From: an uncultured bacterium
GTDB lineage: Bacteria > Actinomycetota > Acidimicrobiia > Spongiisociales > UBA5794
DNA length: 64,000 nt
NCBI GenBank assembly: GCA_963801165.1
Contig: CAWDDT010000003.1
Span: forward strand, 147,350 to 211,349
Direction: 5' to 3'
Shown: one piece after another, positions 1 through 64,000 of the stretch
Layout: every line of letters starts with the position of its first letter
How positions within the stretch are numbered: position 1 is the stretch's first letter
Made by a program: the position numbers and the translations under genes
Notes under the pieces: generated by a model
Database searches by the model: none
The model's input: the letters and a program-made list of their open reading frames with translations, nothing else
What the model was told of the DNA's origin: nothing

Positions 1-47
1 GGTGGGGCGTTGTATCCGACGCTGCCGTCGCTTTGTCCCCCGCCCGG

Positions 48-100
48 GTCTCGACTACTCTCGTCGTCGCTGGTATAGTCTCATTGAGAATAGTAGAGAC
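48..100 (+). promoter_or_regulatory. Putative modA promoter (TCGACT-17-TATAGT) bracketed by an imperfect 15-bp inverted repeat
   Basis: TCGACT at 51-56 and TATAGT at 74-79. Arms GTCTCGACTACTCTC (48-62) and GAGAATAGTAGAGAC (86-100) pair at 13/15 positions. Confidence 0.45.
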
Positions 101-102
101 AC

Positions 103-888
103 ATGAGAGTGCTCGGATTGATCGCGGCCACAGCGTTGCTGCTGGCAGCGTGCGGTGATCCGGGTGCAACAACCGCTCTCAGTTCCTCGACGACCGCATT
201 GGCATCGGGGTTGGATGGAGAGCTGCTGGTGTCGGCGGCAGCGTCCTTGACCGACGCGTTTGCCGATATCGAGACGGCTTTCGAGCATGCCAATCCCGGT
301 GTCGATGTGGTTCTGAACCTCGGTGGTAGCTCGTCGTTGCGCGAGCAGATCCTCGAGGGTGCCCCCGCCGACGTGTTTGCTTCTGCCAACATGGCCAACA
401 TGGACGATGTGCGTACGGCAGGCGAGGTTGCAACGGAGCCCCGAGTGTTCGCCACGAACCTGCTGCAGATTGCAGTTCCAGCAGGTAATCCTGGCGGGGT
501 GACCGGTCTCGAGGATTTCGGCCGGGGAGATCTGCTGATCGGTCTCTGCGCCGAGGGAGTGCCGTGCGGCGACTTCGCCCGGGAGGCGCTGCGCAAAGCA
601 GGAGTGGATCCCGCCGTCGACACCAACGAGCCGGATGTGCGGGCGCTGCTCACCAAGATAGAGATCGGCGAGCTCGACGCCGGCATCACCTATGTCACCG
701 ACGTCGTGACCAGCGGCGGTGCGGTCGAAGGGATCGAGATACCCGCAGAGCAAAACGTTACGGCCGACTATCCGATCGCGGTCCTGGCCAAAGCGCCCAA
801 CCCGGTTGTCGCCGAAAGATTCGTGGCCTTCGTCCTCTCCGCGGAGGGGCAGGCCATCCTGGCACAATACGGTTTCGCCTCGCCTTGA
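103..888 (+). CDS. modA: Molybdate ABC transporter substrate-binding lipoprotein
   Basis: Lipobox LLAAC, then AAASL, GGSSSL, ADVFASAN, VPCG and DAGITYVTD motifs typical of ModA. Confidence 0.95.
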   Translation: MRVLGLIAATALLLAACGDPGATTALSSSTTALASGLDGELLVSAAASLTDAFADIETAFEHANPGVDVVLNLGGSSSLREQILEGAPADVFASANMANMDDVRTAGEVATEPRVFATNLLQIAVPAGNPGGVTGLEDFGRGDLLIGLCAEGVPCGDFAREALRKAGVDPAVDTNEPDVRALLTKIEIGELDAGITYVTDVVTSGGAVEGIEIPAEQNVTADYPIAVLAKAPNPVVAERFVAFVLSAEGQAILAQYGFASP

Positions 889-1697
889 GGGACCGACCGG
901 CCGGGAGGCACACCGCGGCTGGCCGGCCCCCGGCGCTCTTGATAGCGCTGGCGTGTCTTGGATTCGCTTTGTTCGTTGTTCCCTTCATCGGGCTGCTCGG
1001 CCGGGTTCCCTGGTCGGAGCTCCCCGGTTTGCTAACCAGCCCGACCGCAACCGACGCTCTCCGGCTCTCAATCGTCTCGTCGCTGGCGGCGACGGCAATC
1101 GCCCTGGTGCTGGGAGTTCCGTTGGCTTGGCTGCTCGCCCGGGTCGAGTTCCCCGGCCGTGCCCTGGTACGCGGGATCGTCACTCTGCCGCTCGTGCTCC
1201 CCCCGGTGGTCGGCGGCGCAGTGCTGTTGTTCGCTCTCGGCCGCCGCGGGATGGTCGGAGGGCCTCTCTATCGGGCGACCGGGCTGCTGCTGCCGTTCTC
1301 GACGGCGGGAGTCGTCCTCGCCACGACGTTCGTGGCGATGCCGTTTCTGGTAATCACGGTCGAGGGTGCGCTCCGTAACATGGATCGTCGGTACGAGGGT
1401 GCTGCCGCCTCACTCGGCGCGGGTCGGTGGACCGTGATGCGCCGGGTGACACTGCCCATGGTCGCCCCCTCGCTGGTGGCGGGCATGGTCCTCACGTGGG
1501 CCCGGGCATTTGGCGAATTCGGAGCAACGATCACGTTTGCGGGCAATCTCCAGGGAAGGACGCAGACACTCCCGCTGGCGGTATACGTCGCGTTGGAGAG
1601 CGATCGTGACACGGCGGTGGCCATCAGCCTTCTCATGGTTGCCGTGTCCCTGGCCGTGCTCGTCTCTCTGCGTGACTGGTGGGGGAGGTCGATATGA
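885..1697 (+). CDS. modB: Molybdate ABC transporter permease
   Basis: LPLVLPPVVGG, EAA-like loop and WARAFGEFGATITFAGN. Probable TTG start overlapping the modA stop (TTGA). Confidence 0.93.
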   Translation: MRDRPAGRHTAAGRPPALLIALACLGFALFVVPFIGLLGRVPWSELPGLLTSPTATDALRLSIVSSLAATAIALVLGVPLAWLLARVEFPGRALVRGIVTLPLVLPPVVGGAVLLFALGRRGMVGGPLYRATGLLLPFSTAGVVLATTFVAMPFLVITVEGALRNMDRRYEGAAASLGAGRWTVMRRVTLPMVAPSLVAGMVLTWARAFGEFGATITFAGNLQGRTQTLPLAVYVALESDRDTAVAISLLMVAVSLAVLVSLRDWWGRSI

Positions 1698-2761
1698 CCG
1701 ACTCGGGGCTGTGCGTCGATGTCACTGTGCGCCGGTCGGACGACTTCGAGTTGTCGATCAACATGACGATTCCCCCCGACAGGACGACGGCGCTGCTCGG
1801 TCCCAACGGCTCGGGCAAGTCCACGGTTGTTGCCGCCATCGCCGGGCTTCTTGCGGTGGACCGGGGGCGGATCACTCTCGACGGTGCGATCCTCGACGAT
1901 CCCGGCCAGGGTGTGTTCGTGCCGGCCGAAGCGAGGCGGGTGGGAGTCGTCTTCCAGGATTACCTGTTGTTCCGTCATCTCAGCGTTCTCGACAACGTCG
2001 CGTTCGGTCTTCGCAGCAGTGGCGTCGCTCGCGACGAGTCCACAGCACGAGCTCGCGAGTGGCTGGGGCGGCTGGGGCTCGATGGTGTCGAGACGCGGCG
2101 GCCGACCGACCTGTCCGGCGGTCAGGCACAACGGGTGGCTCTCGCCCGCGCCCTGGCCATCGAGCCCGACGTCCTGCTGCTCGACGAGCCGCTGGCCGCA
2201 CTCGACGTCACCACTCGTACCGAGCTACGCCATAGCCTAGAGGAGCATCTGCACTCATTCGGGGGCCCGAGGCTGCTCATCACACATGACCCGACCGAGG
2301 CGTTTCTCCTCACGGACGACATCCACATCATCGAGCAGGGCGCCATCACCCAGAGCGGGTCCGCCGACGAGATCCGGCTTCGTCCTCGCACCCGCTATGC
2401 CGCCGACCTGGCGGGCTCCAACCTGATTGCGGGCACTGCCGCTGCCGGTGTGGTTGACACCGGGACGCAAACCATCCAGATCGCCGACGACACGATCGCA
2501 GGCCCGGTTCTCGTCACCATCCACCCGACCGCGATATCCCTCTACCAGCATCAACCAGAGGGCAGCCCTCGCAACAGTTGGCGAACGACAGTCGAGCGAG
2601 TCGAGCAACTCGGGGTTCGCGTCCGGCTTCGCACCGGGCCACCACTACCACTGACCATCGAGGTGACCGAAATGGCTCGGGCCGAACTGGGTCTGGAGCG
2701 CGGGGGGAACATCTGGGTGGCGTTCAAGGCCACCGAGCTCGGAGTCCAACCGGGGCGGTGA
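1694..2761 (+). CDS. modC: Molybdate ABC transporter ATP-binding protein with C-terminal TOBE domain
   Basis: GPNGSGKS, LSGGQ, LLLDEP and a GSPRN/TOBE tail. ATGA overlap with modB. Confidence 0.92.
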   Translation: MTDSGLCVDVTVRRSDDFELSINMTIPPDRTTALLGPNGSGKSTVVAAIAGLLAVDRGRITLDGAILDDPGQGVFVPAEARRVGVVFQDYLLFRHLSVLDNVAFGLRSSGVARDESTARAREWLGRLGLDGVETRRPTDLSGGQAQRVALARALAIEPDVLLLDEPLAALDVTTRTELRHSLEEHLHSFGGPRLLITHDPTEAFLLTDDIHIIEQGAITQSGSADEIRLRPRTRYAADLAGSNLIAGTAAAGVVDTGTQTIQIADDTIAGPVLVTIHPTAISLYQHQPEGSPRNSWRTTVERVEQLGVRVRLRTGPPLPLTIEVTEMARAELGLERGGNIWVAFKATELGVQPGR

Positions 2762-2782
2762 ACATTCCGTCACCACCGGCCA

Positions 2783-2812
2783 CTGTCATGTGATATAAAT
2801 ATCACATGACAG
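2783..2812. promoter_or_regulatory. Perfect 14-2-14 palindrome, probable ArsR autoregulatory operator
   Basis: CTGTCATGTGATAT-AA-ATATCACATGACAG overlaps the ATG at 2806. Confidence 0.8.
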
Positions 2813-3618
2813 CATCTAACGCCGACGCCGAACCGGGTGATCCGGCCCCGGCCGAACAGGATCTGTGGAGGGCTCTCTCCAATCCGGTGCGACGCCGGAT
2901 GCTCGATCTGCTCGGCGGAGGCCCGATGACCACGGGAGAGCTGGTTGCAGCGACCCCCGGCCTCAGCAGGTTCGCCGTCATGCAGCATCTTGGCGTCCTC
3001 GAGGCCGCCGGGCTGGTGCTGGTGCGGCGCCGGGGGCGCTACCGGTACAACTACCTGGACCCAGTTCCGCTCCGGCGGTGGTACGAGCGGTGGGTGACAC
3101 CGTTCGCGGATGGGGCTGCTGCCGAGATGCTCAGCTTGCAGCGACGAGTCGAAGGAGAGGAAGCCATGACTGCACTGTCCGACGAGATGAGGACCGTTCG
3201 CATCGAGACGGAGCTCCGATTTCGCGCAACCCCGGATCGAGTGTTTCACGCACTGACCGAGGAGACCCTCGAGTGGTTCCCGTTCACATACGGCGAGGAC
3301 CGGGTAAAGGCTGTGGTCGTCGAGCCGCGAGTCGGGGGAGCGCTCTACGAGGACTGGGGCGACGGTATGGGCTACCTGTACGGTCATATCACCGTGTACG
3401 ACCGGCCTCATAGATACGCCAGCCGCGGCCGGATCATGGCAGGGACGATCCTCGACAGCGACTATGTCCTCGAATCGGATGGAGACGGGACGGTGGTGAA
3501 GATGTCCAAGGTCGCGGTCGGTCCCATGACCGAGGAGGAGGCGGCCTCGATTATCACGTACGGAGATCTGGCACGGTTCGAGGAGCCGCTGCGCAAGCTG
3601 GTGGAGGAGGGCAGTTGA
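2806..3618 (+). CDS. ArsR-family HTH regulator fused to an SRPBCC/AHSA1 ligand-binding domain
   Basis: N-terminal ALSNPVRRRMLDLL...HLGVLEAAGLV...GRYRYN; C-terminal ATPDRVFHALT...EPRVGG. Confidence 0.85.
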   Translation: MTASNADAEPGDPAPAEQDLWRALSNPVRRRMLDLLGGGPMTTGELVAATPGLSRFAVMQHLGVLEAAGLVLVRRRGRYRYNYLDPVPLRRWYERWVTPFADGAAAEMLSLQRRVEGEEAMTALSDEMRTVRIETELRFRATPDRVFHALTEETLEWFPFTYGEDRVKAVVVEPRVGGALYEDWGDGMGYLYGHITVYDRPHRYASRGRIMAGTILDSDYVLESDGDGTVVKMSKVAVGPMTEEEAASIITYGDLARFEEPLRKLVEEGS

Positions 3619-4097
3619 CGGCAAGCGACCCGCACATTCTCGAAGCCGACCACGCCCCGACTCCCTTCACCGCGGCGGAGATCCGCCGCGGCTGCCCCCC
3701 GGGGAGGCGGATCAGGCTCTTTGTCGAGCAAGCGGGTGGGGACGCCCGCTACCGGCTCAGCCGGTTCCTGTCCTGCGATGCCGACGGAGCCACACTGGAG
3801 GTGCGGCGCACCAATCTCGAGGGCGCGATCATCGAGCCGGCCTCGACGGTGCGTACCACCTGGCGGGAGTTGCAAGGGCATGCGTCCTTTCCTGCATCCG
3901 TCACCGTGATACGGCGCGAGATGATCGCGACTCCCCTGGGCACGTCCGACTGTCTGTGCTACCAGGTGGATCGCGGCGACAGCGTCGAGCGGTTCTGGTT
4001 CGACACCTCCCGGCCCGGTATGCCGATCCGATTCACGCATGAGGAGAACGGGTCGGTGCTCACCTCCACCACCATGGTCGAAGACACGTTCGAATAG
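3615..4097 (+). CDS. Hypothetical protein, translationally coupled to the ArsR-SRPBCC gene
   Basis: TTG start overlapping the upstream stop; 160 aa with host-like codon usage. Confidence 0.7.
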   Translation: MTASDPHILEADHAPTPFTAAEIRRGCPPGRRIRLFVEQAGGDARYRLSRFLSCDADGATLEVRRTNLEGAIIEPASTVRTTWRELQGHASFPASVTVIRREMIATPLGTSDCLCYQVDRGDSVERFWFDTSRPGMPIRFTHEENGSVLTSTTMVEDTFE

Positions 4098-4268
4098 CCG
4101 CCGCCCAGGCTCGTGAACGGCATGAACGACGACCGGCAGGAGGTCGTGGGAGTGGGTTAGCGGCCGGTGGTGCGCCCCCGTTCTATGATGCGGGCGTCGT
4201 GGTTTCCCGAGGCGGTGGGGAGTGTGTTTGCAAACCGGACGTGGGACGCGTTGTCCTGGTCCTGAGGT

Positions 4269-6032
4269 GTGTCTGTGACCACCGATGGATGGTTGACCCT
4301 CCTCGTGCTCGTAGCGACCCTCGGGCTGCTGGCGTGGAACCGAATGCCACCGCCCGCAGTGGTCCTCAGCGCGACGATTGCGCTCCTGGTCACCGAAGTC
4401 ATCGATTCGTCCCAGGCATTCTCCGGGTTCTCTAACCCGGCGCCGATCACCGTGGCCGCTCTCTACGTGTTGGCCGCGGCGGCACAGAAGACGGGTCTAC
4501 TGGTTCCGGTTACGTCCCGACTGCTCGGGTCGGGGAAGACCCGTGGAACGCTGGCTCGCCTGCTCCTGCCTGCCGCCGGTGCGTCGGCGTTTCTCAACAA
4601 CACTCCGCTTGTGGCGATCCTCATGCCGGACGTGATCGGCTGGGCACGTCGACACGGTCTGTCCGCTTCCCGGTTTCTGTTGCCGCTCTCGTATGCCGCC
4701 ATCCTTGGAGGCACCCTGACGCTGCTCGGGACCTCGACGAACCTGGTTGTGTCCGGCCTGCTCCAGGAACGAGGGCAGGAGCCGTTCGGGCTGTTCGAGA
4801 TCACCCGGATCGGGGGCCCGGTGGTTGTCGTCGGGTTGGCGTTGCTGCTGGTCACCGCCAAGCTATTGCCGGAGCGTCGCAGCGTCGCAGAGCAGGCCGC
4901 CGCGGAAGTGCGGGAGTTCACCGTCGACATGAGCGTCGTCTCCGCCGGGCCGGTTGACGGCAGCACCGTGACCGGAGCGGGGCTCAGGGATCTGAACGGC
5001 GTCTATCTGGTCCAGATCGATCGTGCCGGTCGAATCATCACGCCCGTCAACCCCGAGGAGGTTCTCCGTGGCGGTGACCGGCTGACGTTCGCCGGCGATG
5101 TGTCCCAGGTCGTCGACTTGCAGCGGATGCGCGGGTTGCGCTCCGCCGAGGAGGAGCATCTGCTCGAGGTGGACGGTCCCGGGCACACATTCTTTGAAGC
5201 CGTGATTGGCAGGTCCTCACCACTTTCGGGCCGGACGCTCAAAGAGGTGGATTTTCGTCGCCGTCACGCTGCCGCGGTCGTGGCAATTCACCGGGACGGA
5301 CATCGCGTCGCCGAGAAGTTGGGCCAGATACAACTTCGGCCCGGCGACACGATGCTCTTGGTGGCCGACCTGCGCTTTGAGCGGCAGTGGCGCCACAGCC
5401 ATGACTTCCTCCTCGCCACCAGGCTTGGCGGGCCGCCGCCCTCGGCAACCAGAAAAGCACCGCTGGTGGGTGTGATCGCCGTCGCGATGATCCTGCTGGC
5501 CGCGTTCAACATCCTCCCTATTCTCGAGGGGGCGCTCCTGGCTGCCGGGTTGCTGGTCATCACCCAGACGCTCAGCATGGCGGAAGCCCGGGATGCGATC
5601 GATCTGAACGTGATCGTGCTCATCGGCGCTGCGTTTGGCTTGGGCGCTGCGGTCGACAGCACCGGCCTCGCCGGGCAAGTCGCCTCGGGGTTCGTTTCCG
5701 CCCTGGACATGTTCGGTCGCGCGGGAATCGTGCTCGGTGTAGTCGCAGCCACCTTGCTGCTCACCGAGGTTGTCACAAACAACGCCGCAGCCGTAGTGGT
5801 ACTCCCGATCGCTCTCAACATCGCCGCCACCGCCGGCATTGACCCGCGGTCGATGGCCATGGCAGTGGCCGTCGCCGCCTCCGCATCGTTCCTAACGCCG
5901 ATCGGGTACCAGACCAACACCATGGTCTACGGCCCCGGTGGGTACCGATTCACCGACTATCTCCGTGTTGGAGCCCCTATGACCCTGGCGGTACTGGTCA
6001 CGATCACCACGGTGGTGGTAACGACGGGCTGA
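4269..6032 (+). CDS. SLC13/DASS-family anion permease with two TrkA-C domains
   Basis: AFSGFSNPA, SAFLNNTP, GTSTNL, TNNAAA and TPIGYQTNTMVYGPGGYRFTDY, with a soluble TrkA-C insert. Confidence 0.9.
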   Translation: MSVTTDGWLTLLVLVATLGLLAWNRMPPPAVVLSATIALLVTEVIDSSQAFSGFSNPAPITVAALYVLAAAAQKTGLLVPVTSRLLGSGKTRGTLARLLLPAAGASAFLNNTPLVAILMPDVIGWARRHGLSASRFLLPLSYAAILGGTLTLLGTSTNLVVSGLLQERGQEPFGLFEITRIGGPVVVVGLALLLVTAKLLPERRSVAEQAAAEVREFTVDMSVVSAGPVDGSTVTGAGLRDLNGVYLVQIDRAGRIITPVNPEEVLRGGDRLTFAGDVSQVVDLQRMRGLRSAEEEHLLEVDGPGHTFFEAVIGRSSPLSGRTLKEVDFRRRHAAAVVAIHRDGHRVAEKLGQIQLRPGDTMLLVADLRFERQWRHSHDFLLATRLGGPPPSATRKAPLVGVIAVAMILLAAFNILPILEGALLAAGLLVITQTLSMAEARDAIDLNVIVLIGAAFGLGAAVDSTGLAGQVASGFVSALDMFGRAGIVLGVVAATLLLTEVVTNNAAAVVVLPIALNIAATAGIDPRSMAMAVAVAASASFLTPIGYQTNTMVYGPGGYRFTDYLRVGAPMTLAVLVTITTVVVTTG

Positions 6033-6123
6033 TCACTCTTGGGGGTCCTCTGAAGATGGTGATCACAGAGCGGCGTCGACGCAAAGGTGCACCGGGGTCC
6101 GATCACATCTCGACCAAACTCCC

Positions 6124-6169
6124 TTGACCCTATGTACCTATAGTACTAGTGTCCTAGCACTATAGAACA
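6124..6169 (+). promoter_or_regulatory. Promoter TTGACC-17-TAGTGT overlapped by a long YtrA-type inverted repeat
   Basis: Arms CTATAGTACTAG and CTAGCACTATAG (11/12 match) flanked by TGT...ACA, directly upstream of the GntR gene. Confidence 0.7.
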
Positions 6170-6174
6170 AAGGA

Positions 6175-6567
6175 GTGCGTGTGATCGAGTTCTGGCTTGA
6201 TAGCCGTTCCGGGGTGGCGCCCTACCTCCAGGTGGTCCAGCAGGTCCGTCACGCTTTCCGCCTCGGCCTATTGCGTGAGGGAGACCAGCTGCCCACTGTG
6301 AAGGACGTAGTCGCGTCGCTGGCGATAAACCCCAACACTGTTCTCAAGGCATATCGGGAACTCGAGCATCAAGGTCTGGTCGAGCCACGTCCCGGTGTCG
6401 GCACCTTCGTGACCCGCTCGTTGCCGGACGGGGTCATCGAGGCCTACGTCCCGCTGCGCAGGGAGCTGGAGGTGTGGCTGGCCAAGGCGCGTCGGGCCGG
6501 TCTCGATGACGAGAGCATCGAGGCGTTGGTGGCCAGTACGTTTCGGGCCGAGCAGGACGTAGCGTGA
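6175..6567 (+). CDS. GntR-family regulator, YtrA subfamily
   Basis: PYLQVVQQV...GDQLPTVKDV...INPNTVLKAYRELE...GVGTFV, short C-terminus, followed by ABC genes. Confidence 0.92.
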   Translation: MRVIEFWLDSRSGVAPYLQVVQQVRHAFRLGLLREGDQLPTVKDVVASLAINPNTVLKAYRELEHQGLVEPRPGVGTFVTRSLPDGVIEAYVPLRRELEVWLAKARRAGLDDESIEALVASTFRAEQDVA

Positions 6568-7454
6568 CCGCGATTCTCGAGGCACGAGGTCTCGGCAAGC
6601 GGTATGGACGTCGTTGGGCGTTGCGGGACTGCAACGTCGATATTCCACCCGGGCACGTAACCGGTCTCGTCGGGCCTAACGGTGCGGGCAAGACGACCTT
6701 GCTCCATTTGGCGACCGGCATCCTCAGCCCGACAGCCGGCTCCATCGAGGTGTGCGGGCAGCGCCCGGCCGAGAGTGCGGAACAGCTCGCCAGGGTCGGG
6801 TTCGTGGCTCAGGACACTCCGCTCTACGCATCCCTCACTGTGGCCGACCATCTCGAGCTTGGTGCCCGGCTCAATCCGGGATGGGACGGTGCGCTGGCGC
6901 GACGGCGTGTCGCGGCGCTCGGACTCGACCCAACCCAGAAGGCGGGCAGGCTCTCGGGCGGCCAGAGAGCTCAGCTCGCCCTGACCCTGGGGCTTGCCAA
7001 GAGACCGGAATTGCTCATCCTCGACGAGCCGGTGGCGAGTCTCGACCCTTTGGCCCGCCGCGAATTTCTCCAGGGTCTGATGGAGGCGGTTGCCGAGAAT
7101 GAGATGAGCGTTGTGCTCTCTTCCCACGTGGTGTCGGACCTCGAGCGGGTGTGCGACCACATCGTGGTGCTGGTGGATTCCGAGGTCCGTATCGCCGGCG
7201 ACGTCGAGGACCTGCTCGACGCTCACTACCGCTTGGTCGGCCCCCGGCGATCGGAGCTTCGGTTGCCGTCGGATCAGAACCTGATCAACGCCAGCCATAC
7301 CGAACGCCAGAGCACGCTCATTGTGCGGACCGGGTCGCAAATCCTCGATCCCGCCTGGTCGGTGAGCCGCATCGGTCTCGAAGACATGGTCCTCGCCTAT
7401 ATGTCCCAAGCTGCGGACGTGCGGCGGGCGAGACCTCTGGAGGTAGCGCAATGA
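6564..7454 (+). CDS. ABC exporter ATP-binding protein
   Basis: GPNGAGKT, LSGGQ, LILDEP, SSH. Confidence 0.92.
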   Translation: MTAILEARGLGKRYGRRWALRDCNVDIPPGHVTGLVGPNGAGKTTLLHLATGILSPTAGSIEVCGQRPAESAEQLARVGFVAQDTPLYASLTVADHLELGARLNPGWDGALARRRVAALGLDPTQKAGRLSGGQRAQLALTLGLAKRPELLILDEPVASLDPLARREFLQGLMEAVAENEMSVVLSSHVVSDLERVCDHIVVLVDSEVRIAGDVEDLLDAHYRLVGPRRSELRLPSDQNLINASHTERQSTLIVRTGSQILDPAWSVSRIGLEDMVLAYMSQAADVRRARPLEVAQ

Positions 7455-8473
7455 CGTGGCTCACCTGGCGCCAGTTTCGCCTTCAAGCGGCCACCGGCAC
7501 CGTAGCCGCGGCGGCAATCGCGATCGTGGCCGCAGTGACGGGTCCGAAGTTGGCGGACCTCGCCGCAAGCAACAGCTCCGTATTCGATGCGCTCACCAAG
7601 ACCGATCGGACCCTCTTCTTCTCCGGGATCATCATCCTGGCCGTCGCACCGGCGCTGATCGGTGCCTTCTGGGGGGCGCCGATCGTCGCCCGCGAGCTCG
7701 AGACGGGAACCTACCGGTTGGCGTGGGGTCAATCCGTAACCCGGACCCGATGGCTGGCCAGCAAGCTTGCCATCACCACGCTCGCCGCCGCGTTGGCAGT
7801 GGGCGTTATGAGCCTTGCGGTCACCTGGTGGTCCAGCGCGATCGACGGTGCCGTCAGCACCACCCGAGGGTCGTTGCCGGATCGCATCACCCCGGTGACA
7901 TTTGCGATGCGCGGTATTGCACCGATCGGTTACACCGTGTTCGCAATCGCCCTCGGGGCCCTCGTGGGTGCCGTGCTCCGGCGGACCGTGCCGGCGATGG
8001 CGGTCACCATGGCCATCTACATAGCGGTCCAGATCGCAATGCCCTTGATGGTAAGGCCACACCTGCTGGCTCCGGTAACGACGACCGTCGCCTTCGACCG
8101 TGAGACCCTGGAGGGCATAACTCTTCGCAACGACGACAGCATCTTCGTGACGCTGCATCTCCCGGACCGAGGTAATTGGGTTCTGGTGAACGAGACGCTC
8201 GGCCCCGGCGGCGAGCCGGCGCCGCTCCCGCAGTGGTTTGAGGATTGCTTGCCACCGCCCGACGGTGGGCTGCCTGGGGTAGCTCGAGCCAACGCCGTCG
8301 GCAAGGACACGTGCCTGACCGAACTAACCGACGCCGGCTACCGGCAGCGGGTTGTCTACCAACCCGCGAGCCGCTTCTGGCCGTTGCAGTGGGTGGAAAC
8401 CGGCGTCTATCTGGCTATGTCCTCGATCCTCGCCGCGCTGTGTCTGTGGTGGGTGCGGCGCCGGCTGACTTGA
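7451..8473 (+). CDS. ABC-2 type permease
   Basis: MTWLTWRQFR start at an ATGA overlap; GAPIVARELETGT; YQPASRFWPLQWVE; several TM segments. Confidence 0.88.
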   Translation: MTWLTWRQFRLQAATGTVAAAAIAIVAAVTGPKLADLAASNSSVFDALTKTDRTLFFSGIIILAVAPALIGAFWGAPIVARELETGTYRLAWGQSVTRTRWLASKLAITTLAAALAVGVMSLAVTWWSSAIDGAVSTTRGSLPDRITPVTFAMRGIAPIGYTVFAIALGALVGAVLRRTVPAMAVTMAIYIAVQIAMPLMVRPHLLAPVTTTVAFDRETLEGITLRNDDSIFVTLHLPDRGNWVLVNETLGPGGEPAPLPQWFEDCLPPPDGGLPGVARANAVGKDTCLTELTDAGYRQRVVYQPASRFWPLQWVETGVYLAMSSILAALCLWWVRRRLT

Positions 8474-8495
8474 GCGTCGTTGCAGACCGCATCGA

Positions 8496-11000
8496 TTACA
8501 GGGTGGAGAGCCCTGCTGCCACAGAAGAGATCTGGTCCTGGACCTCAGGCTCTCGCTCGTAGTTGCTGTGCGACTCGTATGGGAACAATGGTTGGGCGGC
8601 TTCCCTGACCTCGATGTCTGCGGCGGGATCGGCGGGATCGAGCTCACCGCCGGGCGAGACGAACACCTTCTGCCCGATGTAGTCCGTGGGCCGCCATAGG
8701 CTGCGCCAGGCATGGCCGACATCATCGAGATCGGCCAGCGCATTGCGCAGGCTCTGGAAGCGGCCCGGCGTTCCGAAATGCCACGGGAAGTACGCCCCGT
8801 ATAGGCTCGACAGTGGTGAGCCGAACGTCACGAGCCCAGCTCTGGTCAAGGAGACGGCGGACGGAGCGGGTGCCCCGACGGTCTCCGGTGCCCGCCGTTG
8901 GCCCGACTCCTGGACCATGGCGTCGAGGTGATTGAACGTGATCTTGCCATCCGCTGCCGATTCGGAGCCGGCGGCCGTTTCTGCCTCGACGCGGTTTGGC
9001 ATGACCTCGGTCATGGCGATGTCCAGTGGCTCGTTCTCAGCCGCGATCTGGGCAAGAGCTGCAAACGCAATGACCGTTCCCTGGGAATGCGCCGAGACAA
9101 CCACGCCCTTGCCGTCGGCCAGGTGCTGCCTGATCCGGTTGCGGAACTCGGGGACCGCTCGCTCGGCGTAGCACGGCGCTGCCAGCGGGTGGAACCGGCG
9201 CGGCCAGAAGCTGAGCACGTCCCACACCTTTCCCAGCTGGCGTCTGCTGTCTCGAGACTTGGTGGTTGCCCGGATCAGCTGCACACCGGGGAACAGATAG
9301 AGCACGGTTGCCGTGGCCGCCCACGTGTGAAAGAAACTGAGACCGTCGATCCCGAAAAGGGGCGAGGCAAACCCGCCGTCGGGGCCCGGCGCCACATTGA
9401 AGCCGGAGGCGACCAGCTGACCGAGGTTGAGCGTCAGCATCACCACGGTGAGCGCTGCCAGGAGGCGGTCGGCATCGCCGGGCGTGGCGGCTATGACCCG
9501 GGCACGGGCCACCTGCCCAACCCAGCTGCGCTCGCGGTCGGGCAGCGAGTTGTAGTTCGCGTCCGCGCCGAAGTAGTCGTGAGTCACGGTCTCCGTCGGC
9601 TTGTCGGCGCGCCATATCGCCACTGCCACGATCAGCCCCGTGATCAGCAGTGAGAGCATGAAGATGTCGACCAGAACAATGTTGAACCCGTGTGCGCCGA
9701 CCCATTCCGCACCGAGCAGGAACCGTCCGAGGAGGTTGGCGACTGCCGTGAAGCCGGCCCCCGTGATGATCACGGCGAGGGCTGCGGCGAATCCGGGCAT
9801 CAAGGTCGTTGGCCAGCTGGTGGCGACATGTCGTTGCCGCTTTCTAGTTGCCAGCAGGATCACCATGATGAGCGCTCCGGTGTAGAGCAGAAACGACAGA
9901 CCGCGTACCGCCGACAGGTAGGCGAAGCCGGAACCGTCGCCGCGGAGCCAGGCGGTGAGCAGCCATCCGGCGATGCCACCGGCGACGGCTGAGCCGACAT
10001 GGGTGAGCATCCAGCCCACCCGGTCACCAGTGTCGGTTCCGGTGCGCTGACCTACCCGGGCGGCCTCGCGGAATCGCTCCGGCCCGGTGAGCGCCCACAG
10101 CATCGCCAGGACTGCCACGAGGATCGCAATCATCGCCGGCCATGCATCGGTCTGTGGAGCATGCCACCCGACCGTCTTGACGGCGTGGCCGGTGGCGGCT
10201 CCGAGCAGCACCATCGTCAACCCGAGGTGCCAGCGGAACAGCCGGCGATGCTCGGCCCACTTGTACCAGAAGGCCGGGTCTTCGAGCTTCGTGTTGCGGC
10301 GCAGCCTGCTGGTGTTGCGTTCAGCCAGCACCCCGATCAGACGTCGCGCGGTGTCGGTTTCGTAGCCCTCTAGCTTGTCCTGGGTACGGAGGATGAACAG
10401 AAACAGCCCGAGGATCACGATGGCGGCCAGCCCGACACCACATGTGATCAGCCACATATCATTCTGCGCACCGAACAGGGTGAGCGGAGCCATGTACCAG
10501 CGATCGGTGCAGGTGGTGTCGGCCCGGCAACCGAATGCAACCATCTCGGTTGTCAGGGAGACGATCCACATCACGTAGGTCGCCGTGATGGCCAACCCTC
10601 CGGCGACGATCACGAGCCGGGAGAACCACAGGGAAGAGCGTCGCAGCTCGTCGCGACGGTCGAGCTCGGAAGCGCTGGGCCGGAACATCCACCCGGCGAT
10701 GTTGATCAGAGTGAATGGGAACAGGACCCACCACAGCGCGGAGGTGCGGCTTCCCGAGGTGAGTCGACCCCATTCGTAGGCCTCGGTAGGTTGCGACGTT
10801 GGTGTCTCGGGACGGTAAAAGCCTGCAAGCTCGTCACCCGCCGTCTGCACTGCCGGTCCGTTGAGGATCTCCTCAGCCGTGGCTCCACCGACCCCCCTGA
10901 TCTCGAGAAGCATCACCTCAGCCACTCCAACCTCCCGTGTCGACGTTTCGAGTCTATAGGCCGGGGTCGCGAGGAGAAGGGGTAGAGACGACCGGTTCAT
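8496..11000 (-). CDS. Large integral membrane protein with alpha/beta-hydrolase-like motifs
   Basis: About 10 hydrophobic segments; C-terminal AHSQG nucleophile elbow, TFGSPL, RPTDYIG and HSNY. Confidence 0.75.
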   Translation of the reverse strand: MNRSSLPLLLATPAYRLETSTREVGVAEVMLLEIRGVGGATAEEILNGPAVQTAGDELAGFYRPETPTSQPTEAYEWGRLTSGSRTSALWWVLFPFTLINIAGWMFRPSASELDRRDELRRSSLWFSRLVIVAGGLAITATYVMWIVSLTTEMVAFGCRADTTCTDRWYMAPLTLFGAQNDMWLITCGVGLAAIVILGLFLFILRTQDKLEGYETDTARRLIGVLAERNTSRLRRNTKLEDPAFWYKWAEHRRLFRWHLGLTMVLLGAATGHAVKTVGWHAPQTDAWPAMIAILVAVLAMLWALTGPERFREAARVGQRTGTDTGDRVGWMLTHVGSAVAGGIAGWLLTAWLRGDGSGFAYLSAVRGLSFLLYTGALIMVILLATRKRQRHVATSWPTTLMPGFAAALAVIITGAGFTAVANLLGRFLLGAEWVGAHGFNIVLVDIFMLSLLITGLIVAVAIWRADKPTETVTHDYFGADANYNSLPDRERSWVGQVARARVIAATPGDADRLLAALTVVMLTLNLGQLVASGFNVAPGPDGGFASPLFGIDGLSFFHTWAATATVLYLFPGVQLIRATTKSRDSRRQLGKVWDVLSFWPRRFHPLAAPCYAERAVPEFRNRIRQHLADGKGVVVSAHSQGTVIAFAALAQIAAENEPLDIAMTEVMPNRVEAETAAGSESAADGKITFNHLDAMVQESGQRRAPETVGAPAPSAVSLTRAGLVTFGSPLSSLYGAYFPWHFGTPGRFQSLRNALADLDDVGHAWRSLWRPTDYIGQKVFVSPGGELDPADPAADIEVREAAQPLFPYESHSNYEREPEVQDQISSVAAGLSTL

Positions 11001-11090
11001 CTTGTCGATGGTTGCCGCGGGAGCGCACCGCCCTAGCCCATACGGGGAAGTGGTCTAGACAATTCGATCGCGGGCGACGACACTAGGGTC

Positions 11091-11795
11091 ATGGAACCTA
11101 TCTCATTGAGCGTCGCAGACGTCACATACGCCCAGCTCGCCGGCACTATCGACCACTCGCTTCTCAAACCCATGTTGACCATCGATGACATCGTGGCAGG
11201 CTGCAAGCTCGCCGCCGATTACGAGGTTGTGTCGGTGTGTGTGCGACCCGCTGATGTCTCGTTGGCGGCTGAGCAACTGCAAGGGACGCAGGTGGCCGTT
11301 GGCACGGTGATCTCTTTTCCGCATGGTGACTCGGCCACCGCGATCAAGGTTGCCGAAGCGAAGCAGGCCCTCGAGGACGGTGCCGTCGAGCTCGACATGG
11401 TCCTCAACATCGGCCGGTTGCTTTCCGGCCGAGGCGAAGAAGTGCAGGAGGATATCGCCGCCGTCGTTGCCGTATCGGGCGATGCCATCGTCAAGGTGAT
11501 CTTCGAGAACGCCTATCTCACCGATGAGCAGAAGATCACCGCCTGTCATCTGGCTGAGGCTGCCGGCGCCGACTATGTGAAGACCTCGACCGGCTACGCA
11601 CCGAGCGGGGCCACGATCGCGGATCTCCGTCTGATGAGGGCCAACGTGAGCCCGAGGATGAAGGTGAAGGCCGCGCACGGGGTGCGCACCCTGGACGCTC
11701 TCCTGGCAGTGATCGAGGCCGGTGCAGATCGGTGTGGTGCCACCGCAACGGCGACGATGCTGGACGACTACCGCGCCCGGACCGGGGCGCACTAG
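11091..11795 (+). CDS. deoC: Deoxyribose-phosphate aldolase family protein
   Basis: IDHSLLKP, VISFPHG, ELDMVLN, KVIFE and the Schiff-base motif VKTSTG. Confidence 0.88.
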   Translation: MEPISLSVADVTYAQLAGTIDHSLLKPMLTIDDIVAGCKLAADYEVVSVCVRPADVSLAAEQLQGTQVAVGTVISFPHGDSATAIKVAEAKQALEDGAVELDMVLNIGRLLSGRGEEVQEDIAAVVAVSGDAIVKVIFENAYLTDEQKITACHLAEAAGADYVKTSTGYAPSGATIADLRLMRANVSPRMKVKAAHGVRTLDALLAVIEAGADRCGATATATMLDDYRARTGAH

Positions 11796-11894
11796 GAGGG
11801 TGCTGTTTAATCGCCGTGAAGGCTACGCAATGCCCCGACATGCCCAGGTGCCTATCAAGGTATCGAGCCTGAACTGGAATTATTCAGCACACTC

Positions 11895-12794
11895 CTAGTA
11901 GCGCAACGCTCCTGCCAGCGCTGCACCAACCGCCCCCGCGTACCGGCCGAACGTGGCCGGCACGATCTCGAGCTTGTCCGTTGGCACGAGCGTGACATGA
12001 CGTTTGACGGCTTCTCTGATGGGGTCGAGGATGAGATCGCCCGCCCCGGCGATGCCCCCTCCCACAATGATGCGGTCCGTGCCGAACATCGCCACCACGT
12101 TTGCCAGGCCGATGCCCAGGTAGTTGGTCATCCGCGCAATGGCGATCCGACAGCGCTGGTCGCCTTCCCGTGCCCCCACAAAAACATCCTCTACGCTCGA
12201 CCTGCCGGCATCCGCAGTGAGCACATCGGACCGTATCAGCGCCTCGAGACACCCCCGGTTGCCGCAGCCACACAGCGGGCCATCGGGCACGATCGTTTGA
12301 TGTCCCAGCTCGCCGGCGACGCCGAAGGCGCCGAGGTGAAGCTTTCCATCGATCATCAGGCCGCCGCCGACACCGGTCCCGAGCGTGATGCAAGCCACCA
12401 CTCCGTGGCCCTTGCCGGCGCCGAGGACACCCTCAGCGAGGGTGAACGCACGGGCGTCGTTGACCATCCAGACGGGCATGCCCAGCCCGTCTTCGAGACG
12501 ATTACGCAGTGGGAAACCTGGCCACGGCCCGGGTAGGTTGGGGAAGAGCTTGATCCGACCATTGCTCGGGTCGAAATGGCCCGGCACGCCGAGTCCAACC
12601 GTCTCGGCTCCGGAGTTCGTGAGTGCTGTGCGGCCCGCCGCGACGAGATTGGCGGCAACTCCGTCCGGTCCCGCGGACGCTCCGGTGTCCACCGTCTCGT
12701 TGGAGACGAGGCGAAAGGAGTCGTTCTCCTGCTCCAGGACCGCAACCTTGATGTTGGTTCCACCCAGATCGAGACCGAGGTGGAGCGTGGTCAT
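11895..12794 (-). CDS. ROK-family sugar kinase
   Basis: GLDLGGTNIK, NDARA, TLGTGVGGG and GELGH...CGCGNRGCLE. Confidence 0.92.
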   Translation of the reverse strand: MTTLHLGLDLGGTNIKVAVLEQENDSFRLVSNETVDTGASAGPDGVAANLVAAGRTALTNSGAETVGLGVPGHFDPSNGRIKLFPNLPGPWPGFPLRNRLEDGLGMPVWMVNDARAFTLAEGVLGAGKGHGVVACITLGTGVGGGLMIDGKLHLGAFGVAGELGHQTIVPDGPLCGCGNRGCLEALIRSDVLTADAGRSSVEDVFVGAREGDQRCRIAIARMTNYLGIGLANVVAMFGTDRIIVGGGIAGAGDLILDPIREAVKRHVTLVPTDKLEIVPATFGRYAGAVGAALAGALRY

Positions 12795-12807
12795 GGTTGG
12801 TGCCGCG

Positions 12808-13800
12808 TCACGACTCGGTGATCCTGGTGTATGCGGCCGCGACGACGACAATCATCGCTCCGAACAGGATCTGACGCACCGCTTCCGGGTACCCGAGCGA
12901 GGACAGGATCGACGCGATGACGGTCAGGATGAGCGCACCGATCATCGTGCCGCTGTAGCTGCCCCGGCCGCCCAGGATCGACGTCCCTCCGATCACCGCC
13001 GCGGCGACGGAAGGGAGCAGCGCAGTGTCGGCGAGGGTGACGCTGGCGACATTGGTGAGACCGGAGTAGAGGAAGCCGGCGATACCGGCGAGCACACCGG
13101 AGATCGCATAGAGCATGGTGAGCACCTGCCATGACTTTGCACCCGACAACCGGGCGGCGATCGGGTTGTCGCCTATGGCATAGAGGAGGCGACCGAACCC
13201 GGTACGGTTCAACAGAAGTACGACGAGAACCGCCAGGGGGATGAACACGAACAGGCTGACCGGGATGACGTCGGCCAGCAACTTGCCGCCGAGCGTGCGA
13301 AACTCGTTCGGCACCCCCGACCCCGTCTGCACCCGCTTCAGCTGCCACCAGTTGGCCAAACCGAGCACGACCAGGCTCATGCCCAGTGTCATGATCAGAG
13401 GATGCACCCGGAAGACGCCTGCGCCGATCCCGTTGACGAAGCCGATGATTGCCGAAACCGCCAGTGCGATGAGGATGGCAACCGCCAGGCCGGTGTCATT
13501 GACAAGCGTTGCGACGAGGAACCCGGACATCGAGGCGACCGCGCTCACCGATAGGTCGATGCCCGCGGTGAGCATGGTCATCGTCTGGCAGCCGGCCAGG
13601 ATCGCCAGGGGAACTGCCGCTCGGAGCATCACTCCTGCCCAGTTGAGGGTGACGATCCCGGGGCGGATCACCTGGCTGAGGATCACGAGGATGGCGAGGA
13701 GGCCCAACAGCGGGATGATGGGACGCTCCCGGAACAGGGTCCGGACGGCTGCAGGCGATCGTGGCCCTCTTGCCAGAGTCGCGTCGGTCACGTCGCTCAC
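12808..13800 (-). CDS. Sugar ABC transporter permease (RbsC-like)
   Basis: GIDLSV, GRLLYAIGDNPIAARLSG, AAAVIGGTSILGGRG. Confidence 0.92.
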   Translation of the reverse strand: MSDVTDATLARGPRSPAAVRTLFRERPIIPLLGLLAILVILSQVIRPGIVTLNWAGVMLRAAVPLAILAGCQTMTMLTAGIDLSVSAVASMSGFLVATLVNDTGLAVAILIALAVSAIIGFVNGIGAGVFRVHPLIMTLGMSLVVLGLANWWQLKRVQTGSGVPNEFRTLGGKLLADVIPVSLFVFIPLAVLVVLLLNRTGFGRLLYAIGDNPIAARLSGAKSWQVLTMLYAISGVLAGIAGFLYSGLTNVASVTLADTALLPSVAAAVIGGTSILGGRGSYSGTMIGALILTVIASILSSLGYPEAVRQILFGAMIVVVAAAYTRITES

Positions 13801-14795
13801 CTTTCCCTCCGGAGCTGGACGAAGCTGCCGATCATGACAACGCCGACGAGGATGAGCCCTTGTGCCACCGTTGCCAGGTTGGTGTTGACATTGAGGAACG
13901 TCATGTCGGTGCGGAGCAGGGACAGGATCACGACGGCGATCACCGGTCCGAACACCCCGCCGCGGCCCCCGGCGAGGCTGACGCCTCCCAGAACCACTGC
14001 GGCGACGCTCATCAACGTGTATGGCCCCGGGACCGGCGATCCGATACCGGTGTTGGCCGTCAGCGAGAGCCCGGCAAGGGCCGAGAACAGACCGGCAAGC
14101 ATGTAGGCGAAGATCTTGGTGCGGATCACCGAGACGCCGCTGCGGAAAGCAGCCACGGGGTCACTACCGATGGCGTACAGCGAGAGGCCCAAGCGCGATC
14201 TCCGTATCGGGATCCACACCAACGCGATCACGACGAACAGCACCACGGCCGCCTGTGGCAGCCAGGTGAAGATGAGCGGGCCTCTGGTGAGATCACTGAG
14301 CCACTTAGCCGACCCGCCTCCCGGTCGCTTCAAGACGAGTAGTGCGCATCCGGCCCACACATACAACATGGCCAGGGTCACCACGATGTCCGGCACCCGG
14401 GTGACGACCACCAGCGATCCGTTGATCGCACCCAGGGCGAGACCCAGCAGAAGCACCCCGATGACGATCGCCACGGCAATGCCTTCGCCGCGATCCTTCA
14501 TCAGCGAAGCCGAGATGACACTTGTCAAGGCCATCATCGACCCGACCGAGAGGTCGATACCACGGGCGAGTACGGCGCACGTCTGCGCGACGGCCGCCAG
14601 CGCCAACGGCAGCACCGATATCGCCAGACCCTGGATACCGGCGGCGCCGTATTTCGGCTGAATGATCTTGGTGGCCACCAAGAGCAGGGCGAGGATACCT
14701 ACGAGCCCCAGAGTCCACAGGTTGCGCCGGAGGGTGGTGACGATCATCCCGTCGGGGCGTGAGAGCGCTTGCTGAGTGTCGGCCGTCGCGGTCAC
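13797..14795 (-). CDS. Sugar ABC transporter permease (RbsC-like)
   Basis: GIDLSVG, LYAIGSDPVAAFRSG, AAVVLGGVSLAGGRG. Confidence 0.92.
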   Translation of the reverse strand: MTATADTQQALSRPDGMIVTTLRRNLWTLGLVGILALLLVATKIIQPKYGAAGIQGLAISVLPLALAAVAQTCAVLARGIDLSVGSMMALTSVISASLMKDRGEGIAVAIVIGVLLLGLALGAINGSLVVVTRVPDIVVTLAMLYVWAGCALLVLKRPGGGSAKWLSDLTRGPLIFTWLPQAAVVLFVVIALVWIPIRRSRLGLSLYAIGSDPVAAFRSGVSVIRTKIFAYMLAGLFSALAGLSLTANTGIGSPVPGPYTLMSVAAVVLGGVSLAGGRGGVFGPVIAVVILSLLRTDMTFLNVNTNLATVAQGLILVGVVMIGSFVQLRRER

Positions 14796-16366
14796 TGTTC
14801 CATGCCTCCCACATCTTTTTGCGCGCCCCCCTCAGTCTGTACCGCCACAACTGCTTCCTCGGGCAGGAGCGAATCGGAGCTCAGATTGTGTGCCGCACGA
14901 AGGAGGGTGGCCTCGTCGGCATCCGCAGCGTCGACCTCGGTGACCACCTCACCGGCGAAGATCACGATCGCCCGGTCGCAGACGAGCTGGATCTCGCTGA
15001 GATCCGATGTGTAGAGAAGGATCGCCGCCCCGGCGGTGGCCAGCTCGCGCAGCAGCGGATAGAGCTGGTGTTTGGTGCGGATGTCGATCCCACGGGTCGG
15101 GTCGAAGCACAGCATCGTCTTCACACCGGTTGCCAGCCACCGGGCGATCGTCACCTTCTGCTGGTTCCCTCCGGAGAGAAATCCAACCTCGCGTTGGGCG
15201 CGGGTCTCGATCTGGAGACGTTCGATCGCATTGTCTATGTGGGGCTTCTCCTTCCTTGCGCTGATCGGCCCCCACTTGCGCATGCGGACACTGAAGGGGA
15301 GGGCGATGTTGTCGCGCACGGAACGCTGCATCAGCAGCGCTTCGGCCCGGTCGGCCGGGACGAAGACGACTCCTTCGCGTATCGCATCGGCCGGATGACG
15401 GAAGGAGACAGACTTCCCGTCGACGAGGACCTCGCCGGACAAGGGGCGATCAGAGCCGGCGAGGATATCGAACAGCTCGTCTTGACCCTGGCCCTCGAGT
15501 GCTACGACACCAAGAACCTCGCCTGAATACAACTCGAAGGAGACGTCGCGTAGCCGGGTATCCGCAGCGAGGTTGCGCACCTCGACGCGGGGCCGCTCGC
15601 CGTCGCGTTGCGCAGCTCGGGACTCGCTGCCTCGGCGACTGATGTTGGCTACGACCTCACCGAGCATGAGCTCGACGATCCGGTCGGCCGAATCGGGCGT
15701 CACGTCGACGACGCCGACTGTCTCGCCTTCACGTAGAACGGTGGCGCGGTCGCAGACCGAGCTGATCTCGGTCATCCGGTGGGTGATGAAGATGGTGCTG
15801 CCGCGGCCTCCCCGCCTACCGTTGACCACTTCGAGGACCCGTTCGGTGAGGTTCGCCGGGAGCGCTGCGGTCATCTCGTCGAGCATCAGCACGTCCGGAT
15901 CGATGGCCAGGGCGCGGGCGAGGTCGATGATGCGTAACGAGGCCAGTGGCAGGTTGCGGGCCATGGTGGAGAGATTGAGCTCGCCGAGACCGAGCCGGCT
16001 TATCCATTCGCGAAACGGTCCAAGAGGTGTCTCGGTCAGCCGGAGGTTGGAGTGGATGTCTAGATCGGGGATCAGGGCCGGTTCCTGGTACACCGACACG
16101 AGGCCACCCCGGCGCGCCTCCGCGGGCGAATGTACACGCCGTTCCGTGCCGCGTACTTTGATCAGGCCGCCGTCGGGACGTATCCCACCGGTGAGGATCT
16201 TCACAAGCGTGCTCTTGCCCGCGCCGTTGGCCCCGACCAGCGCGTGCGTCTCGCCGGGCAGCACCCGTAGCGAGGCCGACTTCAGCGCAACCACAGCACC
16301 GAATCGCTTCGAGACGTCGGTCGCTTCGAGCAGGTACTCGGTTGTGTCACTCATCGTTGCACTCAT
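14792..16366 (-). CDS. Sugar ABC transporter ATP-binding protein (two ABC domains, RbsA-like)
   Basis: GANGAGKS, LSGGNQQK, DPTRGID. Start uncertain (16366 or 16354). Confidence 0.92.
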   Translation of the reverse strand: MSATMSDTTEYLLEATDVSKRFGAVVALKSASLRVLPGETHALVGANGAGKSTLVKILTGGIRPDGGLIKVRGTERRVHSPAEARRGGLVSVYQEPALIPDLDIHSNLRLTETPLGPFREWISRLGLGELNLSTMARNLPLASLRIIDLARALAIDPDVLMLDEMTAALPANLTERVLEVVNGRRGGRGSTIFITHRMTEISSVCDRATVLREGETVGVVDVTPDSADRIVELMLGEVVANISRRGSESRAAQRDGERPRVEVRNLAADTRLRDVSFELYSGEVLGVVALEGQGQDELFDILAGSDRPLSGEVLVDGKSVSFRHPADAIREGVVFVPADRAEALLMQRSVRDNIALPFSVRMRKWGPISARKEKPHIDNAIERLQIETRAQREVGFLSGGNQQKVTIARWLATGVKTMLCFDPTRGIDIRTKHQLYPLLRELATAGAAILLYTSDLSEIQLVCDRAIVIFAGEVVTEVDAADADEATLLRAAHNLSSDSLLPEEAVVAVQTEGGAQKDVGGMEQ

Positions 16367-16437
16367 CGGTGTCTTACAAGGCTGTTGCGCCGGAGGGTAC
16401 CGGCGCAACAGCGATGTCAGCGTACCGCCGGGCCTGG

Positions 16438-17637
16438 CTACTCGCCAGGGCCTACGCAGGCAACGGCCTGCTCGGGGGTGTAGTGCGTGTAGCCCTCGAT
16501 CTGGAGACCGAGCGGCCAGAGTGGATCGAGCCCATCTACCTGCCAGGACTGGAGCAAGGCCTTGCCTGAGTCGGTGATGTTGTCCGCCAGAACCGGAGTG
16601 AGCAGAACCGTGTTCGGTTGCGTTGCATCCGCAGCCGTCTCGACCTGCTCACCGTCGAGCAGCTTGAGCGCCAGGGCGACGCCTGCGCCACCAACGGCAG
16701 CCGTGTTGGTTACCGCCGAGCCCTCGAGACCGGCATAGTTCGTCGTATCGAGAAGCTGTGTCACGAAGGCACCGAGGTCGGCGCCAACGATCGGCACGTA
16801 GTCCATGTTCGCCTGCTGGATGGCATCGACGACCTGGGAGTCCATGCCGGACGTCCAGATTCCGTCGGTGTCGCCGTATTGGCCGCTGGCGATCCAGTCG
16901 TTGATCAGCTGGGTCGTGGTTGCCGGGTCCCATCCGGTGGCGACACCATCGAGAGTGGGCAACACGTTGATGTTGGGATACTCATCCAGTGCCATCTTGA
17001 AGCCGATGTCGCGATCGGAGTCGGCAGGGTGCCCCGCCAGGCCACGCATGTAGTAGACGTTGCCCTCACCGCCGAGCTGCTCGAACAGCCACTTGGCGCC
17101 CAGATAGGCGTACTGGATCTGGTTGTTGTACAGGTTGTATGTATCCGCGTTGGTCACGTAGGCGTCCACGGAAATCGTTCGGATGCCTGCCGCGTTTGCC
17201 TCCTCCAGGGCCGGGTTCAGCGCATCCGGGTCGTTTGGGTTGAACACGATGGCGTCCACCCCGGCGGCGATCAGGTCACGGATGTCCGAGAGCTGACCGG
17301 CGGCGTCGGTGTTGCGGTGGATCGTGATGAGCTTGGACACCTGTCCAGATGCCAGTGCTTCGGCCTTTGCGGTGCACACTTGCTCCTCGCGGAAGCCGTT
17401 GCCGACGCCACCACCATTCGAGTATCCGATGGTGTACATCGTGTGCTCGGCCATCGTGGTGGTTGAATCGCCACCCGATGCCGCAGCTGTTGTGGTGGTT
17501 GAATCGCCACCCGATGCCGCCGCTGTTGTGGTGGTGCTGGTTGTGTCATCTCCTCCGCAGGCAGCGGCCAGCAACGCCAGCGCCGCCATTGCCACGAAGA
17601 ACCTGAACCATGTCCTTGACCATCTCTTGTGGGTCAT
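16438..17637 (-). CDS. Sugar ABC transporter substrate-binding lipoprotein
   Basis: AGGAGG RBS, lipobox LAAAC, Thr/Ala/Ser linker and periplasmic-binding-protein type 1 motifs. Confidence 0.9.
   Translation of the reverse strand: MTHKRWSRTWFRFFVAMAALALLAAACGGDDTTSTTTTAAASGGDSTTTTAAASGGDSTTTMAEHTMYTIGYSNGGGVGNGFREEQVCTAKAEALASGQVSKLITIHRNTDAAGQLSDIRDLIAAGVDAIVFNPNDPDALNPALEEANAAGIRTISVDAYVTNADTYNLYNNQIQYAYLGAKWLFEQLGGEGNVYYMRGLAGHPADSDRDIGFKMALDEYPNINVLPTLDGVATGWDPATTTQLINDWIASGQYGDTDGIWTSGMDSQVVDAIQQANMDYVPIVGADLGAFVTQLLDTTNYAGLEGSAVTNTAAVGGAGVALALKLLDGEQVETAADATQPNTVLLTPVLADNITDSGKALLQSWQVDGLDPLWPLGLQIEGYTHYTPEQAVACVGPGE
17456..17527. repeat. Two-copy 36-bp tandem repeat encoding the TTTTAAASGGDS lipoprotein linker
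   Basis: GTGGTGGTTGAATCGCCACCCGATGCCGC(A/C)GCTGTT occurs twice. Confidence 0.9.
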
Positions 17638-17735
17638 TGCCCCTCCTCCTGAGAGCGTCATAGTTACCGGAGTCTGCCGTCTGTAGCGTTGGCTTCGCTC
17701 AGGCGAACCTCCGGCTCTCGACCTGTGACACTATA

Positions 17736-17753
17736 ATCCTCGATAATCGATCA
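17736..17753 (-). promoter_or_regulatory. Regulon operator copy 1, in the spacer of the sugar ABC promoter
   Basis: The minus strand reads TTGGAT-GATCGATTATCGAGGAT-TATAGT (17-bp spacer); the 18-mer is identical to 33939-33956. Confidence 0.75.
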
Positions 17754-17909
17754 TCCAACTGGGGCGAGTCTCTCCATTTCCTCACATCGGTGTCGACAAC
17801 GGGTGGCCCGGCGGCTGGATTGGATCAGGTCGGCGACCACGCTGGCACCGGTGACACCTAGCGGGCGGGGGTTCGGCCGCTTATGTTGGCTCTGGCAGAT
17901 CGGAGGCGT

Positions 17910-19064
17910 ATGGCATTCAGCGAGATCAGGGCCGGGGTGGTCGGAGTCGGATTCATCGGCCTCGCCCACATCGAGGCGCTTCGCCGCATCGGCGTGCGCG
18001 TAGTCGGCGTTGTCGCCTCGAGCCCGGATCGGGCCAGAGCAAAGGCAGACGCAGTCGGTGTCGGGCGTGTCTACGACAGCGTTGCTGCGATGGCAGCCGA
18101 TCCCGACATCGACGTCGTTCACATCGCCAGCCCGAACTACGCACACGCCGACCAGGTGCGGATCGTGATTGCCGCCGGCAAGCACGTGGTTTGTGAGAAG
18201 CCGTTGGCGCTCGACTCGAGCGACACAGCCGATCTGGTGGCGCGTGCCGCAAACACGGGGTTGGTCAATGCGGTCTGTTTCAACATCCGCTTCTACCCGG
18301 CCAACCATCAGGCGATGGCAATGGTCGCGGCCGGCGGCATCGGGGAGCCGAGGCTCATCACGGGCTCGTACCACCAGGACTGGCTGCTGCGCGATACGGA
18401 TTGGAACTGGCGTCTCCAGCCCGATCAGGCGGGACAGTTGCGTGCCGTGGCCGACATCGGCTCGCATTGGCTCGATCTCACCAGGTTCATCGCCGGTCGT
18501 CGCGTGGTCGAGGTCATGGCGGATCTCCATACCCTCGTGCCGACACGGCGCCATCCGGCCGGGCCGGTTGAGACATTCGCGGCAGTCTCGGCAGGCGCCG
18601 ACCTGGTTGAGGAGGAGATGCACAGTGACGATGCTGCCGGCATCCTCCTCCGATTCGAGGGCGGAGCCAGAGGGGCGGTGACCATTTCCCAGGTCTCGGC
18701 CGGGCAGAAGAACTCCCTGCGCTACGAGATCGCCGGCAGTGAGTCGGCGCTGCGCTGGCATTCCGCGCAGCCGGACGACCTGTTCATCGGCCATCGTGGC
18801 CAACCGAATGAGACCCTATCCCGGGACGCCGGTCTCTACTTACCGCAAGCAGCGGCCCTGGTGGCGTACCCGGGCGGTCACGTCGAAGGGTTCCCCGATA
18901 CCTTCCGGGCTCTGTTCTCGCGGGTGTATGCGGACGTTGCCGACGGAGCGCCGGCCGCCGTACCCGCCTACCCGACTTTTGCCGACGGTCACGACGCGGT
19001 GCTGGTGACAGATGCGGTTGCCAGGAGCCACCGGGAGCAACATTGGATACCCGTCCAGAGATGA
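17910..19064 (+). CDS. Gfo/Idh/MocA-family oxidoreductase
   Basis: GVVGVGFIG, HVVCEKPLA, DIGSHWLD. Confidence 0.93.
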   Translation: MAFSEIRAGVVGVGFIGLAHIEALRRIGVRVVGVVASSPDRARAKADAVGVGRVYDSVAAMAADPDIDVVHIASPNYAHADQVRIVIAAGKHVVCEKPLALDSSDTADLVARAANTGLVNAVCFNIRFYPANHQAMAMVAAGGIGEPRLITGSYHQDWLLRDTDWNWRLQPDQAGQLRAVADIGSHWLDLTRFIAGRRVVEVMADLHTLVPTRRHPAGPVETFAAVSAGADLVEEEMHSDDAAGILLRFEGGARGAVTISQVSAGQKNSLRYEIAGSESALRWHSAQPDDLFIGHRGQPNETLSRDAGLYLPQAAALVAYPGGHVEGFPDTFRALFSRVYADVADGAPAAVPAYPTFADGHDAVLVTDAVARSHREQHWIPVQR

Positions 19065-19139
19065 GGATGGATACCCGTCCAGAGATGAGGATGGATACCC
19101 GTCCAGAGATGAGGATGGATACCCGTCCAGAGACGAGGG
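19044..19139. repeat. Four-copy 24-bp tandem repeat (VNTR) spanning the Gfo stop codon
   Basis: TGGATACCCGTCCAGAGATGAGGA three times exactly plus one variant; no spacers. Confidence 0.95.
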
Positions 19140-19173
19140 ATGAAGACGTCCCTGCAGCGAACAGGAGGAGAAA

Positions 19174-20088
19174 GTGAAGCTGGGTCTACTGACTGCACCG
19201 TTCCCCGAGACACCACTCGAGGAGGTGGCCCGTTGGACTACAGACAACGGGTTCACCACCATCGAGATCGCCTGCTGGCCGGCGACGAGCGGCGATACCA
19301 GACGGTATGCGGGCACTAGCCACATCGACGTCGACGGCCTGACCGATGCACAGGCAGCCGACATCGTGGCCGGCATGACCGACAAGGGTCTCGAGATCTC
19401 GGGCCTCGGCTATTACCCCAATCCTCTCCACCCCGACGAGGAGCATGCCCGGATGGTGATCGATCACCTGAAGAAGGTGATTGCGGCCGCCGGGAAGATG
19501 CAGGTACCCGTTGTCAACACGTTCATCGGGGCCGACAGTGCGCTGACCCAGGACGAGAATTGGGAGAAGGCCACGAAGGTCTGGCCGGAGATCATCGCGG
19601 CTGCGCAGGACGCCGGCGTCAAAGTCGCCATCGAGAACTGCCCGATGATCTTCTCAAAAGACGAATGGCCGTCCGGTCACAACGTCGCATACAACCCGAA
19701 GATCTGGCGCCGCATGTTCGAGGAGTTCGGAGAGACGATCGGGCTCAACTTCGATCCGTCACATCTCGTCTGGCTGATGATCGACATCGAGGCCGCGATA
19801 TACGAATTCGGTGATCGGTTCTATCACTTCCAGGCCAAGGATGTGATGATCGACTACGACGGGCTCTACGAGAACGGTACGCTTTCTTCGGGGATGGGCT
19901 GGCAGGTCCCACGTCTCCCCGGTCTCGGCCACGTCGATTGGGGAGTCGTCTTCTCGGCTCTGTACCGCGTCGGATACGACGGCCCCATCATCATCGAGCA
20001 CGAGGACCGCGACTTCGAGGAGACCGACGAGTTGGTCAAGCGCGGCTTCCTGATCGCAAGGGACGTGCTCAGCCCGTACGTTCATTGA
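19174..20088 (+). CDS. Xylose-isomerase-like TIM-barrel sugar isomerase/epimerase/lyase (AP_endonuc_2 family)
   Basis: Metal-ligand motifs IENCPM, NFDPSHL, HFQAKD, RLPGLG and IEHED. Confidence 0.88.
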   Translation: MKLGLLTAPFPETPLEEVARWTTDNGFTTIEIACWPATSGDTRRYAGTSHIDVDGLTDAQAADIVAGMTDKGLEISGLGYYPNPLHPDEEHARMVIDHLKKVIAAAGKMQVPVVNTFIGADSALTQDENWEKATKVWPEIIAAAQDAGVKVAIENCPMIFSKDEWPSGHNVAYNPKIWRRMFEEFGETIGLNFDPSHLVWLMIDIEAAIYEFGDRFYHFQAKDVMIDYDGLYENGTLSSGMGWQVPRLPGLGHVDWGVVFSALYRVGYDGPIIIEHEDRDFEETDELVKRGFLIARDVLSPYVH

Positions 20089-20130
20089 AGACGGGCCGGG
20101 TCCCCGGTGATGACGTCTGGCGGCGGGTGA

Positions 20131-21237
20131 TCACGGCTCACCGTTGGTGAGGAAGTAACCGTAAGGGCTCGGGGCGGTTCCTGTTTGTCGCGGGGGCAAG
20201 TAGTAAGCCGAGTACAAGAGCGCGGTCAGCTCGTTGCGGGTACCCACGTTTGCCTTGCGATAGATTGCCTTGAGATGATCGTTCACCGTGTGCGGGGAGA
20301 TCCCGAGCGCGGCCGCGACCTGACCTGTGGTCCTTCCCGCCGCAACCCAGCCGGTGATGGTGCGCTCCCTGTCCGTTAGCTGGAGCGCACGCATGATCAA
20401 CTCGGCGAGCTGATTGGGGCGGGGCCGTTCGACGATGACACCAAAGCCGCCGTCTGTGCCCTTCATCGACGTGAGCTGGAAGCTCACCGGCCCTGCGTCC
20501 CCGACGGTGGTTGCAGATACGTTGCCGTCACCCGCCACGGCCGCCTGGAGTTGTCGTAGCACGACTCTGACCTGATCCTGAGCCAGCCCGTCGAGCAAAG
20601 CCTCAGCTGCTGCCGATGTGGCGACCATGTCACCGTCGGCCGATATGGAGAGCAACCCTGGTGGCTCGACCAGAAAAGGCGAGTCGAGCGCCGCCCGCAG
20701 CAGCGAGTTCCGGTACCCGCGAGCGAGCACAGATGATGCGGGGGCCGCCAGGGCCAGCGAGTCCCGATCGAAGGCCGGGCGTCCTTCCATCCGGTACATG
20801 GTCACCACGCCCCAGCTGGTTGTTCCGTCGCGCAGCACAAGACGCAGCTCGTCGAAGATCCCAAAAGGGGCGAGCAACTCGTCGTATCGGCGCACTTTGC
20901 CCGCAGGGTGTGGGACGAGCTGGCGCAACGCTCCCACCGGGCTGGGTTGGCCGGCCAGCAAGGGGTAGACGTTCGGCTCCTCGGTGTGGAACTCGAGTTC
21001 GAACAAGCGCATTTCCCGAGCGGCGTCGAACCCGCCATCGTCTCCGCCGCCATCGCCCGACCACACCGGAACACAGTGTGTGAACATCAGAGTGAGAGGA
21101 TCGATGGCACCCCAGATAGCGATGTCGTATCCGATTGCTCTGCGGAGCGTCTCATCGGCGCCATGCGCGAAGTCCGTGATGTCGCCGTGATGGCTTGATA
21201 GAGCGGCCAACTTGCGCTCGAGCAGGCCGGAATCCAT
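20131..21237 (-). CDS. LuxR-family regulator with N-terminal GAF-like sensor
   Basis: C-terminal LTDRERTI...GISPHTVNDHLKAIYRK HTH. Confidence 0.88.
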   Translation of the reverse strand: MDSGLLERKLAALSSHHGDITDFAHGADETLRRAIGYDIAIWGAIDPLTLMFTHCVPVWSGDGGGDDGGFDAAREMRLFELEFHTEEPNVYPLLAGQPSPVGALRQLVPHPAGKVRRYDELLAPFGIFDELRLVLRDGTTSWGVVTMYRMEGRPAFDRDSLALAAPASSVLARGYRNSLLRAALDSPFLVEPPGLLSISADGDMVATSAAAEALLDGLAQDQVRVVLRQLQAAVAGDGNVSATTVGDAGPVSFQLTSMKGTDGGFGVIVERPRPNQLAELIMRALQLTDRERTITGWVAAGRTTGQVAAALGISPHTVNDHLKAIYRKANVGTRNELTALLYSAYYLPPRQTGTAPSPYGYFLTNGEP

Positions 21238-21304
21238 GCAGCGGACTCTAACCCCCTCGAATTGGGGATGGGCGGACGAAGTGGGGGACCGTACCGTGTG
21301 CCAA

Positions 21305-21355
21305 GTCCATTGGAGGGAGTCGTCCAATGAAGGGAGTCGTCCAATGAAGGGAGTC
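21305..21355. repeat. Three-copy 17-bp tandem repeat containing the cupin RBS
   Basis: GTCCA(T/A)TG(G/A)AGGGAGTC three times, ending 5 bp before the GTG start. Confidence 0.9.
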
Positions 21356-21360
21356 GAAAA

Positions 21361-21852
21361 GTGTCAATCGATCTGAACCAGGCATCTCCGTATCACCTGG
21401 GGGCGAACTCGGGTGTCGATCACATGGAGGCGATGGGTGTCGAGATGCGATGGTTGGCTCGCAGCTCCGACACGGGTGGCCTGATCACTCTCGTGCAGTA
21501 CAAGGCCCCCGCCGGTTTCGGCGGACCAGGGCTGCATGTGCATACCGGGGAAGACGAGTTCTTCTACGTGCTGCGGGGCACGCTGAAGCTCCAGATTGGA
21601 GACAGCGGGATCGATCTCGGCGAGGGTGGTTTCGCATGGGGCCCGCGCAACGTTCCCCATTCATTCGCCAACCACACCGACGATGAAGCAGTTTTCCTGT
21701 TTGGTCTCACGCCCGGTGGTCTCGAAGCGATGTTTGCCGAGATGTTCTCGTATCTCAACGACGCCGGGGCGGACATGGACCCGGCCGAGCTGGTCGCGAT
21801 CAATCAGCGGCACGGAGTCGCAACTGTCGGACCTCCAATTGCCCGCAGCTGA
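21361..21852 (+). CDS. Cupin-domain protein (quercetin-dioxygenase-like)
   Basis: GLHVHTGEDEFFYVLRG and PRNVPHSF cupin motifs. Confidence 0.88.
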   Translation: MSIDLNQASPYHLGANSGVDHMEAMGVEMRWLARSSDTGGLITLVQYKAPAGFGGPGLHVHTGEDEFFYVLRGTLKLQIGDSGIDLGEGGFAWGPRNVPHSFANHTDDEAVFLFGLTPGGLEAMFAEMFSYLNDAGADMDPAELVAINQRHGVATVGPPIARS

Positions 21853-21887
21853 GCGGGGAGTGGGCGTTCCGGCGACGGCGGCATTGC

Positions 21888-23084
21888 TCAGCCGTCGGTG
21901 ACGAGATCGAAGATCTCGCCGGTGTCCTTGTGCGAGAGCATGAGCTTCACTCTCCCGTCGGGGAGGGTCTCCTGCTTGATAACGCCGTGCCCGTCGTGGG
22001 TCTCCGCTTTCCTGGCGATACGGGGGGTCGTCCCGCCCCGCCACTCGACTTCGACGGGCTCCCAGCGACCGGTGTCGACCGACTTGTATGCCGCATCCAT
22101 CACCGCGTTCACCACGTATCCGTCATAGAACGTTTCCCGGGGCGCCCGCCCCTCCTCCATTGCATCGAACATGTCGGTGAACATGTCGGTGTAACCCAAC
22201 TCGGCAATCTCGTCACCGACCGGGAACAGCCAGCCCTCGGTGGACTCCAGCTTTTCCGCGACGTAGCCCGCGCCGCCGCCGGAGGTGTAGATCTCGAGAC
22301 CGGTTCGCAGGAAGTGATTGAGCCAGATGGTCCCCTCGGTGCCGGCCACCTCGTCCCTGAGATCCATGCCACCCCGGAACGTCCATGAGACCTCGAACTG
22401 GCCGAGGGCGCCTGATTCGAACTTGATCAGCACGACGGCGTTGTCGTCGGCCTCGATGGGGTGGACCAACGTATCGGCCCACGCCATCACCGCGGTCGGG
22501 CGGTTGCCTTTGCCCACGAAGCTGCGGATGATCTCGATGCAGTGACACCCGAGGTCGACAATGGCGCCACCACCGGCCTTGTCCTTGTCCCAGAACCAGG
22601 CGCTGTGCGGACCCGGATGTGTCTCGCGTGATCTGACCCAGGTGACATCGCCGATGCTCCCGCTTCGAACCGATGCGACGGCCTTGAGGGTCTTCGGTGT
22701 GTAGCACAGGTCCTCGAGGTACCCGGCGAAGATGCCCGCAGCTTCCACCTTGTCCAGGATGCGCTTTGCCTCTTCCTTGTTGCGCGCCAGCGGTTTGGTG
22801 CAGAGCACGGGCTTGCCGGCATCGGCCACCAATCCGATGACCTCCTCGTGGAGGAAGTTGGGGAGACCGACGACCACGATGTCAACCTCTTTGTGGTTGA
22901 TGGCTTCTTCGATCGACGTGGTGTGGTCGGGAATACCCCACCGGTCGCTGAAAGCGCGGCCCCGCTCCTCCGATCTCGAGTAGGCGATACGGACCCGATC
23001 CCGGCTGCGCTGGCTGTGCAGAGTCATCGTGTAGAAGTCCCCGATGAGGCCTGTGCCGAGCATGGCTACGTTGTGTGATTGCAT
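21888..23084 (-). CDS. Gfo/Idh/MocA-family oxidoreductase
   Basis: [22 protein letters not shown]. Confidence 0.92.
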
Positions 23085-23217
23085 CGATAACCCTCCAACT
23101 CCGATGCCAACACGCTAGTGGTCGACCACAGGCCGGGCGTCGCCGCGGGGAACGCCGGCCATGGATGCACCGCTATCGTCCTGCCAAGTGTCCGCCATCG
23201 GCGAAGAGAGGACTCCG

Positions 23218-24366
23218 ATGACTCCGCGCGAGCGTGTTCTGGCGACGATCAATCACAAGGAACCAGACCGGGTTCCGGTCTTCCTCGGGGTGAGCAACGC
23301 GACCGGGATCAAGATGAAGACCTACCGGGCAATCAAGGAGTTGATCGGTGTCGAGGCCGAGGATCGGTACCTCTACGACTGGCCCGAGTTGGGTTCTGCG
23401 CTCGTCGACGAGGAGACCATGGTCCGGCTCCACTCGGACGTGCGTGGTGTCCTGGATCTCGAGCCCGAGTCGGTTATGGAACGGAACCGCAATCGTGAGC
23501 CGCACAGCGACTACATCAACTCTTGGGGGTCCGGGGCAACGGAGGTCACCCCGGGGGAGTGGTACCCGTTGGTGGAGCCCCTTGCCGACGCGACTACGGT
23601 CGCTGAGATCGAGGAATACCCCTGGCCCGACATGAGCGACCCGACCCGCTACGCCCACGTTCCCGCCCGGGCCGCGGCCCTTGCCGAGCAGAACGAGTAC
23701 GCCATCGTTGCCACGCCGTGGCTGCTGTTCCCGTTCGAGCGTGCCTTTGCCATGCAGGGCATGGAGCGCTTCCTGCTCAACATGGCCATGAACCCCGAAT
23801 TCGCCGAAGCCCTGTTGTGGAAGATCGAAGAGCTCTGCAAGATCGGGATGGGCCATTTCCTCGAGGCGCTCGGTCCCAACGTCGACATCATCAAGATCGG
23901 TGACGACCTGGGCACCCAGGAGAGCCTGCTCATGTCACCGACCATGTACCGGAATGTGCTCAAACCGATCCACGCCGACTACATCGAGTTCATAAGGGAG
24001 CGAACCGACGCCAGGGTCATGTTCCACACCGACGGCGACGTGTTCCCGCTGATCGAGGATTTCATCGATATGGGTGTCGACATCCTCAACCCGATCCAGG
24101 CCGCAGGAAAGATGGCCAACACCGCGGCACTCCAAGAGCGGTACGGCGACGACATCGTCTTTTGCGGGGGCATCGACACGGGGCATGTTCTGCCGAGCGG
24201 TACACCCGGAGAGGTGCGTCAAGAGGTACGCCGGATCATCGAGACGCTCGGACCGGGCGGTGGCCTCATGATCGGTGCGGTCCACACCGTGATGAACGAC
24301 GTTCCGGCCGAGAACGTGCTGGCGATGGTCGATGCCGTCGAGGAGTTCGGGTACTACCCGTTGTAG
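23218..24366 (+). CDS. Uroporphyrinogen decarboxylase (URO-D)/MtbA-like family protein
   Basis: MTPRERVL...EPDRVP, GDDLGTQ, FHTDG, LNPIQ, GGIDT and VPAENV. Confidence 0.88.
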   Translation: MTPRERVLATINHKEPDRVPVFLGVSNATGIKMKTYRAIKELIGVEAEDRYLYDWPELGSALVDEETMVRLHSDVRGVLDLEPESVMERNRNREPHSDYINSWGSGATEVTPGEWYPLVEPLADATTVAEIEEYPWPDMSDPTRYAHVPARAAALAEQNEYAIVATPWLLFPFERAFAMQGMERFLLNMAMNPEFAEALLWKIEELCKIGMGHFLEALGPNVDIIKIGDDLGTQESLLMSPTMYRNVLKPIHADYIEFIRERTDARVMFHTDGDVFPLIEDFIDMGVDILNPIQAAGKMANTAALQERYGDDIVFCGGIDTGHVLPSGTPGEVRQEVRRIIETLGPGGGLMIGAVHTVMNDVPAENVLAMVDAVEEFGYYPL

Positions 24367-24383
24367 CGGTCCGTTCGGGTCGG

Positions 24384-25152
24384 TTAGGCGACCTCGGCGT
24401 GCTGCCACCAATGGATTGTGGCCCAGGCTGCAACCAGGGTTGTCACCGGAACGAGGAGCAGCTGAACCGTGGTGACATCCGATACCCCTTCCGCCCCGGC
24501 GACCGCATACAGGCCGGGTGCGGCGTAAGGAAACCAGGCACCGGTGCCGAGGGCCACCGCGACCTGGGCGAACATGGTCAACAGGATGAGCGCGCCTATC
24601 GCCGGCAGGTAGCCACGCCCGACACTGGCTACGTAACCGACGGTGAGCGCGATGACGGTCGTGAGCACCCCGGCCAGCTCGAGACGAGCGAGAGTGGTCG
24701 CCACGTCGATACCGTCGAGTGACCCGACCCGGGCGACGAGCCCCACCACCATGGCCGCAATGAGCAGCATCGTCGTCGAGCGCGGCGCCCCAGCCGAGGA
24801 GAACGAGGAACTTGGCGGTGGCGATGGAGCGGCGGGACACCGGAAGCGCGAACAGCGACGGGAACGTTCGATCGGCGTGCTCTCTACCGAACGCCCAGGC
24901 CACGACCACACCGGGACCGATGAACAGCGTCACGGCGATCATCTGGCCGAGCAGCCCGAGATACCCCTCCCAGCCTTCGCCGACACCCATAGCGCGGGCC
25001 TTGGCCGCAATGGCTCCCGCGGCGTCGCCGTTGGCCGCAGCCAGGAAGCCGAGACACAACAACGGGACGAGAACGACGATCAGCGCGGTCGTCACCAGAA
25101 CCACCGGCGAGCGGCGGAATTTGAGCAACTCGACGGCAGCTGCGCGCCTCAC
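24384..25152 (-). pseudogene. ABC-2 permease interrupted by a one-base frameshift near 24778 (real or sequencing error)
   Basis: The N-half (FGREHADRTFPSLFALPVSR) is in one frame and the hydrophobic C-half (TTMLLIAAM...WWQHAEVA) in another. Confidence 0.75.
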
Positions 25153-25883
25153 ACCGCACCCCGCGCCAGATCGATCCGGTAAACGTGGTCGAAGAACTGG
25201 CGCTCGAGATCGACGCCACCCGGGTCGAGATCGCCGACCACCTTGCCCCGGTGCAGCATGCTGATCCGGTCGGCGACTCTCGCCAGCTGATCGAGATGGT
25301 GACTCGATACCAGTACGGCGGCGCCCCTGCCCGCGGCCGTCCGGAGCATATCCCGGATGAAGACGACGCCGGCCGGGTCCAGAGCATTCGCCGGCTCATC
25401 GAGCACGAGGATCGCGGGTTGGTGGACCAGCGCCGATGCCAGGCCGAGTCGTTGCCGGTTGCCGAGCGACAGGGCTCGTGCCCGCTTGTGCTCCCAGCGC
25501 GCCAGCTCGAAGTCGCCGAGTACCGTGTCGATTGCCGCATCTATGCGGCTACGGTCGAGGCCGTGCAGCAGGGCGGCAGCATGCAGGTTCTCCCGTACGC
25601 TCAGCTCGGGGTAGGCGAAAGGGGTCTCGATGAGACACCCCACCCGCGCCCACGTATCGGAGGCGGCGGATGCCACCTCTCGCCCCTCGATGAGGGCGGC
25701 TCCCGAAGTCGGGGTGACCATGCCGAGGAGCATCCGCATCAATGTGGTCTTGCCGGCTCCGTTGAGACCGACGATGGCGTGGATCTCTCCGGCCAGGACG
25801 CGGAGGTCCACGCCATCGACGGCGCGGTCGTCGCCGTATAGCTTCGTCAGGGATCGGGCCTCGAGGCGGATCGAGTCATTCAT
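25149..25883 (-). CDS. ABC transporter ATP-binding protein (BcrA-like)
   Basis: GLNGAGKT, LSLGNRQR, LDEPANALD, SSH. Confidence 0.92.
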   Translation of the reverse strand: MNDSIRLEARSLTKLYGDDRAVDGVDLRVLAGEIHAIVGLNGAGKTTLMRMLLGMVTPTSGAALIEGREVASAASDTWARVGCLIETPFAYPELSVRENLHAAALLHGLDRSRIDAAIDTVLGDFELARWEHKRARALSLGNRQRLGLASALVHQPAILVLDEPANALDPAGVVFIRDMLRTAAGRGAAVLVSSHHLDQLARVADRISMLHRGKVVGDLDPGGVDLERQFFDHVYRIDLARGAV

Positions 25884-26436
25884 GTCTGGCTCCGAGCTCG
25901 AGTTGCTGCAGCGCAAAACGGACCATGTCCCCGAGAGTCCCGGAGTCGTCGTGCTCACCCCAGTCGATCAGCGCTGCCATCATCGCTCCCATCACGGCGC
26001 CGGTTGCTACCCGGGCTTCCAGGCCGGGCGCCCCTGTGGACTCGAGTGCGGCGACGATCACCTGCTCCGTCTTCCGGTTGTTTGCCCAGGCGTGGGCGAT
26101 GATGTCCTCGTGTCGGGTGAGGATCCGGAAGCGAGCCCGGGTCATCTCGTCGTCCGGTTCGTCGACGTGCTCCCACGCCTGCAACAACCCCAGTCTGATC
26201 CGTTCCAACGCCGGCAAGCAGCGATCGGTGGCGGCGACCATCTCACCGATGACCGGGTCGTAGGGGTCGTCGAGAAGGACCGACACCTTGGTGGGGAAAT
26301 GGCGGAAGAACGTCATGTGCGAGACCCCGGCGGCTGCTGCGATCTCCTCGACGGTGACCGCGTCATATCCCCGGGCCGAGAACAGCCTCACTGCTTCTTC
26401 CTGCAGACGTCTCCCGGTTTGTTCTGCACGTGTCAT
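25876..26436 (-). CDS. TetR-family regulator
   Basis: LFSARGYDAVTVEEIAAAAGVSHMTFFRHFPTK. Confidence 0.93.
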   Translation of the reverse strand: MTRAEQTGRRLQEEAVRLFSARGYDAVTVEEIAAAAGVSHMTFFRHFPTKVSVLLDDPYDPVIGEMVAATDRCLPALERIRLGLLQAWEHVDEPDDEMTRARFRILTRHEDIIAHAWANNRKTEQVIVAALESTGAPGLEARVATGAVMGAMMAALIDWGEHDDSGTLGDMVRFALQQLELGARHE

Positions 26437-26443
26437 GGCTCGA

Positions 26444-26460
26444 ATGTTAGTCACTAACAT
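26444..26460. promoter_or_regulatory. Perfect 8-1-8 palindrome, probable TetR operator
   Basis: ATGTTAGT-C-ACTAACAT, 7 bp upstream of the TetR start codon. Confidence 0.8.
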
Positions 26461-26579
26461 CACTGCGGAGCAATCGGGGACTGAGAGTCGGTCCGCTTGT
26501 TGTTGCGCAGGCTCACCCGGGCGGAACCTCCGCGAACGAATCGCGGCTGGGCCGAAGCCGGCCCAGCCGCGGCTCGGTG

Positions 26580-27047
26580 TCAGCTGCGACCTTCAGATGC
26601 TCCGTCCGCGTCGAGACGGTCGGCTCGCCGAAAGCCGGTGCAGACCAGGTCGATGTGTGCGATCCCGTGCTCTCCCACCTGCAGCACCGCCCGCTGCTCG
26701 ATGACGTGGCGTCCGCTGCCGTCTTCGAAGTTGCCCTCGTGGTGCCAGCCGGCGACGTACCTGTCTTCCACGAGGACCGGTGCCACCACCCTGCCCCAGG
26801 CGGCAAGGAGTCGGTCATACCAGAACTGGAAGTGCTCGACGGTCGCCCCGGCACCTTGCCACTCAACGAGACCGCGGGGGAGCAGAGCACGTACGGTGAC
26901 GTCGTCTGCGATCAACCGGCGGAGTCTGTCGTAGTCGCGTTCGGCGACGGCCGATGCAAAGTCTGTCGCTATCTCGCCCGGATCTTCTCTACGCCCAACC
27001 GGTCGATTGTCTAGGGAACAGGTTGGGCTCTCGGTTGCGGATTTCAT
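26580..27047 (-). CDS. SnoaL/NTF2-like protein
   Basis: FASAVAERDYDRLRRLIADDV and C-terminal IAHIDLVCTGF; GAGGAG RBS. Confidence 0.65.
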   Translation of the reverse strand: MKSATESPTCSLDNRPVGRREDPGEIATDFASAVAERDYDRLRRLIADDVTVRALLPRGLVEWQGAGATVEHFQFWYDRLLAAWGRVVAPVLVEDRYVAGWHHEGNFEDGSGRHVIEQRAVLQVGEHGIAHIDLVCTGFRRADRLDADGASEGRS

Positions 27048-27085
27048 GGTCGCTCCTCTCATGTCGACGGCGACTCTTGGTTTGA

Positions 27086-29647
27086 TCATGCATGCCGGGA
27101 AGGTCGATGTCTTGGAGGACGAGTGGAGAAGCTATGGAGATGTGTTGCGCGGCGGCCTAGGCGCGACGAGCGCGCCGCATCCAGCGGTTGTTCGGCTTCT
27201 TCGTAGAGAAGCGCCGCGTTGCGGAGTAGCCGCTCGGCCTCGCTCATATCGCCCCGGCTCTCAGCGATCGTCGCCGACGCCTCGGCTATCGCCGCTTTCC
27301 AGGCTGACCCTTTCCACATCATGGCCGAACGACGAGCCCGCATCAGATGCTCTTCGGCCCGGTCCGGGTATCCGGCGCTCGCCCAGACGTTGGCGAGAGG
27401 AACCTGGATCATGACCTGGCAGAACACACAGGACGTCGGGTCGTCCAGCACCTCGGCAGCTTCCTCCGCCACCGTGACGCCACCGGGTATGTTCGGGGCC
27501 GTGCGAATGAGGGTGCCGTAGATGCGGGGAAGGACGTGCCGGGACATTGTCGACCATCGCCCCTGTCGCAGTGCCCGGCGAGCCAGATCCTCAGCTTCTG
27601 CGCGATTGCCCATGGCCAGCTCCACCTCGGCCAGCCGTTGCAGCGAGTGGGCGGCGCCGGCATCCGCGGTCAGCTCGCCGTAGACGCCGACGGCGTCCTG
27701 CAGGTTGGAGCGGGCTTCATCCAGGCGCCCGGCCAGATAGTCAGCTTCGCCGATCACACAGCTGGCGAAGGCCTCCGCCCGGCGTGCCCCGGTATCTCGC
27801 GCCAGATCGCGGAGTTCGGTGCCCATCCGTGTGATTTCGGTATTTGGCGTCGGGCCATACAACAGGTACTCCGCAACGCAAAGGTGGTTGTCGAAGATGC
27901 TCGATGCGAGCGCCGGGTTGGATCGGGTCGTTTGCAGCTCGCTCCGGACGCGGTCGAACCACTCTCCCCGGTCATGGGCAACCAGGCCCTGGAGCACGAT
28001 GACATCGAGCATCTGGCTGGGAGTGTCCGGGGCCAGAACCAGAGGACGCGCTTGCTCGACGAGTCGAGCGGTTGTCTCGACGTCTCCGCGGAGATAGGAG
28101 AGCATCGCCCGGGCAAGCAAGATGGCGGCGTCTCCTGGATCACCTTCCGCTTCGAGCCCTTCCAATGCTTCGGCCGCGGTTGCTGTGTCGCCCGACAGCA
28201 TGGCCGCCCGGGCCAGCCGGGCGCGCAGCACAGGAAGCTCCCGGGTGGGGGCGACCCGCAATGCCTCTCGGAACGCGGTGACCGCGGCCGGGTCACCTGC
28301 GGCCGTTAGGGACCAGCCCCGGAGCGAGAGCAGCTCGAGCCGGGAATCCGCGGCCGCGTGCTCCAAGCCCTTCTCGGTCCAGAACAGCACGTCGCGATGG
28401 AACCCGGCGCCTGCAGCCTGCTGCGCCGCGGCGACTGCGAACGGGACCACCTCCTCGGGGTGATCGCCTGCCAGAAAGTGACGGCCCACCCGATCCGGCG
28501 CAGCGCCTGCCTCGGCAAGGCGGCGAGCTGTGGTGCTGTGGAGCGCTTGACGCCGGTAGGGCGGGACGAGCTCTCGCAACCTGTCTGCCGTGGCGTGGTC
28601 CCGGAATCGCAGGAGCCCGTCTTCCCCGTCCACGATCAGGCCGGCGGTTAGCCCCAGTTGGAGGATTTTGTCGGATGGCTCACCACGAAGACCGGTCGCG
28701 GCTCGGAACTCCATCAGGTCGAAGCTGTCGCCACCGAGCGCGACGGCCTGGAGCGGCTCCACCAACTCGGAAGGGGCCGACAGATGGGTCCATCCCGGTT
28801 CTGCAGATTCGAGCTCGATCCGGGTGGCAGCAGAGAACCAGGGGAGCCCGGGTCTGTGGGCGACGACCAGGGCCAGCGCGTGGACCGCGGTGAGCCGCTG
28901 AATGTGGGTGATCAGCGCTTGCGTCTCCGCATCGACGTACTCGACCCCTTCGAGGATGATCATGCAGGGATGGGCCGAACAGGCTCCCGCGACGACCTCG
29001 CGCACGGTCAGGAACAGGCGGGGCCGGCTGGAGGGGATGCCGGCTTCGCCGGTTCGGCGCAGCTCGGCCGCGACGGGGTCGGGCAGGGACGGTGCGGCAG
29101 GTCCGAGCCGCGACATGAGAGTATCCAGAGCCCGGAGCACACACCGGAACCGGATCAGGCCGTCGCCGGCACAACTGCTCCGTCCGACCGGTATCCCGGA
29201 TCGCTCGGCAGCCGTATGGATCCGCTCCAGCAACTCAGTCCTCTCTCGGCCATCGGCACCCTCGATCGCCCACGTGCCACCCTCACCCGACGACAAGCGG
29301 CCGACGATGGCGGCAACGATGTCCTTTTCCCCGCGGGGCGCAGCGTTGTCGGAAACCGGAGCGATGAACCTGTAGCCCTTGCGGTGGATCGTCTTGATGA
29401 TGCGCTGGTCGCGCCCGTTGTCGCCGACGGCTTTTCGGGCCGACTTGATCCGGCTCGTCAGCGCCGACTCCGAAACGAACCGGGATCCCCAAACGGTGTC
29501 GAGCAGTTCGGTCTTGGGAACAACCCGATCGCGGTGCTCGATCAGATAGGAAAGGACGTCGAACACCTGTGGTTCCATCTCGACCAGCGTCCCGGAGCAC
29601 CGCAGTTCCCTCTTGTCGGTATCCAGCTGGCACTCCCCAAAACGCAT
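27086..29647 (-). CDS. Large regulator: OmpR/CadC-type winged helix, degenerate AAA/STAND domain, TPR-like repeats
   Basis: EPQVFDVLSYLIEHRDRVVPKTELLDTVW...IKTIHRKGYRF; FRDH...RRQALH helical region. Confidence 0.85.
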   Translation of the reverse strand: MRFGECQLDTDKRELRCSGTLVEMEPQVFDVLSYLIEHRDRVVPKTELLDTVWGSRFVSESALTSRIKSARKAVGDNGRDQRIIKTIHRKGYRFIAPVSDNAAPRGEKDIVAAIVGRLSSGEGGTWAIEGADGRERTELLERIHTAAERSGIPVGRSSCAGDGLIRFRCVLRALDTLMSRLGPAAPSLPDPVAAELRRTGEAGIPSSRPRLFLTVREVVAGACSAHPCMIILEGVEYVDAETQALITHIQRLTAVHALALVVAHRPGLPWFSAATRIELESAEPGWTHLSAPSELVEPLQAVALGGDSFDLMEFRAATGLRGEPSDKILQLGLTAGLIVDGEDGLLRFRDHATADRLRELVPPYRRQALHSTTARRLAEAGAAPDRVGRHFLAGDHPEEVVPFAVAAAQQAAGAGFHRDVLFWTEKGLEHAAADSRLELLSLRGWSLTAAGDPAAVTAFREALRVAPTRELPVLRARLARAAMLSGDTATAAEALEGLEAEGDPGDAAILLARAMLSYLRGDVETTARLVEQARPLVLAPDTPSQMLDVIVLQGLVAHDRGEWFDRVRSELQTTRSNPALASSIFDNHLCVAEYLLYGPTPNTEITRMGTELRDLARDTGARRAEAFASCVIGEADYLAGRLDEARSNLQDAVGVYGELTADAGAAHSLQRLAEVELAMGNRAEAEDLARRALRQGRWSTMSRHVLPRIYGTLIRTAPNIPGGVTVAEEAAEVLDDPTSCVFCQVMIQVPLANVWASAGYPDRAEEHLMRARRSAMMWKGSAWKAAIAEASATIAESRGDMSEAERLLRNAALLYEEAEQPLDAARSSRLGRRATHLHSFSTRPPRHRPSRHA

Positions 29648-29723
29648 GAACTCAACCTACTCCCGGGTGACGCGAGCCGGGTTCGGAGGCGACGACTCGA
29701 CGATCAGCAGCGCGCCGGGCGAG

Positions 29724-29767
29724 TTGGCCGGCGCCACATCCGGGGGATACAATCGATCAACGATTAT
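29724..29767 (+). promoter_or_regulatory. Promoter TTGGCC-18-TACAAT with a degenerate regulon operator copy
   Basis: CAATCGATCAACGATTAT (29750-29767) matches the consensus at 13/18 positions, just before the VOC/Mo-enzyme operon. Confidence 0.45.
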
Positions 29768-29772
29768 CCGGG

Positions 29773-30174
29773 ATGACGCATATGGGGAGCACCTTCCACC
29801 ACGTCCACATCAAGTCGAGGGATCCACGGGGAAGCGCCCGGTGGTGGCACGACATGTTCGGCGCGACGATCCTTCCCGAAGCCGGGTTCGGCACGATGTT
29901 GTTTGTTCCCATCGTCCTCGACGGTGTCCGGATCAATATCACCGGGCACGGTCCGGAGGAAGTTGCCGGGATGGCAGAACCACAGCCCATCCCATATTTC
30001 GGGCTGGAGCACATCGGCGTCCACGTCGACGACCTCGACGCCGTGCTCGGCCGGTGCACCGACCAGGGTCTACCCATCCTCGAGCGTCGCCCCGGTGCCG
30101 GCGGGTACGAGATCGCCTATGTCACCACACCCGACGGTGTGTGTCTCGAGCTGCTCTCCGGCGGTCCGACCTGA
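29773..30174 (+). CDS. VOC/glyoxalase-family protein
   Basis: FHHVHIKS, GLEHIGVHVDDLD, PDGVCLELL. Confidence 0.88.
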   Translation: MTHMGSTFHHVHIKSRDPRGSARWWHDMFGATILPEAGFGTMLFVPIVLDGVRINITGHGPEEVAGMAEPQPIPYFGLEHIGVHVDDLDAVLGRCTDQGLPILERRPGAGGYEIAYVTTPDGVCLELLSGGPT

Positions 30175-30193
30175 TGCCGGCGGCGGCGCAGCG

Positions 30194-31084
30194 ATGAAGC
30201 GTTTGCGGAGTTTCGATTACCACGAGCCGGGTTCTCTCCAGGGTGCTATCGAGGCTCTGGTCAGCTCGGGAGCCGATGCGAGGGTGCTTGCCGGGGGAAC
30301 CGATCTTCTCGTCGACATCAAGACGGACCGGGTCCGGGTCGGCACGGTCGTCAATCTCAAGCGAATCAACGGTCTCGAAGGCATCGAGACAGTACCGGGC
30401 GGGACCCGGATCGGAGCCCTGACGAGAGTCACGACCGTCGAGCATTCCGGGTTGGTCGGCCGGCTCTACCCTGGACTGGCCGAAGCTGCCTCGGTGCTGG
30501 CGTCGCCGCAGATCCGGGCCCTGGCCACCATCGGTGGCAACGTAGGCAGGGCCTCGCCTGCGTCCGATCTCGGGCCGGCGCTCATCGTGCACGAGGCGGC
30601 GGCCGAAATCGCCGGACCTGACGGTGCCCGCATGCAGGCAGTAGAGGATCTCTACACCGGCCCCGGAACGACAAACCTGGCGCCGGCTGAGATCATCGCC
30701 TCTTTCTTGATCCCGAATCCCCGAGAACGGTTTGGATCCGCCCACGTGAAACTGGGCAAGCGAGGCAGCGGCACCGACATTGCCATCGCCGCGGTCTCCG
30801 CGGCGTGCACCCTGGGTGCCGACGGCCTGGTCGAGAGGTGCCGGGTTGCCCTCGCCTCCCTGGCCCCGAAACCGGTGCGAGCACCCTCGGTCGAGGCAGC
30901 GCTCCTCGGCTGCCGCGGCGGCGACGATGCCCTTGCCCGGGCGGCTGCTGCGGTGCGCGATGACATCTCGCCCATCGACGATGTCCGCGCCTCCGCCGGG
31001 TACCGCACCCATGTTGCACGGGTGCTGACGATGGCGGCGCTGCGGCGAGCATGCGCCATCGCCGGGGGTGGAGGCATCGCATGA
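30194..31084 (+). CDS. Xanthine-dehydrogenase-family FAD-binding subunit (enzyme 1)
   Basis: LAGGTDL, QIRALATIGGN, ASPASD, PIDDVRASAGYR. Confidence 0.92.
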   Translation: MKRLRSFDYHEPGSLQGAIEALVSSGADARVLAGGTDLLVDIKTDRVRVGTVVNLKRINGLEGIETVPGGTRIGALTRVTTVEHSGLVGRLYPGLAEAASVLASPQIRALATIGGNVGRASPASDLGPALIVHEAAAEIAGPDGARMQAVEDLYTGPGTTNLAPAEIIASFLIPNPRERFGSAHVKLGKRGSGTDIAIAAVSAACTLGADGLVERCRVALASLAPKPVRAPSVEAALLGCRGGDDALARAAAAVRDDISPIDDVRASAGYRTHVARVLTMAALRRACAIAGGGGIA

Positions 31085-31548
31085 CGTTGCGATTGAAGAT
31101 CCGGGTCAACGATGCAATGCGAGATGTCGAGGTGGTGCCGGCCACGACACTGCTCGAGGCGCTCCGCGATGACCTGTTCCTCACCGGCGTCAAGGAGGGT
31201 TGCGGCGTCGGTGAATGTGGGACCTGTGTGGTGCTCGTCGACGGCGAGGCGGTGATGTCGTGTCTCGTGCTGGCCGCGGACGCGGTCGGTCACGAGATCG
31301 TGACGGTGGAGGGTCTCGCCATCGACGGCGAGCTAAGCCCCGTGCAGCGTGAGTTCGTCGCGGCGGGTGCGTTGCAGTGCGGATTCTGCACGCCGGCCAT
31401 GGTGCTGACCGCAACGGCGCTGCTGCGCCATGATCCGCATCCAACCCCCGCTGCGATCAAGAATGCGCTCGGCGGGGTGTTGTGCCGGTGCGGGGCGTAT
31501 CCCAAGATCATCGAGGCCGTGGTGGCCGCCTCCGGGGAGGAATCATGA
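31081..31548 (+). CDS. Xanthine-dehydrogenase-family 2x[2Fe-2S] subunit (enzyme 1)
   Basis: GCGVGECGTC...SC, QCGFC, LCRC. Confidence 0.95.
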   Translation: MTLRLKIRVNDAMRDVEVVPATTLLEALRDDLFLTGVKEGCGVGECGTCVVLVDGEAVMSCLVLAADAVGHEIVTVEGLAIDGELSPVQREFVAAGALQCGFCTPAMVLTATALLRHDPHPTPAAIKNALGGVLCRCGAYPKIIEAVVAASGEES

Positions 31549-33848
31549 CGACCTACGTCGGCGCCCGGGTACCCCGCCTCGATTCCACGGCAAAAGTCAC
31601 CGGGCGAGCGGTCTACGGGGTGGACGTGACGCTTCCCGGCATGCTCCACGGAGCTGTGGTGCGCAGCCCGTATCCACACGCCCGCATCGTTTCCATCTCC
31701 ACCGGGGAGGCCGAGAACTTCCCCGGTGTCGAAGCGGTGGTCACCGGGAGGGATTTTCCCCACTTGCACGGCTCGGCGATCCAGGATCAGCCCTATCTCG
31801 CCATCGACCGGGTTCGCCACGCCGGGGAGCCAGTGGTGGCGGTGGCGGCGACGACTGAGCATGCGGCTCAGGAAGCAGCCCGGCTGGTGCGGGTCGAGTA
31901 CGAGGAGCTTCCCGCCCTCCTCGACATGAGGGAGGCGCTGGCAGACACCGCCCCGCTTGTCCATCCCGAGCTCCACAGTTACAGCCGGGGCTCGCACGAG
32001 ATCGTCCCCCATACCAACATCAACACGCTGTACCGTCTCGCCAAGGGAGACGTCGTGGCCGGGTTCGCAGCCGCCGACCTGATCGTCGAAGGCGAATACA
32101 CGGCCAATGCTCTCAGCCACGCCGCACTCGAGGTCCATGTCGCCGTTGCCCGGTACGAGCCGGACACGGCGGGCTACACGCTTTGGGTATCCACGGATCG
32201 CCCGTTTTTCCTGCGCGACGAGATCGCAAGCAGCCTCGGGCTCGACAGCACCGACGTCCGGCTGATCGTGGCCGCGGTCGGCGGATCGTTCGGTGGCAAG
32301 GGCATCCCGATCGCAGAAGCGATCGCCATTGCGCTCGCCCGGCACGCGGGAGGGCGACCGGTGCGCGTCGAGCTGTCCCGGGAGGAGGACCTGGTCGCCT
32401 CCCAGCATCGGGTTCCGGCAATCATGAAGCTAAAGACCGGTGTCACGCGGGGCGGAATGCTGACCGCCCGCAGTGCCGAGATCATCTGGGACAGCGGGGC
32501 ATACACGGCGTACACGGTGGGGGTCGCCATCCGGGGCTCGCAGACGATCGTCGGGCCTTACCGCATTCCGAACGTCGAGCTTCTCTCCCGCCAGGTGTAC
32601 ACCAACAGGCCGGTCACCGGGTCCTACCGGGGTTACGGGACAACGCAGGTCACCTGGGCCTGCGAGTCTCACATGGATGAGATCGCCGACCTTCTCGAGA
32701 TGGATCCCGTCGAGTTCCGCCTGGCCAACGCCTACGAGGAGGGCGACCCCTATCTCAACGGTCAGGTCATGCACGGCGTTGGAGTCCGCGAGACGATCGA
32801 ACGTGCCAGCGCCGGCATCGGGTGGGGGAGTGGCGAGCGAAGTCCGGCGCCGCATCGGCGACGGGGTAAGGGCATCGCAACGATGCTCAAACCGACAATG
32901 ACCCCATCCAGCTCGAACTGCGTGATCAATGTCGAAGCCGACGGGCGCGTGGTGGTTGTCGCGGCGGCGCCGGAGATCGGGGCGGGTCAAGACACGGTTC
33001 TGGCGCAGATGGCCGCGGACGCCATCGGCGTCCCGCTGGAGTCAGTGGTCGTACCCGCAACCGACACCGCACTGTCCCCATACAACGGGCCGGTTGCGTC
33101 GAGCCGCACCACCTACCACATGGGCAATGCGATCCTCGCTGCCGGAGCGGACATTCGTGATCAGATCCTCGAGCTCGCGGCCACGACCCTGGAGGTCGAC
33201 CCGACCGACCTTGATCTCAACGACGGCATTGTCTACGACGGGGCGGGCACCCGCGTCATGACTCTGCGGGAGCTTTTGGCGCGCCACGCAGGTGCGGGAC
33301 TGTCGTTGACAGCCGGGGCACGCTTCTCGACCGAGGGTTCTCCGCTGCTGAAGGCGGACCCCGGCGTCGAGTGGATCAGCAGCATCTTCTGGATGTTCTG
33401 TACCCAGGCCGTCGAGATCGAAGTCGACACTCAAACCGGTGTCATCGAGGTGCTGAACGTCGCCGCAGCAGCCGATGTCGGCAGGGCCATTAACCCGATG
33501 ACCTGCGAGCAACAGATCGAGGGGGGTGTGATCATGGGGCTGTCCAATGCCCTCTTCGAAGGCTTTGTGATGCGAGATGGGCGAATCATCAACGGGAGCT
33601 TTGCCGACTACAAGGTGGCGACCATCCACGATCTCCCCGTGATAACTCCGATTCTTGTCGAGTCGATGCACCGGGAGGCGCCGTTTGGCGCCAAGGGCAT
33701 CGGCGAGCCTGCCGCAGCAGCAACCCCTCCAGCCATCGCCAACGCGCTCTACGACGCGGTCGGGATTCGCATTCGAGATCTACCGATAACACCAGAGAAG
33801 GTCGTGACTGCGCTTGCCGGGTTGCCGCACACTGGAGACGACGGCTGA
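31545..33848 (+). CDS. Xanthine-dehydrogenase-family molybdopterin-binding subunit (enzyme 1)
   Basis: KVTGRAVY, GGSFGGK, SYRGYG, EIGAG, QIEGG, GAKGIGE. Confidence 0.93.
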   Translation: MTTYVGARVPRLDSTAKVTGRAVYGVDVTLPGMLHGAVVRSPYPHARIVSISTGEAENFPGVEAVVTGRDFPHLHGSAIQDQPYLAIDRVRHAGEPVVAVAATTEHAAQEAARLVRVEYEELPALLDMREALADTAPLVHPELHSYSRGSHEIVPHTNINTLYRLAKGDVVAGFAAADLIVEGEYTANALSHAALEVHVAVARYEPDTAGYTLWVSTDRPFFLRDEIASSLGLDSTDVRLIVAAVGGSFGGKGIPIAEAIAIALARHAGGRPVRVELSREEDLVASQHRVPAIMKLKTGVTRGGMLTARSAEIIWDSGAYTAYTVGVAIRGSQTIVGPYRIPNVELLSRQVYTNRPVTGSYRGYGTTQVTWACESHMDEIADLLEMDPVEFRLANAYEEGDPYLNGQVMHGVGVRETIERASAGIGWGSGERSPAPHRRRGKGIATMLKPTMTPSSSNCVINVEADGRVVVVAAAPEIGAGQDTVLAQMAADAIGVPLESVVVPATDTALSPYNGPVASSRTTYHMGNAILAAGADIRDQILELAATTLEVDPTDLDLNDGIVYDGAGTRVMTLRELLARHAGAGLSLTAGARFSTEGSPLLKADPGVEWISSIFWMFCTQAVEIEVDTQTGVIEVLNVAAAADVGRAINPMTCEQQIEGGVIMGLSNALFEGFVMRDGRIINGSFADYKVATIHDLPVITPILVESMHREAPFGAKGIGEPAAAATPPAIANALYDAVGIRIRDLPITPEKVVTALAGLPHTGDDG

Positions 33849-33902
33849 CGTGTGCCGGGCCGACGCCTCCATCGCGGGCTCTCCCCACCTCCCATTTTGG
33901 AG

Positions 33903-33956
33903 TTGACGCGACCATGTCGAAATCCGTAGTGTTATGGGTGATCGATTATCGAGGAT
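33903..33956 (+). promoter_or_regulatory. Promoter TTGACG-18-TAGTGT followed by regulon operator copy 2
   Basis: TGATCGATTATCGAGGAT at 33939-33956, at the predicted transcription start. Confidence 0.78.
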
Positions 33957-34175
33957 CGCCGTGTGCCAACGTCGAGAGTCAACAGATCCACCTGATTCTC
34001 AGGCCTCGAACCTCGTTCCCGCGGCTTTCAGCAAAGCCTGTCTTCACCCCGTATCGCGTGATGGTGGAGGGCACGACAATCCTCGGGTACCCGAGACAAG
34101 GGGGGTTCACTCGTAGTTCTGCGCCCCTGTGGGCCTTCGGACACGCACACGTTGGACAGGAAGGAGATTTGCCGT

Positions 34176-35930
34176 ATGGCAGACACCAGCAAGGTCGTCG
34201 CTCAGTTCTTGGGTGACGAGAGCTTCCCCATCGAGTGGGAAGACGAGAAGGAAAAGGATCTCTTCTGGGTCTATGACGACCTGCATTGCCCGAGGCCCGT
34301 GTCGCCGATGTACTACGACATCGCGGTCTGGACTCTGACGTGCGATCACATGTTCCGCCGCTTTGGCACGCCCTTTGCGTCGGATTGGATCGCCAAGGTC
34401 GTCAACGGCTATCTGTACACGGCCGCCGTTCCCCCGGACCCGGATATGGCTGTACCGGCGGGCGAGTTTGGCAACATGTACTACCCGCGGGTTCCCAGGG
34501 ACGACCCGGCGTACGCCTCCAAGATCGGTGCCTACCTGGGCGCGGTGCTGCCTGTGTACGGCGCCAACTTCCCCGACTGGTGGCATGACCGGCTCGTGCC
34601 CGAGATGAGCAAGAACCTGGCTTATCTCGAGGACAAGATCGACAACTGGGAGGCCATCTCGCTCATGGAGTGGGCTGTGATCCTCGAAGACGCGATCGAC
34701 ATCCTGGATCGTCACTGGAAGATCCACTGGATGCTCAACTTCGCCCAGCTGTCATCGACCCTGGCGCTGCGGGGGGCCCTCGGTGCTGCGCTCGGTGGTG
34801 ACGACAAGGTCACCAAGAAGCACGAGGAGATCCTCGGCCGTCTCCAGAACTCGTCGTCGGACCGCAACTGGGACGCCATTGGTGTTCTCGTTGGTCTCAA
34901 GGACGAGGTCAAGGGCGACCCGACGCTCAAGGAGGCGTTCAGCAACGAGAGCGGCGCTGAGATCCTGGCTGCGCTGCAGGCCACCGATCGGGGCCGGCAA
35001 TTCCTCGACGGCGGGCTCAAGGGCTACCAGCGCGAGTTCGGCTGGCACGCCGTGTGGAGCCACGAGTTCATCTACCCGTCGCGTTTCGAGACGCCGGAGC
35101 CGGTGCTCGACGTGATCAAGGGCTATCTCGACTCCGACTACGACCACAAGGCGATCGTCGCCCGGCTGGCCGAGGACATCAAGAAAGCCTCGGAGGAGCT
35201 CCTCGACGGGATTCCCGACGGCGATGCCAAAGAAACGCTCAGGGGGGCCAACGCGATCAACCTGAGAATCGCTCCGCTCACCCCCGACCATCACTTCTAC
35301 ATCGATCAGGGCACCCACCAGCACGTGCGGGTGGTTCTGCTCCGCATTGGTCAGAAGCTGGTCGACATGGGTGCTCTCACCGAGCCCGATGACACCATCT
35401 ACCTGAAGTACCAGGAGCTGCGTTATCTGATGGGTGACCCGGAGCACTTCGATGCGAAGAGCATCGTCGCCGCACGCCGGGCTCAGCGTGCCGAGGACGA
35501 GAAGATCCGTCCCCCGGACTTCATCGGCACCGCCACCGAAGACCAGCTCCAGTTCCCGTATCTGAATCTGTGGGGCTTCCCCGAGAAGCTGCAGTTCGAT
35601 ACGGAGACCAAGGGCAGGGTCGAGGGTCTCGGCGTGTCTCCCGGCGTGGTCGAAGGCACGGCCAAGGTGGTGGCATCGCCGGCGGAGTTCGACCAGGTCA
35701 AGCACGGCGACATCCTGGTGTGCCAGATGACGAACCCGGCGTGGACCCCGCTGTTTGCCATCATCAGCGGCATCGTCTGTGACGCAGGCGGCATGGTCGC
35801 ACATCCGGCCGTCATGGCTCGTGAGTTCGGTATCCCGGGGGTCACGGGCACGGGTGTGGCCACACGTGAGATCAAGACCGGTGACAAGCTGCGCGTCGAC
35901 GGCACCAACGGCGTGGTCGAGATCCTCTGA
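34176..35930 (+). CDS. PEP-utilising enzyme family protein: substrate domain plus C-terminal phospho-His swivel domain, no ATP-grasp
   Basis: C-terminal GVSPGVVEG...GDILVCQMTNPAWTPLF...GGMVAHPAVMAREFGIPGV...VDGTNG; no N-terminal GGK ATP-grasp motif. Confidence 0.85.
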   Translation: MADTSKVVAQFLGDESFPIEWEDEKEKDLFWVYDDLHCPRPVSPMYYDIAVWTLTCDHMFRRFGTPFASDWIAKVVNGYLYTAAVPPDPDMAVPAGEFGNMYYPRVPRDDPAYASKIGAYLGAVLPVYGANFPDWWHDRLVPEMSKNLAYLEDKIDNWEAISLMEWAVILEDAIDILDRHWKIHWMLNFAQLSSTLALRGALGAALGGDDKVTKKHEEILGRLQNSSSDRNWDAIGVLVGLKDEVKGDPTLKEAFSNESGAEILAALQATDRGRQFLDGGLKGYQREFGWHAVWSHEFIYPSRFETPEPVLDVIKGYLDSDYDHKAIVARLAEDIKKASEELLDGIPDGDAKETLRGANAINLRIAPLTPDHHFYIDQGTHQHVRVVLLRIGQKLVDMGALTEPDDTIYLKYQELRYLMGDPEHFDAKSIVAARRAQRAEDEKIRPPDFIGTATEDQLQFPYLNLWGFPEKLQFDTETKGRVEGLGVSPGVVEGTAKVVASPAEFDQVKHGDILVCQMTNPAWTPLFAIISGIVCDAGGMVAHPAVMAREFGIPGVTGTGVATREIKTGDKLRVDGTNGVVEIL

Positions 35931-35947
35931 GCCCGATCCTCCTCGAG

Positions 35948-35978
35948 CGGCCGGGCCCGCCTCAGGCGGGCCCGGCCG
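35948..35978 (+). terminator. Perfect 14-bp GC hairpin after the PEP-utiliser gene (terminator or mRNA stabiliser)
   Basis: CGGCCGGGCCCGCC-TCA-GGCGGGCCCGGCCG; no strong U-tract. Confidence 0.6.
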
Positions 35979-36054
35979 TCCCGTTGGGGTTTCAGAGGCG
36001 CAGCGAGAGCGACGAGAATGAGGTTGTCTGGTAGGGAACCCGAGGAGTAACGAT

Positions 36055-37569
36055 ATGGCGAAGCGGCTGAAGTACCTGGTCGGAGGCGAGTGGAAGGACA
36101 CCACGAGTGGGTCCTACTACGAGATAACCAACTCCAGTACCGGGGAGGTGATGGCCGAGGCGCCGCGCTGCACCCCTGAAGAGGTGGATGCGGCTGTCGA
36201 AGCAGCCGACGCCGCGTTCCCTGCCTGGCGCGACACGCCTGTCACCAAGCGTGTGCAGGTGATGTTCAAGTTGAAGGCCCTGCTCGAAGACAAGCTCCAC
36301 GACCTCGCCATGCTGCTGGCAACGGAGATGGGCAAGACCTACAACGAGGCGCGGGGCGATGTCCTCAAGGCCATCGAGGTTGTCGAGCTCGCCTGTGCCG
36401 TTCCAGTCAGCATGCAGGGTCACAGCTTGATGAATGTCTCCGAGGGCTACGACACCGTTACCTTCCGCGAGCCGCTGGGTGTATTCGCCGGCATCGTGCC
36501 GTGGAATTTCCCGGCGATGATCCCGATGGGTTGGATGACCCCGCTGGCCATCACCACCGGCAACACTTTCGTGCTCAAGGCAGCCTCGTTTGTCCCCCAG
36601 ACGGCTATTGCCATTGCGGAACTATTCGAGCAGGCAGGATTGCCCCCGGGCGTCTTCAACCTGGTCACCTGTTCCCGCGACGAGGCCGAGCGGCTTCTCG
36701 TACATCCCAAAGTGCGTGGCGTCAGCTTCGTCGGATCGACCGAGGTCGGGCGTCATATCTACGCGACCGCGGCCGCAAACGGCAAGCGGGTGCAGGCGCT
36801 CACCGAAGCCAAGAACCACGCCCTGGTCCTGAGAGACGCCCCGATCAGGGCGACCGCGCAGCGGATCATCAACTCGTCGTTCGGCTGCGCCGGGGAGAGG
36901 TGCATGGCGCTTCCGGTGATTGCGGTCGAGGAGGAGATCGCCGACGAGCTGGTCGCCACGATCGCCGAGCTCGCCAAAGAGCGGAAGATCGGCCCCGCGT
37001 ACGAGAAGGACATCGACATGGGCCCGCTGGTCAACGAGGGGCACCGCGAGTTCGTCCTGAACTGGATCGACAAGTCGGTCGCCGAAGGCGCCAAGCTCGT
37101 GCTCGACGGCAGGAACCTGAAGGTAGAGGGGTTCGAGAACGGCTTCTTCGTTGGCCCGACCGTGTTCGACTTCGTCACACCGGAGATGGACTGCGGCAAC
37201 CGCGAGGTATTTGGCCCGGTTCTCTACGTCAAGAGAGTGAAGAGCTTCGACGAGGGCGTTGAACTGATCAATTCGAGCGACTTTGCCAACGGCGCGTCGA
37301 TCTTCACCAGGAGCGGTTACCACGCCAGGGAGTTCGCCCGCCGGATCGACGCCGGCATGGTCGGGGTGAACGTCGGGATCCCGGTGCCGATCTCGGTGTT
37401 CCCGTTCACGGGGCACAAGAACAGCTTCTTCGGTGACCTGCACGTGATGGGTCGCGACGGCATCATGTTCTACACCGAGACCAAAGCGGTCACCAGCTAC
37501 TGGTTTGACGAAGCAGCGCTCGAGGGTGACAAGGTCGGTACATGGGAGGGGACCATTACCCGGAGCTAG
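36055..37569 (+). CDS. mmsA: CoA-acylating (methyl)malonate-semialdehyde dehydrogenase (MmsA/IolA)
   Basis: PWNFPAMIP, FVGST, KRVQAL..AKNH, GCAGERCMA, GMVGVNVGIPVP, SFFGDLH. Confidence 0.9.
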   Translation: MAKRLKYLVGGEWKDTTSGSYYEITNSSTGEVMAEAPRCTPEEVDAAVEAADAAFPAWRDTPVTKRVQVMFKLKALLEDKLHDLAMLLATEMGKTYNEARGDVLKAIEVVELACAVPVSMQGHSLMNVSEGYDTVTFREPLGVFAGIVPWNFPAMIPMGWMTPLAITTGNTFVLKAASFVPQTAIAIAELFEQAGLPPGVFNLVTCSRDEAERLLVHPKVRGVSFVGSTEVGRHIYATAAANGKRVQALTEAKNHALVLRDAPIRATAQRIINSSFGCAGERCMALPVIAVEEEIADELVATIAELAKERKIGPAYEKDIDMGPLVNEGHREFVLNWIDKSVAEGAKLVLDGRNLKVEGFENGFFVGPTVFDFVTPEMDCGNREVFGPVLYVKRVKSFDEGVELINSSDFANGASIFTRSGYHAREFARRIDAGMVGVNVGIPVPISVFPFTGHKNSFFGDLHVMGRDGIMFYTETKAVTSYWFDEAALEGDKVGTWEGTITRS

Positions 37570-37790
37570 ATTCCCTGAAACGGCCGGCCGGTCACAAGCC
37601 ACGGATCCTCCTCCCCGTGGTCCAGATTCCGGACTCACCTCCCCGGGATCTTCTGTTTGCCTGGCGGCGATCCGCCGCCTTGTTCCGGTTGCCTTCTTCG
37701 AATTCGGTACAGCCGTCGTCTAGCAGAAGAGGTCGAATAGATCCGCCCAGATGGGCACGGCTGGAGCTCAGCGGTCGTTGGTTGGTCTAA

Positions 37791-38198
37791 TCAGGCCTGG
37801 GCTGCGAGCTCGAGCAGATGCCGCATCGTGCGGATCACTCGTTCCGCTTCGGTCACAGTCGGGTCGGTCTGCTCGTACTGTGCTTTGTTCTTCGCCGACA
37901 GCAATATCGCCAGATCTCTCCGTGCGCTTGTCCCGAGATCGCCAGCCTGATCGAGCAGGTCCAGGGCTTGTTGGTGTTCGTTGCTGGCGGCGTGACGTCC
38001 CAGGCGTCGACAACAAATCGTGTCAGCCGCCGCGATGCCCGCCAGCACAGCATTGCTCACCGCCGCCGATCTCGTCGGACCATCTGACGAGAAGGGATCC
38101 AGCTCGGCGAGTTCGGCGAAGGCCTTCGCCTGGTGATGCCTCTGCGCCCCATCTTGCGGATTGCAGCGCCTGGTACGGGATGTCTTCTTGGCCATCAA
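37791..38198 (-). CDS. Small HEPN-like protein, partner of the upstream nucleotidyltransferase
   Basis: Helical protein with NAVLAGIAAADTICC, RHAASNEH and KNKAQY; coupled to the end of the MNT remnant. Confidence 0.6.
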   Translation of the reverse strand: MMAKKTSRTRRCNPQDGAQRHHQAKAFAELAELDPFSSDGPTRSAAVSNAVLAGIAAADTICCRRLGRHAASNEHQQALDLLDQAGDLGTSARRDLAILLSAKNKAQYEQTDPTVTEAERVIRTMRHLLELAAQA

Positions 38199-38797
38199 CC
38201 GGTGCCCGCAGCTAGGAGATCGATCCCGTCCGCTTCGATGCCGGCGAATAGGCTCGGGGAGGTTTCCGGGAGACCGTCGAATTCACTCGTGGTGTAGTGG
38301 AGCAGGTTGCACTCGTTGCCTGTTAGCCGGTGGACACGTGGGGCAATGTCTTGTTCGTGTGTATGGGACGGTGTTTCGTCATCCAGACGAGCAGATGTCG
38401 ATGTCACTCTCCTCGTTGGCAGAACCCGTCGCTAGCGATCCAAAGAGTATTGCCCGCTGCACTGGCGGAGCTTCCTCCACAACGATTTTTGCGATCCTTT
38501 GCAGCAGTTCGCCCCTTAGGTTCACGATCTGAAGTATGAACGGTGCCAGCATGTGCTCTCTGTTCAGGGTGTCAGCACCGCGTTGCCTGCTGTGACCTGA
38601 GTGACCAGGCCGTGAGCCGCCAATTCGTCGAGTGCGTTCTGCACGCCTTGTTGACTGGCCCCTCGGTGGCCAAGCCGCAAAACCTCGCGCCCGGACAACG
38701 GCTCCTGGCAGTCCGTCCTCGGCCAGTTCGGCCCTAGCAGCAGACTCAGCGAGAATCGGAATGAACCGAGTTCGGTGGCTGTCGGCGTCAGGTTCAT
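38195..38797 (-). pseudogene. HTH plus minimal nucleotidyltransferase (MNT) broken by several frameshifts
   Basis: LSGREVLRL...GVQNALDELAAHGLV, TLNREH...LFGSLATGSANEESDID and the C-terminus lie in three different frames. Confidence 0.75.
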
Positions 38798-38857
38798 AGC
38801 CAACCGGCATAATGTCCAGATTGACAACGTGCAGTACTTCATTTGCCAATGAAACGT

Positions 38858-39832
38858 TCAGCCAACCAGCTTCTTCACTGCTTCGACCACACGCTCGACC
38901 GAAGGGATTGCCAGGTCCTCCAGACCGCCCTCCGCCGGCAGCGGGATATGCGGTGTCGTCACCCGCACGATCGGGCTATCGAGATCCCAGAATGCTTCCT
39001 CGGCCACCAGTGACGAGATCTCGGCGCCCCAGCCGAGAAGGCGTGGGTTCTCCTCGACCGTCACGAGGCGTGACGTGTTCGCCACCGATTCCAGGATGGT
39101 CCTGGTGTCGAGCGGTACCAGCGAACGGAGGTCGATCACCTCGGCGGAGATGCCCAGCTGCTCGAGTTCTGTGGCGGCTCCCATCGCTTTGTCGACCATG
39201 GCGGCGAGGGCGACGATCGTCACGTCCGAGCCGGATCGAAGCGTCTTCGCCGTGCCGAGCGTGTCGACGATCTCTCCATCGGGCACCTCGCTCTTGCCGG
39301 CGAACAGTGCCTTGTGCTCGAACACGATGACCGGGTCGGGATCGCGGATCGCCGCCGCCAGCAAGCCGACAACGTCGGCTGAGTTCGACGGTGCAACGAC
39401 CTTGAGGCCGGGGACCGCCATTGCCCAGTTCTCCAGGCTCTGAGAGTGCTGGCCGCCAAAGCGAGCCCCGCCACCGTTTGCGGTGCGGATCACCAGCGGC
39501 AGACTCATCTGCCCTCCGGTCATGTAGCGGGTCTTGGCGATCTGGTTGGTGACGATGTCCCAGCACGTGGCCAGAAAGTCGCTGAACATGAGCTCGCCGA
39601 TTGGGATCAACCCGTTCATGGCGGCACCCATGATCATGCCGGTGATGGCCTCCTCCGAGATCGGCGTGTCCCGTACTCGTTGCGGCCCGAAACGCTCGTA
39701 TAGACCGACGGTGGTCTTGAAGACACCGCCGGCCTTGGCGACGTCTTCACCGATCAGCACGACTCGCTCGTCGCGCTCCATCTCCTGGGCGAGGCCCCTG
39801 GCGACTGAGTCGCGGTAGCTCAGTTCCGCCAT
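38858..39832 (-). CDS. TPP-dependent dehydrogenase E1 beta subunit (AcoB/PdhB-like)
   Basis: GEDV, DTPISE, QHSQSLE, EVIDLRSLVPLD. Confidence 0.93.
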   Translation of the reverse strand: MAELSYRDSVARGLAQEMERDERVVLIGEDVAKAGGVFKTTVGLYERFGPQRVRDTPISEEAITGMIMGAAMNGLIPIGELMFSDFLATCWDIVTNQIAKTRYMTGGQMSLPLVIRTANGGGARFGGQHSQSLENWAMAVPGLKVVAPSNSADVVGLLAAAIRDPDPVIVFEHKALFAGKSEVPDGEIVDTLGTAKTLRSGSDVTIVALAAMVDKAMGAATELEQLGISAEVIDLRSLVPLDTRTILESVANTSRLVTVEENPRLLGWGAEISSLVAEEAFWDLDSPIVRVTTPHIPLPAEGGLEDLAIPSVERVVEAVKKLVG

Positions 39833-40803
39833 GATGAACCTCCGTCTGCCCACACATCAGTCATGAGAATCGCCGGGTCGGGTGGGGGAGCGCTCTTGCA
39901 GACTTCTGTCGCCTCGTCGACCTCCGCCAGCGCGGCGGTATCGATGGCGTCCAGCTCATCCGCAGGTACTCCGAGCTGTGCCAGTCGATCCCGATAGATC
40001 TTGATGGGATCCCGGTCGAGCCACTCCTGGACTTCCTCGTCGGGGCGGTATTTGCCCGGGTCGGCGCGGGAATGACCCTTGTGCCGGTAGGTGAGCGCTT
40101 CGATCAGTGAAGGGCCTTCACCACGCCTGGCACGCTCGAATGCGGTGACGGCAACCTCATAGACGGCATCGGCATCATTGCCGTCGACGATGATCCGCTC
40201 CAGACCGTAGGCCGAGGCACGATCTGCTGCCGGGTGCTCGACCGCGATCACGTCGCCGATCGGCGTGTACTCCATGTAGAGATTGTTCTCGCACACGAAG
40301 ACCACCGGCAGATTCCAGACTGCGGCGATGTTGAGCGCTTCGTGGAACGCCCCGATGTTGGTTGTGCCGTCGCCGAAGAAACAGGCCGTCACCTGATCGG
40401 TACCGCGCAGTTGCGCCGCCCACGCAGACCCGGCCGCAACCGGGAGATGGGCACCGACTATTGCGTATGAGCCCATGGCACCCTTGGATACGTCTGTCAG
40501 GTGCATCGATCCGCCCTTGCCGGCGCAGATTCCGTTTGCCCGGCCCATCAACTCGCCCATTATCGGGCCCATCGGCGCACCTCGAAGCAGGGTGTGGTTA
40601 TGACCTCGATAGGTGCAATAGGTCATGTCCCCGGGGCGCATCGCAGTCGCAAAACCAGCGGCGACGGCCTCCTGGCCCAGGCCGAGGTGTGTGGTTCCTT
40701 TGACCAAACCCTGCATGAAAAGGTCGTAGGCACGTTGCTCGAAGTAGCGGGCGCGGACCATCCCCTCATACAGGGCCAGTCGGGTGTCACGTGGTATCTC
40801 CAT
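39820..40803 (-). CDS. TPP-dependent dehydrogenase E1 alpha subunit (AcoA/PdhA-like)
   Basis: GQEA, YRGH, GKGGSMH, the TPP motif GDGTTN...ENN, and YRHKGHS. Confidence 0.93.
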   Translation of the reverse strand: MEIPRDTRLALYEGMVRARYFEQRAYDLFMQGLVKGTTHLGLGQEAVAAGFATAMRPGDMTYCTYRGHNHTLLRGAPMGPIMGELMGRANGICAGKGGSMHLTDVSKGAMGSYAIVGAHLPVAAGSAWAAQLRGTDQVTACFFGDGTTNIGAFHEALNIAAVWNLPVVFVCENNLYMEYTPIGDVIAVEHPAADRASAYGLERIIVDGNDADAVYEVAVTAFERARRGEGPSLIEALTYRHKGHSRADPGKYRPDEEVQEWLDRDPIKIYRDRLAQLGVPADELDAIDTAALAEVDEATEVCKSAPPPDPAILMTDVWADGGSSWRN

Positions 40804-40940
40804 ATATCAGAGCCTCCTGGCTGTGGTGTTGCAGACGTATCCGGGGTCTCGGTGTCCGCCGTCTCGGGATCCGGTGGCGTGGTTCCGGTACGAGCCGCGG
40901 GGAAGGGGCGGTGGGGCGCCCTTATCACGTGGATTTCGGG

Positions 40941-40992
40941 TTGACGACTGCATGGCCGAGTCCGTATCCTCAAGTAATCGATTATCGAAGAT
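40941..40992 (+). promoter_or_regulatory. Promoter TTGACG-18-TATCCT followed by regulon operator copy 3
   Basis: TAATCGATTATCGAAGAT at 40975-40992 in the divergent E1 / Tm-1-like intergenic region. Confidence 0.78.
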
Positions 40993-41168
40993 AGAGTATT
41001 TTGTCCGAGAATGCACGCCGATCCGGCGTGATTCGATCAGAGGGACGACGATTGGCTGGGTGGCGATTGGATGGGGTAGGTAGCACCGCTGTGATTTCCC
41101 GTTGGCGGGGTGACGCCGGGTGCCGCGCGCCGCTACCGGGGTTACACCCGGGTCGGGGGTTCTGACCA

Positions 41169-42449
41169 ATGGCAACGGTTGCTCTCCTGGGAACGCTCGA
41201 TACCAAGGGTGAAGAATACGCCTACATGCGCGCCCGCGTTGAGCAAGCCGGGTCTGCGGTGCTCATGATCAACGCCGGGGTCATGGCCGATCCCGACTAC
41301 CGCGTCGATTTCACGAGAGCAGACGTCGCCGCCGCGGCGGGATCCGACCTGGGAGAGCTGACGGCTGCGGACCGGGGCCGGGCCGTCGCCATCCAGGCGA
41401 GAGGGGCAGCGGCGATCGTCAGGGAGTTGTTCGTCGCCGACCGTGTCCAGGGCCTCCTCGGCATGGGCGGTTCCGGGGGATCCTCGATCGTCAGCACTGC
41501 GATGCGTCAGTTGCCAATCGGTGTGCCGAAGCTGCTCGTATCCACCATGGCCTCGGGCGATACCTCTCCCTATGTGGACATCTCGGACGTCACCATGATG
41601 TACCCGGTGGTGGATCTCGCCGGCATCAACCAGCTGTCGGCGCGGATCCTGGCGAACGCGGCGGCCGCCATCTCCGGTATGGCACGTGGTTACGAGGCCT
41701 ACCACCGCCCCGACAGTGGGCGCCCGCTCGTCGGGGCAACGATGTACGGCACGACCACCACGTGTGTAGATGCTGCCCGCGAGTGGCTCGAAGAGCACGG
41801 CTACGAGGTGCTGGTGTTCCACGCCACCGGTCCCGGTGGCAGATCGATGGAGGCTCTCATGGAGAGCGGCCACATCACCGCAGCACTCGATGTCACGACG
41901 GCCGAGCTGATGGGTGAGATCGCCGGCGGCACGATGACGGCAGGACCGGATCGGCTCGAGACGGCGGGCAAGCTCGGGCTCCCGCAGGTCGTCGCACCCG
42001 GCGGCACGGATCAGATCGCCTTCCGCCCTCCGAGCGCGGTCCCCGCCGACTTTCGGGAGCGCCACTCGTATGAGCACAATCACGCCATCACCCTCGTCCG
42101 TAGCAACGCGGAGGAGATGGCGAGCTTCGGTCGTCTGTTCGCCGGGAAGCTGAACCGGGCGACCGGACCGGTAGCGGTGTTCGTCCCGTTGCGCGGTTTC
42201 TCGGAGTACGACGCCCCTGGTGGGGTCTTTTGCGATCCCGTCGCAGACCAAGCCTTGATCGAAGCATTGCGCAACCATCTCGACCGCAAGGTGGAGCGGA
42301 TCGAGATGGATACCCACATAAATGATCCCGAGTTTGCCGTGGCGATGGCTAGGAAACTGGACGAGCTGTACCACAGTTGGGGCCCGATACCGGGCGATCG
42401 GGCGCGTGGCGATATGGTAAGTCGGCCCAAGGAGGTTTCAGATGTTTGA
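41169..42449 (+). CDS. Tm-1-like ATP-binding domain protein (UPF0261)
   Basis: GTLDTKGEE, GGSGGS, LPIGVPKLLVSTMASG, TMYGTTT, FHATGPGG, HINDPEFA. Confidence 0.9.
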   Translation: MATVALLGTLDTKGEEYAYMRARVEQAGSAVLMINAGVMADPDYRVDFTRADVAAAAGSDLGELTAADRGRAVAIQARGAAAIVRELFVADRVQGLLGMGGSGGSSIVSTAMRQLPIGVPKLLVSTMASGDTSPYVDISDVTMMYPVVDLAGINQLSARILANAAAAISGMARGYEAYHRPDSGRPLVGATMYGTTTTCVDAAREWLEEHGYEVLVFHATGPGGRSMEALMESGHITAALDVTTAELMGEIAGGTMTAGPDRLETAGKLGLPQVVAPGGTDQIAFRPPSAVPADFRERHSYEHNHAITLVRSNAEEMASFGRLFAGKLNRATGPVAVFVPLRGFSEYDAPGGVFCDPVADQALIEALRNHLDRKVERIEMDTHINDPEFAVAMARKLDELYHSWGPIPGDRARGDMVSRPKEVSDV

Positions 42450-42460
42450 AGGGATCATCG

Positions 42461-43177
42461 ATGGCTGACAACACCGAGCGTCGTTCAGATCCGGTTGCCC
42501 GCAGCGTATTGAGCGAGCAGGTCAAGGACCGGATCCTGCAGTGGATTCTCGAGGGCGAGCTTGCCCCCGGTTCACGCATCATCGAAACCCGTGTCGCCCG
42601 TGAGCTCGGCGTCAGCCAGGCCCCGGTGCGCGAGGCGCTGCGCGACCTGACGACGCTCGGCGTCGTCGAGATGCGACCGTACCGCGGGGCCAGCGTTCGC
42701 AAGCCGAGCAAGAGCGATCTCGTCGAAGCCATGGAGGTCCGCGGCGAGCTGGAGGCGCTGGCTGCCCGGCAAGCGGCGAGACGCATCAGCGCCAAAGAGA
42801 TCGAGGAGCTGCGCACCCTGATCGACGGGATGCATGAGATGGCCGAGAAGGGCGACACTCACGGGCATGCGCAGCGGAACACAGCCTTTCACGCGACCGT
42901 AGTGAGGGCGGCAGGCAACAAGACGTTGACGCGTATCTGGTCGATGCTGGAGCCGTACGCCCGAACCTACGTCACCGCCATGGTGCCCGGTACCGATCTC
43001 GTCTGGCTCGGTGACCGGCACCTGGCGATCCTCGAGGCCCTGGTAGACCGCGACGAGGACCGTGCCGCCGAGACGATGAGAGCTCACGCCCGCGAGGCCG
43101 AGCAGCTCGTTCTGGCAATGGACGAGGCGGTGTTCGGCGATGCCGAGGAGGTGGCGTCGGTCGACGTTGGTAGGTGA
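42461..43177 (+). CDS. GntR-family regulator with FCD domain (FadR subfamily)
   Basis: GELAPGSRIIETRVARELGVSQAPVREAL, NTAFH, H..ILEAL...MRAH. Confidence 0.93.
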   Translation: MADNTERRSDPVARSVLSEQVKDRILQWILEGELAPGSRIIETRVARELGVSQAPVREALRDLTTLGVVEMRPYRGASVRKPSKSDLVEAMEVRGELEALAARQAARRISAKEIEELRTLIDGMHEMAEKGDTHGHAQRNTAFHATVVRAAGNKTLTRIWSMLEPYARTYVTAMVPGTDLVWLGDRHLAILEALVDRDEDRAAETMRAHAREAEQLVLAMDEAVFGDAEEVASVDVGR

Positions 43178-43277
43178 GAGTCGGTTCTCCTGGCGTGCGG
43201 TTGGTGTAGCGGGAGCTCCGGTACAGAGTTTCTAGCTAGCAAAACGGCTGCCAACGGCAGCATGAAAGGAGATATTG

Positions 43278-44159
43278 ATGTTGCAGCTCTCCGAGGAGTT
43301 CTCAGGAGGCACTGCCCGGTTGCGCTTCGACGTGCACGGATCCGAACCCCGTGCGCACGTTCTGGAGGACATGAACTTCCTCAACTACCGCCTGGCCTCC
43401 GTGACCATCGAGCCGGAGGTGACGCTTCCGGCGCCCGACATCGTTTGGCATCAGGACGGTGAGAAGTCGATCTCATACGACGGTGCGCAGATGACATTCG
43501 TCGGCGATTGGGAACCCGGCCCGCTGCAGAAGGTCATCGTGACCGTTCTGGCCTTGAAGATGGAGGCCGAGGGTCTGCACCCGTTTCACTCCGCGGCCGT
43601 CAACTACAAAGGCAGGACCATCCTCTTCCTGGGCGGTGAATCCAACCACGGCAAGAGTATGGGACAGATCGAAGCGTGCCGCCGTGGAGGCCTGCTCGTC
43701 GCTACGGAGACCACCGTGATCAACGAGGACGGCGTGGCGGTGATGGGCTCTGAGGACGTGTTCCTGCGCAAGCGCGCCAAGGGGACCGAACGTGCTGACA
43801 AGGCATCCCCCAACAAGGGAGTTGAGAAGTTCTTCGGCACCATGCCGACGTGGGAGAGTTTCGAGGGCCCGACCCGCGTCGATACCGTGATCGTGCCTGC
43901 CATCGACGGCAACTACGAGCCGGCCACCACGGAGTTGGGGGCGTTCGAAGCCCAATTCCAGACCCTGCACAGCCTCCAGAACTACTTCCTTCTCAACGAG
44001 CTGCTGGCGCCGGGGCATGTGATGCCGATCGTTGATACGGAGGAGCTGCGGGCAAAGCGAGCCGACTTCGCTTTGCGTTTTCAGGGGCCGCGTCCGTACT
44101 ACATGATCCGCGCCGCTGATCCGCAGGTATTGCTCGACGAGGTAGACAAGGTTCTCTGA
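43278..44159 (+). CDS. HPr-kinase-related P-loop protein of unknown function
   Basis: FHSAAV...ILFLG-GESNHGKS (Walker A) followed by LVATE where HprK has LVADD; AAAGGAG RBS. Confidence 0.65.
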   Translation: MLQLSEEFSGGTARLRFDVHGSEPRAHVLEDMNFLNYRLASVTIEPEVTLPAPDIVWHQDGEKSISYDGAQMTFVGDWEPGPLQKVIVTVLALKMEAEGLHPFHSAAVNYKGRTILFLGGESNHGKSMGQIEACRRGGLLVATETTVINEDGVAVMGSEDVFLRKRAKGTERADKASPNKGVEKFFGTMPTWESFEGPTRVDTVIVPAIDGNYEPATTELGAFEAQFQTLHSLQNYFLLNELLAPGHVMPIVDTEELRAKRADFALRFQGPRPYYMIRAADPQVLLDEVDKVL

Positions 44160-44169
44160 GAGGCGACGA

Positions 44170-45039
44170 ATGAATCAATTCGAGTACGCGCGGCCGGACA
44201 CGGTTGAGGAGGCCGTCAGCCTGCTCAACGAATACGGTGCCGATGCCAAGATCCTCGCGGGAGGAACGGACCTGGTCATCGAGTTGCGGAACCGCTGGTC
44301 CGAGCCGAAGGTGGTCATCGACGTCAAACGGATCCCGGAGTTCGCTCCGGCAATCACAGAGCACGACGGAGTGGTATCGATCAGCGCCGGCACGGTAATG
44401 GCGGATCTCACCGCCAGCGATCTCATCCAGACCCGCTTCCCGGCCTTAGCCGAAGCCGCGGTCGTGGTGGGTTCGGTGCAGATACGGGCTCGCGCCACCC
44501 TGGCCGGGAACATCTGCAACGGCTCGCCGGCCGCCGACACTTCACCGCCTCTGCTCGTGTACGACGCCGTGGTTGTTGTCGGCGGGCCAGCGGGGGTCCG
44601 CCGCATCCCGATCGACGATTTCATCGTCGGGCCCGGAAAGACCGCGCTCGAGCGTGGCGAGCTGGTGCTGGCGATCGACCTGCCGCTCCCGGCGGGTGCT
44701 TTCGGGGCGGCCTACACGAGGCTCACCCGGCGTCGTGGCACCGACCTGGCCTCGATAACATTGTGTTGTAGCGTCGACGGGGACGGTAACACCCGGCTCG
44801 CCTACGGCAGCGTCGGGCCACGCGCCTTCCTGGTCGTCGACGATTCCGGGGTCCTCGCCGATCCGACGCTGCCCATCGCCGACAAGACAGAAGCGCTTGA
44901 CCGGATGTTTCATCAAGCGAGCCCGTCTCCGAAGTCGCTGCGGGCGAGCCCCGACTACCGGCTCGCCATGTTGCGGGTACTCGGCGCCAGGGCTCTGGAT
45001 ACCGCGATAGACCGAGTGACGAAGGAATTGGTCAGATGA
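44170..45039 (+). CDS. Xanthine-dehydrogenase-family FAD-binding subunit (enzyme 2)
   Basis: LAGGTDL, QIRARATLAGN, GSPAAD, RASPDYR. Confidence 0.92.
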   Translation: MNQFEYARPDTVEEAVSLLNEYGADAKILAGGTDLVIELRNRWSEPKVVIDVKRIPEFAPAITEHDGVVSISAGTVMADLTASDLIQTRFPALAEAAVVVGSVQIRARATLAGNICNGSPAADTSPPLLVYDAVVVVGGPAGVRRIPIDDFIVGPGKTALERGELVLAIDLPLPAGAFGAAYTRLTRRRGTDLASITLCCSVDGDGNTRLAYGSVGPRAFLVVDDSGVLADPTLPIADKTEALDRMFHQASPSPKSLRASPDYRLAMLRVLGARALDTAIDRVTKELVR

Positions 45040-45515
45040 CTCAAATGATCACAATCAACGTGACCGTCAACGGGCGTCCTCGGACGCTGGAGGTCGCGGC
45101 GAATCACACGCTTCTCGAGGTGTTGCGTGACGACATCGATCTGACAGGCACCAAGGAGTGTTGTGTCGTAGGCGAGTGCGGTGCCTGCACCATCATCGTG
45201 AATGGACGTGCGATGAACTCGTGTCTGATGCTTGCGGTCGAGGTGGACGGTGCTGATGTGATCACCGTCGAGGGCCTGGAGACCGGGGGTGGGCTCAGCC
45301 CGCTGCAAGATGCCTTTCTGGCAGATGGGGCTACACAGTGTGGTTTCTGCATACCCGGCCAGCTCATGGCCGCGACCGCGTTGCTGATGCGGAACCCTGA
45401 TCCCACGATCGAGGAGATCCAGGAGGGGTTGGCGGGGAATCTGTGCCGGTGCGCCGGCTACGAACAGATCACCCGTGCCGTCCTCGATGCCGCACGGGAG
45501 GTCGTCGATGCTTAA
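45036..45515 (+). CDS. Xanthine-dehydrogenase-family 2x[2Fe-2S] subunit (enzyme 2)
   Basis: CCVVGECGAC...SC, QCGFC, NLCRC. Confidence 0.95.
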   Translation: MTQMITINVTVNGRPRTLEVAANHTLLEVLRDDIDLTGTKECCVVGECGACTIIVNGRAMNSCLMLAVEVDGADVITVEGLETGGGLSPLQDAFLADGATQCGFCIPGQLMAATALLMRNPDPTIEEIQEGLAGNLCRCAGYEQITRAVLDAAREVVDA

Positions 45516-47760
45516 CGTTGGTGCCTCGCAACGTCGCGGTGGCGGTTATGGCCGGGTCACCGGCCATCAGGAGTACGTGGCGGACATCAAGATCAACGAT
45601 GTGCTCCATGTCAAGCTGATCACGCTCGATGTCGCTCGTGCCCGGATCTTGTCGATCGACGCAAGCGAGGCCGAGCAGGTTCCCGGCGTCGCATTCGTTT
45701 TCACGCCGGACGATCTCCCCAAGCCGATGCCGCGCTTTGGCCCGCAGTTCCAGGACCGCCCGGTACTCGCCGACGGGGAGACGAAGTACCACGGCGAGCC
45801 GGTCGCTGCCATTGCCGCAGAGACGAAGGATGCTGCCGAAGAGGGCGCGCGGCGGGTCAAGATCGAATACGAGAAACTGTCTGACGGTGTTTTCTCGGTG
45901 GCGGCTGCGCTGGCACCCGATGCGGTGCTCGTTCAGGATCCGTCGATCCGCCCTGCGGGCGATCCCCTGGCACAGACCAACATCGTCAGCGAGAAGCATT
46001 TCGGCTGGGGCGATATCGAGGAGATGGCGGACGAATCCGATCTTGTCCTCGAGGACAACTACCAGTTTCCGATGGTGACGCATTTCGCCATCGAGCCGCA
46101 TGCCTTCATGGCAGCTCCCGAGGATGGTGGTATCGCCATCTGGAGCACGATCCAGCATCCCTACCTGCTGCAAAAGATCATGGCGAAGATGCTCGGTCTG
46201 CCGTTGTCGAGGGTGCGTGTCTACGCACCTGATCCCGGCGGAGGTTTCGGCGGCAAACAGATCCCCAAGTACGAGCCGCTGGTCACATATATGGCGCTGA
46301 AAGCCGGCCGTCCCTGCAGGCTCGTCTTGTCGTTGGACGAGACGTTCCTGCTGGTGCGCCGCTCCTCCGCCGAGATCCGGGTACGGATCGGCCTGGATTC
46401 CGAGGGACACTTCAAGTTCGAGGACATCGAGACCAACTTCCTGGTCGGTGCGTATGTCGACATCGCCGACCGGGTCGTCGGCAAGTCCAGCTATTCGGCA
46501 GCCGGACCGTACCGGGTGCCCGCCGTCAAGATCATCGGGCGGACCATCGTGTCGCACACGATGCCGTCGACCGCCTTTCGTGGCTTCGGCATCCCCCAGA
46601 TCAGCTGGGCCCGCGAGTCGTTGATCGACGAGGCTGCGCTCCGGCTCGGCATCGACCGGCTCGAGATACGGCTTCGCAACCTGGCCCGTTTCGGTGAGGA
46701 GTTCATTCCGCTCGAGCGGGCCGACGGCGACTGGGAGCAGACCGTACGCACGGCGGCCAAGCGCATCGGTTGGGGCGACCCGTTGCCCTCCAACCGCGGC
46801 CGTGGCATCGCGGTCGGTCTCAAGTCCGGGCCGACCACCGGTCTGTCGTATTCGACCGTACGGCTCCTATTCGATGGCAGCGCAATCGTCTACGCCGGGA
46901 CATCAGACATGGGTCAGGGCGCCCGCACCATCTTTGCCCAGATCGCCGCCGACGAGCTCGGTGTTGACTTCGATCAAGTGCGTGTGGTGATGGGTGACAC
47001 AGCGACGGTGCCATATGACCAACAGACCTCGGCGAGCCGCTCTTCGGTGTTGATGGGAACCGCGGTGCAGCGCGCCTGTCAGGACGTGCAGCACAAGGTG
47101 GTGGCGATGGCGTCCGGTCTGTACGGGATCGAGGAGCGGGCCATCAAGTCCGAGGGCGGTGTGCTCATCTTGCCCGACCGTGAGGTCCCGCTGATCGAGG
47201 TGGTTCAGGAGGCCCTGGCCCCGCTCGGTGGCGAGGTGATAGGCAACGGCGAGATGCGCAAGAACAAGGACCCGAACCATCCCCTCGGTGGCACGGCGTC
47301 ATTCTTCGAGTTCAACTGCACCGCGTCGGAGGTCGAGGTGGATACAAATACGGGCCACGTGACGTTGATCAAGCACGTCAGCGTGGGCGACGTCGGCCGT
47401 TCCCTCAACCCGATGCAGGTGCGATCACAGGATGACGGGGCCGCCATTCAGGGTCTTGGACACACGTTGATGGAGCACTACATCTTCGACGACGAGGGCC
47501 GGGTGCGAAACATCGGCGCCATCGACTACAGGATCCTCACCAGCATGGATCTCCCGCTCGAATTGCACAGCGAGAGCATCGAGAACGCAGATGGTCCCGG
47601 TCCGTACGGGATCAAGGGTGTTAGCGAAGGCAGCCTGCTTGTGACTGCACCGGCGGTGGGAGCCGCTATACGGGACGCCACAGGAGCGGTGATTCGTGAC
47701 CTGCCCATGACCCCGCAACGGGTTTGGGAAGCTCTTCAGGAGGTGGAGAATGAACGCTGA
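45508..47760 (+). CDS. Xanthine-dehydrogenase-family molybdopterin-binding subunit (enzyme 2)
   Basis: GGGFGGK, AFRGFG, DMGQG, SASRS, GIKGVSE. Confidence 0.93.
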   Translation: MLNVGASQRRGGGYGRVTGHQEYVADIKINDVLHVKLITLDVARARILSIDASEAEQVPGVAFVFTPDDLPKPMPRFGPQFQDRPVLADGETKYHGEPVAAIAAETKDAAEEGARRVKIEYEKLSDGVFSVAAALAPDAVLVQDPSIRPAGDPLAQTNIVSEKHFGWGDIEEMADESDLVLEDNYQFPMVTHFAIEPHAFMAAPEDGGIAIWSTIQHPYLLQKIMAKMLGLPLSRVRVYAPDPGGGFGGKQIPKYEPLVTYMALKAGRPCRLVLSLDETFLLVRRSSAEIRVRIGLDSEGHFKFEDIETNFLVGAYVDIADRVVGKSSYSAAGPYRVPAVKIIGRTIVSHTMPSTAFRGFGIPQISWARESLIDEAALRLGIDRLEIRLRNLARFGEEFIPLERADGDWEQTVRTAAKRIGWGDPLPSNRGRGIAVGLKSGPTTGLSYSTVRLLFDGSAIVYAGTSDMGQGARTIFAQIAADELGVDFDQVRVVMGDTATVPYDQQTSASRSSVLMGTAVQRACQDVQHKVVAMASGLYGIEERAIKSEGGVLILPDREVPLIEVVQEALAPLGGEVIGNGEMRKNKDPNHPLGGTASFFEFNCTASEVEVDTNTGHVTLIKHVSVGDVGRSLNPMQVRSQDDGAAIQGLGHTLMEHYIFDDEGRVRNIGAIDYRILTSMDLPLELHSESIENADGPGPYGIKGVSEGSLLVTAPAVGAAIRDATGAVIRDLPMTPQRVWEALQEVENER

Positions 47761-48640
47761 GTTGGAGGTCGGGCCGGTACGTGACATGCCGGCCGGTAAG
47801 GTCGTCGAGGCGGCTCAGCTCGTCGCGACGGGGAAGCAATACTCCCTATCTGTTCCCCGTTTCCCCGGGATGCCCCTCTTTCCGGGACATCCCCCGTTCC
47901 AGGTCGTCAACTATCGGACCCCACCCGGCATCGTCGCCGGCAGCGTCGAGCCGTGGGGACCACCCAACGAAGTGAACCTCGGCTACATGGCCGAGTACCT
48001 GATGGCCTGCTCGCACTCGGGAGCGCACATCGACGGGCTGGCCCACATGACCATCGGGGAGGACAATCATTGGTACGGCGGTGGTAACACCAAAGAGCAC
48101 ATGACCGACCACGGGCCCAAGTTCGGTGATGCCTCCAAGCTGCCGACGTTCTTCACCCGCGGCGTGTTGCTCGACCCGCCGACCTACCGCGGCATCGATG
48201 CGCTGCCAGCCCACGAGCCCGTCGGCGCCGACGAGCTGCAGGCGGTCGCCGCGGCTCAGGGGGTCGAGGTGCGGCCGTGGGACGTGGTGCTCATCCGCAC
48301 CGGCTATCTCAAGTACTGGCCCGACGCCGAGCGGATGAACGAGCACCTGACTGCCGGTCCGGACCTGTCGGCGGCAGAGTGGTTGCTCGAAAAAGGGGTG
48401 GTTGCCACGGGCACCGACACCGAGACCTACGAGGTCATGCCGGCACCCGATCGTGGCTGCCCGGCCAACCCGCAGCCGGTGCACACCAAGCTGCTCATCG
48501 AGAACGGCATCTACCTGTTGGAGAGCATCTATCTCGAGGAGCTCGCCCGTGACAAGGTCTACGAGTTTCTCTTTGTGATGCTGCCATTGAAGATCAAGGG
48601 GGCGACCGGGTCCATGGTCGATCCTCTCGCGGTGGTGTGA
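47750..48640 (+). CDS. Cyclase-family metal-dependent amidohydrolase (kynurenine formamidase/isatin hydrolase-like)
   Basis: HSGAHIDGLAH (HxGTHxD-type), LIRTG, PVH..LL..NGIYLLE, PLKIKGATGS. Confidence 0.88.
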   Translation: MNAELEVGPVRDMPAGKVVEAAQLVATGKQYSLSVPRFPGMPLFPGHPPFQVVNYRTPPGIVAGSVEPWGPPNEVNLGYMAEYLMACSHSGAHIDGLAHMTIGEDNHWYGGGNTKEHMTDHGPKFGDASKLPTFFTRGVLLDPPTYRGIDALPAHEPVGADELQAVAAAQGVEVRPWDVVLIRTGYLKYWPDAERMNEHLTAGPDLSAAEWLLEKGVVATGTDTETYEVMPAPDRGCPANPQPVHTKLLIENGIYLLESIYLEELARDKVYEFLFVMLPLKIKGATGSMVDPLAVV

Positions 48641-48641
48641 C

Positions 48642-49685
48642 ATGAGAGGTCTGGTCGTCACCGAACCGAATGTCTTTGGCATCGAGGACATACCCGAGCC
48701 GACCCCCGGACACGATGAGGTCGCGGCGCGGGTGCGCGCCGTCTCGATCTGCGGTACCGACGCCCATCTCATCGCCGGCCACTACCCGGGTTTCTGGCCG
48801 CCGAGCTTCCCCTTCACGCCGGGTCACGAATGGGCCGGTGAGCTCGTCGAGGTTGGTGCAGGCGCCGCGGCACTGGGATGGTCGGTGGGTGACCGGGTGT
48901 GCGGTACCTCTCACGACGCCTGCGGCTTCTGTCAGAAGTGTGTCGAGGGTCGGTACAACCTGTGCGAGAACTACGGGAACATGGATGTGCACAGGCAGTA
49001 CGGGCACAACTATCAGGGCTGTCTGGCCGAGTACGTCGTCCATGGGGTGAAGGCGATCTTCCCGCTTCCCGACGGGATGGATTTTGCAACCGGCGCCGTC
49101 GTGGATCCGGCATCGATCGCGCTCCACACCGCCAACCGTGGAGGAGTGAGGCCGGGAGACACGGTTGTCGTCTTCGGTCCCGGCCCGGTCGGTCTTCTCG
49201 CCGCCGATGCGGCGCGAGTGCGGGGCGCAGCACGGGTCATCGTTGTGGGGCGCGGCCAGCGTCTGGATCAGGCCGCCAAGATGGGCAACGAGACCGTCGA
49301 CTACACCGACGGTGACCCCGTAGGCGCGGTCCGGGCGCTGACCCGCGGGCTTGGTGCGGATGTGATTCTGGATTGCGCCGGGGTGCCGGAGACGTTTCAG
49401 TGGTCGATCCCTTCGCTGCGCAAGGGAGGGCGGATAGCGACGGTCGGAATCCCGGTCGAGCCGGTGGCTCTCGATTTCCAGGAACTCGTTCTCTACGAGA
49501 AGGAGATCGTTGGGGTGCGGGCGACGGCGGGGGAGATGAGGCACGTGCTGCCGCTGGTTGCCGACGGCAGGATCCGCGCTGCCGATCTGGTCACCCATCG
49601 CTTCCCGCTGGAGGAGTTCGCAGTGGCATTGGCGACTTTCAACGAGCGTCGTGACGGGGCCATGAAGGTGATCGTCGAGCCGTGA
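48642..49685 (+). CDS. Zinc-dependent alcohol dehydrogenase (MDR family)
   Basis: ICGTD, GHEWAG, CGFCQKC...C, GPGPVG. Confidence 0.93.
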   Translation: MRGLVVTEPNVFGIEDIPEPTPGHDEVAARVRAVSICGTDAHLIAGHYPGFWPPSFPFTPGHEWAGELVEVGAGAAALGWSVGDRVCGTSHDACGFCQKCVEGRYNLCENYGNMDVHRQYGHNYQGCLAEYVVHGVKAIFPLPDGMDFATGAVVDPASIALHTANRGGVRPGDTVVVFGPGPVGLLAADAARVRGAARVIVVGRGQRLDQAAKMGNETVDYTDGDPVGAVRALTRGLGADVILDCAGVPETFQWSIPSLRKGGRIATVGIPVEPVALDFQELVLYEKEIVGVRATAGEMRHVLPLVADGRIRAADLVTHRFPLEEFAVALATFNERRDGAMKVIVEP

Positions 49686-50203
49686 CCGACCACGACCGAC
49701 ATTTCCGGATCCTCGTGCTGTGTGCCGGCAACATCGGCCGTTCCCCGCTCGCCGGGGCCATGCTGCGGGCCGGGTTGGCCGACAGCCTGGGTGTAGCCGA
49801 ACGGGACCTCGAGATTGCCGGTGTGACGGTGGTCTCTGCAGGCACGGCCGCTCCTGAAGGCCACGCTGCCTCGGGCCGCGGGATGGTGCTGGCGGGGGAG
49901 AGGGGCCTCGACTTGACCGGGCACCGGGCACACCAACTCACACGATCCGATCTGAAGGCCGCCGACCTCGTGTTGTGTATGGACAACCAGCAGATCGCTG
50001 CGGTTGCGGAGTTGCTCCCGGATGCGGCCGGTAAGACCGAGCTGATCGCCGGGGATGGTCTCGAGATCCTCGATCCGCATCATCAGAGCGATGCCTTCTT
50101 CCGCGACATAGCCGGGCAAATCGAAGCCGCAGTGACGGCTCGAATCCCCGGCCTCCTGGAGCAGATCCATGAGCCGACCGGTCCGGCCGCGGGGTCGGAG
50201 TAG
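49682..50203 (+). CDS. Low-molecular-weight phosphatase family protein
   Basis: CAGNIGRS (CX5R), SAGT, ADLVLCMD, ILDP. Confidence 0.88.
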   Translation: MTDHDRHFRILVLCAGNIGRSPLAGAMLRAGLADSLGVAERDLEIAGVTVVSAGTAAPEGHAASGRGMVLAGERGLDLTGHRAHQLTRSDLKAADLVLCMDNQQIAAVAELLPDAAGKTELIAGDGLEILDPHHQSDAFFRDIAGQIEAAVTARIPGLLEQIHEPTGPAAGSE

Positions 50204-50287
50204 CCGTCGGCGATGGGCGATTCCTCTCTTGTTTTCGGTCCGACCTGCCCCGGCGATGTCGACGTGTTCTCGGCGCCGTCCGATCAG

Positions 50288-50338
50288 TTGACCCACCCGG
50301 CGACGTCCGATATTGTGACATAATCGATTATCGAGGAT
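50288..50338 (+). promoter_or_regulatory. Promoter TTGACC-17-TATTGT followed by regulon operator copy 4
   Basis: TAATCGATTATCGAGGAT at 50321-50338, 7 bp before the GTG start. Confidence 0.8.
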
Positions 50339-50345
50339 AGGGATT

Positions 50346-52481
50346 GTGACCTTCGTTTACGCTGTCGACCACCCGCACGGCTCACCGCATTCGGAGGTGG
50401 CGAATCTGATCGGGGGCAAGGCGGCAAACCTCGGCGTCATGACCAGGGACCTCGACCTCCCGGTGCCACCCGCCTTTGTCATCTCGACCGAAGCGTGCCG
50501 AAGGTATCTCGCTACGGGCTGGCCGGATGGCCTCGACGCAGAGATCGTCGAGCACGTCGGCAGATTGGAGCAGACAGGAGCCCGCGGATTCGGTGATACC
50601 GGCCGCCCGCTTTTGGTCAGTGTGCGCTCCGGTGCGCCGATTTCCATGCCCGGGATGATGGACACGATCCTCAACCTCGGGATCAACCCGGCGGTAGCGG
50701 AAGGTCTGGCCGCAAGCACCGGCAACAAGGATTTTGCCGCAGCCTGCTGGGACCGTTTCGTCAATCAGTATCAGGACGTTGTCGGTGAGCCTCCCCCTGA
50801 GGACCCGTGGCAGCAACTGAGGGCAGCGATCGAGGCAGTGTTCCGCTCCTGGAACAGCCCGCGGGCACGTACCTATCGAGCGCGGGAACGGATACCCGAC
50901 GACCTGGGCACCGGTGTGATCGTGCAGATGATGGTATTTGGCAATCTCGGTGACGACTCGGCCACCGGCGTTCTTTTCACGCGCAATCCGGCCACCGGTG
51001 AGAACTCCATCTACGGCGACATCATGTTCAATGCCCAGGGCGAGGACGTGGTAGCGGGCACCCACGAGACCGAGCCGATTGCGGTCCTTCACGACCGTAT
51101 GCCGGAGGTCGCCGACGAGTTGATCGGGTACGCCCGGGCACTCGAGAGGCACTACCGCGACATGTGCGACATCGAGTTCACCATCGAGGGCGGCAAGCTG
51201 TGGCTGCTGCAAACGAGGATTGGAAAGCGGAGCCCGCAGGCGGCGCTGCGGATGGCCATCGACATGGCCGAGGACGTCGGTTTCCCCGTCACCCGTGCCG
51301 AAGCCGTTGACCGCGTGGCATCGCTCCTGGTGCGGCCCCCGATGGCCGGCGCCAATCTGGGCCTCGACGCCACCCCGATTTGCGTCGGGCTCGGAGTATC
51401 GCCCGGGGTCGCCTCGGGGGGCGTCGCCACCACTCCAGAACAGGCGGTTGCAATGGCCGAGGCGGGCGAGCCCGTGTTGCTGGTGCGGAGAGAGACGTCG
51501 CCCGACGACGTTCATGGTATGGCGCGGGCAGTTGGCATCCTCACCGCAACCGGCGGGTTGGCCAGCCACGCGGCGGTGGTTGCTCGCGGCTGGGGTATCC
51601 CGGCGGTGGTCGGCGCCGCGACGATGACAGTCGTCGACGGTTCGGTGACGATCAGCGGCAGGACCTTTGCGCCGGGAGAAGTGCTCACGATCGACGGCAG
51701 CACCGGAGCGGTGTTCACCGGTGCGGTGGCCAGCGAGGCTCGGGTGGTTCCGGAGGCGGCGGTGCTGCTCGCATGGGCAGAGGATCTGGGCATCGATATC
51801 AGCTCCGGCGACGAGGAGACGGAAGTTGTCGAGGATGTCGCGTCGCAGGTCACCCGGGAACAGGTAATACATGCCCTTACCATCAAGGGTTTCGTCGTCC
51901 CCAACGATCTCGGCCCGGCGTTACTCACCTCGCCCGAGGTCGTGGCGGGCCTTCTCGACGAGGCGGTTGGGGACGGTCTGGCCGCGGTGATCGCCGGGTC
52001 GGCACTGGCCGGGATGTTCCAACTGACCGAGGACGGCAAGGCGCTCGGTCTGAAGCAGATCGCCGCCGACCGGGCAAGCTGGGGCGCTGACAATGCCGCT
52101 GTGGCGCTCGATGATCTGCTGCCGTTCGACCATAGGATGAAGCTGATCATGACCGGATGGCAGATGCGTGAGGTAGACGGGCAGCAGATCCTCAACGACC
52201 ACAGCGACGAGGCGTACGACGCGGTAGTGCTTGCAGACTTCCAGAGCCTCCATGAGGACACGTCGGCGTGGCTGGGCAGGCTCAGCGAAGGTCTGCCGCG
52301 GCTCGGCCTCTACCGCGACCGGCTACAGCGCGCCGGCGAGCGGGTGGCTGCCGGCGAGACCAACTACCTCGCCTCACCCCGGGTCGACAGCTTCCATAGC
52401 GTTTGGTTCGAGCTTCACGAGGATCTGATCCGCCTCGCCGGAAGGACCCGGGAGGAAGAAGCTGCAGCAGGCCGTGCGTAG
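50346..52481 (+). CDS. Truncated PPDK-like protein (ATP-grasp plus phospho-His domain) fused to a non-PPDK C-terminal domain
   Basis: GGKAANL, LLVSVRSGAPISMPGMMDTILNLG, QGEDVVAG, DIEFTIE, LQTR and GGLASHAAVVAR. No pyruvate TIM barrel; the tail ends DSFHSVWFELHEDLI. Confidence 0.85.
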   Translation: MTFVYAVDHPHGSPHSEVANLIGGKAANLGVMTRDLDLPVPPAFVISTEACRRYLATGWPDGLDAEIVEHVGRLEQTGARGFGDTGRPLLVSVRSGAPISMPGMMDTILNLGINPAVAEGLAASTGNKDFAAACWDRFVNQYQDVVGEPPPEDPWQQLRAAIEAVFRSWNSPRARTYRARERIPDDLGTGVIVQMMVFGNLGDDSATGVLFTRNPATGENSIYGDIMFNAQGEDVVAGTHETEPIAVLHDRMPEVADELIGYARALERHYRDMCDIEFTIEGGKLWLLQTRIGKRSPQAALRMAIDMAEDVGFPVTRAEAVDRVASLLVRPPMAGANLGLDATPICVGLGVSPGVASGGVATTPEQAVAMAEAGEPVLLVRRETSPDDVHGMARAVGILTATGGLASHAAVVARGWGIPAVVGAATMTVVDGSVTISGRTFAPGEVLTIDGSTGAVFTGAVASEARVVPEAAVLLAWAEDLGIDISSGDEETEVVEDVASQVTREQVIHALTIKGFVVPNDLGPALLTSPEVVAGLLDEAVGDGLAAVIAGSALAGMFQLTEDGKALGLKQIAADRASWGADNAAVALDDLLPFDHRMKLIMTGWQMREVDGQQILNDHSDEAYDAVVLADFQSLHEDTSAWLGRLSEGLPRLGLYRDRLQRAGERVAAGETNYLASPRVDSFHSVWFELHEDLIRLAGRTREEEAAAGRA

Positions 52482-52524
52482 AGGGAGTCGCTGAGCTACT
52501 CGAGGACCGCTGAGGATGTCGCGG

Positions 52525-53073
52525 TCACGCCTCGAAGAGAGTTTCCTGAGCGGCACCCATCTCCGAGCCCTCGATGCGGAGGATGCGTCTCTTGGTAGTG
52601 GCGCCACCCCCCGCAGAGAAGCCGCCGATCTTGCCGCCTGCGGCAACCACCCGATGACAGGGGACCAGCAGCGCAATCGGGTTTGCCGCCAGCGCCCGAC
52701 CGACCGCCTGCGCCGCTCCGGGGGCGTCGATGGCTGTGGCTATGTCACCGTAGGTCATGGTCGAGCCTGCCGGAATCGTCCGCGCCGCCTCGTAGACCCG
52801 TCGCTCGAAATCGGGAACCCCCTCGAGATCGATGGGAAACGCAGCAAGGTCACGGTTGTTTCCTTCCAGGTGGCCGACGACCGCTGTCATGACCCTGTGC
52901 ACGTACTCCGGCGGTGCCTGCTCGGCACAGCCGGAATATCGGCGGGCAAAGCGTGATCTCATTAGGCGTGGATTGGCCTCGGGCAGCCCGAGGCCAATGA
53001 TCCCGCGTGTGCTCCATGCGATACCACATTCACCGATCGACGTCGGGAAGAAGGTGTAACCGGCGGACTCCAT
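52525..53073 (-). CDS. ogt: Methylated-DNA--protein-cysteine methyltransferase
   Basis: TYGDIA, AVGRALAANP and the active-site motif PCHRV. Confidence 0.92.
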   Translation of the reverse strand: MESAGYTFFPTSIGECGIAWSTRGIIGLGLPEANPRLMRSRFARRYSGCAEQAPPEYVHRVMTAVVGHLEGNNRDLAAFPIDLEGVPDFERRVYEAARTIPAGSTMTYGDIATAIDAPGAAQAVGRALAANPIALLVPCHRVVAAGGKIGGFSAGGGATTKRRILRIEGSEMGAAQETLFEA

Positions 53074-53187
53074 CGTCCAAGATTACCGGCCGATTCCGCC
53101 GGGGCGAACCGCCTCCTCCACGCCATGCGGCGGGGGACTGCACCACGGCTGGACGGAGGCCTGCGAGCGCCTATTAGGCTGCGGCAC

Positions 53188-53919
53188 ATGGCACTCGAGC
53201 CGTACGAGGACACATCGGAGCGATCGAACATGCGGCTCGCCATGTACGTGGCGACGGCCACGGCCGCTCTCGCTGCTGTCGCCCTCGGGCTCGGTGTTAT
53301 GGCGGTGCCCATAGCGGGCGCCAACTGCCGCAAAAACTGCATCAGCTATCCGTACCTCGACACCGTCGATCGGTTTCCCCGGGACTATCTGTGGATGTAT
53401 TTCGCCGTGGTGATGGTGGTCGCCTACCTGTTGTTCATGGTCTCGCTGCGCGCGGTTGCTGCGGCGCCGAGCGGCCTCGTCGGCCAAATGGCCGTGGTCG
53501 TGGCTGTGGCGTCGACGGTGGTGCTGGTCGCCACGTACTTCACCCAGTCCTCCGTCGTGCCCGCCAGCATCGCGGCCGGAGAGACCGAGGGGATCGCGTT
53601 GATCACAATGTATAACCCGCACGGGCTCTTCATCGCGCTGGAGGAGATCGGCTATCTGCTGATGAGCGTGTCGTTCCTTCTTGCCGCGCTGATGGTCACG
53701 GGCGCCGGCCGGATGGTTCGTGCGATCCGCTGGATCTTTGGCGCCGGGTTCATCCTGCCGTTTCTGGCTTTCATCGCCTATGCCGCGGCATACGGCCTGA
53801 ATCGCCAGGATCATTTGGAGGTGGCCGCCATCGCCGTTGACTGGTTGGTCCTGATCGTCAACGGGATCCTGGTCGCACTCTTGCTACGCAAGCGGCTGTC
53901 GTCTCCAGCCGCTAGTTGA
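53188..53919 (+). CDS. Hypothetical multi-pass membrane protein
   Basis: About 6 hydrophobic segments, host-like codon usage; start uncertain. Confidence 0.7.
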   Translation: MALEPYEDTSERSNMRLAMYVATATAALAAVALGLGVMAVPIAGANCRKNCISYPYLDTVDRFPRDYLWMYFAVVMVVAYLLFMVSLRAVAAAPSGLVGQMAVVVAVASTVVLVATYFTQSSVVPASIAAGETEGIALITMYNPHGLFIALEEIGYLLMSVSFLLAALMVTGAGRMVRAIRWIFGAGFILPFLAFIAYAAAYGLNRQDHLEVAAIAVDWLVLIVNGILVALLLRKRLSSPAAS

Positions 53920-53947
53920 CGGTCGGCTTGTAGCCCGGACCGGCTGA

Positions 53948-55261
53948 TCATCCCGTGATCTGAGCCCACACCTTGTCGACTTCGAGCATCGCAAGGTGGA
54001 ACGCGTCGCTCAACGCCTGATCGTCGATTCCGATGATGTGGGAGCGGTCCCAGTTGCCCTTCTCGTATTCCACCACCCCACGCAGCGTCTCACCCAGGAT
54101 CCCGCCGCCGGAAACGATGGCGTCGACGATCTCGGCATTGAGCGGAAGACGGCCCAGGGCCTGGGCTGCGGGAACGTCGAGTAACGCCTCGATCACCGAT
54201 AGCAGGCCGACGATGTAAAAGCGTTGCACGTCGTGCCGATCGAGATGGCGGGCGAGCATTTCGCACGTCCGGGCCCGGATCATCGCCGATCTGGTCAGCT
54301 CGGCCGGCTTGCCGTTGAGACCGGTCATGCTGAGTGCCCCTACCCACGAGACGATCTGCTTTGTGCCCACCACCACGACGGCCTCTTCGATCGACCCGAG
54401 TGGGCGCGACAGCGCATAGTGAGCCGAGTTCACGACTTTGAGGATGCGGTAGCTCAGGTTGACGTCACGTCGGATGACGTTGGCGATTTCGGAGATCGCG
54501 GCGTCGGGGTCCTGTAGCTTCGTTATCAGCTCGAGGGCTGCCAGCTGCCCTGCGGGTGCTTGACTCTTTCGGAAGCCGTCGGGGCGGCCAAGGAACGGTC
54601 CCTGGAAGCGGGTGACGCCGAGTCTGGTCGCGTCGCGGAGATCGTCATATGTCGCGACACCGTCGGCAATGAGCTCGACACCAGTGGTTTTGAGGAGGCC
54701 GATCTGCTTGGCAACGCCGGGCGTCGCCGTCCGTCCAACTTTGATCTTGACCGCATGAGCGTGTCGCAAGAGCTGATGCAGTTGCGGGTTGGTGGCCAGA
54801 TCCTCGAGCACGATCCGAATGCCCTGGGCGACGAGGCGCTCCACGGCGGCGACAGTCTCGGCCGACACGTCGACCCCTGCCCCCAGCATGAGCATGACTT
54901 CCTTGGGCCCGAGCGCCGGCGGGAGACCCGCGACGAGAGCCGGGGCTGCCATGTTCAATAGCACCGGCTTGCCGGCGCTGATGGCCAGGTCGACCTCGAC
55001 GCCCGAGTTGACCACGAGGCGGGGGGCTCCGTCGGCACCAGCGTCGGTGACGCTGACGCTGGCCATAGGGCCGCTGGCGAGGATAATCTCGTAGGCAACA
55101 ACCTCGAGCGCCTTGTTGAAGACGGGAGCACGAGTGATGGCAGCGCCGCGGGATGCGTCTATCTTGGCCGATATCTCAGCTAGCCGGCTGGTACCCGGTG
55201 TTGAGCCCTTGGCTCGTTTGCCACTGATTTTGAGTCGCGAGGCTGGCCGACCCCCGATCAT
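53948..55261 (-). CDS. Degenerate EAL plus HDOD domain protein (YuxH-like)
   Basis: APVFN..VVAYEII, FQGPFLGRP, DVNLSYRILKVVNSA, RARTCE, GLLSVIEALL. Confidence 0.82.
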   Translation of the reverse strand: MIGGRPASRLKISGKRAKGSTPGTSRLAEISAKIDASRGAAITRAPVFNKALEVVAYEIILASGPMASVSVTDAGADGAPRLVVNSGVEVDLAISAGKPVLLNMAAPALVAGLPPALGPKEVMLMLGAGVDVSAETVAAVERLVAQGIRIVLEDLATNPQLHQLLRHAHAVKIKVGRTATPGVAKQIGLLKTTGVELIADGVATYDDLRDATRLGVTRFQGPFLGRPDGFRKSQAPAGQLAALELITKLQDPDAAISEIANVIRRDVNLSYRILKVVNSAHYALSRPLGSIEEAVVVVGTKQIVSWVGALSMTGLNGKPAELTRSAMIRARTCEMLARHLDRHDVQRFYIVGLLSVIEALLDVPAAQALGRLPLNAEIVDAIVSGGGILGETLRGVVEYEKGNWDRSHIIGIDDQALSDAFHLAMLEVDKVWAQITG

Positions 55262-55432
55262 GATTTGCCTCTACCCGAGGCAAAGCTGATTCCGCGCACT
55301 CTCTTCCTCTCTAACCCGACCGCGTTCCGTCGCCGGACCAGGACCTTCCGACCCGTAACCGTCGGAAGCAAAGCGGTGTAATCAAGCGAATCTCGTGGAA
55401 GCGGCCCCGGCCCAAGCCGGGGTTTGTCGCAG

Positions 55433-56087
55433 CTATGGTCTCCCCGCATGCGGGGCGGGCGCTTGGACGGTGTAGACCACGCCGGTGCGGGGCTCTGGAT
55501 CCATTGCGGCGGGCCCCCGCCACTCGGCCGCGGTGATGTACAGGGTGCGCCCATCGGGGCCGCCGAGCATGCATGCGAAGCACCCGCGGTCGGCCTGCAC
55601 GGCATCGAGCACCTCGCCTCCCTCGAGGACCCGCACACAACAACGGTTGGGCACGTCTGCGTACCAGAGCGCTCCCTCTGCATCCAGGCAGATGCCGTCA
55701 GGAGTCCCCTCTCCGAGGTTTGCCCAAACCCGCCGACCGGAAAGTGTGCCGTCCGCGTTGATGTCGAAAGCGATGACCTCGTGGCCGTATGAATCTGCCA
55801 CCAGCAGGGTGTCGCCGTCCGGGGTTACCGCCATCCCGTTCGGGAACGCGATGTCCCCGGCCACCTCTCGTATCGAGCCATCCGGGGTGATCAGGCTCAC
55901 CCCACCGGCATCGATCGAAAACGGGAATGTCGCGAAAGGCAGACGGAGGACTACTTCAGCCGCACCGTTCGGGCTCACCGCGACGATCTCCTGCGCCGCC
56001 CAGTTGCACAACCAGAGCTTGCCGATTGTGCCAGCGCGGGGACTCACCAAAGGCCAGACCGGTGATGAGAGTGTCGAGCTTGTTCAT
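55433..56087 (-). pseudogene. SMP-30/gluconolactonase with a frameshift and an internal deletion
   Basis: ATG at 56087 with GAAAGGA RBS gives ...FGESPRWHN, then a frameshift near 56025. FPFSID joins directly to AGGVSLITPDG; FPNGM and PDGI are retained. Confidence 0.75.
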
Positions 56088-56157
56088 GTTCGTCCTTTCC
56101 CCTGTGTGATTTCGCGGCTACGATAACAGGAGTTGTTACTCTTAAAAGAGGAGCAAA

Positions 56158-56847
56158 ATGAGCGAAGAGCAATCAACCCGGCGGTACTACGACGACCCGT
56201 GCGGGATTGCTCGTGCCCTCAACCTGATAGGGGAACGGTGGGCAATCCTCGTCGTACGCGAGCTGATCCACGGACCAAAGAGGTTCGCCGAACTGGGTGC
56301 AGGGCTCGACGGTGTCAGCCCGAACGTGCTCACGCAGCGTCTCCGCGATCTCACGGCACGGGGTCTGGTGCGCCGGCGCCGGCTCGGGCCCCCGGTGAGC
56401 GCAGAGGTCTACGAGCTCACTTCTCTCGGAGAGGGGCTGGAGCCCGTACTGATGGCGTTGGCACACTGGGGCTCGCGGGCGACGCCCCCGGGCAGCGGAG
56501 AGCTGAGCGACGACGCATTCATTCTCGCCCTGCGCACGACGTTCTCGCCCGGCACGTCGTGCCCCCGTGGCGAATACGTATTGAGTATGCGCGACGACAC
56601 GTTCACGCTCGAGGTGGCCGACGGCGGGCTCACCAGCCGCCGGGGCGTCGGGGCGATGGCAATCGCCACGATCACCGCAGCCGTGCCGACGCTGCGTAAG
56701 ATCGTCTTCGGCGGGCAGGCTGCTACCGACGCTGTGGCCTCAGGCGCCGTGGCGATCGACGGTGACAACGACGCAGGTCTTGCGTTCCTCGGGTCGTTCG
56801 AGCGACCCACACTGATCACAGCGACAACGCGTTCAGATCTGACATAG
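56158..56847 (+). CDS. HxlR-family winged-helix regulator with SCP2-like C-terminus
   Basis: CGIARALNLIGERWAILVVREL..GPKRF...YELT..G. Confidence 0.9.
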   Translation: MSEEQSTRRYYDDPCGIARALNLIGERWAILVVRELIHGPKRFAELGAGLDGVSPNVLTQRLRDLTARGLVRRRRLGPPVSAEVYELTSLGEGLEPVLMALAHWGSRATPPGSGELSDDAFILALRTTFSPGTSCPRGEYVLSMRDDTFTLEVADGGLTSRRGVGAMAIATITAAVPTLRKIVFGGQAATDAVASGAVAIDGDNDAGLAFLGSFERPTLITATTRSDLT

Positions 56848-56869
56848 GCAACGAGCGAAGGAGCCCGCA

Positions 56870-57265
56870 ATGGCAGAAGAGAGAAATCACGAGTTCACCC
56901 AGGGTCTATATGGATGGATCACGCACACCGAATTGTCGAGCGGCGATCCGGTTGCGACACGCAATTGGTGCGAGAGCGTGCTGGGCTGGGACTTCCAGGA
57001 GCCTTTTCCGTCACCGGCGGGCCAGTACCACTTGTTCGCATACTCAGCCACCGGCGGCGGCGGGATACGCGGGACCGCGCCCGGTGAGATGCCGGGCTCG
57101 ACTCCGACGGTTCACGTCGCAGATACCCAGGCAGCGTTCGATGCCGCGCTCGCCGCTGGTGCCGAGTCGATCAGTCCACCGGAGAAGATCATGGACGGCG
57201 TCTGTGTTGCTCTGGTCAGGGCGCCGGGTGGCGTGCTGATCGGCTTCTCCGGGCCGACCGAATAG
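56870..57265 (+). CDS. VOC/glyoxalase-family protein
   Basis: WITHTEL...VLGWDF, GGGI, HVADT, APGGVLIG. Confidence 0.85.
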   Translation: MAEERNHEFTQGLYGWITHTELSSGDPVATRNWCESVLGWDFQEPFPSPAGQYHLFAYSATGGGGIRGTAPGEMPGSTPTVHVADTQAAFDAALAAGAESISPPEKIMDGVCVALVRAPGGVLIGFSGPTE

Positions 57266-57275
57266 CTCGCCGACC

Positions 57276-58292
57276 ATGACAACAGCCCTTCTGCTCCATG
57301 GCGCCGGCTCAACCGGGTGGTATTGGCATCGGGTGACGCCTCTGCTGGAGTCGGCGGGGCTCACGATTGTTGTGCCCGACCTTCCGGTCGACGATCCCGA
57401 CGCCGCGCTTGCCGATTACGTAGACGTCGCCGTTGCCGCAGTGTCGGATCGAGGAGACGACCCGGTGCTCGTTGTGGCCCAATCGATGGCCGGGCTAATC
57501 GCTCCCGTGATCGCCACGCGACGCCCGGTGGCCGCCATGATCCTGGTGGCGGCGATGATCCCGGTACCGGGCGAGACCGGCCACGACTGGTGGGCGGCCA
57601 CCGGCCACGCCGGGGCGCAGCACCAGTACCTCGCCTCGCTCGGGCTGGGCGAAGCCGACCCGTTCGACCCCGAGGTCGTGTTCATCCACGACCTTACCGC
57701 CGACCTGACGGCGGAGTCGCTCCATCACGTGCGCAACCAGTCGATGACACCGTTCGATCTGCCATCCCCGATCGATGCGTGGCCCGGGGTGCCTACCTTC
57801 GTGGTCGCCGCCCGCGACGACCGGTTCTTCCCCGTCGAGTTCATGAGACGACAGGCGAGAGAGCGGCTGGGTCTCGATCTCGACGTTGTGCCCGGTGGTC
57901 ACCTCGTCGCCCTCTCCCAACCCGACACGCTGGCGGAGCGACTGCTGTTCTATGCGACGCTCGCCTCGCCACCGATTTGGCACAGCCCACTGAACTCGCC
58001 CAACTGGGACCAGGGCGCCGATCTCGGCCTATCGCTTCGAGTTGGACGACAAGCCTCACGAGCAGGATCTGATCAACCAGTCCGCAGCCCGATTGCCCCT
58101 CCCCGACATGCCCGTCCTCGACCTCGGCTGCGGGCCGGGACACATATCCCACTACGTCGCGCAGTTCGGTTTGACGATTTGCGGCACGACCTCTCGGAAC
58201 CGACGATCGAACGCGTCCGGAGACTCAACCCAGACTCAGGCCCGGGCGTGGCGGTGGCTCTGGTCAAACGTTCCCCGGCGGGCCGGACATGA
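57276..58292 (+). CDS. Alpha/beta hydrolase reading into a decayed methyltransferase remnant
   Basis: LLHGAG, AQSMAG, DDRFFP and GGH motifs end near 57950; the rest of the ORF is not hydrolase-like. Confidence 0.75.
   Translation: MTTALLLHGAGSTGWYWHRVTPLLESAGLTIVVPDLPVDDPDAALADYVDVAVAAVSDRGDDPVLVVAQSMAGLIAPVIATRRPVAAMILVAAMIPVPGETGHDWWAATGHAGAQHQYLASLGLGEADPFDPEVVFIHDLTADLTAESLHHVRNQSMTPFDLPSPIDAWPGVPTFVVAARDDRFFPVEFMRRQARERLGLDLDVVPGGHLVALSQPDTLAERLLFYATLASPPIWHSPLNSPNWDQGADLGLSLRVGRQASRAGSDQPVRSPIAPPRHARPRPRLRAGTHIPLRRAVRFDDLRHDLSEPTIERVRRLNPDSGPGVAVALVKRSPAGRT
58030..58240 (+). pseudogene. Class I SAM-dependent methyltransferase N-terminal fragment
   Basis: ELDDKP...VLDLGCGPGH in one frame, DLSEPTIERVRRLNP in another; truncated. 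Confidence 0.65.
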
Positions 58293-58316
58293 ACGGGACG
58301 ACGTAGCGGTAGATCG

Positions 58317-59162
58317 CTACGAAGTGAAGCGCAGAAGCGGTGACAACAAGGACATGAAAGAGTTCGTGGGAAGAGAAGACTCTGGGCCACAGCCGGGGCC
58401 GTTGTAACGGGCTATCTCTTCACTCAGATGGCGGCGCTCAATCTCGGACGACTCATCGTCAAGCCATGCGGCCTCCCTCGCGATGCTGTCGGGGAGCAGA
58501 AAACAGCTCTCTCCATCGCGCCAGGAATAGGTAACGCCCTCCGTGTCTCTGCGCATAACCGCGTCATTCCAGGCTTCTCCACCGTAAAAGTGGATCGACT
58601 GCAGATAGGCATCCGTCAACTCGCCGACGCACGGGATGCAATTGATTCTTGCGCCTAGCACCCCCTCCAATACGTAGGGTGTAGTCGGAATTCTTCCTTG
58701 AAGTTCTCCCTTGAAGCGTGCCGAATTAATGAACGTGCCCCTGATGCCAAGTGACGACAGATGCGCGACCTGGGAACTTGTGAGCATGAACTCAGGCGGC
58801 AAGAAGTAGCCGACTACATTTTTGAATTCCCGCGCGATCGTCTGCATTCCCAGCGACAGATTGGTTCCGAATCCGCGCGTGGATCGCAGCAGGGCAATGT
58901 CGTGAGCGAACGGCCTAAGCGGCATTTCGAACACTTCTGTGTGCCTGTTTACGAGTTCGATTGCCTCCGGGTTGATGACGGCCATGTCGGCAATTGCGGA
59001 TCCGACAAAGCCAAGAACAACCTTCCGTTGCTTGCTGACGTACAGACCAAGCCAGCGGCAAAGTTGCGACTCCGCCCCTCCCTGGAGCATGCCCAGCCAG
59101 GTGGCGGCAGCCAGACACGATGCGTCCGCGTTGAAGTTGACGATATCAACAACGCGGGTCAT
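58317..59162 (-). CDS. GH57/polysaccharide-deacetylase-like barrel protein, probably truncated at the C-terminus
   Basis: INPEAIELV...PFAH...YFLPPEF resembles GH57 N-terminal motifs; last gene of the glycan cluster. Confidence 0.5.
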   Translation of the reverse strand: MTRVVDIVNFNADASCLAAATWLGMLQGGAESQLCRWLGLYVSKQRKVVLGFVGSAIADMAVINPEAIELVNRHTEVFEMPLRPFAHDIALLRSTRGFGTNLSLGMQTIAREFKNVVGYFLPPEFMLTSSQVAHLSSLGIRGTFINSARFKGELQGRIPTTPYVLEGVLGARINCIPCVGELTDAYLQSIHFYGGEAWNDAVMRRDTEGVTYSWRDGESCFLLPDSIAREAAWLDDESSEIERRHLSEEIARYNGPGCGPESSLPTNSFMSLLSPLLRFTS

Positions 59163-60215
59163 TGACGAATTGTCTCCCGGACGGATGGATCAGCCTCGAT
59201 CAGTGTGTCTAGAAGCGCCTGGCTGACAGGAATTCCGGACCTCGATCTTTCGTCGAAAGCGATCTTTTCCGGGTCGCCCGGCACCATTACCGACGCAGGG
59301 TTTCCGGGCATGCTTCGAATACCGTCTACCAGGTGTTGGAGACGTTCGGCGAATCGATCCAGCGCGACGAATCGCTTGATATCAATGGCCATGAAGAAAT
59401 GGCTGATTTTGCGTCTTGCTTCAATTGGGGACGTGAACATCGGTAACAATTCGTGCGCAACCGGCCCGTCGGCGAGCAGGCCGCACAACACTTCGACCAT
59501 CATGCCAAGCCCATACCCCTTGTAGCCACCGGCAGGACTCAGCGATGCCGCGGCATTGGCATCCCGGGTAGGCAGCCCGTCCTCGTCAAACGCCCAGCCT
59601 TCTTCAAGCTCGGCTCCGGCCACGCGACAATTCCTTACCTTGTTCCAGGACACCAGCGACGTCGCCATGTCCAGGCACAGGGGATCCTCGGTCTTTAGGG
59701 GCGCGGTGAAACAAACCGGATTTGTCCCAAACACCGGCTTGGAAGCGTTGAACGCTTTCACAAGCGCGTCGGCATTGGTGAATGAGAACCCGATACATCC
59801 GGCATTCGCGGCACGCAGAGCAAAGTATGCGGCCGCGCCGAAGTGCGTCGACTGTCCAACACTGACTGCCCCAACGCCTGACGCTTTGGCAAGTTCGACC
59901 GCCGCATCGATGGCCACAGCGCCAGCATGGTGCCCGAACCCGTCCATGGCGTCGAGCGTCGCGCTCGACGAACCGGTTTTCACGACGCTCAGGACCGGCT
60001 TCGCATTGACCCGACCGGATGCCACCGCCCTAAAGGTAATGGGGAAATAGCTGGATACCGTGCGAGTCGACGCCGCGAAGCGATGTCTGGATCAACGAAG
60101 CAACCACATGCTTGGACGATTCCGGATCGACTCCAGCCACCCCCATTCGGGCCAGCATGCGAACGCCCAGTTTCTTCGAGTCAAGCCGGAGCACTGATTT
60201 TCCTCCAGGCGCCAT
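59159..60215 (-). pseudogene. Ldh_2-family (malate/L-lactate/sulfolactate) dehydrogenase split by one extra base near 60033
   Basis: LRGVDSHG in the upstream frame; THFGAA, GTNP, LDMATS, GGYKGYGL and VPGDPE downstream. Removing one T from CTTTAGG restores HYLRAVASG. Confidence 0.8.
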
Positions 60216-61340
60216 CGGCGCCGAGGCTTTGGTTGACCGACTCGATGACCGCGGTCGAAACCAATGATTGCCGGAACGATGGACGGGTTTCGTCGAGCGA
60301 GGAAGGCGACACCTTACCAGCCTTCACATGGGCAACATCCTTCAGAAAGCGTTCGATGCTCCGGTAACCGTATCCCTGGAATGCCAAGCCGTCGCCCTCG
60401 CCAAGGACCATCGAAAAATGCGGATTCGGCGTTTCCAAGCCGGATGGGGCGCTGACCAGGCGGATTCCCCTGTCGGTCTGGTCGAGGTCGACCCGACCGC
60501 GACTTCCCACCAGGAAGTATCGTTGATCCGACAGTGCACTGCTGGAATTCGGGTCTATCCACCCGATTGCCAGCTGCGATACGAATTCACCCCGGTCAGC
60601 CGCATTCTCCCAAATGACGGTGGCGTGGACCGAATCCCACGTATCCACGCCCTTCTCCGCCAGGACTCCCTTCGATCCGACCGCGCTTACTCGCACTGGC
60701 TTGAAACCAGTCAGAAAGTAAATCAAGTCAATGTAGTGGACGCCGAGGTACTGGAAGATATTGGTCCTGTGGCTCCAGGCACGGAATACATCCAGTGGAA
60801 TTCCGATTCTCTGGCTGTAGGCCACTACCATGTAGCGCGGCGTTCCGATCGTTCCTTCACGGATCATTTTTCGAACGAGCAGATTCTGCTCGTCGTAACG
60901 CTTGTGGAACTCCACAGCGCCCAGCAATCCTCGCTCCGTTTGAAGCGTCAACAGTTCCCTCGCCTCGGCAAGCGTCGGCGTCAATGGCTTGACGACCAAG
61001 CAATGGATGCCCGCTCGCAGCAGCGCAGCCGTGGTCTCGAAATGCAGGTGATCCGGAACGCAAACGATCGCGCAGTCGAACTCTGATGGTCGCACCGATG
61101 CTTCAAGCGAAGTCGTAGTCTGGCGATACTCGACCCGCAAACCGCTGCCAAGCAGCCCGTTGATCCTTTGGCACGCTTCGACGACACCCGACGCCGACTC
61201 CGGCCTCGTCGCAGCTACGCTAACCGCGTCAACTCGATTGTTCCCGGGAATACTGCGCCAGGGCCGGGAGGATGGTCCCGATTCCGCTGGTCCCGCGACC
61301 CGTCACGTACATTCCCGCACCAACCACTCAGGATCTTCAT
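60181..61340 (-). pseudogene. Gfo/Idh/MocA oxidoreductase whose 5' end has two single-base insertions
   Basis: ATG at 61340 overlaps the neuA stop. MKILVVGAGMYVTGRG... is restored by removing bases near 61328 and 61241; VVKPL, FHKRYD and GVHYID lie downstream. Confidence 0.75.
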
Positions 61341-62044
61341 GCCGACCCCTCCATGAGAAGGCGGGCAAGCAAGAGATCCCGCGGGCCATCGATGTCGATG
61401 GCGTCGTCCGGCATCATGACATAGGGCAGCATTCGATCGCCGGTCATGGAATTCTTGCCCAGGATGGTCGACCGCCTCGTGACGTCAATGACGCAGTTGT
61501 AGTAGTACATTTTTGGCAAGTCCTGCCGTCGCAGCAAATAGGGTATCGGATGCTCGTGCTTGAATAACGGGTCGAGATACCCGTCGTTGCCAATACGGAA
61601 CATCCTGTATGGATGCTGGGACGGACTGCTGACGGAACGTACGGAGTCGGCCCGGGGATCAGATCGCAAAAGATCAATCGCTTCGTCAATCCAGGCGGGC
61701 TTGCGCAAGGGCGTGGTAGGTCTAAGGTGGAGAACGATCTCCGGGGCATAGCCCTCGTCCGAGGCAAGTCTCTCCAGCACATGCTGGAACACAGGCAAAT
61801 CAAGCACCTCGTCGCCCGCGAGCTCACGTGGGCGCCGGAATGGAACCTCTGCGCCGGCCGCCTTCGCGACCGTGGCGATTTCCTCGTCCTCGGTGGAAAC
61901 GATTATTCGGGATACATATCGAGAGGCTTGGGCATGAGCTATCGAATGTACCAGCAGAGGCTTCCCTGCAATCGGCGCCAGATTCTTCCTGGGGATCCCC
62001 TTGGAGCCACCGCGCGCCGGAATGACCGCAAGCACGTCCTTCAT
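61337..62044 (-). CDS. neuA: Acylneuraminate (nonulosonate) cytidylyltransferase family protein
   Basis: IPARGGSKGIPRKN, VSTED, LRPTTPLR, RRQDLP, IDID. Confidence 0.88.
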   Translation of the reverse strand: MKDVLAVIPARGGSKGIPRKNLAPIAGKPLLVHSIAHAQASRYVSRIIVSTEDEEIATVAKAAGAEVPFRRPRELAGDEVLDLPVFQHVLERLASDEGYAPEIVLHLRPTTPLRKPAWIDEAIDLLRSDPRADSVRSVSSPSQHPYRMFRIGNDGYLDPLFKHEHPIPYLLRRQDLPKMYYYNCVIDVTRRSTILGKNSMTGDRMLPYVMMPDDAIDIDGPRDLLLARLLMEGSA

Positions 62045-62793
62045 ACGATTGCTCCAACAGCGGAATGTTCATCCGCGACAGGCTTCCGGGCTTCGACATA
62101 AACCGACGTAATTATCCGACTTCGCAAGCTATTGTCGCGCAACAGGATCGGCTCGCGTCCTTCCCCGTAGCCGACCTTTTCTATATTCACGAACCCGGCT
62201 GCGTCAAGGACCACTTGCAGACTTTCAAAATCCCATGCAGATCGATGGCCGTATTCCTGAGTGACAAAACTGAGGGCCTGCATCATCGTCACCATCCGAC
62301 GGCCGCGCGGCTGCAGAACGTGCTTTTCCCATTCCTCGAACCACGCCATATCGCGATCAACATATCGATTTACGAAAATCGATACGTCGGGGACGATTAT
62401 CCGTATCCGGCCTCCGAATTTCAGTATTCGATGGCACTCCGCTATCATTCGCGACGCGTCAGCAAACGAGAGATGCTCCAACGTGTGTTCGGAGAAGATT
62501 CCGTCGATGCAGGCATCATCCACTAGCAACGGATAGCGTAAATCTGCGCCATAGATGCCTTTTCTTCCGAAGAAATCGACCGCTATGAACTGTCCTTTCG
62601 GTGTATCGGCAGCACCTAAATCTAGGTAATTCTGCTTGGCGACATCTACTGTCAGCCGCTTTGCAAATCGTCGCCCAATCGAAGACCGTACTTCGAAAGA
62701 GAGCTGCTCAATGGCGCGTGCAGGTAGAAGAGCCCGTGCTATTCCGGCCGGTATACGGAGCGCCCTCGTCACCAATTTATGAATTATTGCCAT
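62041..62793 (-). CDS. SAM-dependent methyltransferase domain protein
   Basis: YLDLGA, ADLRYPL, FSEHTLEHL, HRILKFGGRIRIIVPD. Start uncertain. Confidence 0.82.
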   Translation of the reverse strand: MAIIHKLVTRALRIPAGIARALLPARAIEQLSFEVRSSIGRRFAKRLTVDVAKQNYLDLGAADTPKGQFIAVDFFGRKGIYGADLRYPLLVDDACIDGIFSEHTLEHLSFADASRMIAECHRILKFGGRIRIIVPDVSIFVNRYVDRDMAWFEEWEKHVLQPRGRRMVTMMQALSFVTQEYGHRSAWDFESLQVVLDAAGFVNIEKVGYGEGREPILLRDNSLRSRIITSVYVEARKPVADEHSAVGAIV

Positions 62794-63070
62794 AATCCGC
62801 TCAGCCCCAAGATCTCGCAAGAAATACCCTTCAAGATCGCCAGAGAACAAGGCTGCGTCAGGCGACGGATCCACGGGGGATTGTTGTCGTGAGCCGCGAA
62901 CCGCTGCTGGTCGCAAGCGACCAGTCCTATTGTATACTTGCACGGGCCTCAGGGCGCAATGCCCACGAGTTCTGTGCTCCGAGTACGCCCCGCTAATGAG
63001 CTGAGAGTCAACACTTTCCGGTAAAAAAAAGTCAAACTCCGGCTGCCGATCTTCGAAAATCCCTGTAGTA

Positions 63071-63970
63071 CTACTTGCGCATCCGACTGATCAATGATCG
63101 TGCACCTTGCCAAAGGCGCAGTGGGAGGTTCAAGACGTGCTTACGCTCCTGCGCCTTGAGATAATTCAAGGTTTTAATCGCAGATATTGGATCCTCCCGG
63201 CAGCATGTGCCTAGGCCCGGAGCACCTCTGTCCTTGGCAAGCAAGCGGACCGATTCGTCCGCAGCAAGGACTTCGAAACCGCCCGCTTCAACGTATTGGC
63301 TAAGAGTTCGGCGAGTGAAGTTGAAGAGGTGCGCAATTTGCAGATAGCTCAGCAGATCGCCTTGATATGATACGTGATCGAGATTCAACAGGCCGGGAAC
63401 CTCTACGTACATTATTCCCGTGGGCGAAAGCGCGGTCTTCGCGGCAAGCAGGAATGCGCGAGGGTCGGGCAGATGCTCTAGCACGTGGGCGACGATGAGC
63501 AAGTCCGCCCGCATGCCCGAGGCGATGAACTCATCGAGTCCACCGGGGCGTACATCGAGATGCAATCGCTCGCGAGCAAATGCAGCACATCGCATGTCAG
63601 GCTCGAATCCGAGGCTCCGATACCCAGCGCGCGTGAATGGCACCAAATTGTAGCCTGGACCGCAACCCAGCTCGACCACGAGCCCTTCCCTTGGAATGTG
63701 CCCGTCGGTCCAGGCGCGAATCGATTCCCCCCGAGCGAAGCAGTCCTCTGTTTCCCTAAAGACTGCCTCCGAACTAGAAAGGCGCCAATACAGTCCTTGA
63801 TAGAACCTATCCAATGCGGCAGGAATCATCCGAGGCGACGCGTAGGAGAGCCCACAGCAAGCGCAAAGCACGGTATTGTGCTGAATGGACATCCGCTCTA
63901 CCGTAGCTAGCAGCCAAGACCGTCTCCTTGTGCCACAACCGGGACACTTGGCAAGCTCCTCGACTGCCAA
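63071..63970 (-). CDS. Class I SAM-dependent methyltransferase with N-terminal Cys cluster
   Basis: CPGC...CACCG, VELGCGPG, HVLEHLPDP, YVEVP, HLFNFT. Confidence 0.88.
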   Translation of the reverse strand: MAVEELAKCPGCGTRRRSWLLATVERMSIQHNTVLCACCGLSYASPRMIPAALDRFYQGLYWRLSSSEAVFRETEDCFARGESIRAWTDGHIPREGLVVELGCGPGYNLVPFTRAGYRSLGFEPDMRCAAFARERLHLDVRPGGLDEFIASGMRADLLIVAHVLEHLPDPRAFLLAAKTALSPTGIMYVEVPGLLNLDHVSYQGDLLSYLQIAHLFNFTRRTLSQYVEAGGFEVLAADESVRLLAKDRGAPGLGTCCREDPISAIKTLNYLKAQERKHVLNLPLRLWQGARSLISRMRK

Positions 63971-64000
63971 AGCACCGGAGGCGAGCGCATGCCGAAGCTC

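Follow-up and report, generated by a model that had tools for sequence, protein, structure and literature searches.

The kinase VadK (Rv1127c) of Mycobacterium tuberculosis, described in 2026, is a virulence-linked enzyme of the tubercle bacillus that has, as far as the accessible parts of its report go, no known phosphoryl acceptor (Pascoe et al., EMBO Rep 2026, PMC13400623). There, VadK is shown, for M. tuberculosis only, to undergo ATP- and Mg-dependent autophosphorylation at His422, and it is reported to regulate methylcitrate-cycle flux and to bind enzymes, with no small-molecule substrate known. Evidence for this role comes from pull-down of methylcitrate-cycle enzymes and from flux changes, the methylcitrate genes themselves not being regulated transcriptionally (PMC13400623). 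The same text names Rv1126c as the operonic partner, which stays with VadK during purification up to a wash with 2 M NaCl, and gives it no role. Its accessible parts mention no fusions: the word "fused" is absent, and "fusion," in the 3 instances displayed, refers to an instrument (PMC13400623).

Other relatives of pyruvate, phosphate dikinase (PPDK) act on small molecules. HpeHI, CreHI, and PpsAB are described as two-component small-molecule dikinases, in which a partner of ~40 kDa consisting of an ATP-grasp only charges the histidine of the large component directly (Dexter et al., JBC 2025, PMC12167813, in the parts available). According to the available text of PMC9618137, the phosphatase HpeD (the equivalent of HpdD) removes the phosphate later in the Hpe pathway. 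The 3hpd cluster of Ensifer adhaerens HP1 contains, next to the Mo-hydroxylase HpdA1-4, orf9, a "pyruvate-phosphate dikinase," and orf10, a "PEP-utilizing protein mobile subunit"; in the available portion of that report the Mo-hydroxylase step genetically requires this dikinase-like pair, by a mechanism stated there as unknown (Wang et al., bioRxiv 10.1101/2020.01.08.898148).

Here we describe a gene from a window, i.e., the whole stretch of 64,000 nucleotides of uncultured bacterial DNA that was analyzed, whose predicted product joins the two mycobacterial proteins in one chain and whose operon contains a second phosphohistidine protein.

RESULTS AND DISCUSSION

Domain composition of the 711-aa protein

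The gene and the domains of its predicted product are as follows.

50346..52481, plus strand: 711-aa CDS joining a VadK-type ATP-grasp and His swivel to an Rv1126c-type tail (ORF and profile matches)
50346..51365, plus strand: PPDK-type ATP-grasp (nucleotide-binding) domain, residues 1 to 340 (Pfam, NCBIfam, and alignment to solved PPDKs)
51366..51797, plus strand: phosphohistidine swivel domain, residues 341 to 484, with the His408 codon at 51567-51569 in GGLASHAA (Pfam and alignment)
51807..51842, plus strand: disordered linker, residues 488 to 499, where mycobacteria split the gene (pLDDT <50; mycobacterial junctions)
51843..52079, plus strand: acidic winged-helix subdomain of the tail, residues 500 to 578 (MntR/MarR profile, fold search, and charge)
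52080..52478, plus strand: helical-bundle subdomain of the tail, residues 579 to 711, with the motifs WQ...NDHxDxxYD and DSxHxxWFELHE...R (conservation; generic bundle matches only)

The ORF opens with a GTG codon, a start backed by homologs that begin with MTxVYAFDH. Pfam recognized PPDK_N (PF01326, E 3.2e-48) and PEP-utilizers (PF00391, residues 375 to 454, E 5.8e-22) on the protein and no third family, the PEP/pyruvate barrel PF02896 in particular being absent. Conservation reaches 90% or more in 91 of the 340 columns of the ATP-grasp domain, where GGK25 and R94 of the ATP site are invariant, and residues G403, G404, S407, H408, and R414 of the swivel domain are invariant in 47/47 homologs.

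Canonical PPDKs, e.g., that of C. symbiosum (1DIK), resemble the first 480 residues of the protein; the solved structures match at E ~1e-121, with an alignment that stops at about chain residue 529, the start of the barrel linker. The protein differs from them in that the PEP/pyruvate TIM barrel is missing, the score against the canonical PPDK model TIGR01828 remains below the cutoff (520.4 versus 843.45 bits), and the regulatory threonine is absent. In PPDK, this residue is found two positions before the catalytic histidine (GGxTSH; its role is described in the available part of PMC12167813). The corresponding residue is Ala406 here (GGLASH408), and in the 47 homologs Ala occurs 36 times, Val 4 times, and Thr and Met 3 times each. 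An initial annotation of this DNA had seen an intact PPDK-type ATP-grasp and His domain with neither barrel nor regulatory threonine, and had considered the protein unlikely to act as a normal PPDK; these observations and this conclusion hold.

By contrast with the TIGR01828 result, the model NF004531 ("PRK05878," short PPDK/VadK) matched residues 19 to 481 with 511.8 bits, a whole-protein score above its cutoff of 456. As judged from these profile scores, the N-terminal part of the protein belongs with the short PPDKs of NF004531, a group known from M. tuberculosis under the name VadK. Like VadK, it has an ATP-grasp and a swivel histidine (His408, the equivalent of His422 of VadK), no barrel, and no threonine two positions before the histidine.

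The database name "pyruvate, phosphate dikinase" might suggest that we are dealing with an ordinary PPDK whose gene is truncated, decayed to a pseudogene, or mis-assembled. This is hardly conceivable in view of the 1117 near-length homologs that share the architecture and carry the same label, the confident AF2 model (pLDDT 90.9), and the GC3 of 0.79 in frame. Moreover, the genome contains two barrel-bearing enzymes, the only PF02896 proteins found in it, both encoded elsewhere (C5 and C11). For the whole family, the name pyruvate, phosphate dikinase that annotation pipelines currently assign is a misnomer.

An Rv1126c-type tail in place of the barrel

The region following the swivel domain had initially been taken as about 210 aa ending with DSFHSVWFELHEDLI. 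This delineation has to be corrected, as the tail comprises 227 aa (residues 485 to 711), and DSFHSVWFELHEDLI, at residues 681 to 695, is followed by 16 further residues. The proposal that the gene is a fused form of the mycobacterial pair of short ppdK and small ORF held up, in a comparison made with M. palustre and other mycobacteria rather than with M. tuberculosis. The tail is homologous to the 201- to 202-aa ORF located directly 3′ of the mycobacterial short-PPDK gene (35% identity over 206 aa, E 3e-35), and that ORF overlaps the short-PPDK stop codon by 8 nt in 7/12 loci and by 4 nt in 2/12.

Fusion is the prevalent arrangement. In 114 of 160 tail loci the tail is fused in frame to a VadK-type module, in 28 the VadK-type gene is a separate upstream frame, and in 8 more it is found elsewhere in the locus. 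Tail and VadK module are thus linked in 150/160 loci, whatever the context. A tail tree was built from 146 loci and the window, leaving out tblastn tail matches that covered fewer than 180 query residues or contained a stop codon; it was computed with FastTree (SH-like support, no bootstrap) and used for its two-clade topology only. Of the two major clades, the window's tail falls in one and the VadK/Rv1126c type in the other, a second difference from the mycobacterial system besides the fact that a single polypeptide is encoded in the window. On the basis of these alignments, the protein is of a fused VadK-Rv1126c type, with a tail predicted to replace the PEP/pyruvate barrel of PPDK by an acidic winged helix and a very conserved helical bundle. 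The fusion in the window and in more than 1000 "PPDK" proteins of the databases shows the Rv1126c-type partner to be an integral third domain, which also includes the best-conserved region of the protein.

Fold, charge, and conservation of the tail

No Pfam family matched the tail at an E value of 10 or below. Profile searches with its N-terminal part returned MntR, DtxR, and MarR chains with E values of 1e-4 to 1e-3, and VIA-align superposed this part on the MarR-type chain 7wze_A with a Z score of 11.3 (rmsd 1.8 Å over 71 residues). Foldseek of the tail against the PDB gave no match at E ≤0.001, the only rows being winged helices, and the wide VIA-align search yielded rows of MarR type together with generic bundles, e.g., the FAT domain of p130Cas at Z 11.5, a value below the level that would indicate more than a common helical arrangement. 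No HPt chain was among the best 50 VIA-align matches listed, in searches that used the whole tail as the query. Look-alikes of the tail in the ESM atlas are "hypothetical protein" clusters (0.90 and 0.89) and one cluster auto-named "Transcriptional regulator family protein" (0.87). Cluster names for ten free-standing tails were likewise uninformative.

A one-component transcription factor, whose winged helix binds DNA, e.g., the shared operator described below, under the control of the phosphohistidine module, would fit the MarR/MntR-type fold, the name of the atlas cluster at 0.87, and the HTH_IclR match (1.2e-5) of a free-standing paralog of the tail in the same genome. The charges argue against such a role. 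The winged helix has a net charge of -5 and the bundle of -10; helix 3, which occupies the recognition position, is not basic, its median charge being -2 and 0/47 sequences reaching +2 or more. In addition, the winged helix has no invariant column, VadK acts without transcriptional control of the methylcitrate genes (available text of PMC13400623), and the operon already has a conserved GntR/FCD regulator. We therefore consider a transcription factor very unlikely.

Conservation is concentrated in the bundle, which contains 21 of the 39 invariant residues of the protein, including H619, H684, and H691; 15.8% of its columns are invariant, versus 2.1% in the ATP-grasp. The invariant tail residues are also shared by the tail-bearing lineages that lack the 584-aa protein (see below).

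Operator and operon neighborhood

The elements relevant to the context of the gene are as follows.

17736..17751, minus strand: exact copy of the 16-mer, in front of the gene (16438-17661, minus strand) for an RbsB-like sugar-binding protein (motif search)
33941..33956, plus strand: second exact copy of the 16-mer, preceding the 584-aa gene by ~220 nt (motif search)
34176..35930, plus strand: inferred partner of 584 aa, RPH/HpeH-type substrate-binding domain and C-terminal His swivel (GGMVAH543), no ATP-grasp (Pfam and profile alignment)
40977..40992, plus strand: copy of the 16-mer, differing at 1 position, in front of the UPF0261 operon (motif search)
41169..49685, plus strand: UPF0261, GntR/FCD (42377-43177), unk294, Mo-hydroxylase FAD, FeS, and MoCo subunits (44170-47760), cyclase, and Zn-ADH, the upstream part of the conserved operon
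49682..50203, plus strand: low-molecular-weight Cys phosphatase (LMWPc), directly upstream of the 711-aa gene (Pfam)
50288..50316, plus strand: sigma-70-like promoter TTGACC-17-TATTGT (9/12 consensus positions; consensus match only)
50323..50338, plus strand: candidate operator 16-mer ATCGATTATCGAGGAT, with the palindromic core TCGAT-T-ATCGA (exact copy)

A putative promoter precedes the 711-aa gene, such matches occurring twice in 2.6 kb versus 0.3 expected. The candidate operator lies 6 nt past the -10 element and 8 nt ahead of the GTG start. In the window, ATCGATTATCGAGGAT has 5 matches, the fifth being at 29759 with 3 mismatches, versus 0.33 expected, and 0/100 shuffles gave 5; the motif is kept in 4 related genomes from 4 families. 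The initial annotation had proposed an operator common to the 711-aa and 584-aa genes. Exact copies are indeed found upstream of both, but the element is not private to them; its presence at five sites means that it marks a regulon rather than a private link between the two genes.

The window gene differs from VadK, which is encoded near prpDC, in its setting, namely, a catabolic operon for a Mo-hydroxylase that comes with a second swivel protein. The start of the LMWPc gene overlaps the ADH stop codon. In the sister genus, a non-homologous Y_phosphatase3 occupies the LMWPc slot. The Cys phosphatase is a recurrent neighbor of the VadK-tail gene, and a protein-phosphatase-type neighbor is directly adjacent in 9/80 and in 39/80 loci.

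Association with the 584-aa protein

The 584-aa protein has a PF00391 swivel domain (residues 517 to 587, numbered in a 592-aa frame) and aligns to the RPH, PigC, and PRK08296 models over residues 246 to 592 of the same frame, with an E value of 1.5e-38 for RPH positions 528 to 864. Its His543 is invariant in 33/33 sequences of the family. Within the window, 16 kb separate the two genes, and the same operator precedes both. A homolog of the 584-aa protein (55 to 67% identity) directly adjoins the tail gene in 8/80 loci and is one GntR gene away in a ninth. In Chloroflexota, both belong to a co-directional operon, UPF0261-584aa-GntR-unk294-Mo-hydroxylase-cyclase-ADH-VadK-tail, which is complete or nearly so in 3/6 loci and has the same gene order with gaps in the remaining 3.

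In a second class (n = 201 genomes), both genes are found in 42 genomes, the 584-aa gene only in 3, the tail only in 1, and neither in 155; these counts are to be read with the relatedness of the genomes within each sample in mind, and this class was centered on a genome chosen for carrying both genes. The independent distribution that would have spoken against a link was thus not found, as 42 of the 46 genomes with either gene have both. Within the window's own class, 7 of 8 genomes with the 584-aa gene also have the tail; conversely, 52 of 59 tail-bearing genomes have no 584-aa protein, and no 584-aa homolog occurs within 3 kb of the tail in any of 80 actinomycete (Nocardia/Mycobacterium-type) loci. 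The core function of the family therefore cannot depend on that partner. Furthermore, the Mo-hydroxylase co-occurs as well, i.e., co-occurrence extends to the whole operon, and it therefore demonstrates a shared pathway and not direct contact between the 711-aa and 584-aa proteins.

The domain inventory of the window's own genome is complementary. Its swivel genes number 7 and its ATP-grasp genes 6; a swivel with no ATP-grasp occurs solely in the 584-aa protein, and an ATP-grasp unaccompanied by a second substrate domain solely in the 711-aa protein. A free-standing ATP-grasp was found in none of 6 genomes (own and 5 others), and in these 5 others no ATP-grasp occurred in a frame shorter than 707 aa. 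Altogether, distribution, adjacency in two phyla, the operator, and domain complementarity support a functional tie between the 711-aa gene and the ATP-grasp-less 584-aa protein.

This complementarity bears on two other readings of the protein. It might be a self-contained three-domain dikinase, with the bundle as the second substrate site, at which either a small molecule or the side chain of a protein would be modified, the Cys phosphatase reversing the mark, and the 584-aa protein being a separate enzyme of the pathway. The status of the bundle as the most conserved part, the cotravel of tail and VadK module in 150/160 loci, and the two non-homologous aryl/Tyr-phosphatase families in the neighboring slot would all agree with this. 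Nevertheless, it would leave the 584-aa protein without any ATP-grasp in 6/6 genomes, the tail or bundle shows no homology to the RPH/HpeH-type substrate domain of the 584-aa family (hhalign probability 0.2%), and the fold search gave generic helical bundles only, which makes this reading rather improbable.

Alternatively, the protein might act, along the lines suggested for VadK, as a histidine (di)kinase with a regulatory function and not as a catalytic dikinase component. It would sense ATP via His408, its tail would bind enzymes of the operon and tune their activity posttranslationally, and the phosphatase would reset it. Such a role would parallel the autophosphorylation, enzyme pull-down, and flux change without transcriptional control reported for VadK (PMC13400623, in part). 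It is also in line with a family far more widespread than the 584-aa partner and with the protein-phosphatase-type gene next door in 9/80 and 39/80 loci. However, the gene sits in a catabolic operon otherwise devoid of an ATP-grasp for its orphan swivel protein, and 21 invariant polar residues in the bundle resemble a site of chemistry more than a variable target-binding surface. We regard regulation of this kind as possible but unlikely.

A possible split small-molecule dikinase

The reading that we favor, and hold to be moderately probable, is that the fused VadK-Rv1126c-type protein and the 584-aa protein together form a split small-molecule dikinase in a conserved Mo-hydroxylase pathway. 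Judging from 45 to 49% identity and conserved motifs, the ATP-grasp would use ATP and Mg to phosphorylate His408, as shown for M. tuberculosis VadK. In this lineage, the 711-aa protein would serve as the ATP-using component and the 584-aa protein as the substrate-binding component, whose His543 would receive the phosphoryl group, whether handed on by His408 or supplied in trans by the ATP-grasp itself. The initial annotation had suggested the first of these routes, a relay from ATP over the histidines of both proteins to the substrate; the known two-component dikinases follow the second (PMC12167813). A docking and hand-over site for the phosphohistidine domain would most likely be provided by the bundle of the tail, in which His, Arg, Asp, Asn, and Glu residues are invariant. 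By analogy with HpeHI, CreHI, PpsAB, and 3hpd, the 584-aa protein would then phosphorylate a hydroxylated, probably N-heteroaromatic, intermediate of the Mo-hydroxylase pathway, and the adjacent Cys phosphatase might later dephosphorylate the product or reset the phosphoprotein. All genes of the proposed pathway would be under one operator. It counts against the partnership that, in comparison with known systems, a two-component role would require neither a swivel histidine of its own nor a tail.

A further reading would make the bundle a new kind of phosphotransfer station. Phosphate would pass in a PTS-like relay from ATP to His408, to H619, H684, or H691, to His543, and finally to a hydroxylated N-heteroaromatic compound, and phosphorylation of the substrate would be needed for, or coupled to, its oxidation by the Mo-hydroxylase, with the Cys phosphatase closing the cycle. 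VadK and Rv1126c would then be a split remnant that has lost the catabolic acceptor. We consider this scheme improbable.

With regard to the favored reading, a split dikinase, the 584-aa protein is built like the large component of HpeHI, CreHI, and PpsAB, with a substrate-binding domain, a C-terminal swivel histidine, and no ATP-grasp (PMC12167813, available parts). The component genes are linked in both cases, the setting is catabolic, and a phosphatase takes part in the pathway (HpeD; PMC9618137, available parts). By contrast, the ATP components of those systems are of the PEP-synthase type and consist of an ATP-grasp only, whereas the 711-aa protein is of the PPDK type, with its own swivel histidine and a 227-aa tail; the pathway partner is a biotin carboxylase there and a Mo-hydroxylase here. 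Because it is more than an ATP-grasp, the 711-aa protein would be a variant that works like the two-component dikinases rather than a member of that group. Rifampin phosphotransferase (RPH), as described in the available text of PMC4844700 (Nat Commun 2016), likewise has three stations, namely, an ATP-grasp, a swivel histidine, and a non-barrel substrate domain, but in a single chain and with a substrate domain related to the 584-aa protein, not to the tail.

The operon context in soil bacteria, with an orphan phosphohistidine enzyme, a Mo-hydroxylase, and a recurring phosphatase, offers a setting in which to find the acceptor and the chemistry of this family. Among plasmid records, 0/93 carry a fused tail and none covers at least 80% of the query; no Ensifer adhaerens record is among the best 40 of the 93 matches listed. 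The likeness to the 3hpd cluster, in the portion of that report available (10.1101/2020.01.08.898148), lies in a dikinase-like pair combined with a Mo-hydroxylase step on a hydroxylated N-heterocycle and in a GntR regulator within the cluster. A split dikinase of the kind proposed here might thus provide a possible mechanism for the unexplained genetic need of a "PPDK/PEP-utilizer" pair in 3-hydroxypyridine hydroxylation.

A short dikinase module fused to a conserved tail

The gene under study opens in agreement with its homologs and is coding-like in composition (GC3 of 0.79, usual for coding frames here).

50346-52481, + strand: coding sequence of a 711-residue protein, GTG start, one long frame in the ORF listing

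The start is right, because homologs open with the same MTxVYAFDH. Pfam recognized PPDK_N and the PEP-utilizers mobile domain (residues 375 to 454) and nothing else, and the NCBIfam model NF004531 (PRK05878, 534 positions, titled 'pyruvate, phosphate dikinase') matched residues 19 to 481 with a score of 511.8 bits, above its cut-off of 456. The protein falls below the threshold of the canonical PPDK model, TIGR01828 (520 bits versus 843 required). Among solved structures, residues 1 to 484 matched the Clostridium symbiosum and plant PPDKs (E ~1e-121), with the alignment ending at about chain residue 529. The protein contains no PEP/pyruvate barrel (PF02896); the genome has just two, both on other contigs and in frames 961 and 882 residues long. 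The initial annotation was thus right in describing a short PPDK with ATP-grasp and His domains and no barrel, and also in noting that the regulatory Thr of GGxTSH is missing: the motif reads GGLASH408AA, and at that position 36 of 47 homologs carry Ala and 3 carry Thr. In the full-length structural model (pLDDT 90.9, pTM 0.67), residues 488 to 499 form the sole disordered stretch.

The C-terminal domain had been described as matching no known family, which held, and as about 210 residues long, which did not: it comprises 227 residues, with no match to any Pfam or NCBIfam model, for Pfam even with E-values as high as 10 admitted. When 1.84 billion cluster representatives were searched exhaustively by phmmer with this tail alone, 1371 proteins had E-values of 0.001 or lower and 781 of 1e-10 or lower, a mixture of ~205-residue and ~710- to 780-residue forms. 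Word-based searches, which scored 8000 candidates each, gave 1117 near-length and 1024 shorter matches; the shorter ones include many contig-end fragments and some that lie on long contigs. No fused tail was found in a plasmid collection (93 matching records, 0 covering 80% or more of the query).

An alignment of 47 tails revealed the motifs WQ...NDHxDxxYD and DSYHxxWFELHEDLI...GRxRxxEAAAGRA. AlphaFold2 modeled the tail from this alignment (pLDDT 94.6) as a winged helix at about residues 17 to 90 followed by a bundle of long helices at 98 to 223 (tail numbering). The winged helix resembles MntR/DtxR/MarR chains both by profile (E 1e-4) and by structure (Z ~11, rmsd 1.8 Å). The bundle returned generic four- or five-helix-bundle matches only, and Foldseek with the tail model gave no match with an E-value of 0.001 or below. 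Across the family, the helix occupying the recognition position is acidic (median charge -2, with 0 of 47 at +2 or more), and in the 711-residue protein the winged helix carries -5 and the bundle -10, which argues against DNA binding. Conservation is concentrated in the bundle: the last 133 residues hold 21 of the 39 invariant columns of the full-length alignment of 47 sequences, corresponding to 15.8% of bundle columns versus 2.1% of ATP-grasp columns and 0% of winged-helix columns. The invariant residues, which include H619, H684, H691, R659, R702, N617, D618, D621, D625, E689 and E692, are common to all lineages of the tail family, including those without the 584-residue protein considered below.

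A second, free-standing tail paralog of 246 residues is encoded elsewhere in the window's own genome (G000:C6:83804-84409; locus L165, 6673-7413), with no ATP-grasp gene nearby and next to a luciferase-like monooxygenase. As this paralog has clearer HTH matches (HTH_IclR, 1.2e-5), true winged-helix regulators may have been the ancestors of the tail family.

Fused and split forms of the tail

A scan with two tail alignments, limited to a single genome from each species, yielded 160 loci (80 nearest to the window and 80 nearest to the actinomycete subgroup), and a script checked each for a VadK-like N-module in the frame of the tail. The tail is fused in 72 of the 80 window-nearest loci (Acidimicrobiia, Chloroflexota and a few other metagenome-assembled genomes) and in 42 of the 80 actinomycete loci, mainly Nocardia. 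In 7 loci of the first set and 21 of the second it is a frame of its own, downstream of the N-module. The upstream module is absent from 18 loci, 8 of which have it elsewhere in the locus and 10 not at all; examples with the module downstream of the tail come from Gordonia, Streptomyces and Pseudonocardia.

In Mycobacterium and Mycolicibacterium the tail is an ORF of 201 to 202 codons (M. palustre L141, M. vulneris L118, L143, L150 and others, L numbers denoting loci fetched from relatives). Its start overlaps the stop of the short PPDK gene, at about locus positions 3001-3008, by 8 nt (ATGnnTGA) in 7 of 12 loci and by 4 nt in 2 of 12, an arrangement that is a sign of translational coupling. 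The gene break coincides exactly with the disordered linker of the window protein, and the window tail is 35% identical to the M. palustre ORF over 206 residues (E 3e-35). The earlier proposal that a mycobacterial short ppdK and a separate small gene are fused here is therefore borne out in M. palustre and the other mycobacteria compared.

According to the available text of a 2026 paper (PMC13400623), Rv1126c is the operonic partner of M. tuberculosis VadK (Rv1127c); co-expression raised solubility, and separating the two required a 2 M NaCl wash. VadK autophosphorylates on His422 in an ATP- and Mg-dependent manner. That text leaves Rv1126c without an assigned function and says nothing of fused forms.

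A FastTree phylogeny divided 147 tails between two clades, both at 100% SH-like support. The actinomycete clade has 69 rows; the Chloroflexota/Acidimicrobiia clade, with 78, includes the window, whose nearest row is L001 (73% identity). In a few clade 2 loci (L171, L061, L042, L046, L070, L074, L075, L078) the fused gene, VadK-tail, is broken into two frames, which may reflect frameshifts, decay or assembly errors; in L171 (3815-5533, - strand) the swivel domain is cut short.

A co-distributed putative partner with a complementary domain set

The partner proposed for VadK-tail is encoded 5' of it in the window.

34152-35930, + strand: frame of the 584-residue protein, start called at 34176 in databases

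Pfam detected a C-terminal swivel domain only. Residues 246 to 592 of the frame align to the substrate-binding and swivel part of the rifampin phosphotransferase, PigC/RedH and PRK08296 'hypothetical' models, and His543 is conserved without exception in 33 homologs. The protein is built like the large component of HpeHI, CreHI and PpsAB, the two-component dikinases presented in the accessible text of PMC12167813.

The initial annotation had also linked the two genes through a common operator, and an exact 16-mer indeed precedes each.

17736-17751 (- strand), 29759-29774, 33941-33956, 40977-40992 and 50323-50338: predicted operator ATCGATTATCGAGGAT, palindromic core TCGAT-T-ATCGA

The element precedes a sugar-binding-protein gene, a glyoxalase/molybdenum hydroxylase operon (3 mismatches), the 584-residue gene, a UPF0261 operon and the VadK-type gene, where it directly follows a promoter-like site. 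The exact 15-mer occurs in only three places in the 4.55-Mb genome (17736, 33941, 50323), and the 16-mer recurs beside the same genes in four related families. Judging from these occurrences it marks a small predicted regulon, with the GntR/FCD gene at 42377 as the obvious candidate for the regulator that binds it. A leader of about 220 nt (33957-34175) separates operator and start at the 584-residue gene, versus 8 nt at the VadK-type gene.

The two genes are not independently distributed. Among 201 genomes of the window's class, the tail is present in 59 and the 584-residue protein in 8, of which 7 also have the tail, as close fused orthologs; in the eighth (G126, 95% complete) no tail was found. 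Among 201 genomes of a Chloroflexota class, a sample centred on the genome of L051, which was picked for having both genes, 45 have the 584-residue ortholog and 43 the tail (both 42, only the former 3, only the tail 1, neither 155). Both samples consist of kin, so that their genomes are not independent. When on one contig, the genes of this class lie 2 to 11 kb apart. A homolog of the 584-residue protein (55 to 67% identity) lies within 4 kb of the fused gene in 9 of 80 loci (7 divergent neighbors, 1 co-directional neighbor and 1 a GntR gene away).

Six whole Chloroflexota loci display a co-directional operon: UPF0261, the 584-residue protein, GntR/FCD, an unnamed 294-residue protein, molybdenum hydroxylase subunits, cyclase, Zn-ADH and VadK-tail. 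Three are complete or nearly so, two have no call for cyclase or ADH, and in one the VadK gene is broken. The window retains this order at 41169-52481 with two differences, the 584-residue gene lying 7 kb upstream and an LMW phosphatase being inserted. In 28 of 80 loci the molybdenum hydroxylase large subunit is encoded no more than 4 kb away, and in four related genomes it lies ~3.6 kb from the 584-residue gene. As it travels with both genes, the evidence proves that the two proteins belong to one pathway.

Their domains are complementary as well. The window's own genome (98% complete) encodes swivel domains in 7 genes, ATP-grasps in 6 and barrels in 2; the 584-residue protein is its only swivel protein without an ATP-grasp, the 711-residue protein its only ATP-grasp protein without a second substrate domain, and no short frame encodes an ATP-grasp. 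All five further genomes examined repeat the pattern, and two of them have canonical PPDK and VadK-tail as their sole ATP-grasp proteins. From this complementarity we infer a direct phosphoryl hand-over between the two proteins.

The tail family is much wider than this partnership: 52 of the 59 tail-bearing genomes of the window's class lack the 584-residue protein, which was found near the tail in 0 of the 80 actinomycete loci. Unlike the 711-residue protein, which has its own swivel His and tail, the small components of HpeHI, CreHI and PpsAB are described in the same text (PMC12167813) as an ATP-grasp alone, with no swivel His and no tail. The tail bundle is unrelated to the RPH/HpeH substrate domain (hhalign probability 0.2%), and the available text of PMC13400623 describes M. 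tuberculosis VadK as a regulator binding methylcitrate-cycle enzymes. We therefore retain two alternatives to the hand-over: that the 711-residue protein is a regulatory kinase, as the description of VadK would favor, which we consider unlikely, and that it is a self-contained dikinase with the tail as a second site, which seems more doubtful still.

The proposed donor-acceptor pair resembles a published gene cluster. In Ensifer adhaerens HP1, orf9 ('pyruvate-phosphate dikinase') and orf10 ('PEP-utilizing protein mobile subunit') adjoin HpdA1-4 and are required for conversion of 3-hydroxypyridine to 2,5-dihydroxypyridine, with a role that 'remains to be clarified' in the text consulted (bioRxiv 10.1101/2020.01.08.898148). 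Judged by the published gene names, this 3hpd cluster likewise places a dikinase-like pair beside a molybdenum hydroxylase, and orf9 may be of the VadK type. The parent kinds are already in print, VadK in 2026 and two-component dikinases in 2025. In the searchable literature text, to which figures and supplements may add, we found neither the fusion of VadK to the Rv1126c module, nor the nature of that module, nor its pairing with an RPH/HpeH-type large component within a molybdenum hydroxylase operon.

Phosphatases and other neighbors

The commonest neighbor across all loci is Y_phosphatase3, present in 57 of loci L001 to L169 (37 directly downstream on the same strand) and the immediate neighbor in 9 of 80 and 39 of 80 loci of the two sets. 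It is also the phosphatase seen in Nocardia-type loci. In the sister genus it lies just upstream of VadK-tail (L161, 9522-10322, - strand), a slot that in the window holds an unrelated enzyme.

49682-50203: LMW-PTP, Cys-dependent, beside the VadK-tail gene

The change of family beside the VadK-tail gene looks like non-orthologous replacement of one function. In the Hpe pathway, as far as the accessible text of PMC9618137 describes it, the aryl phosphate made by the dikinase is later removed by a pathway phosphatase, and by analogy it is plausible that the window phosphatase dephosphorylates the pathway product. That it resets a phosphoprotein is equally plausible.

The 294-residue protein (43275-44159) has no Pfam or NCBIfam match and is kept at 67 to 73% identity in the equivalent position of the Chloroflexota operon. 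In one Chloroflexota genome (L172, 15052-17139, - strand) the first gene of the operon, UPF0261, carries a fused PEP_hydrolase-like TIM barrel (PF09370), a barrel not seen among the 24 window proteins scanned, the UPF0261 gene of the window lying at 41169-42449. The island contains two separate three-subunit molybdenum hydroxylases (30200-33848 and 44170-47760) with large subunits 34% identical, of which only that at 44170-47760 shows synteny with the VadK-tail operon of other phyla.
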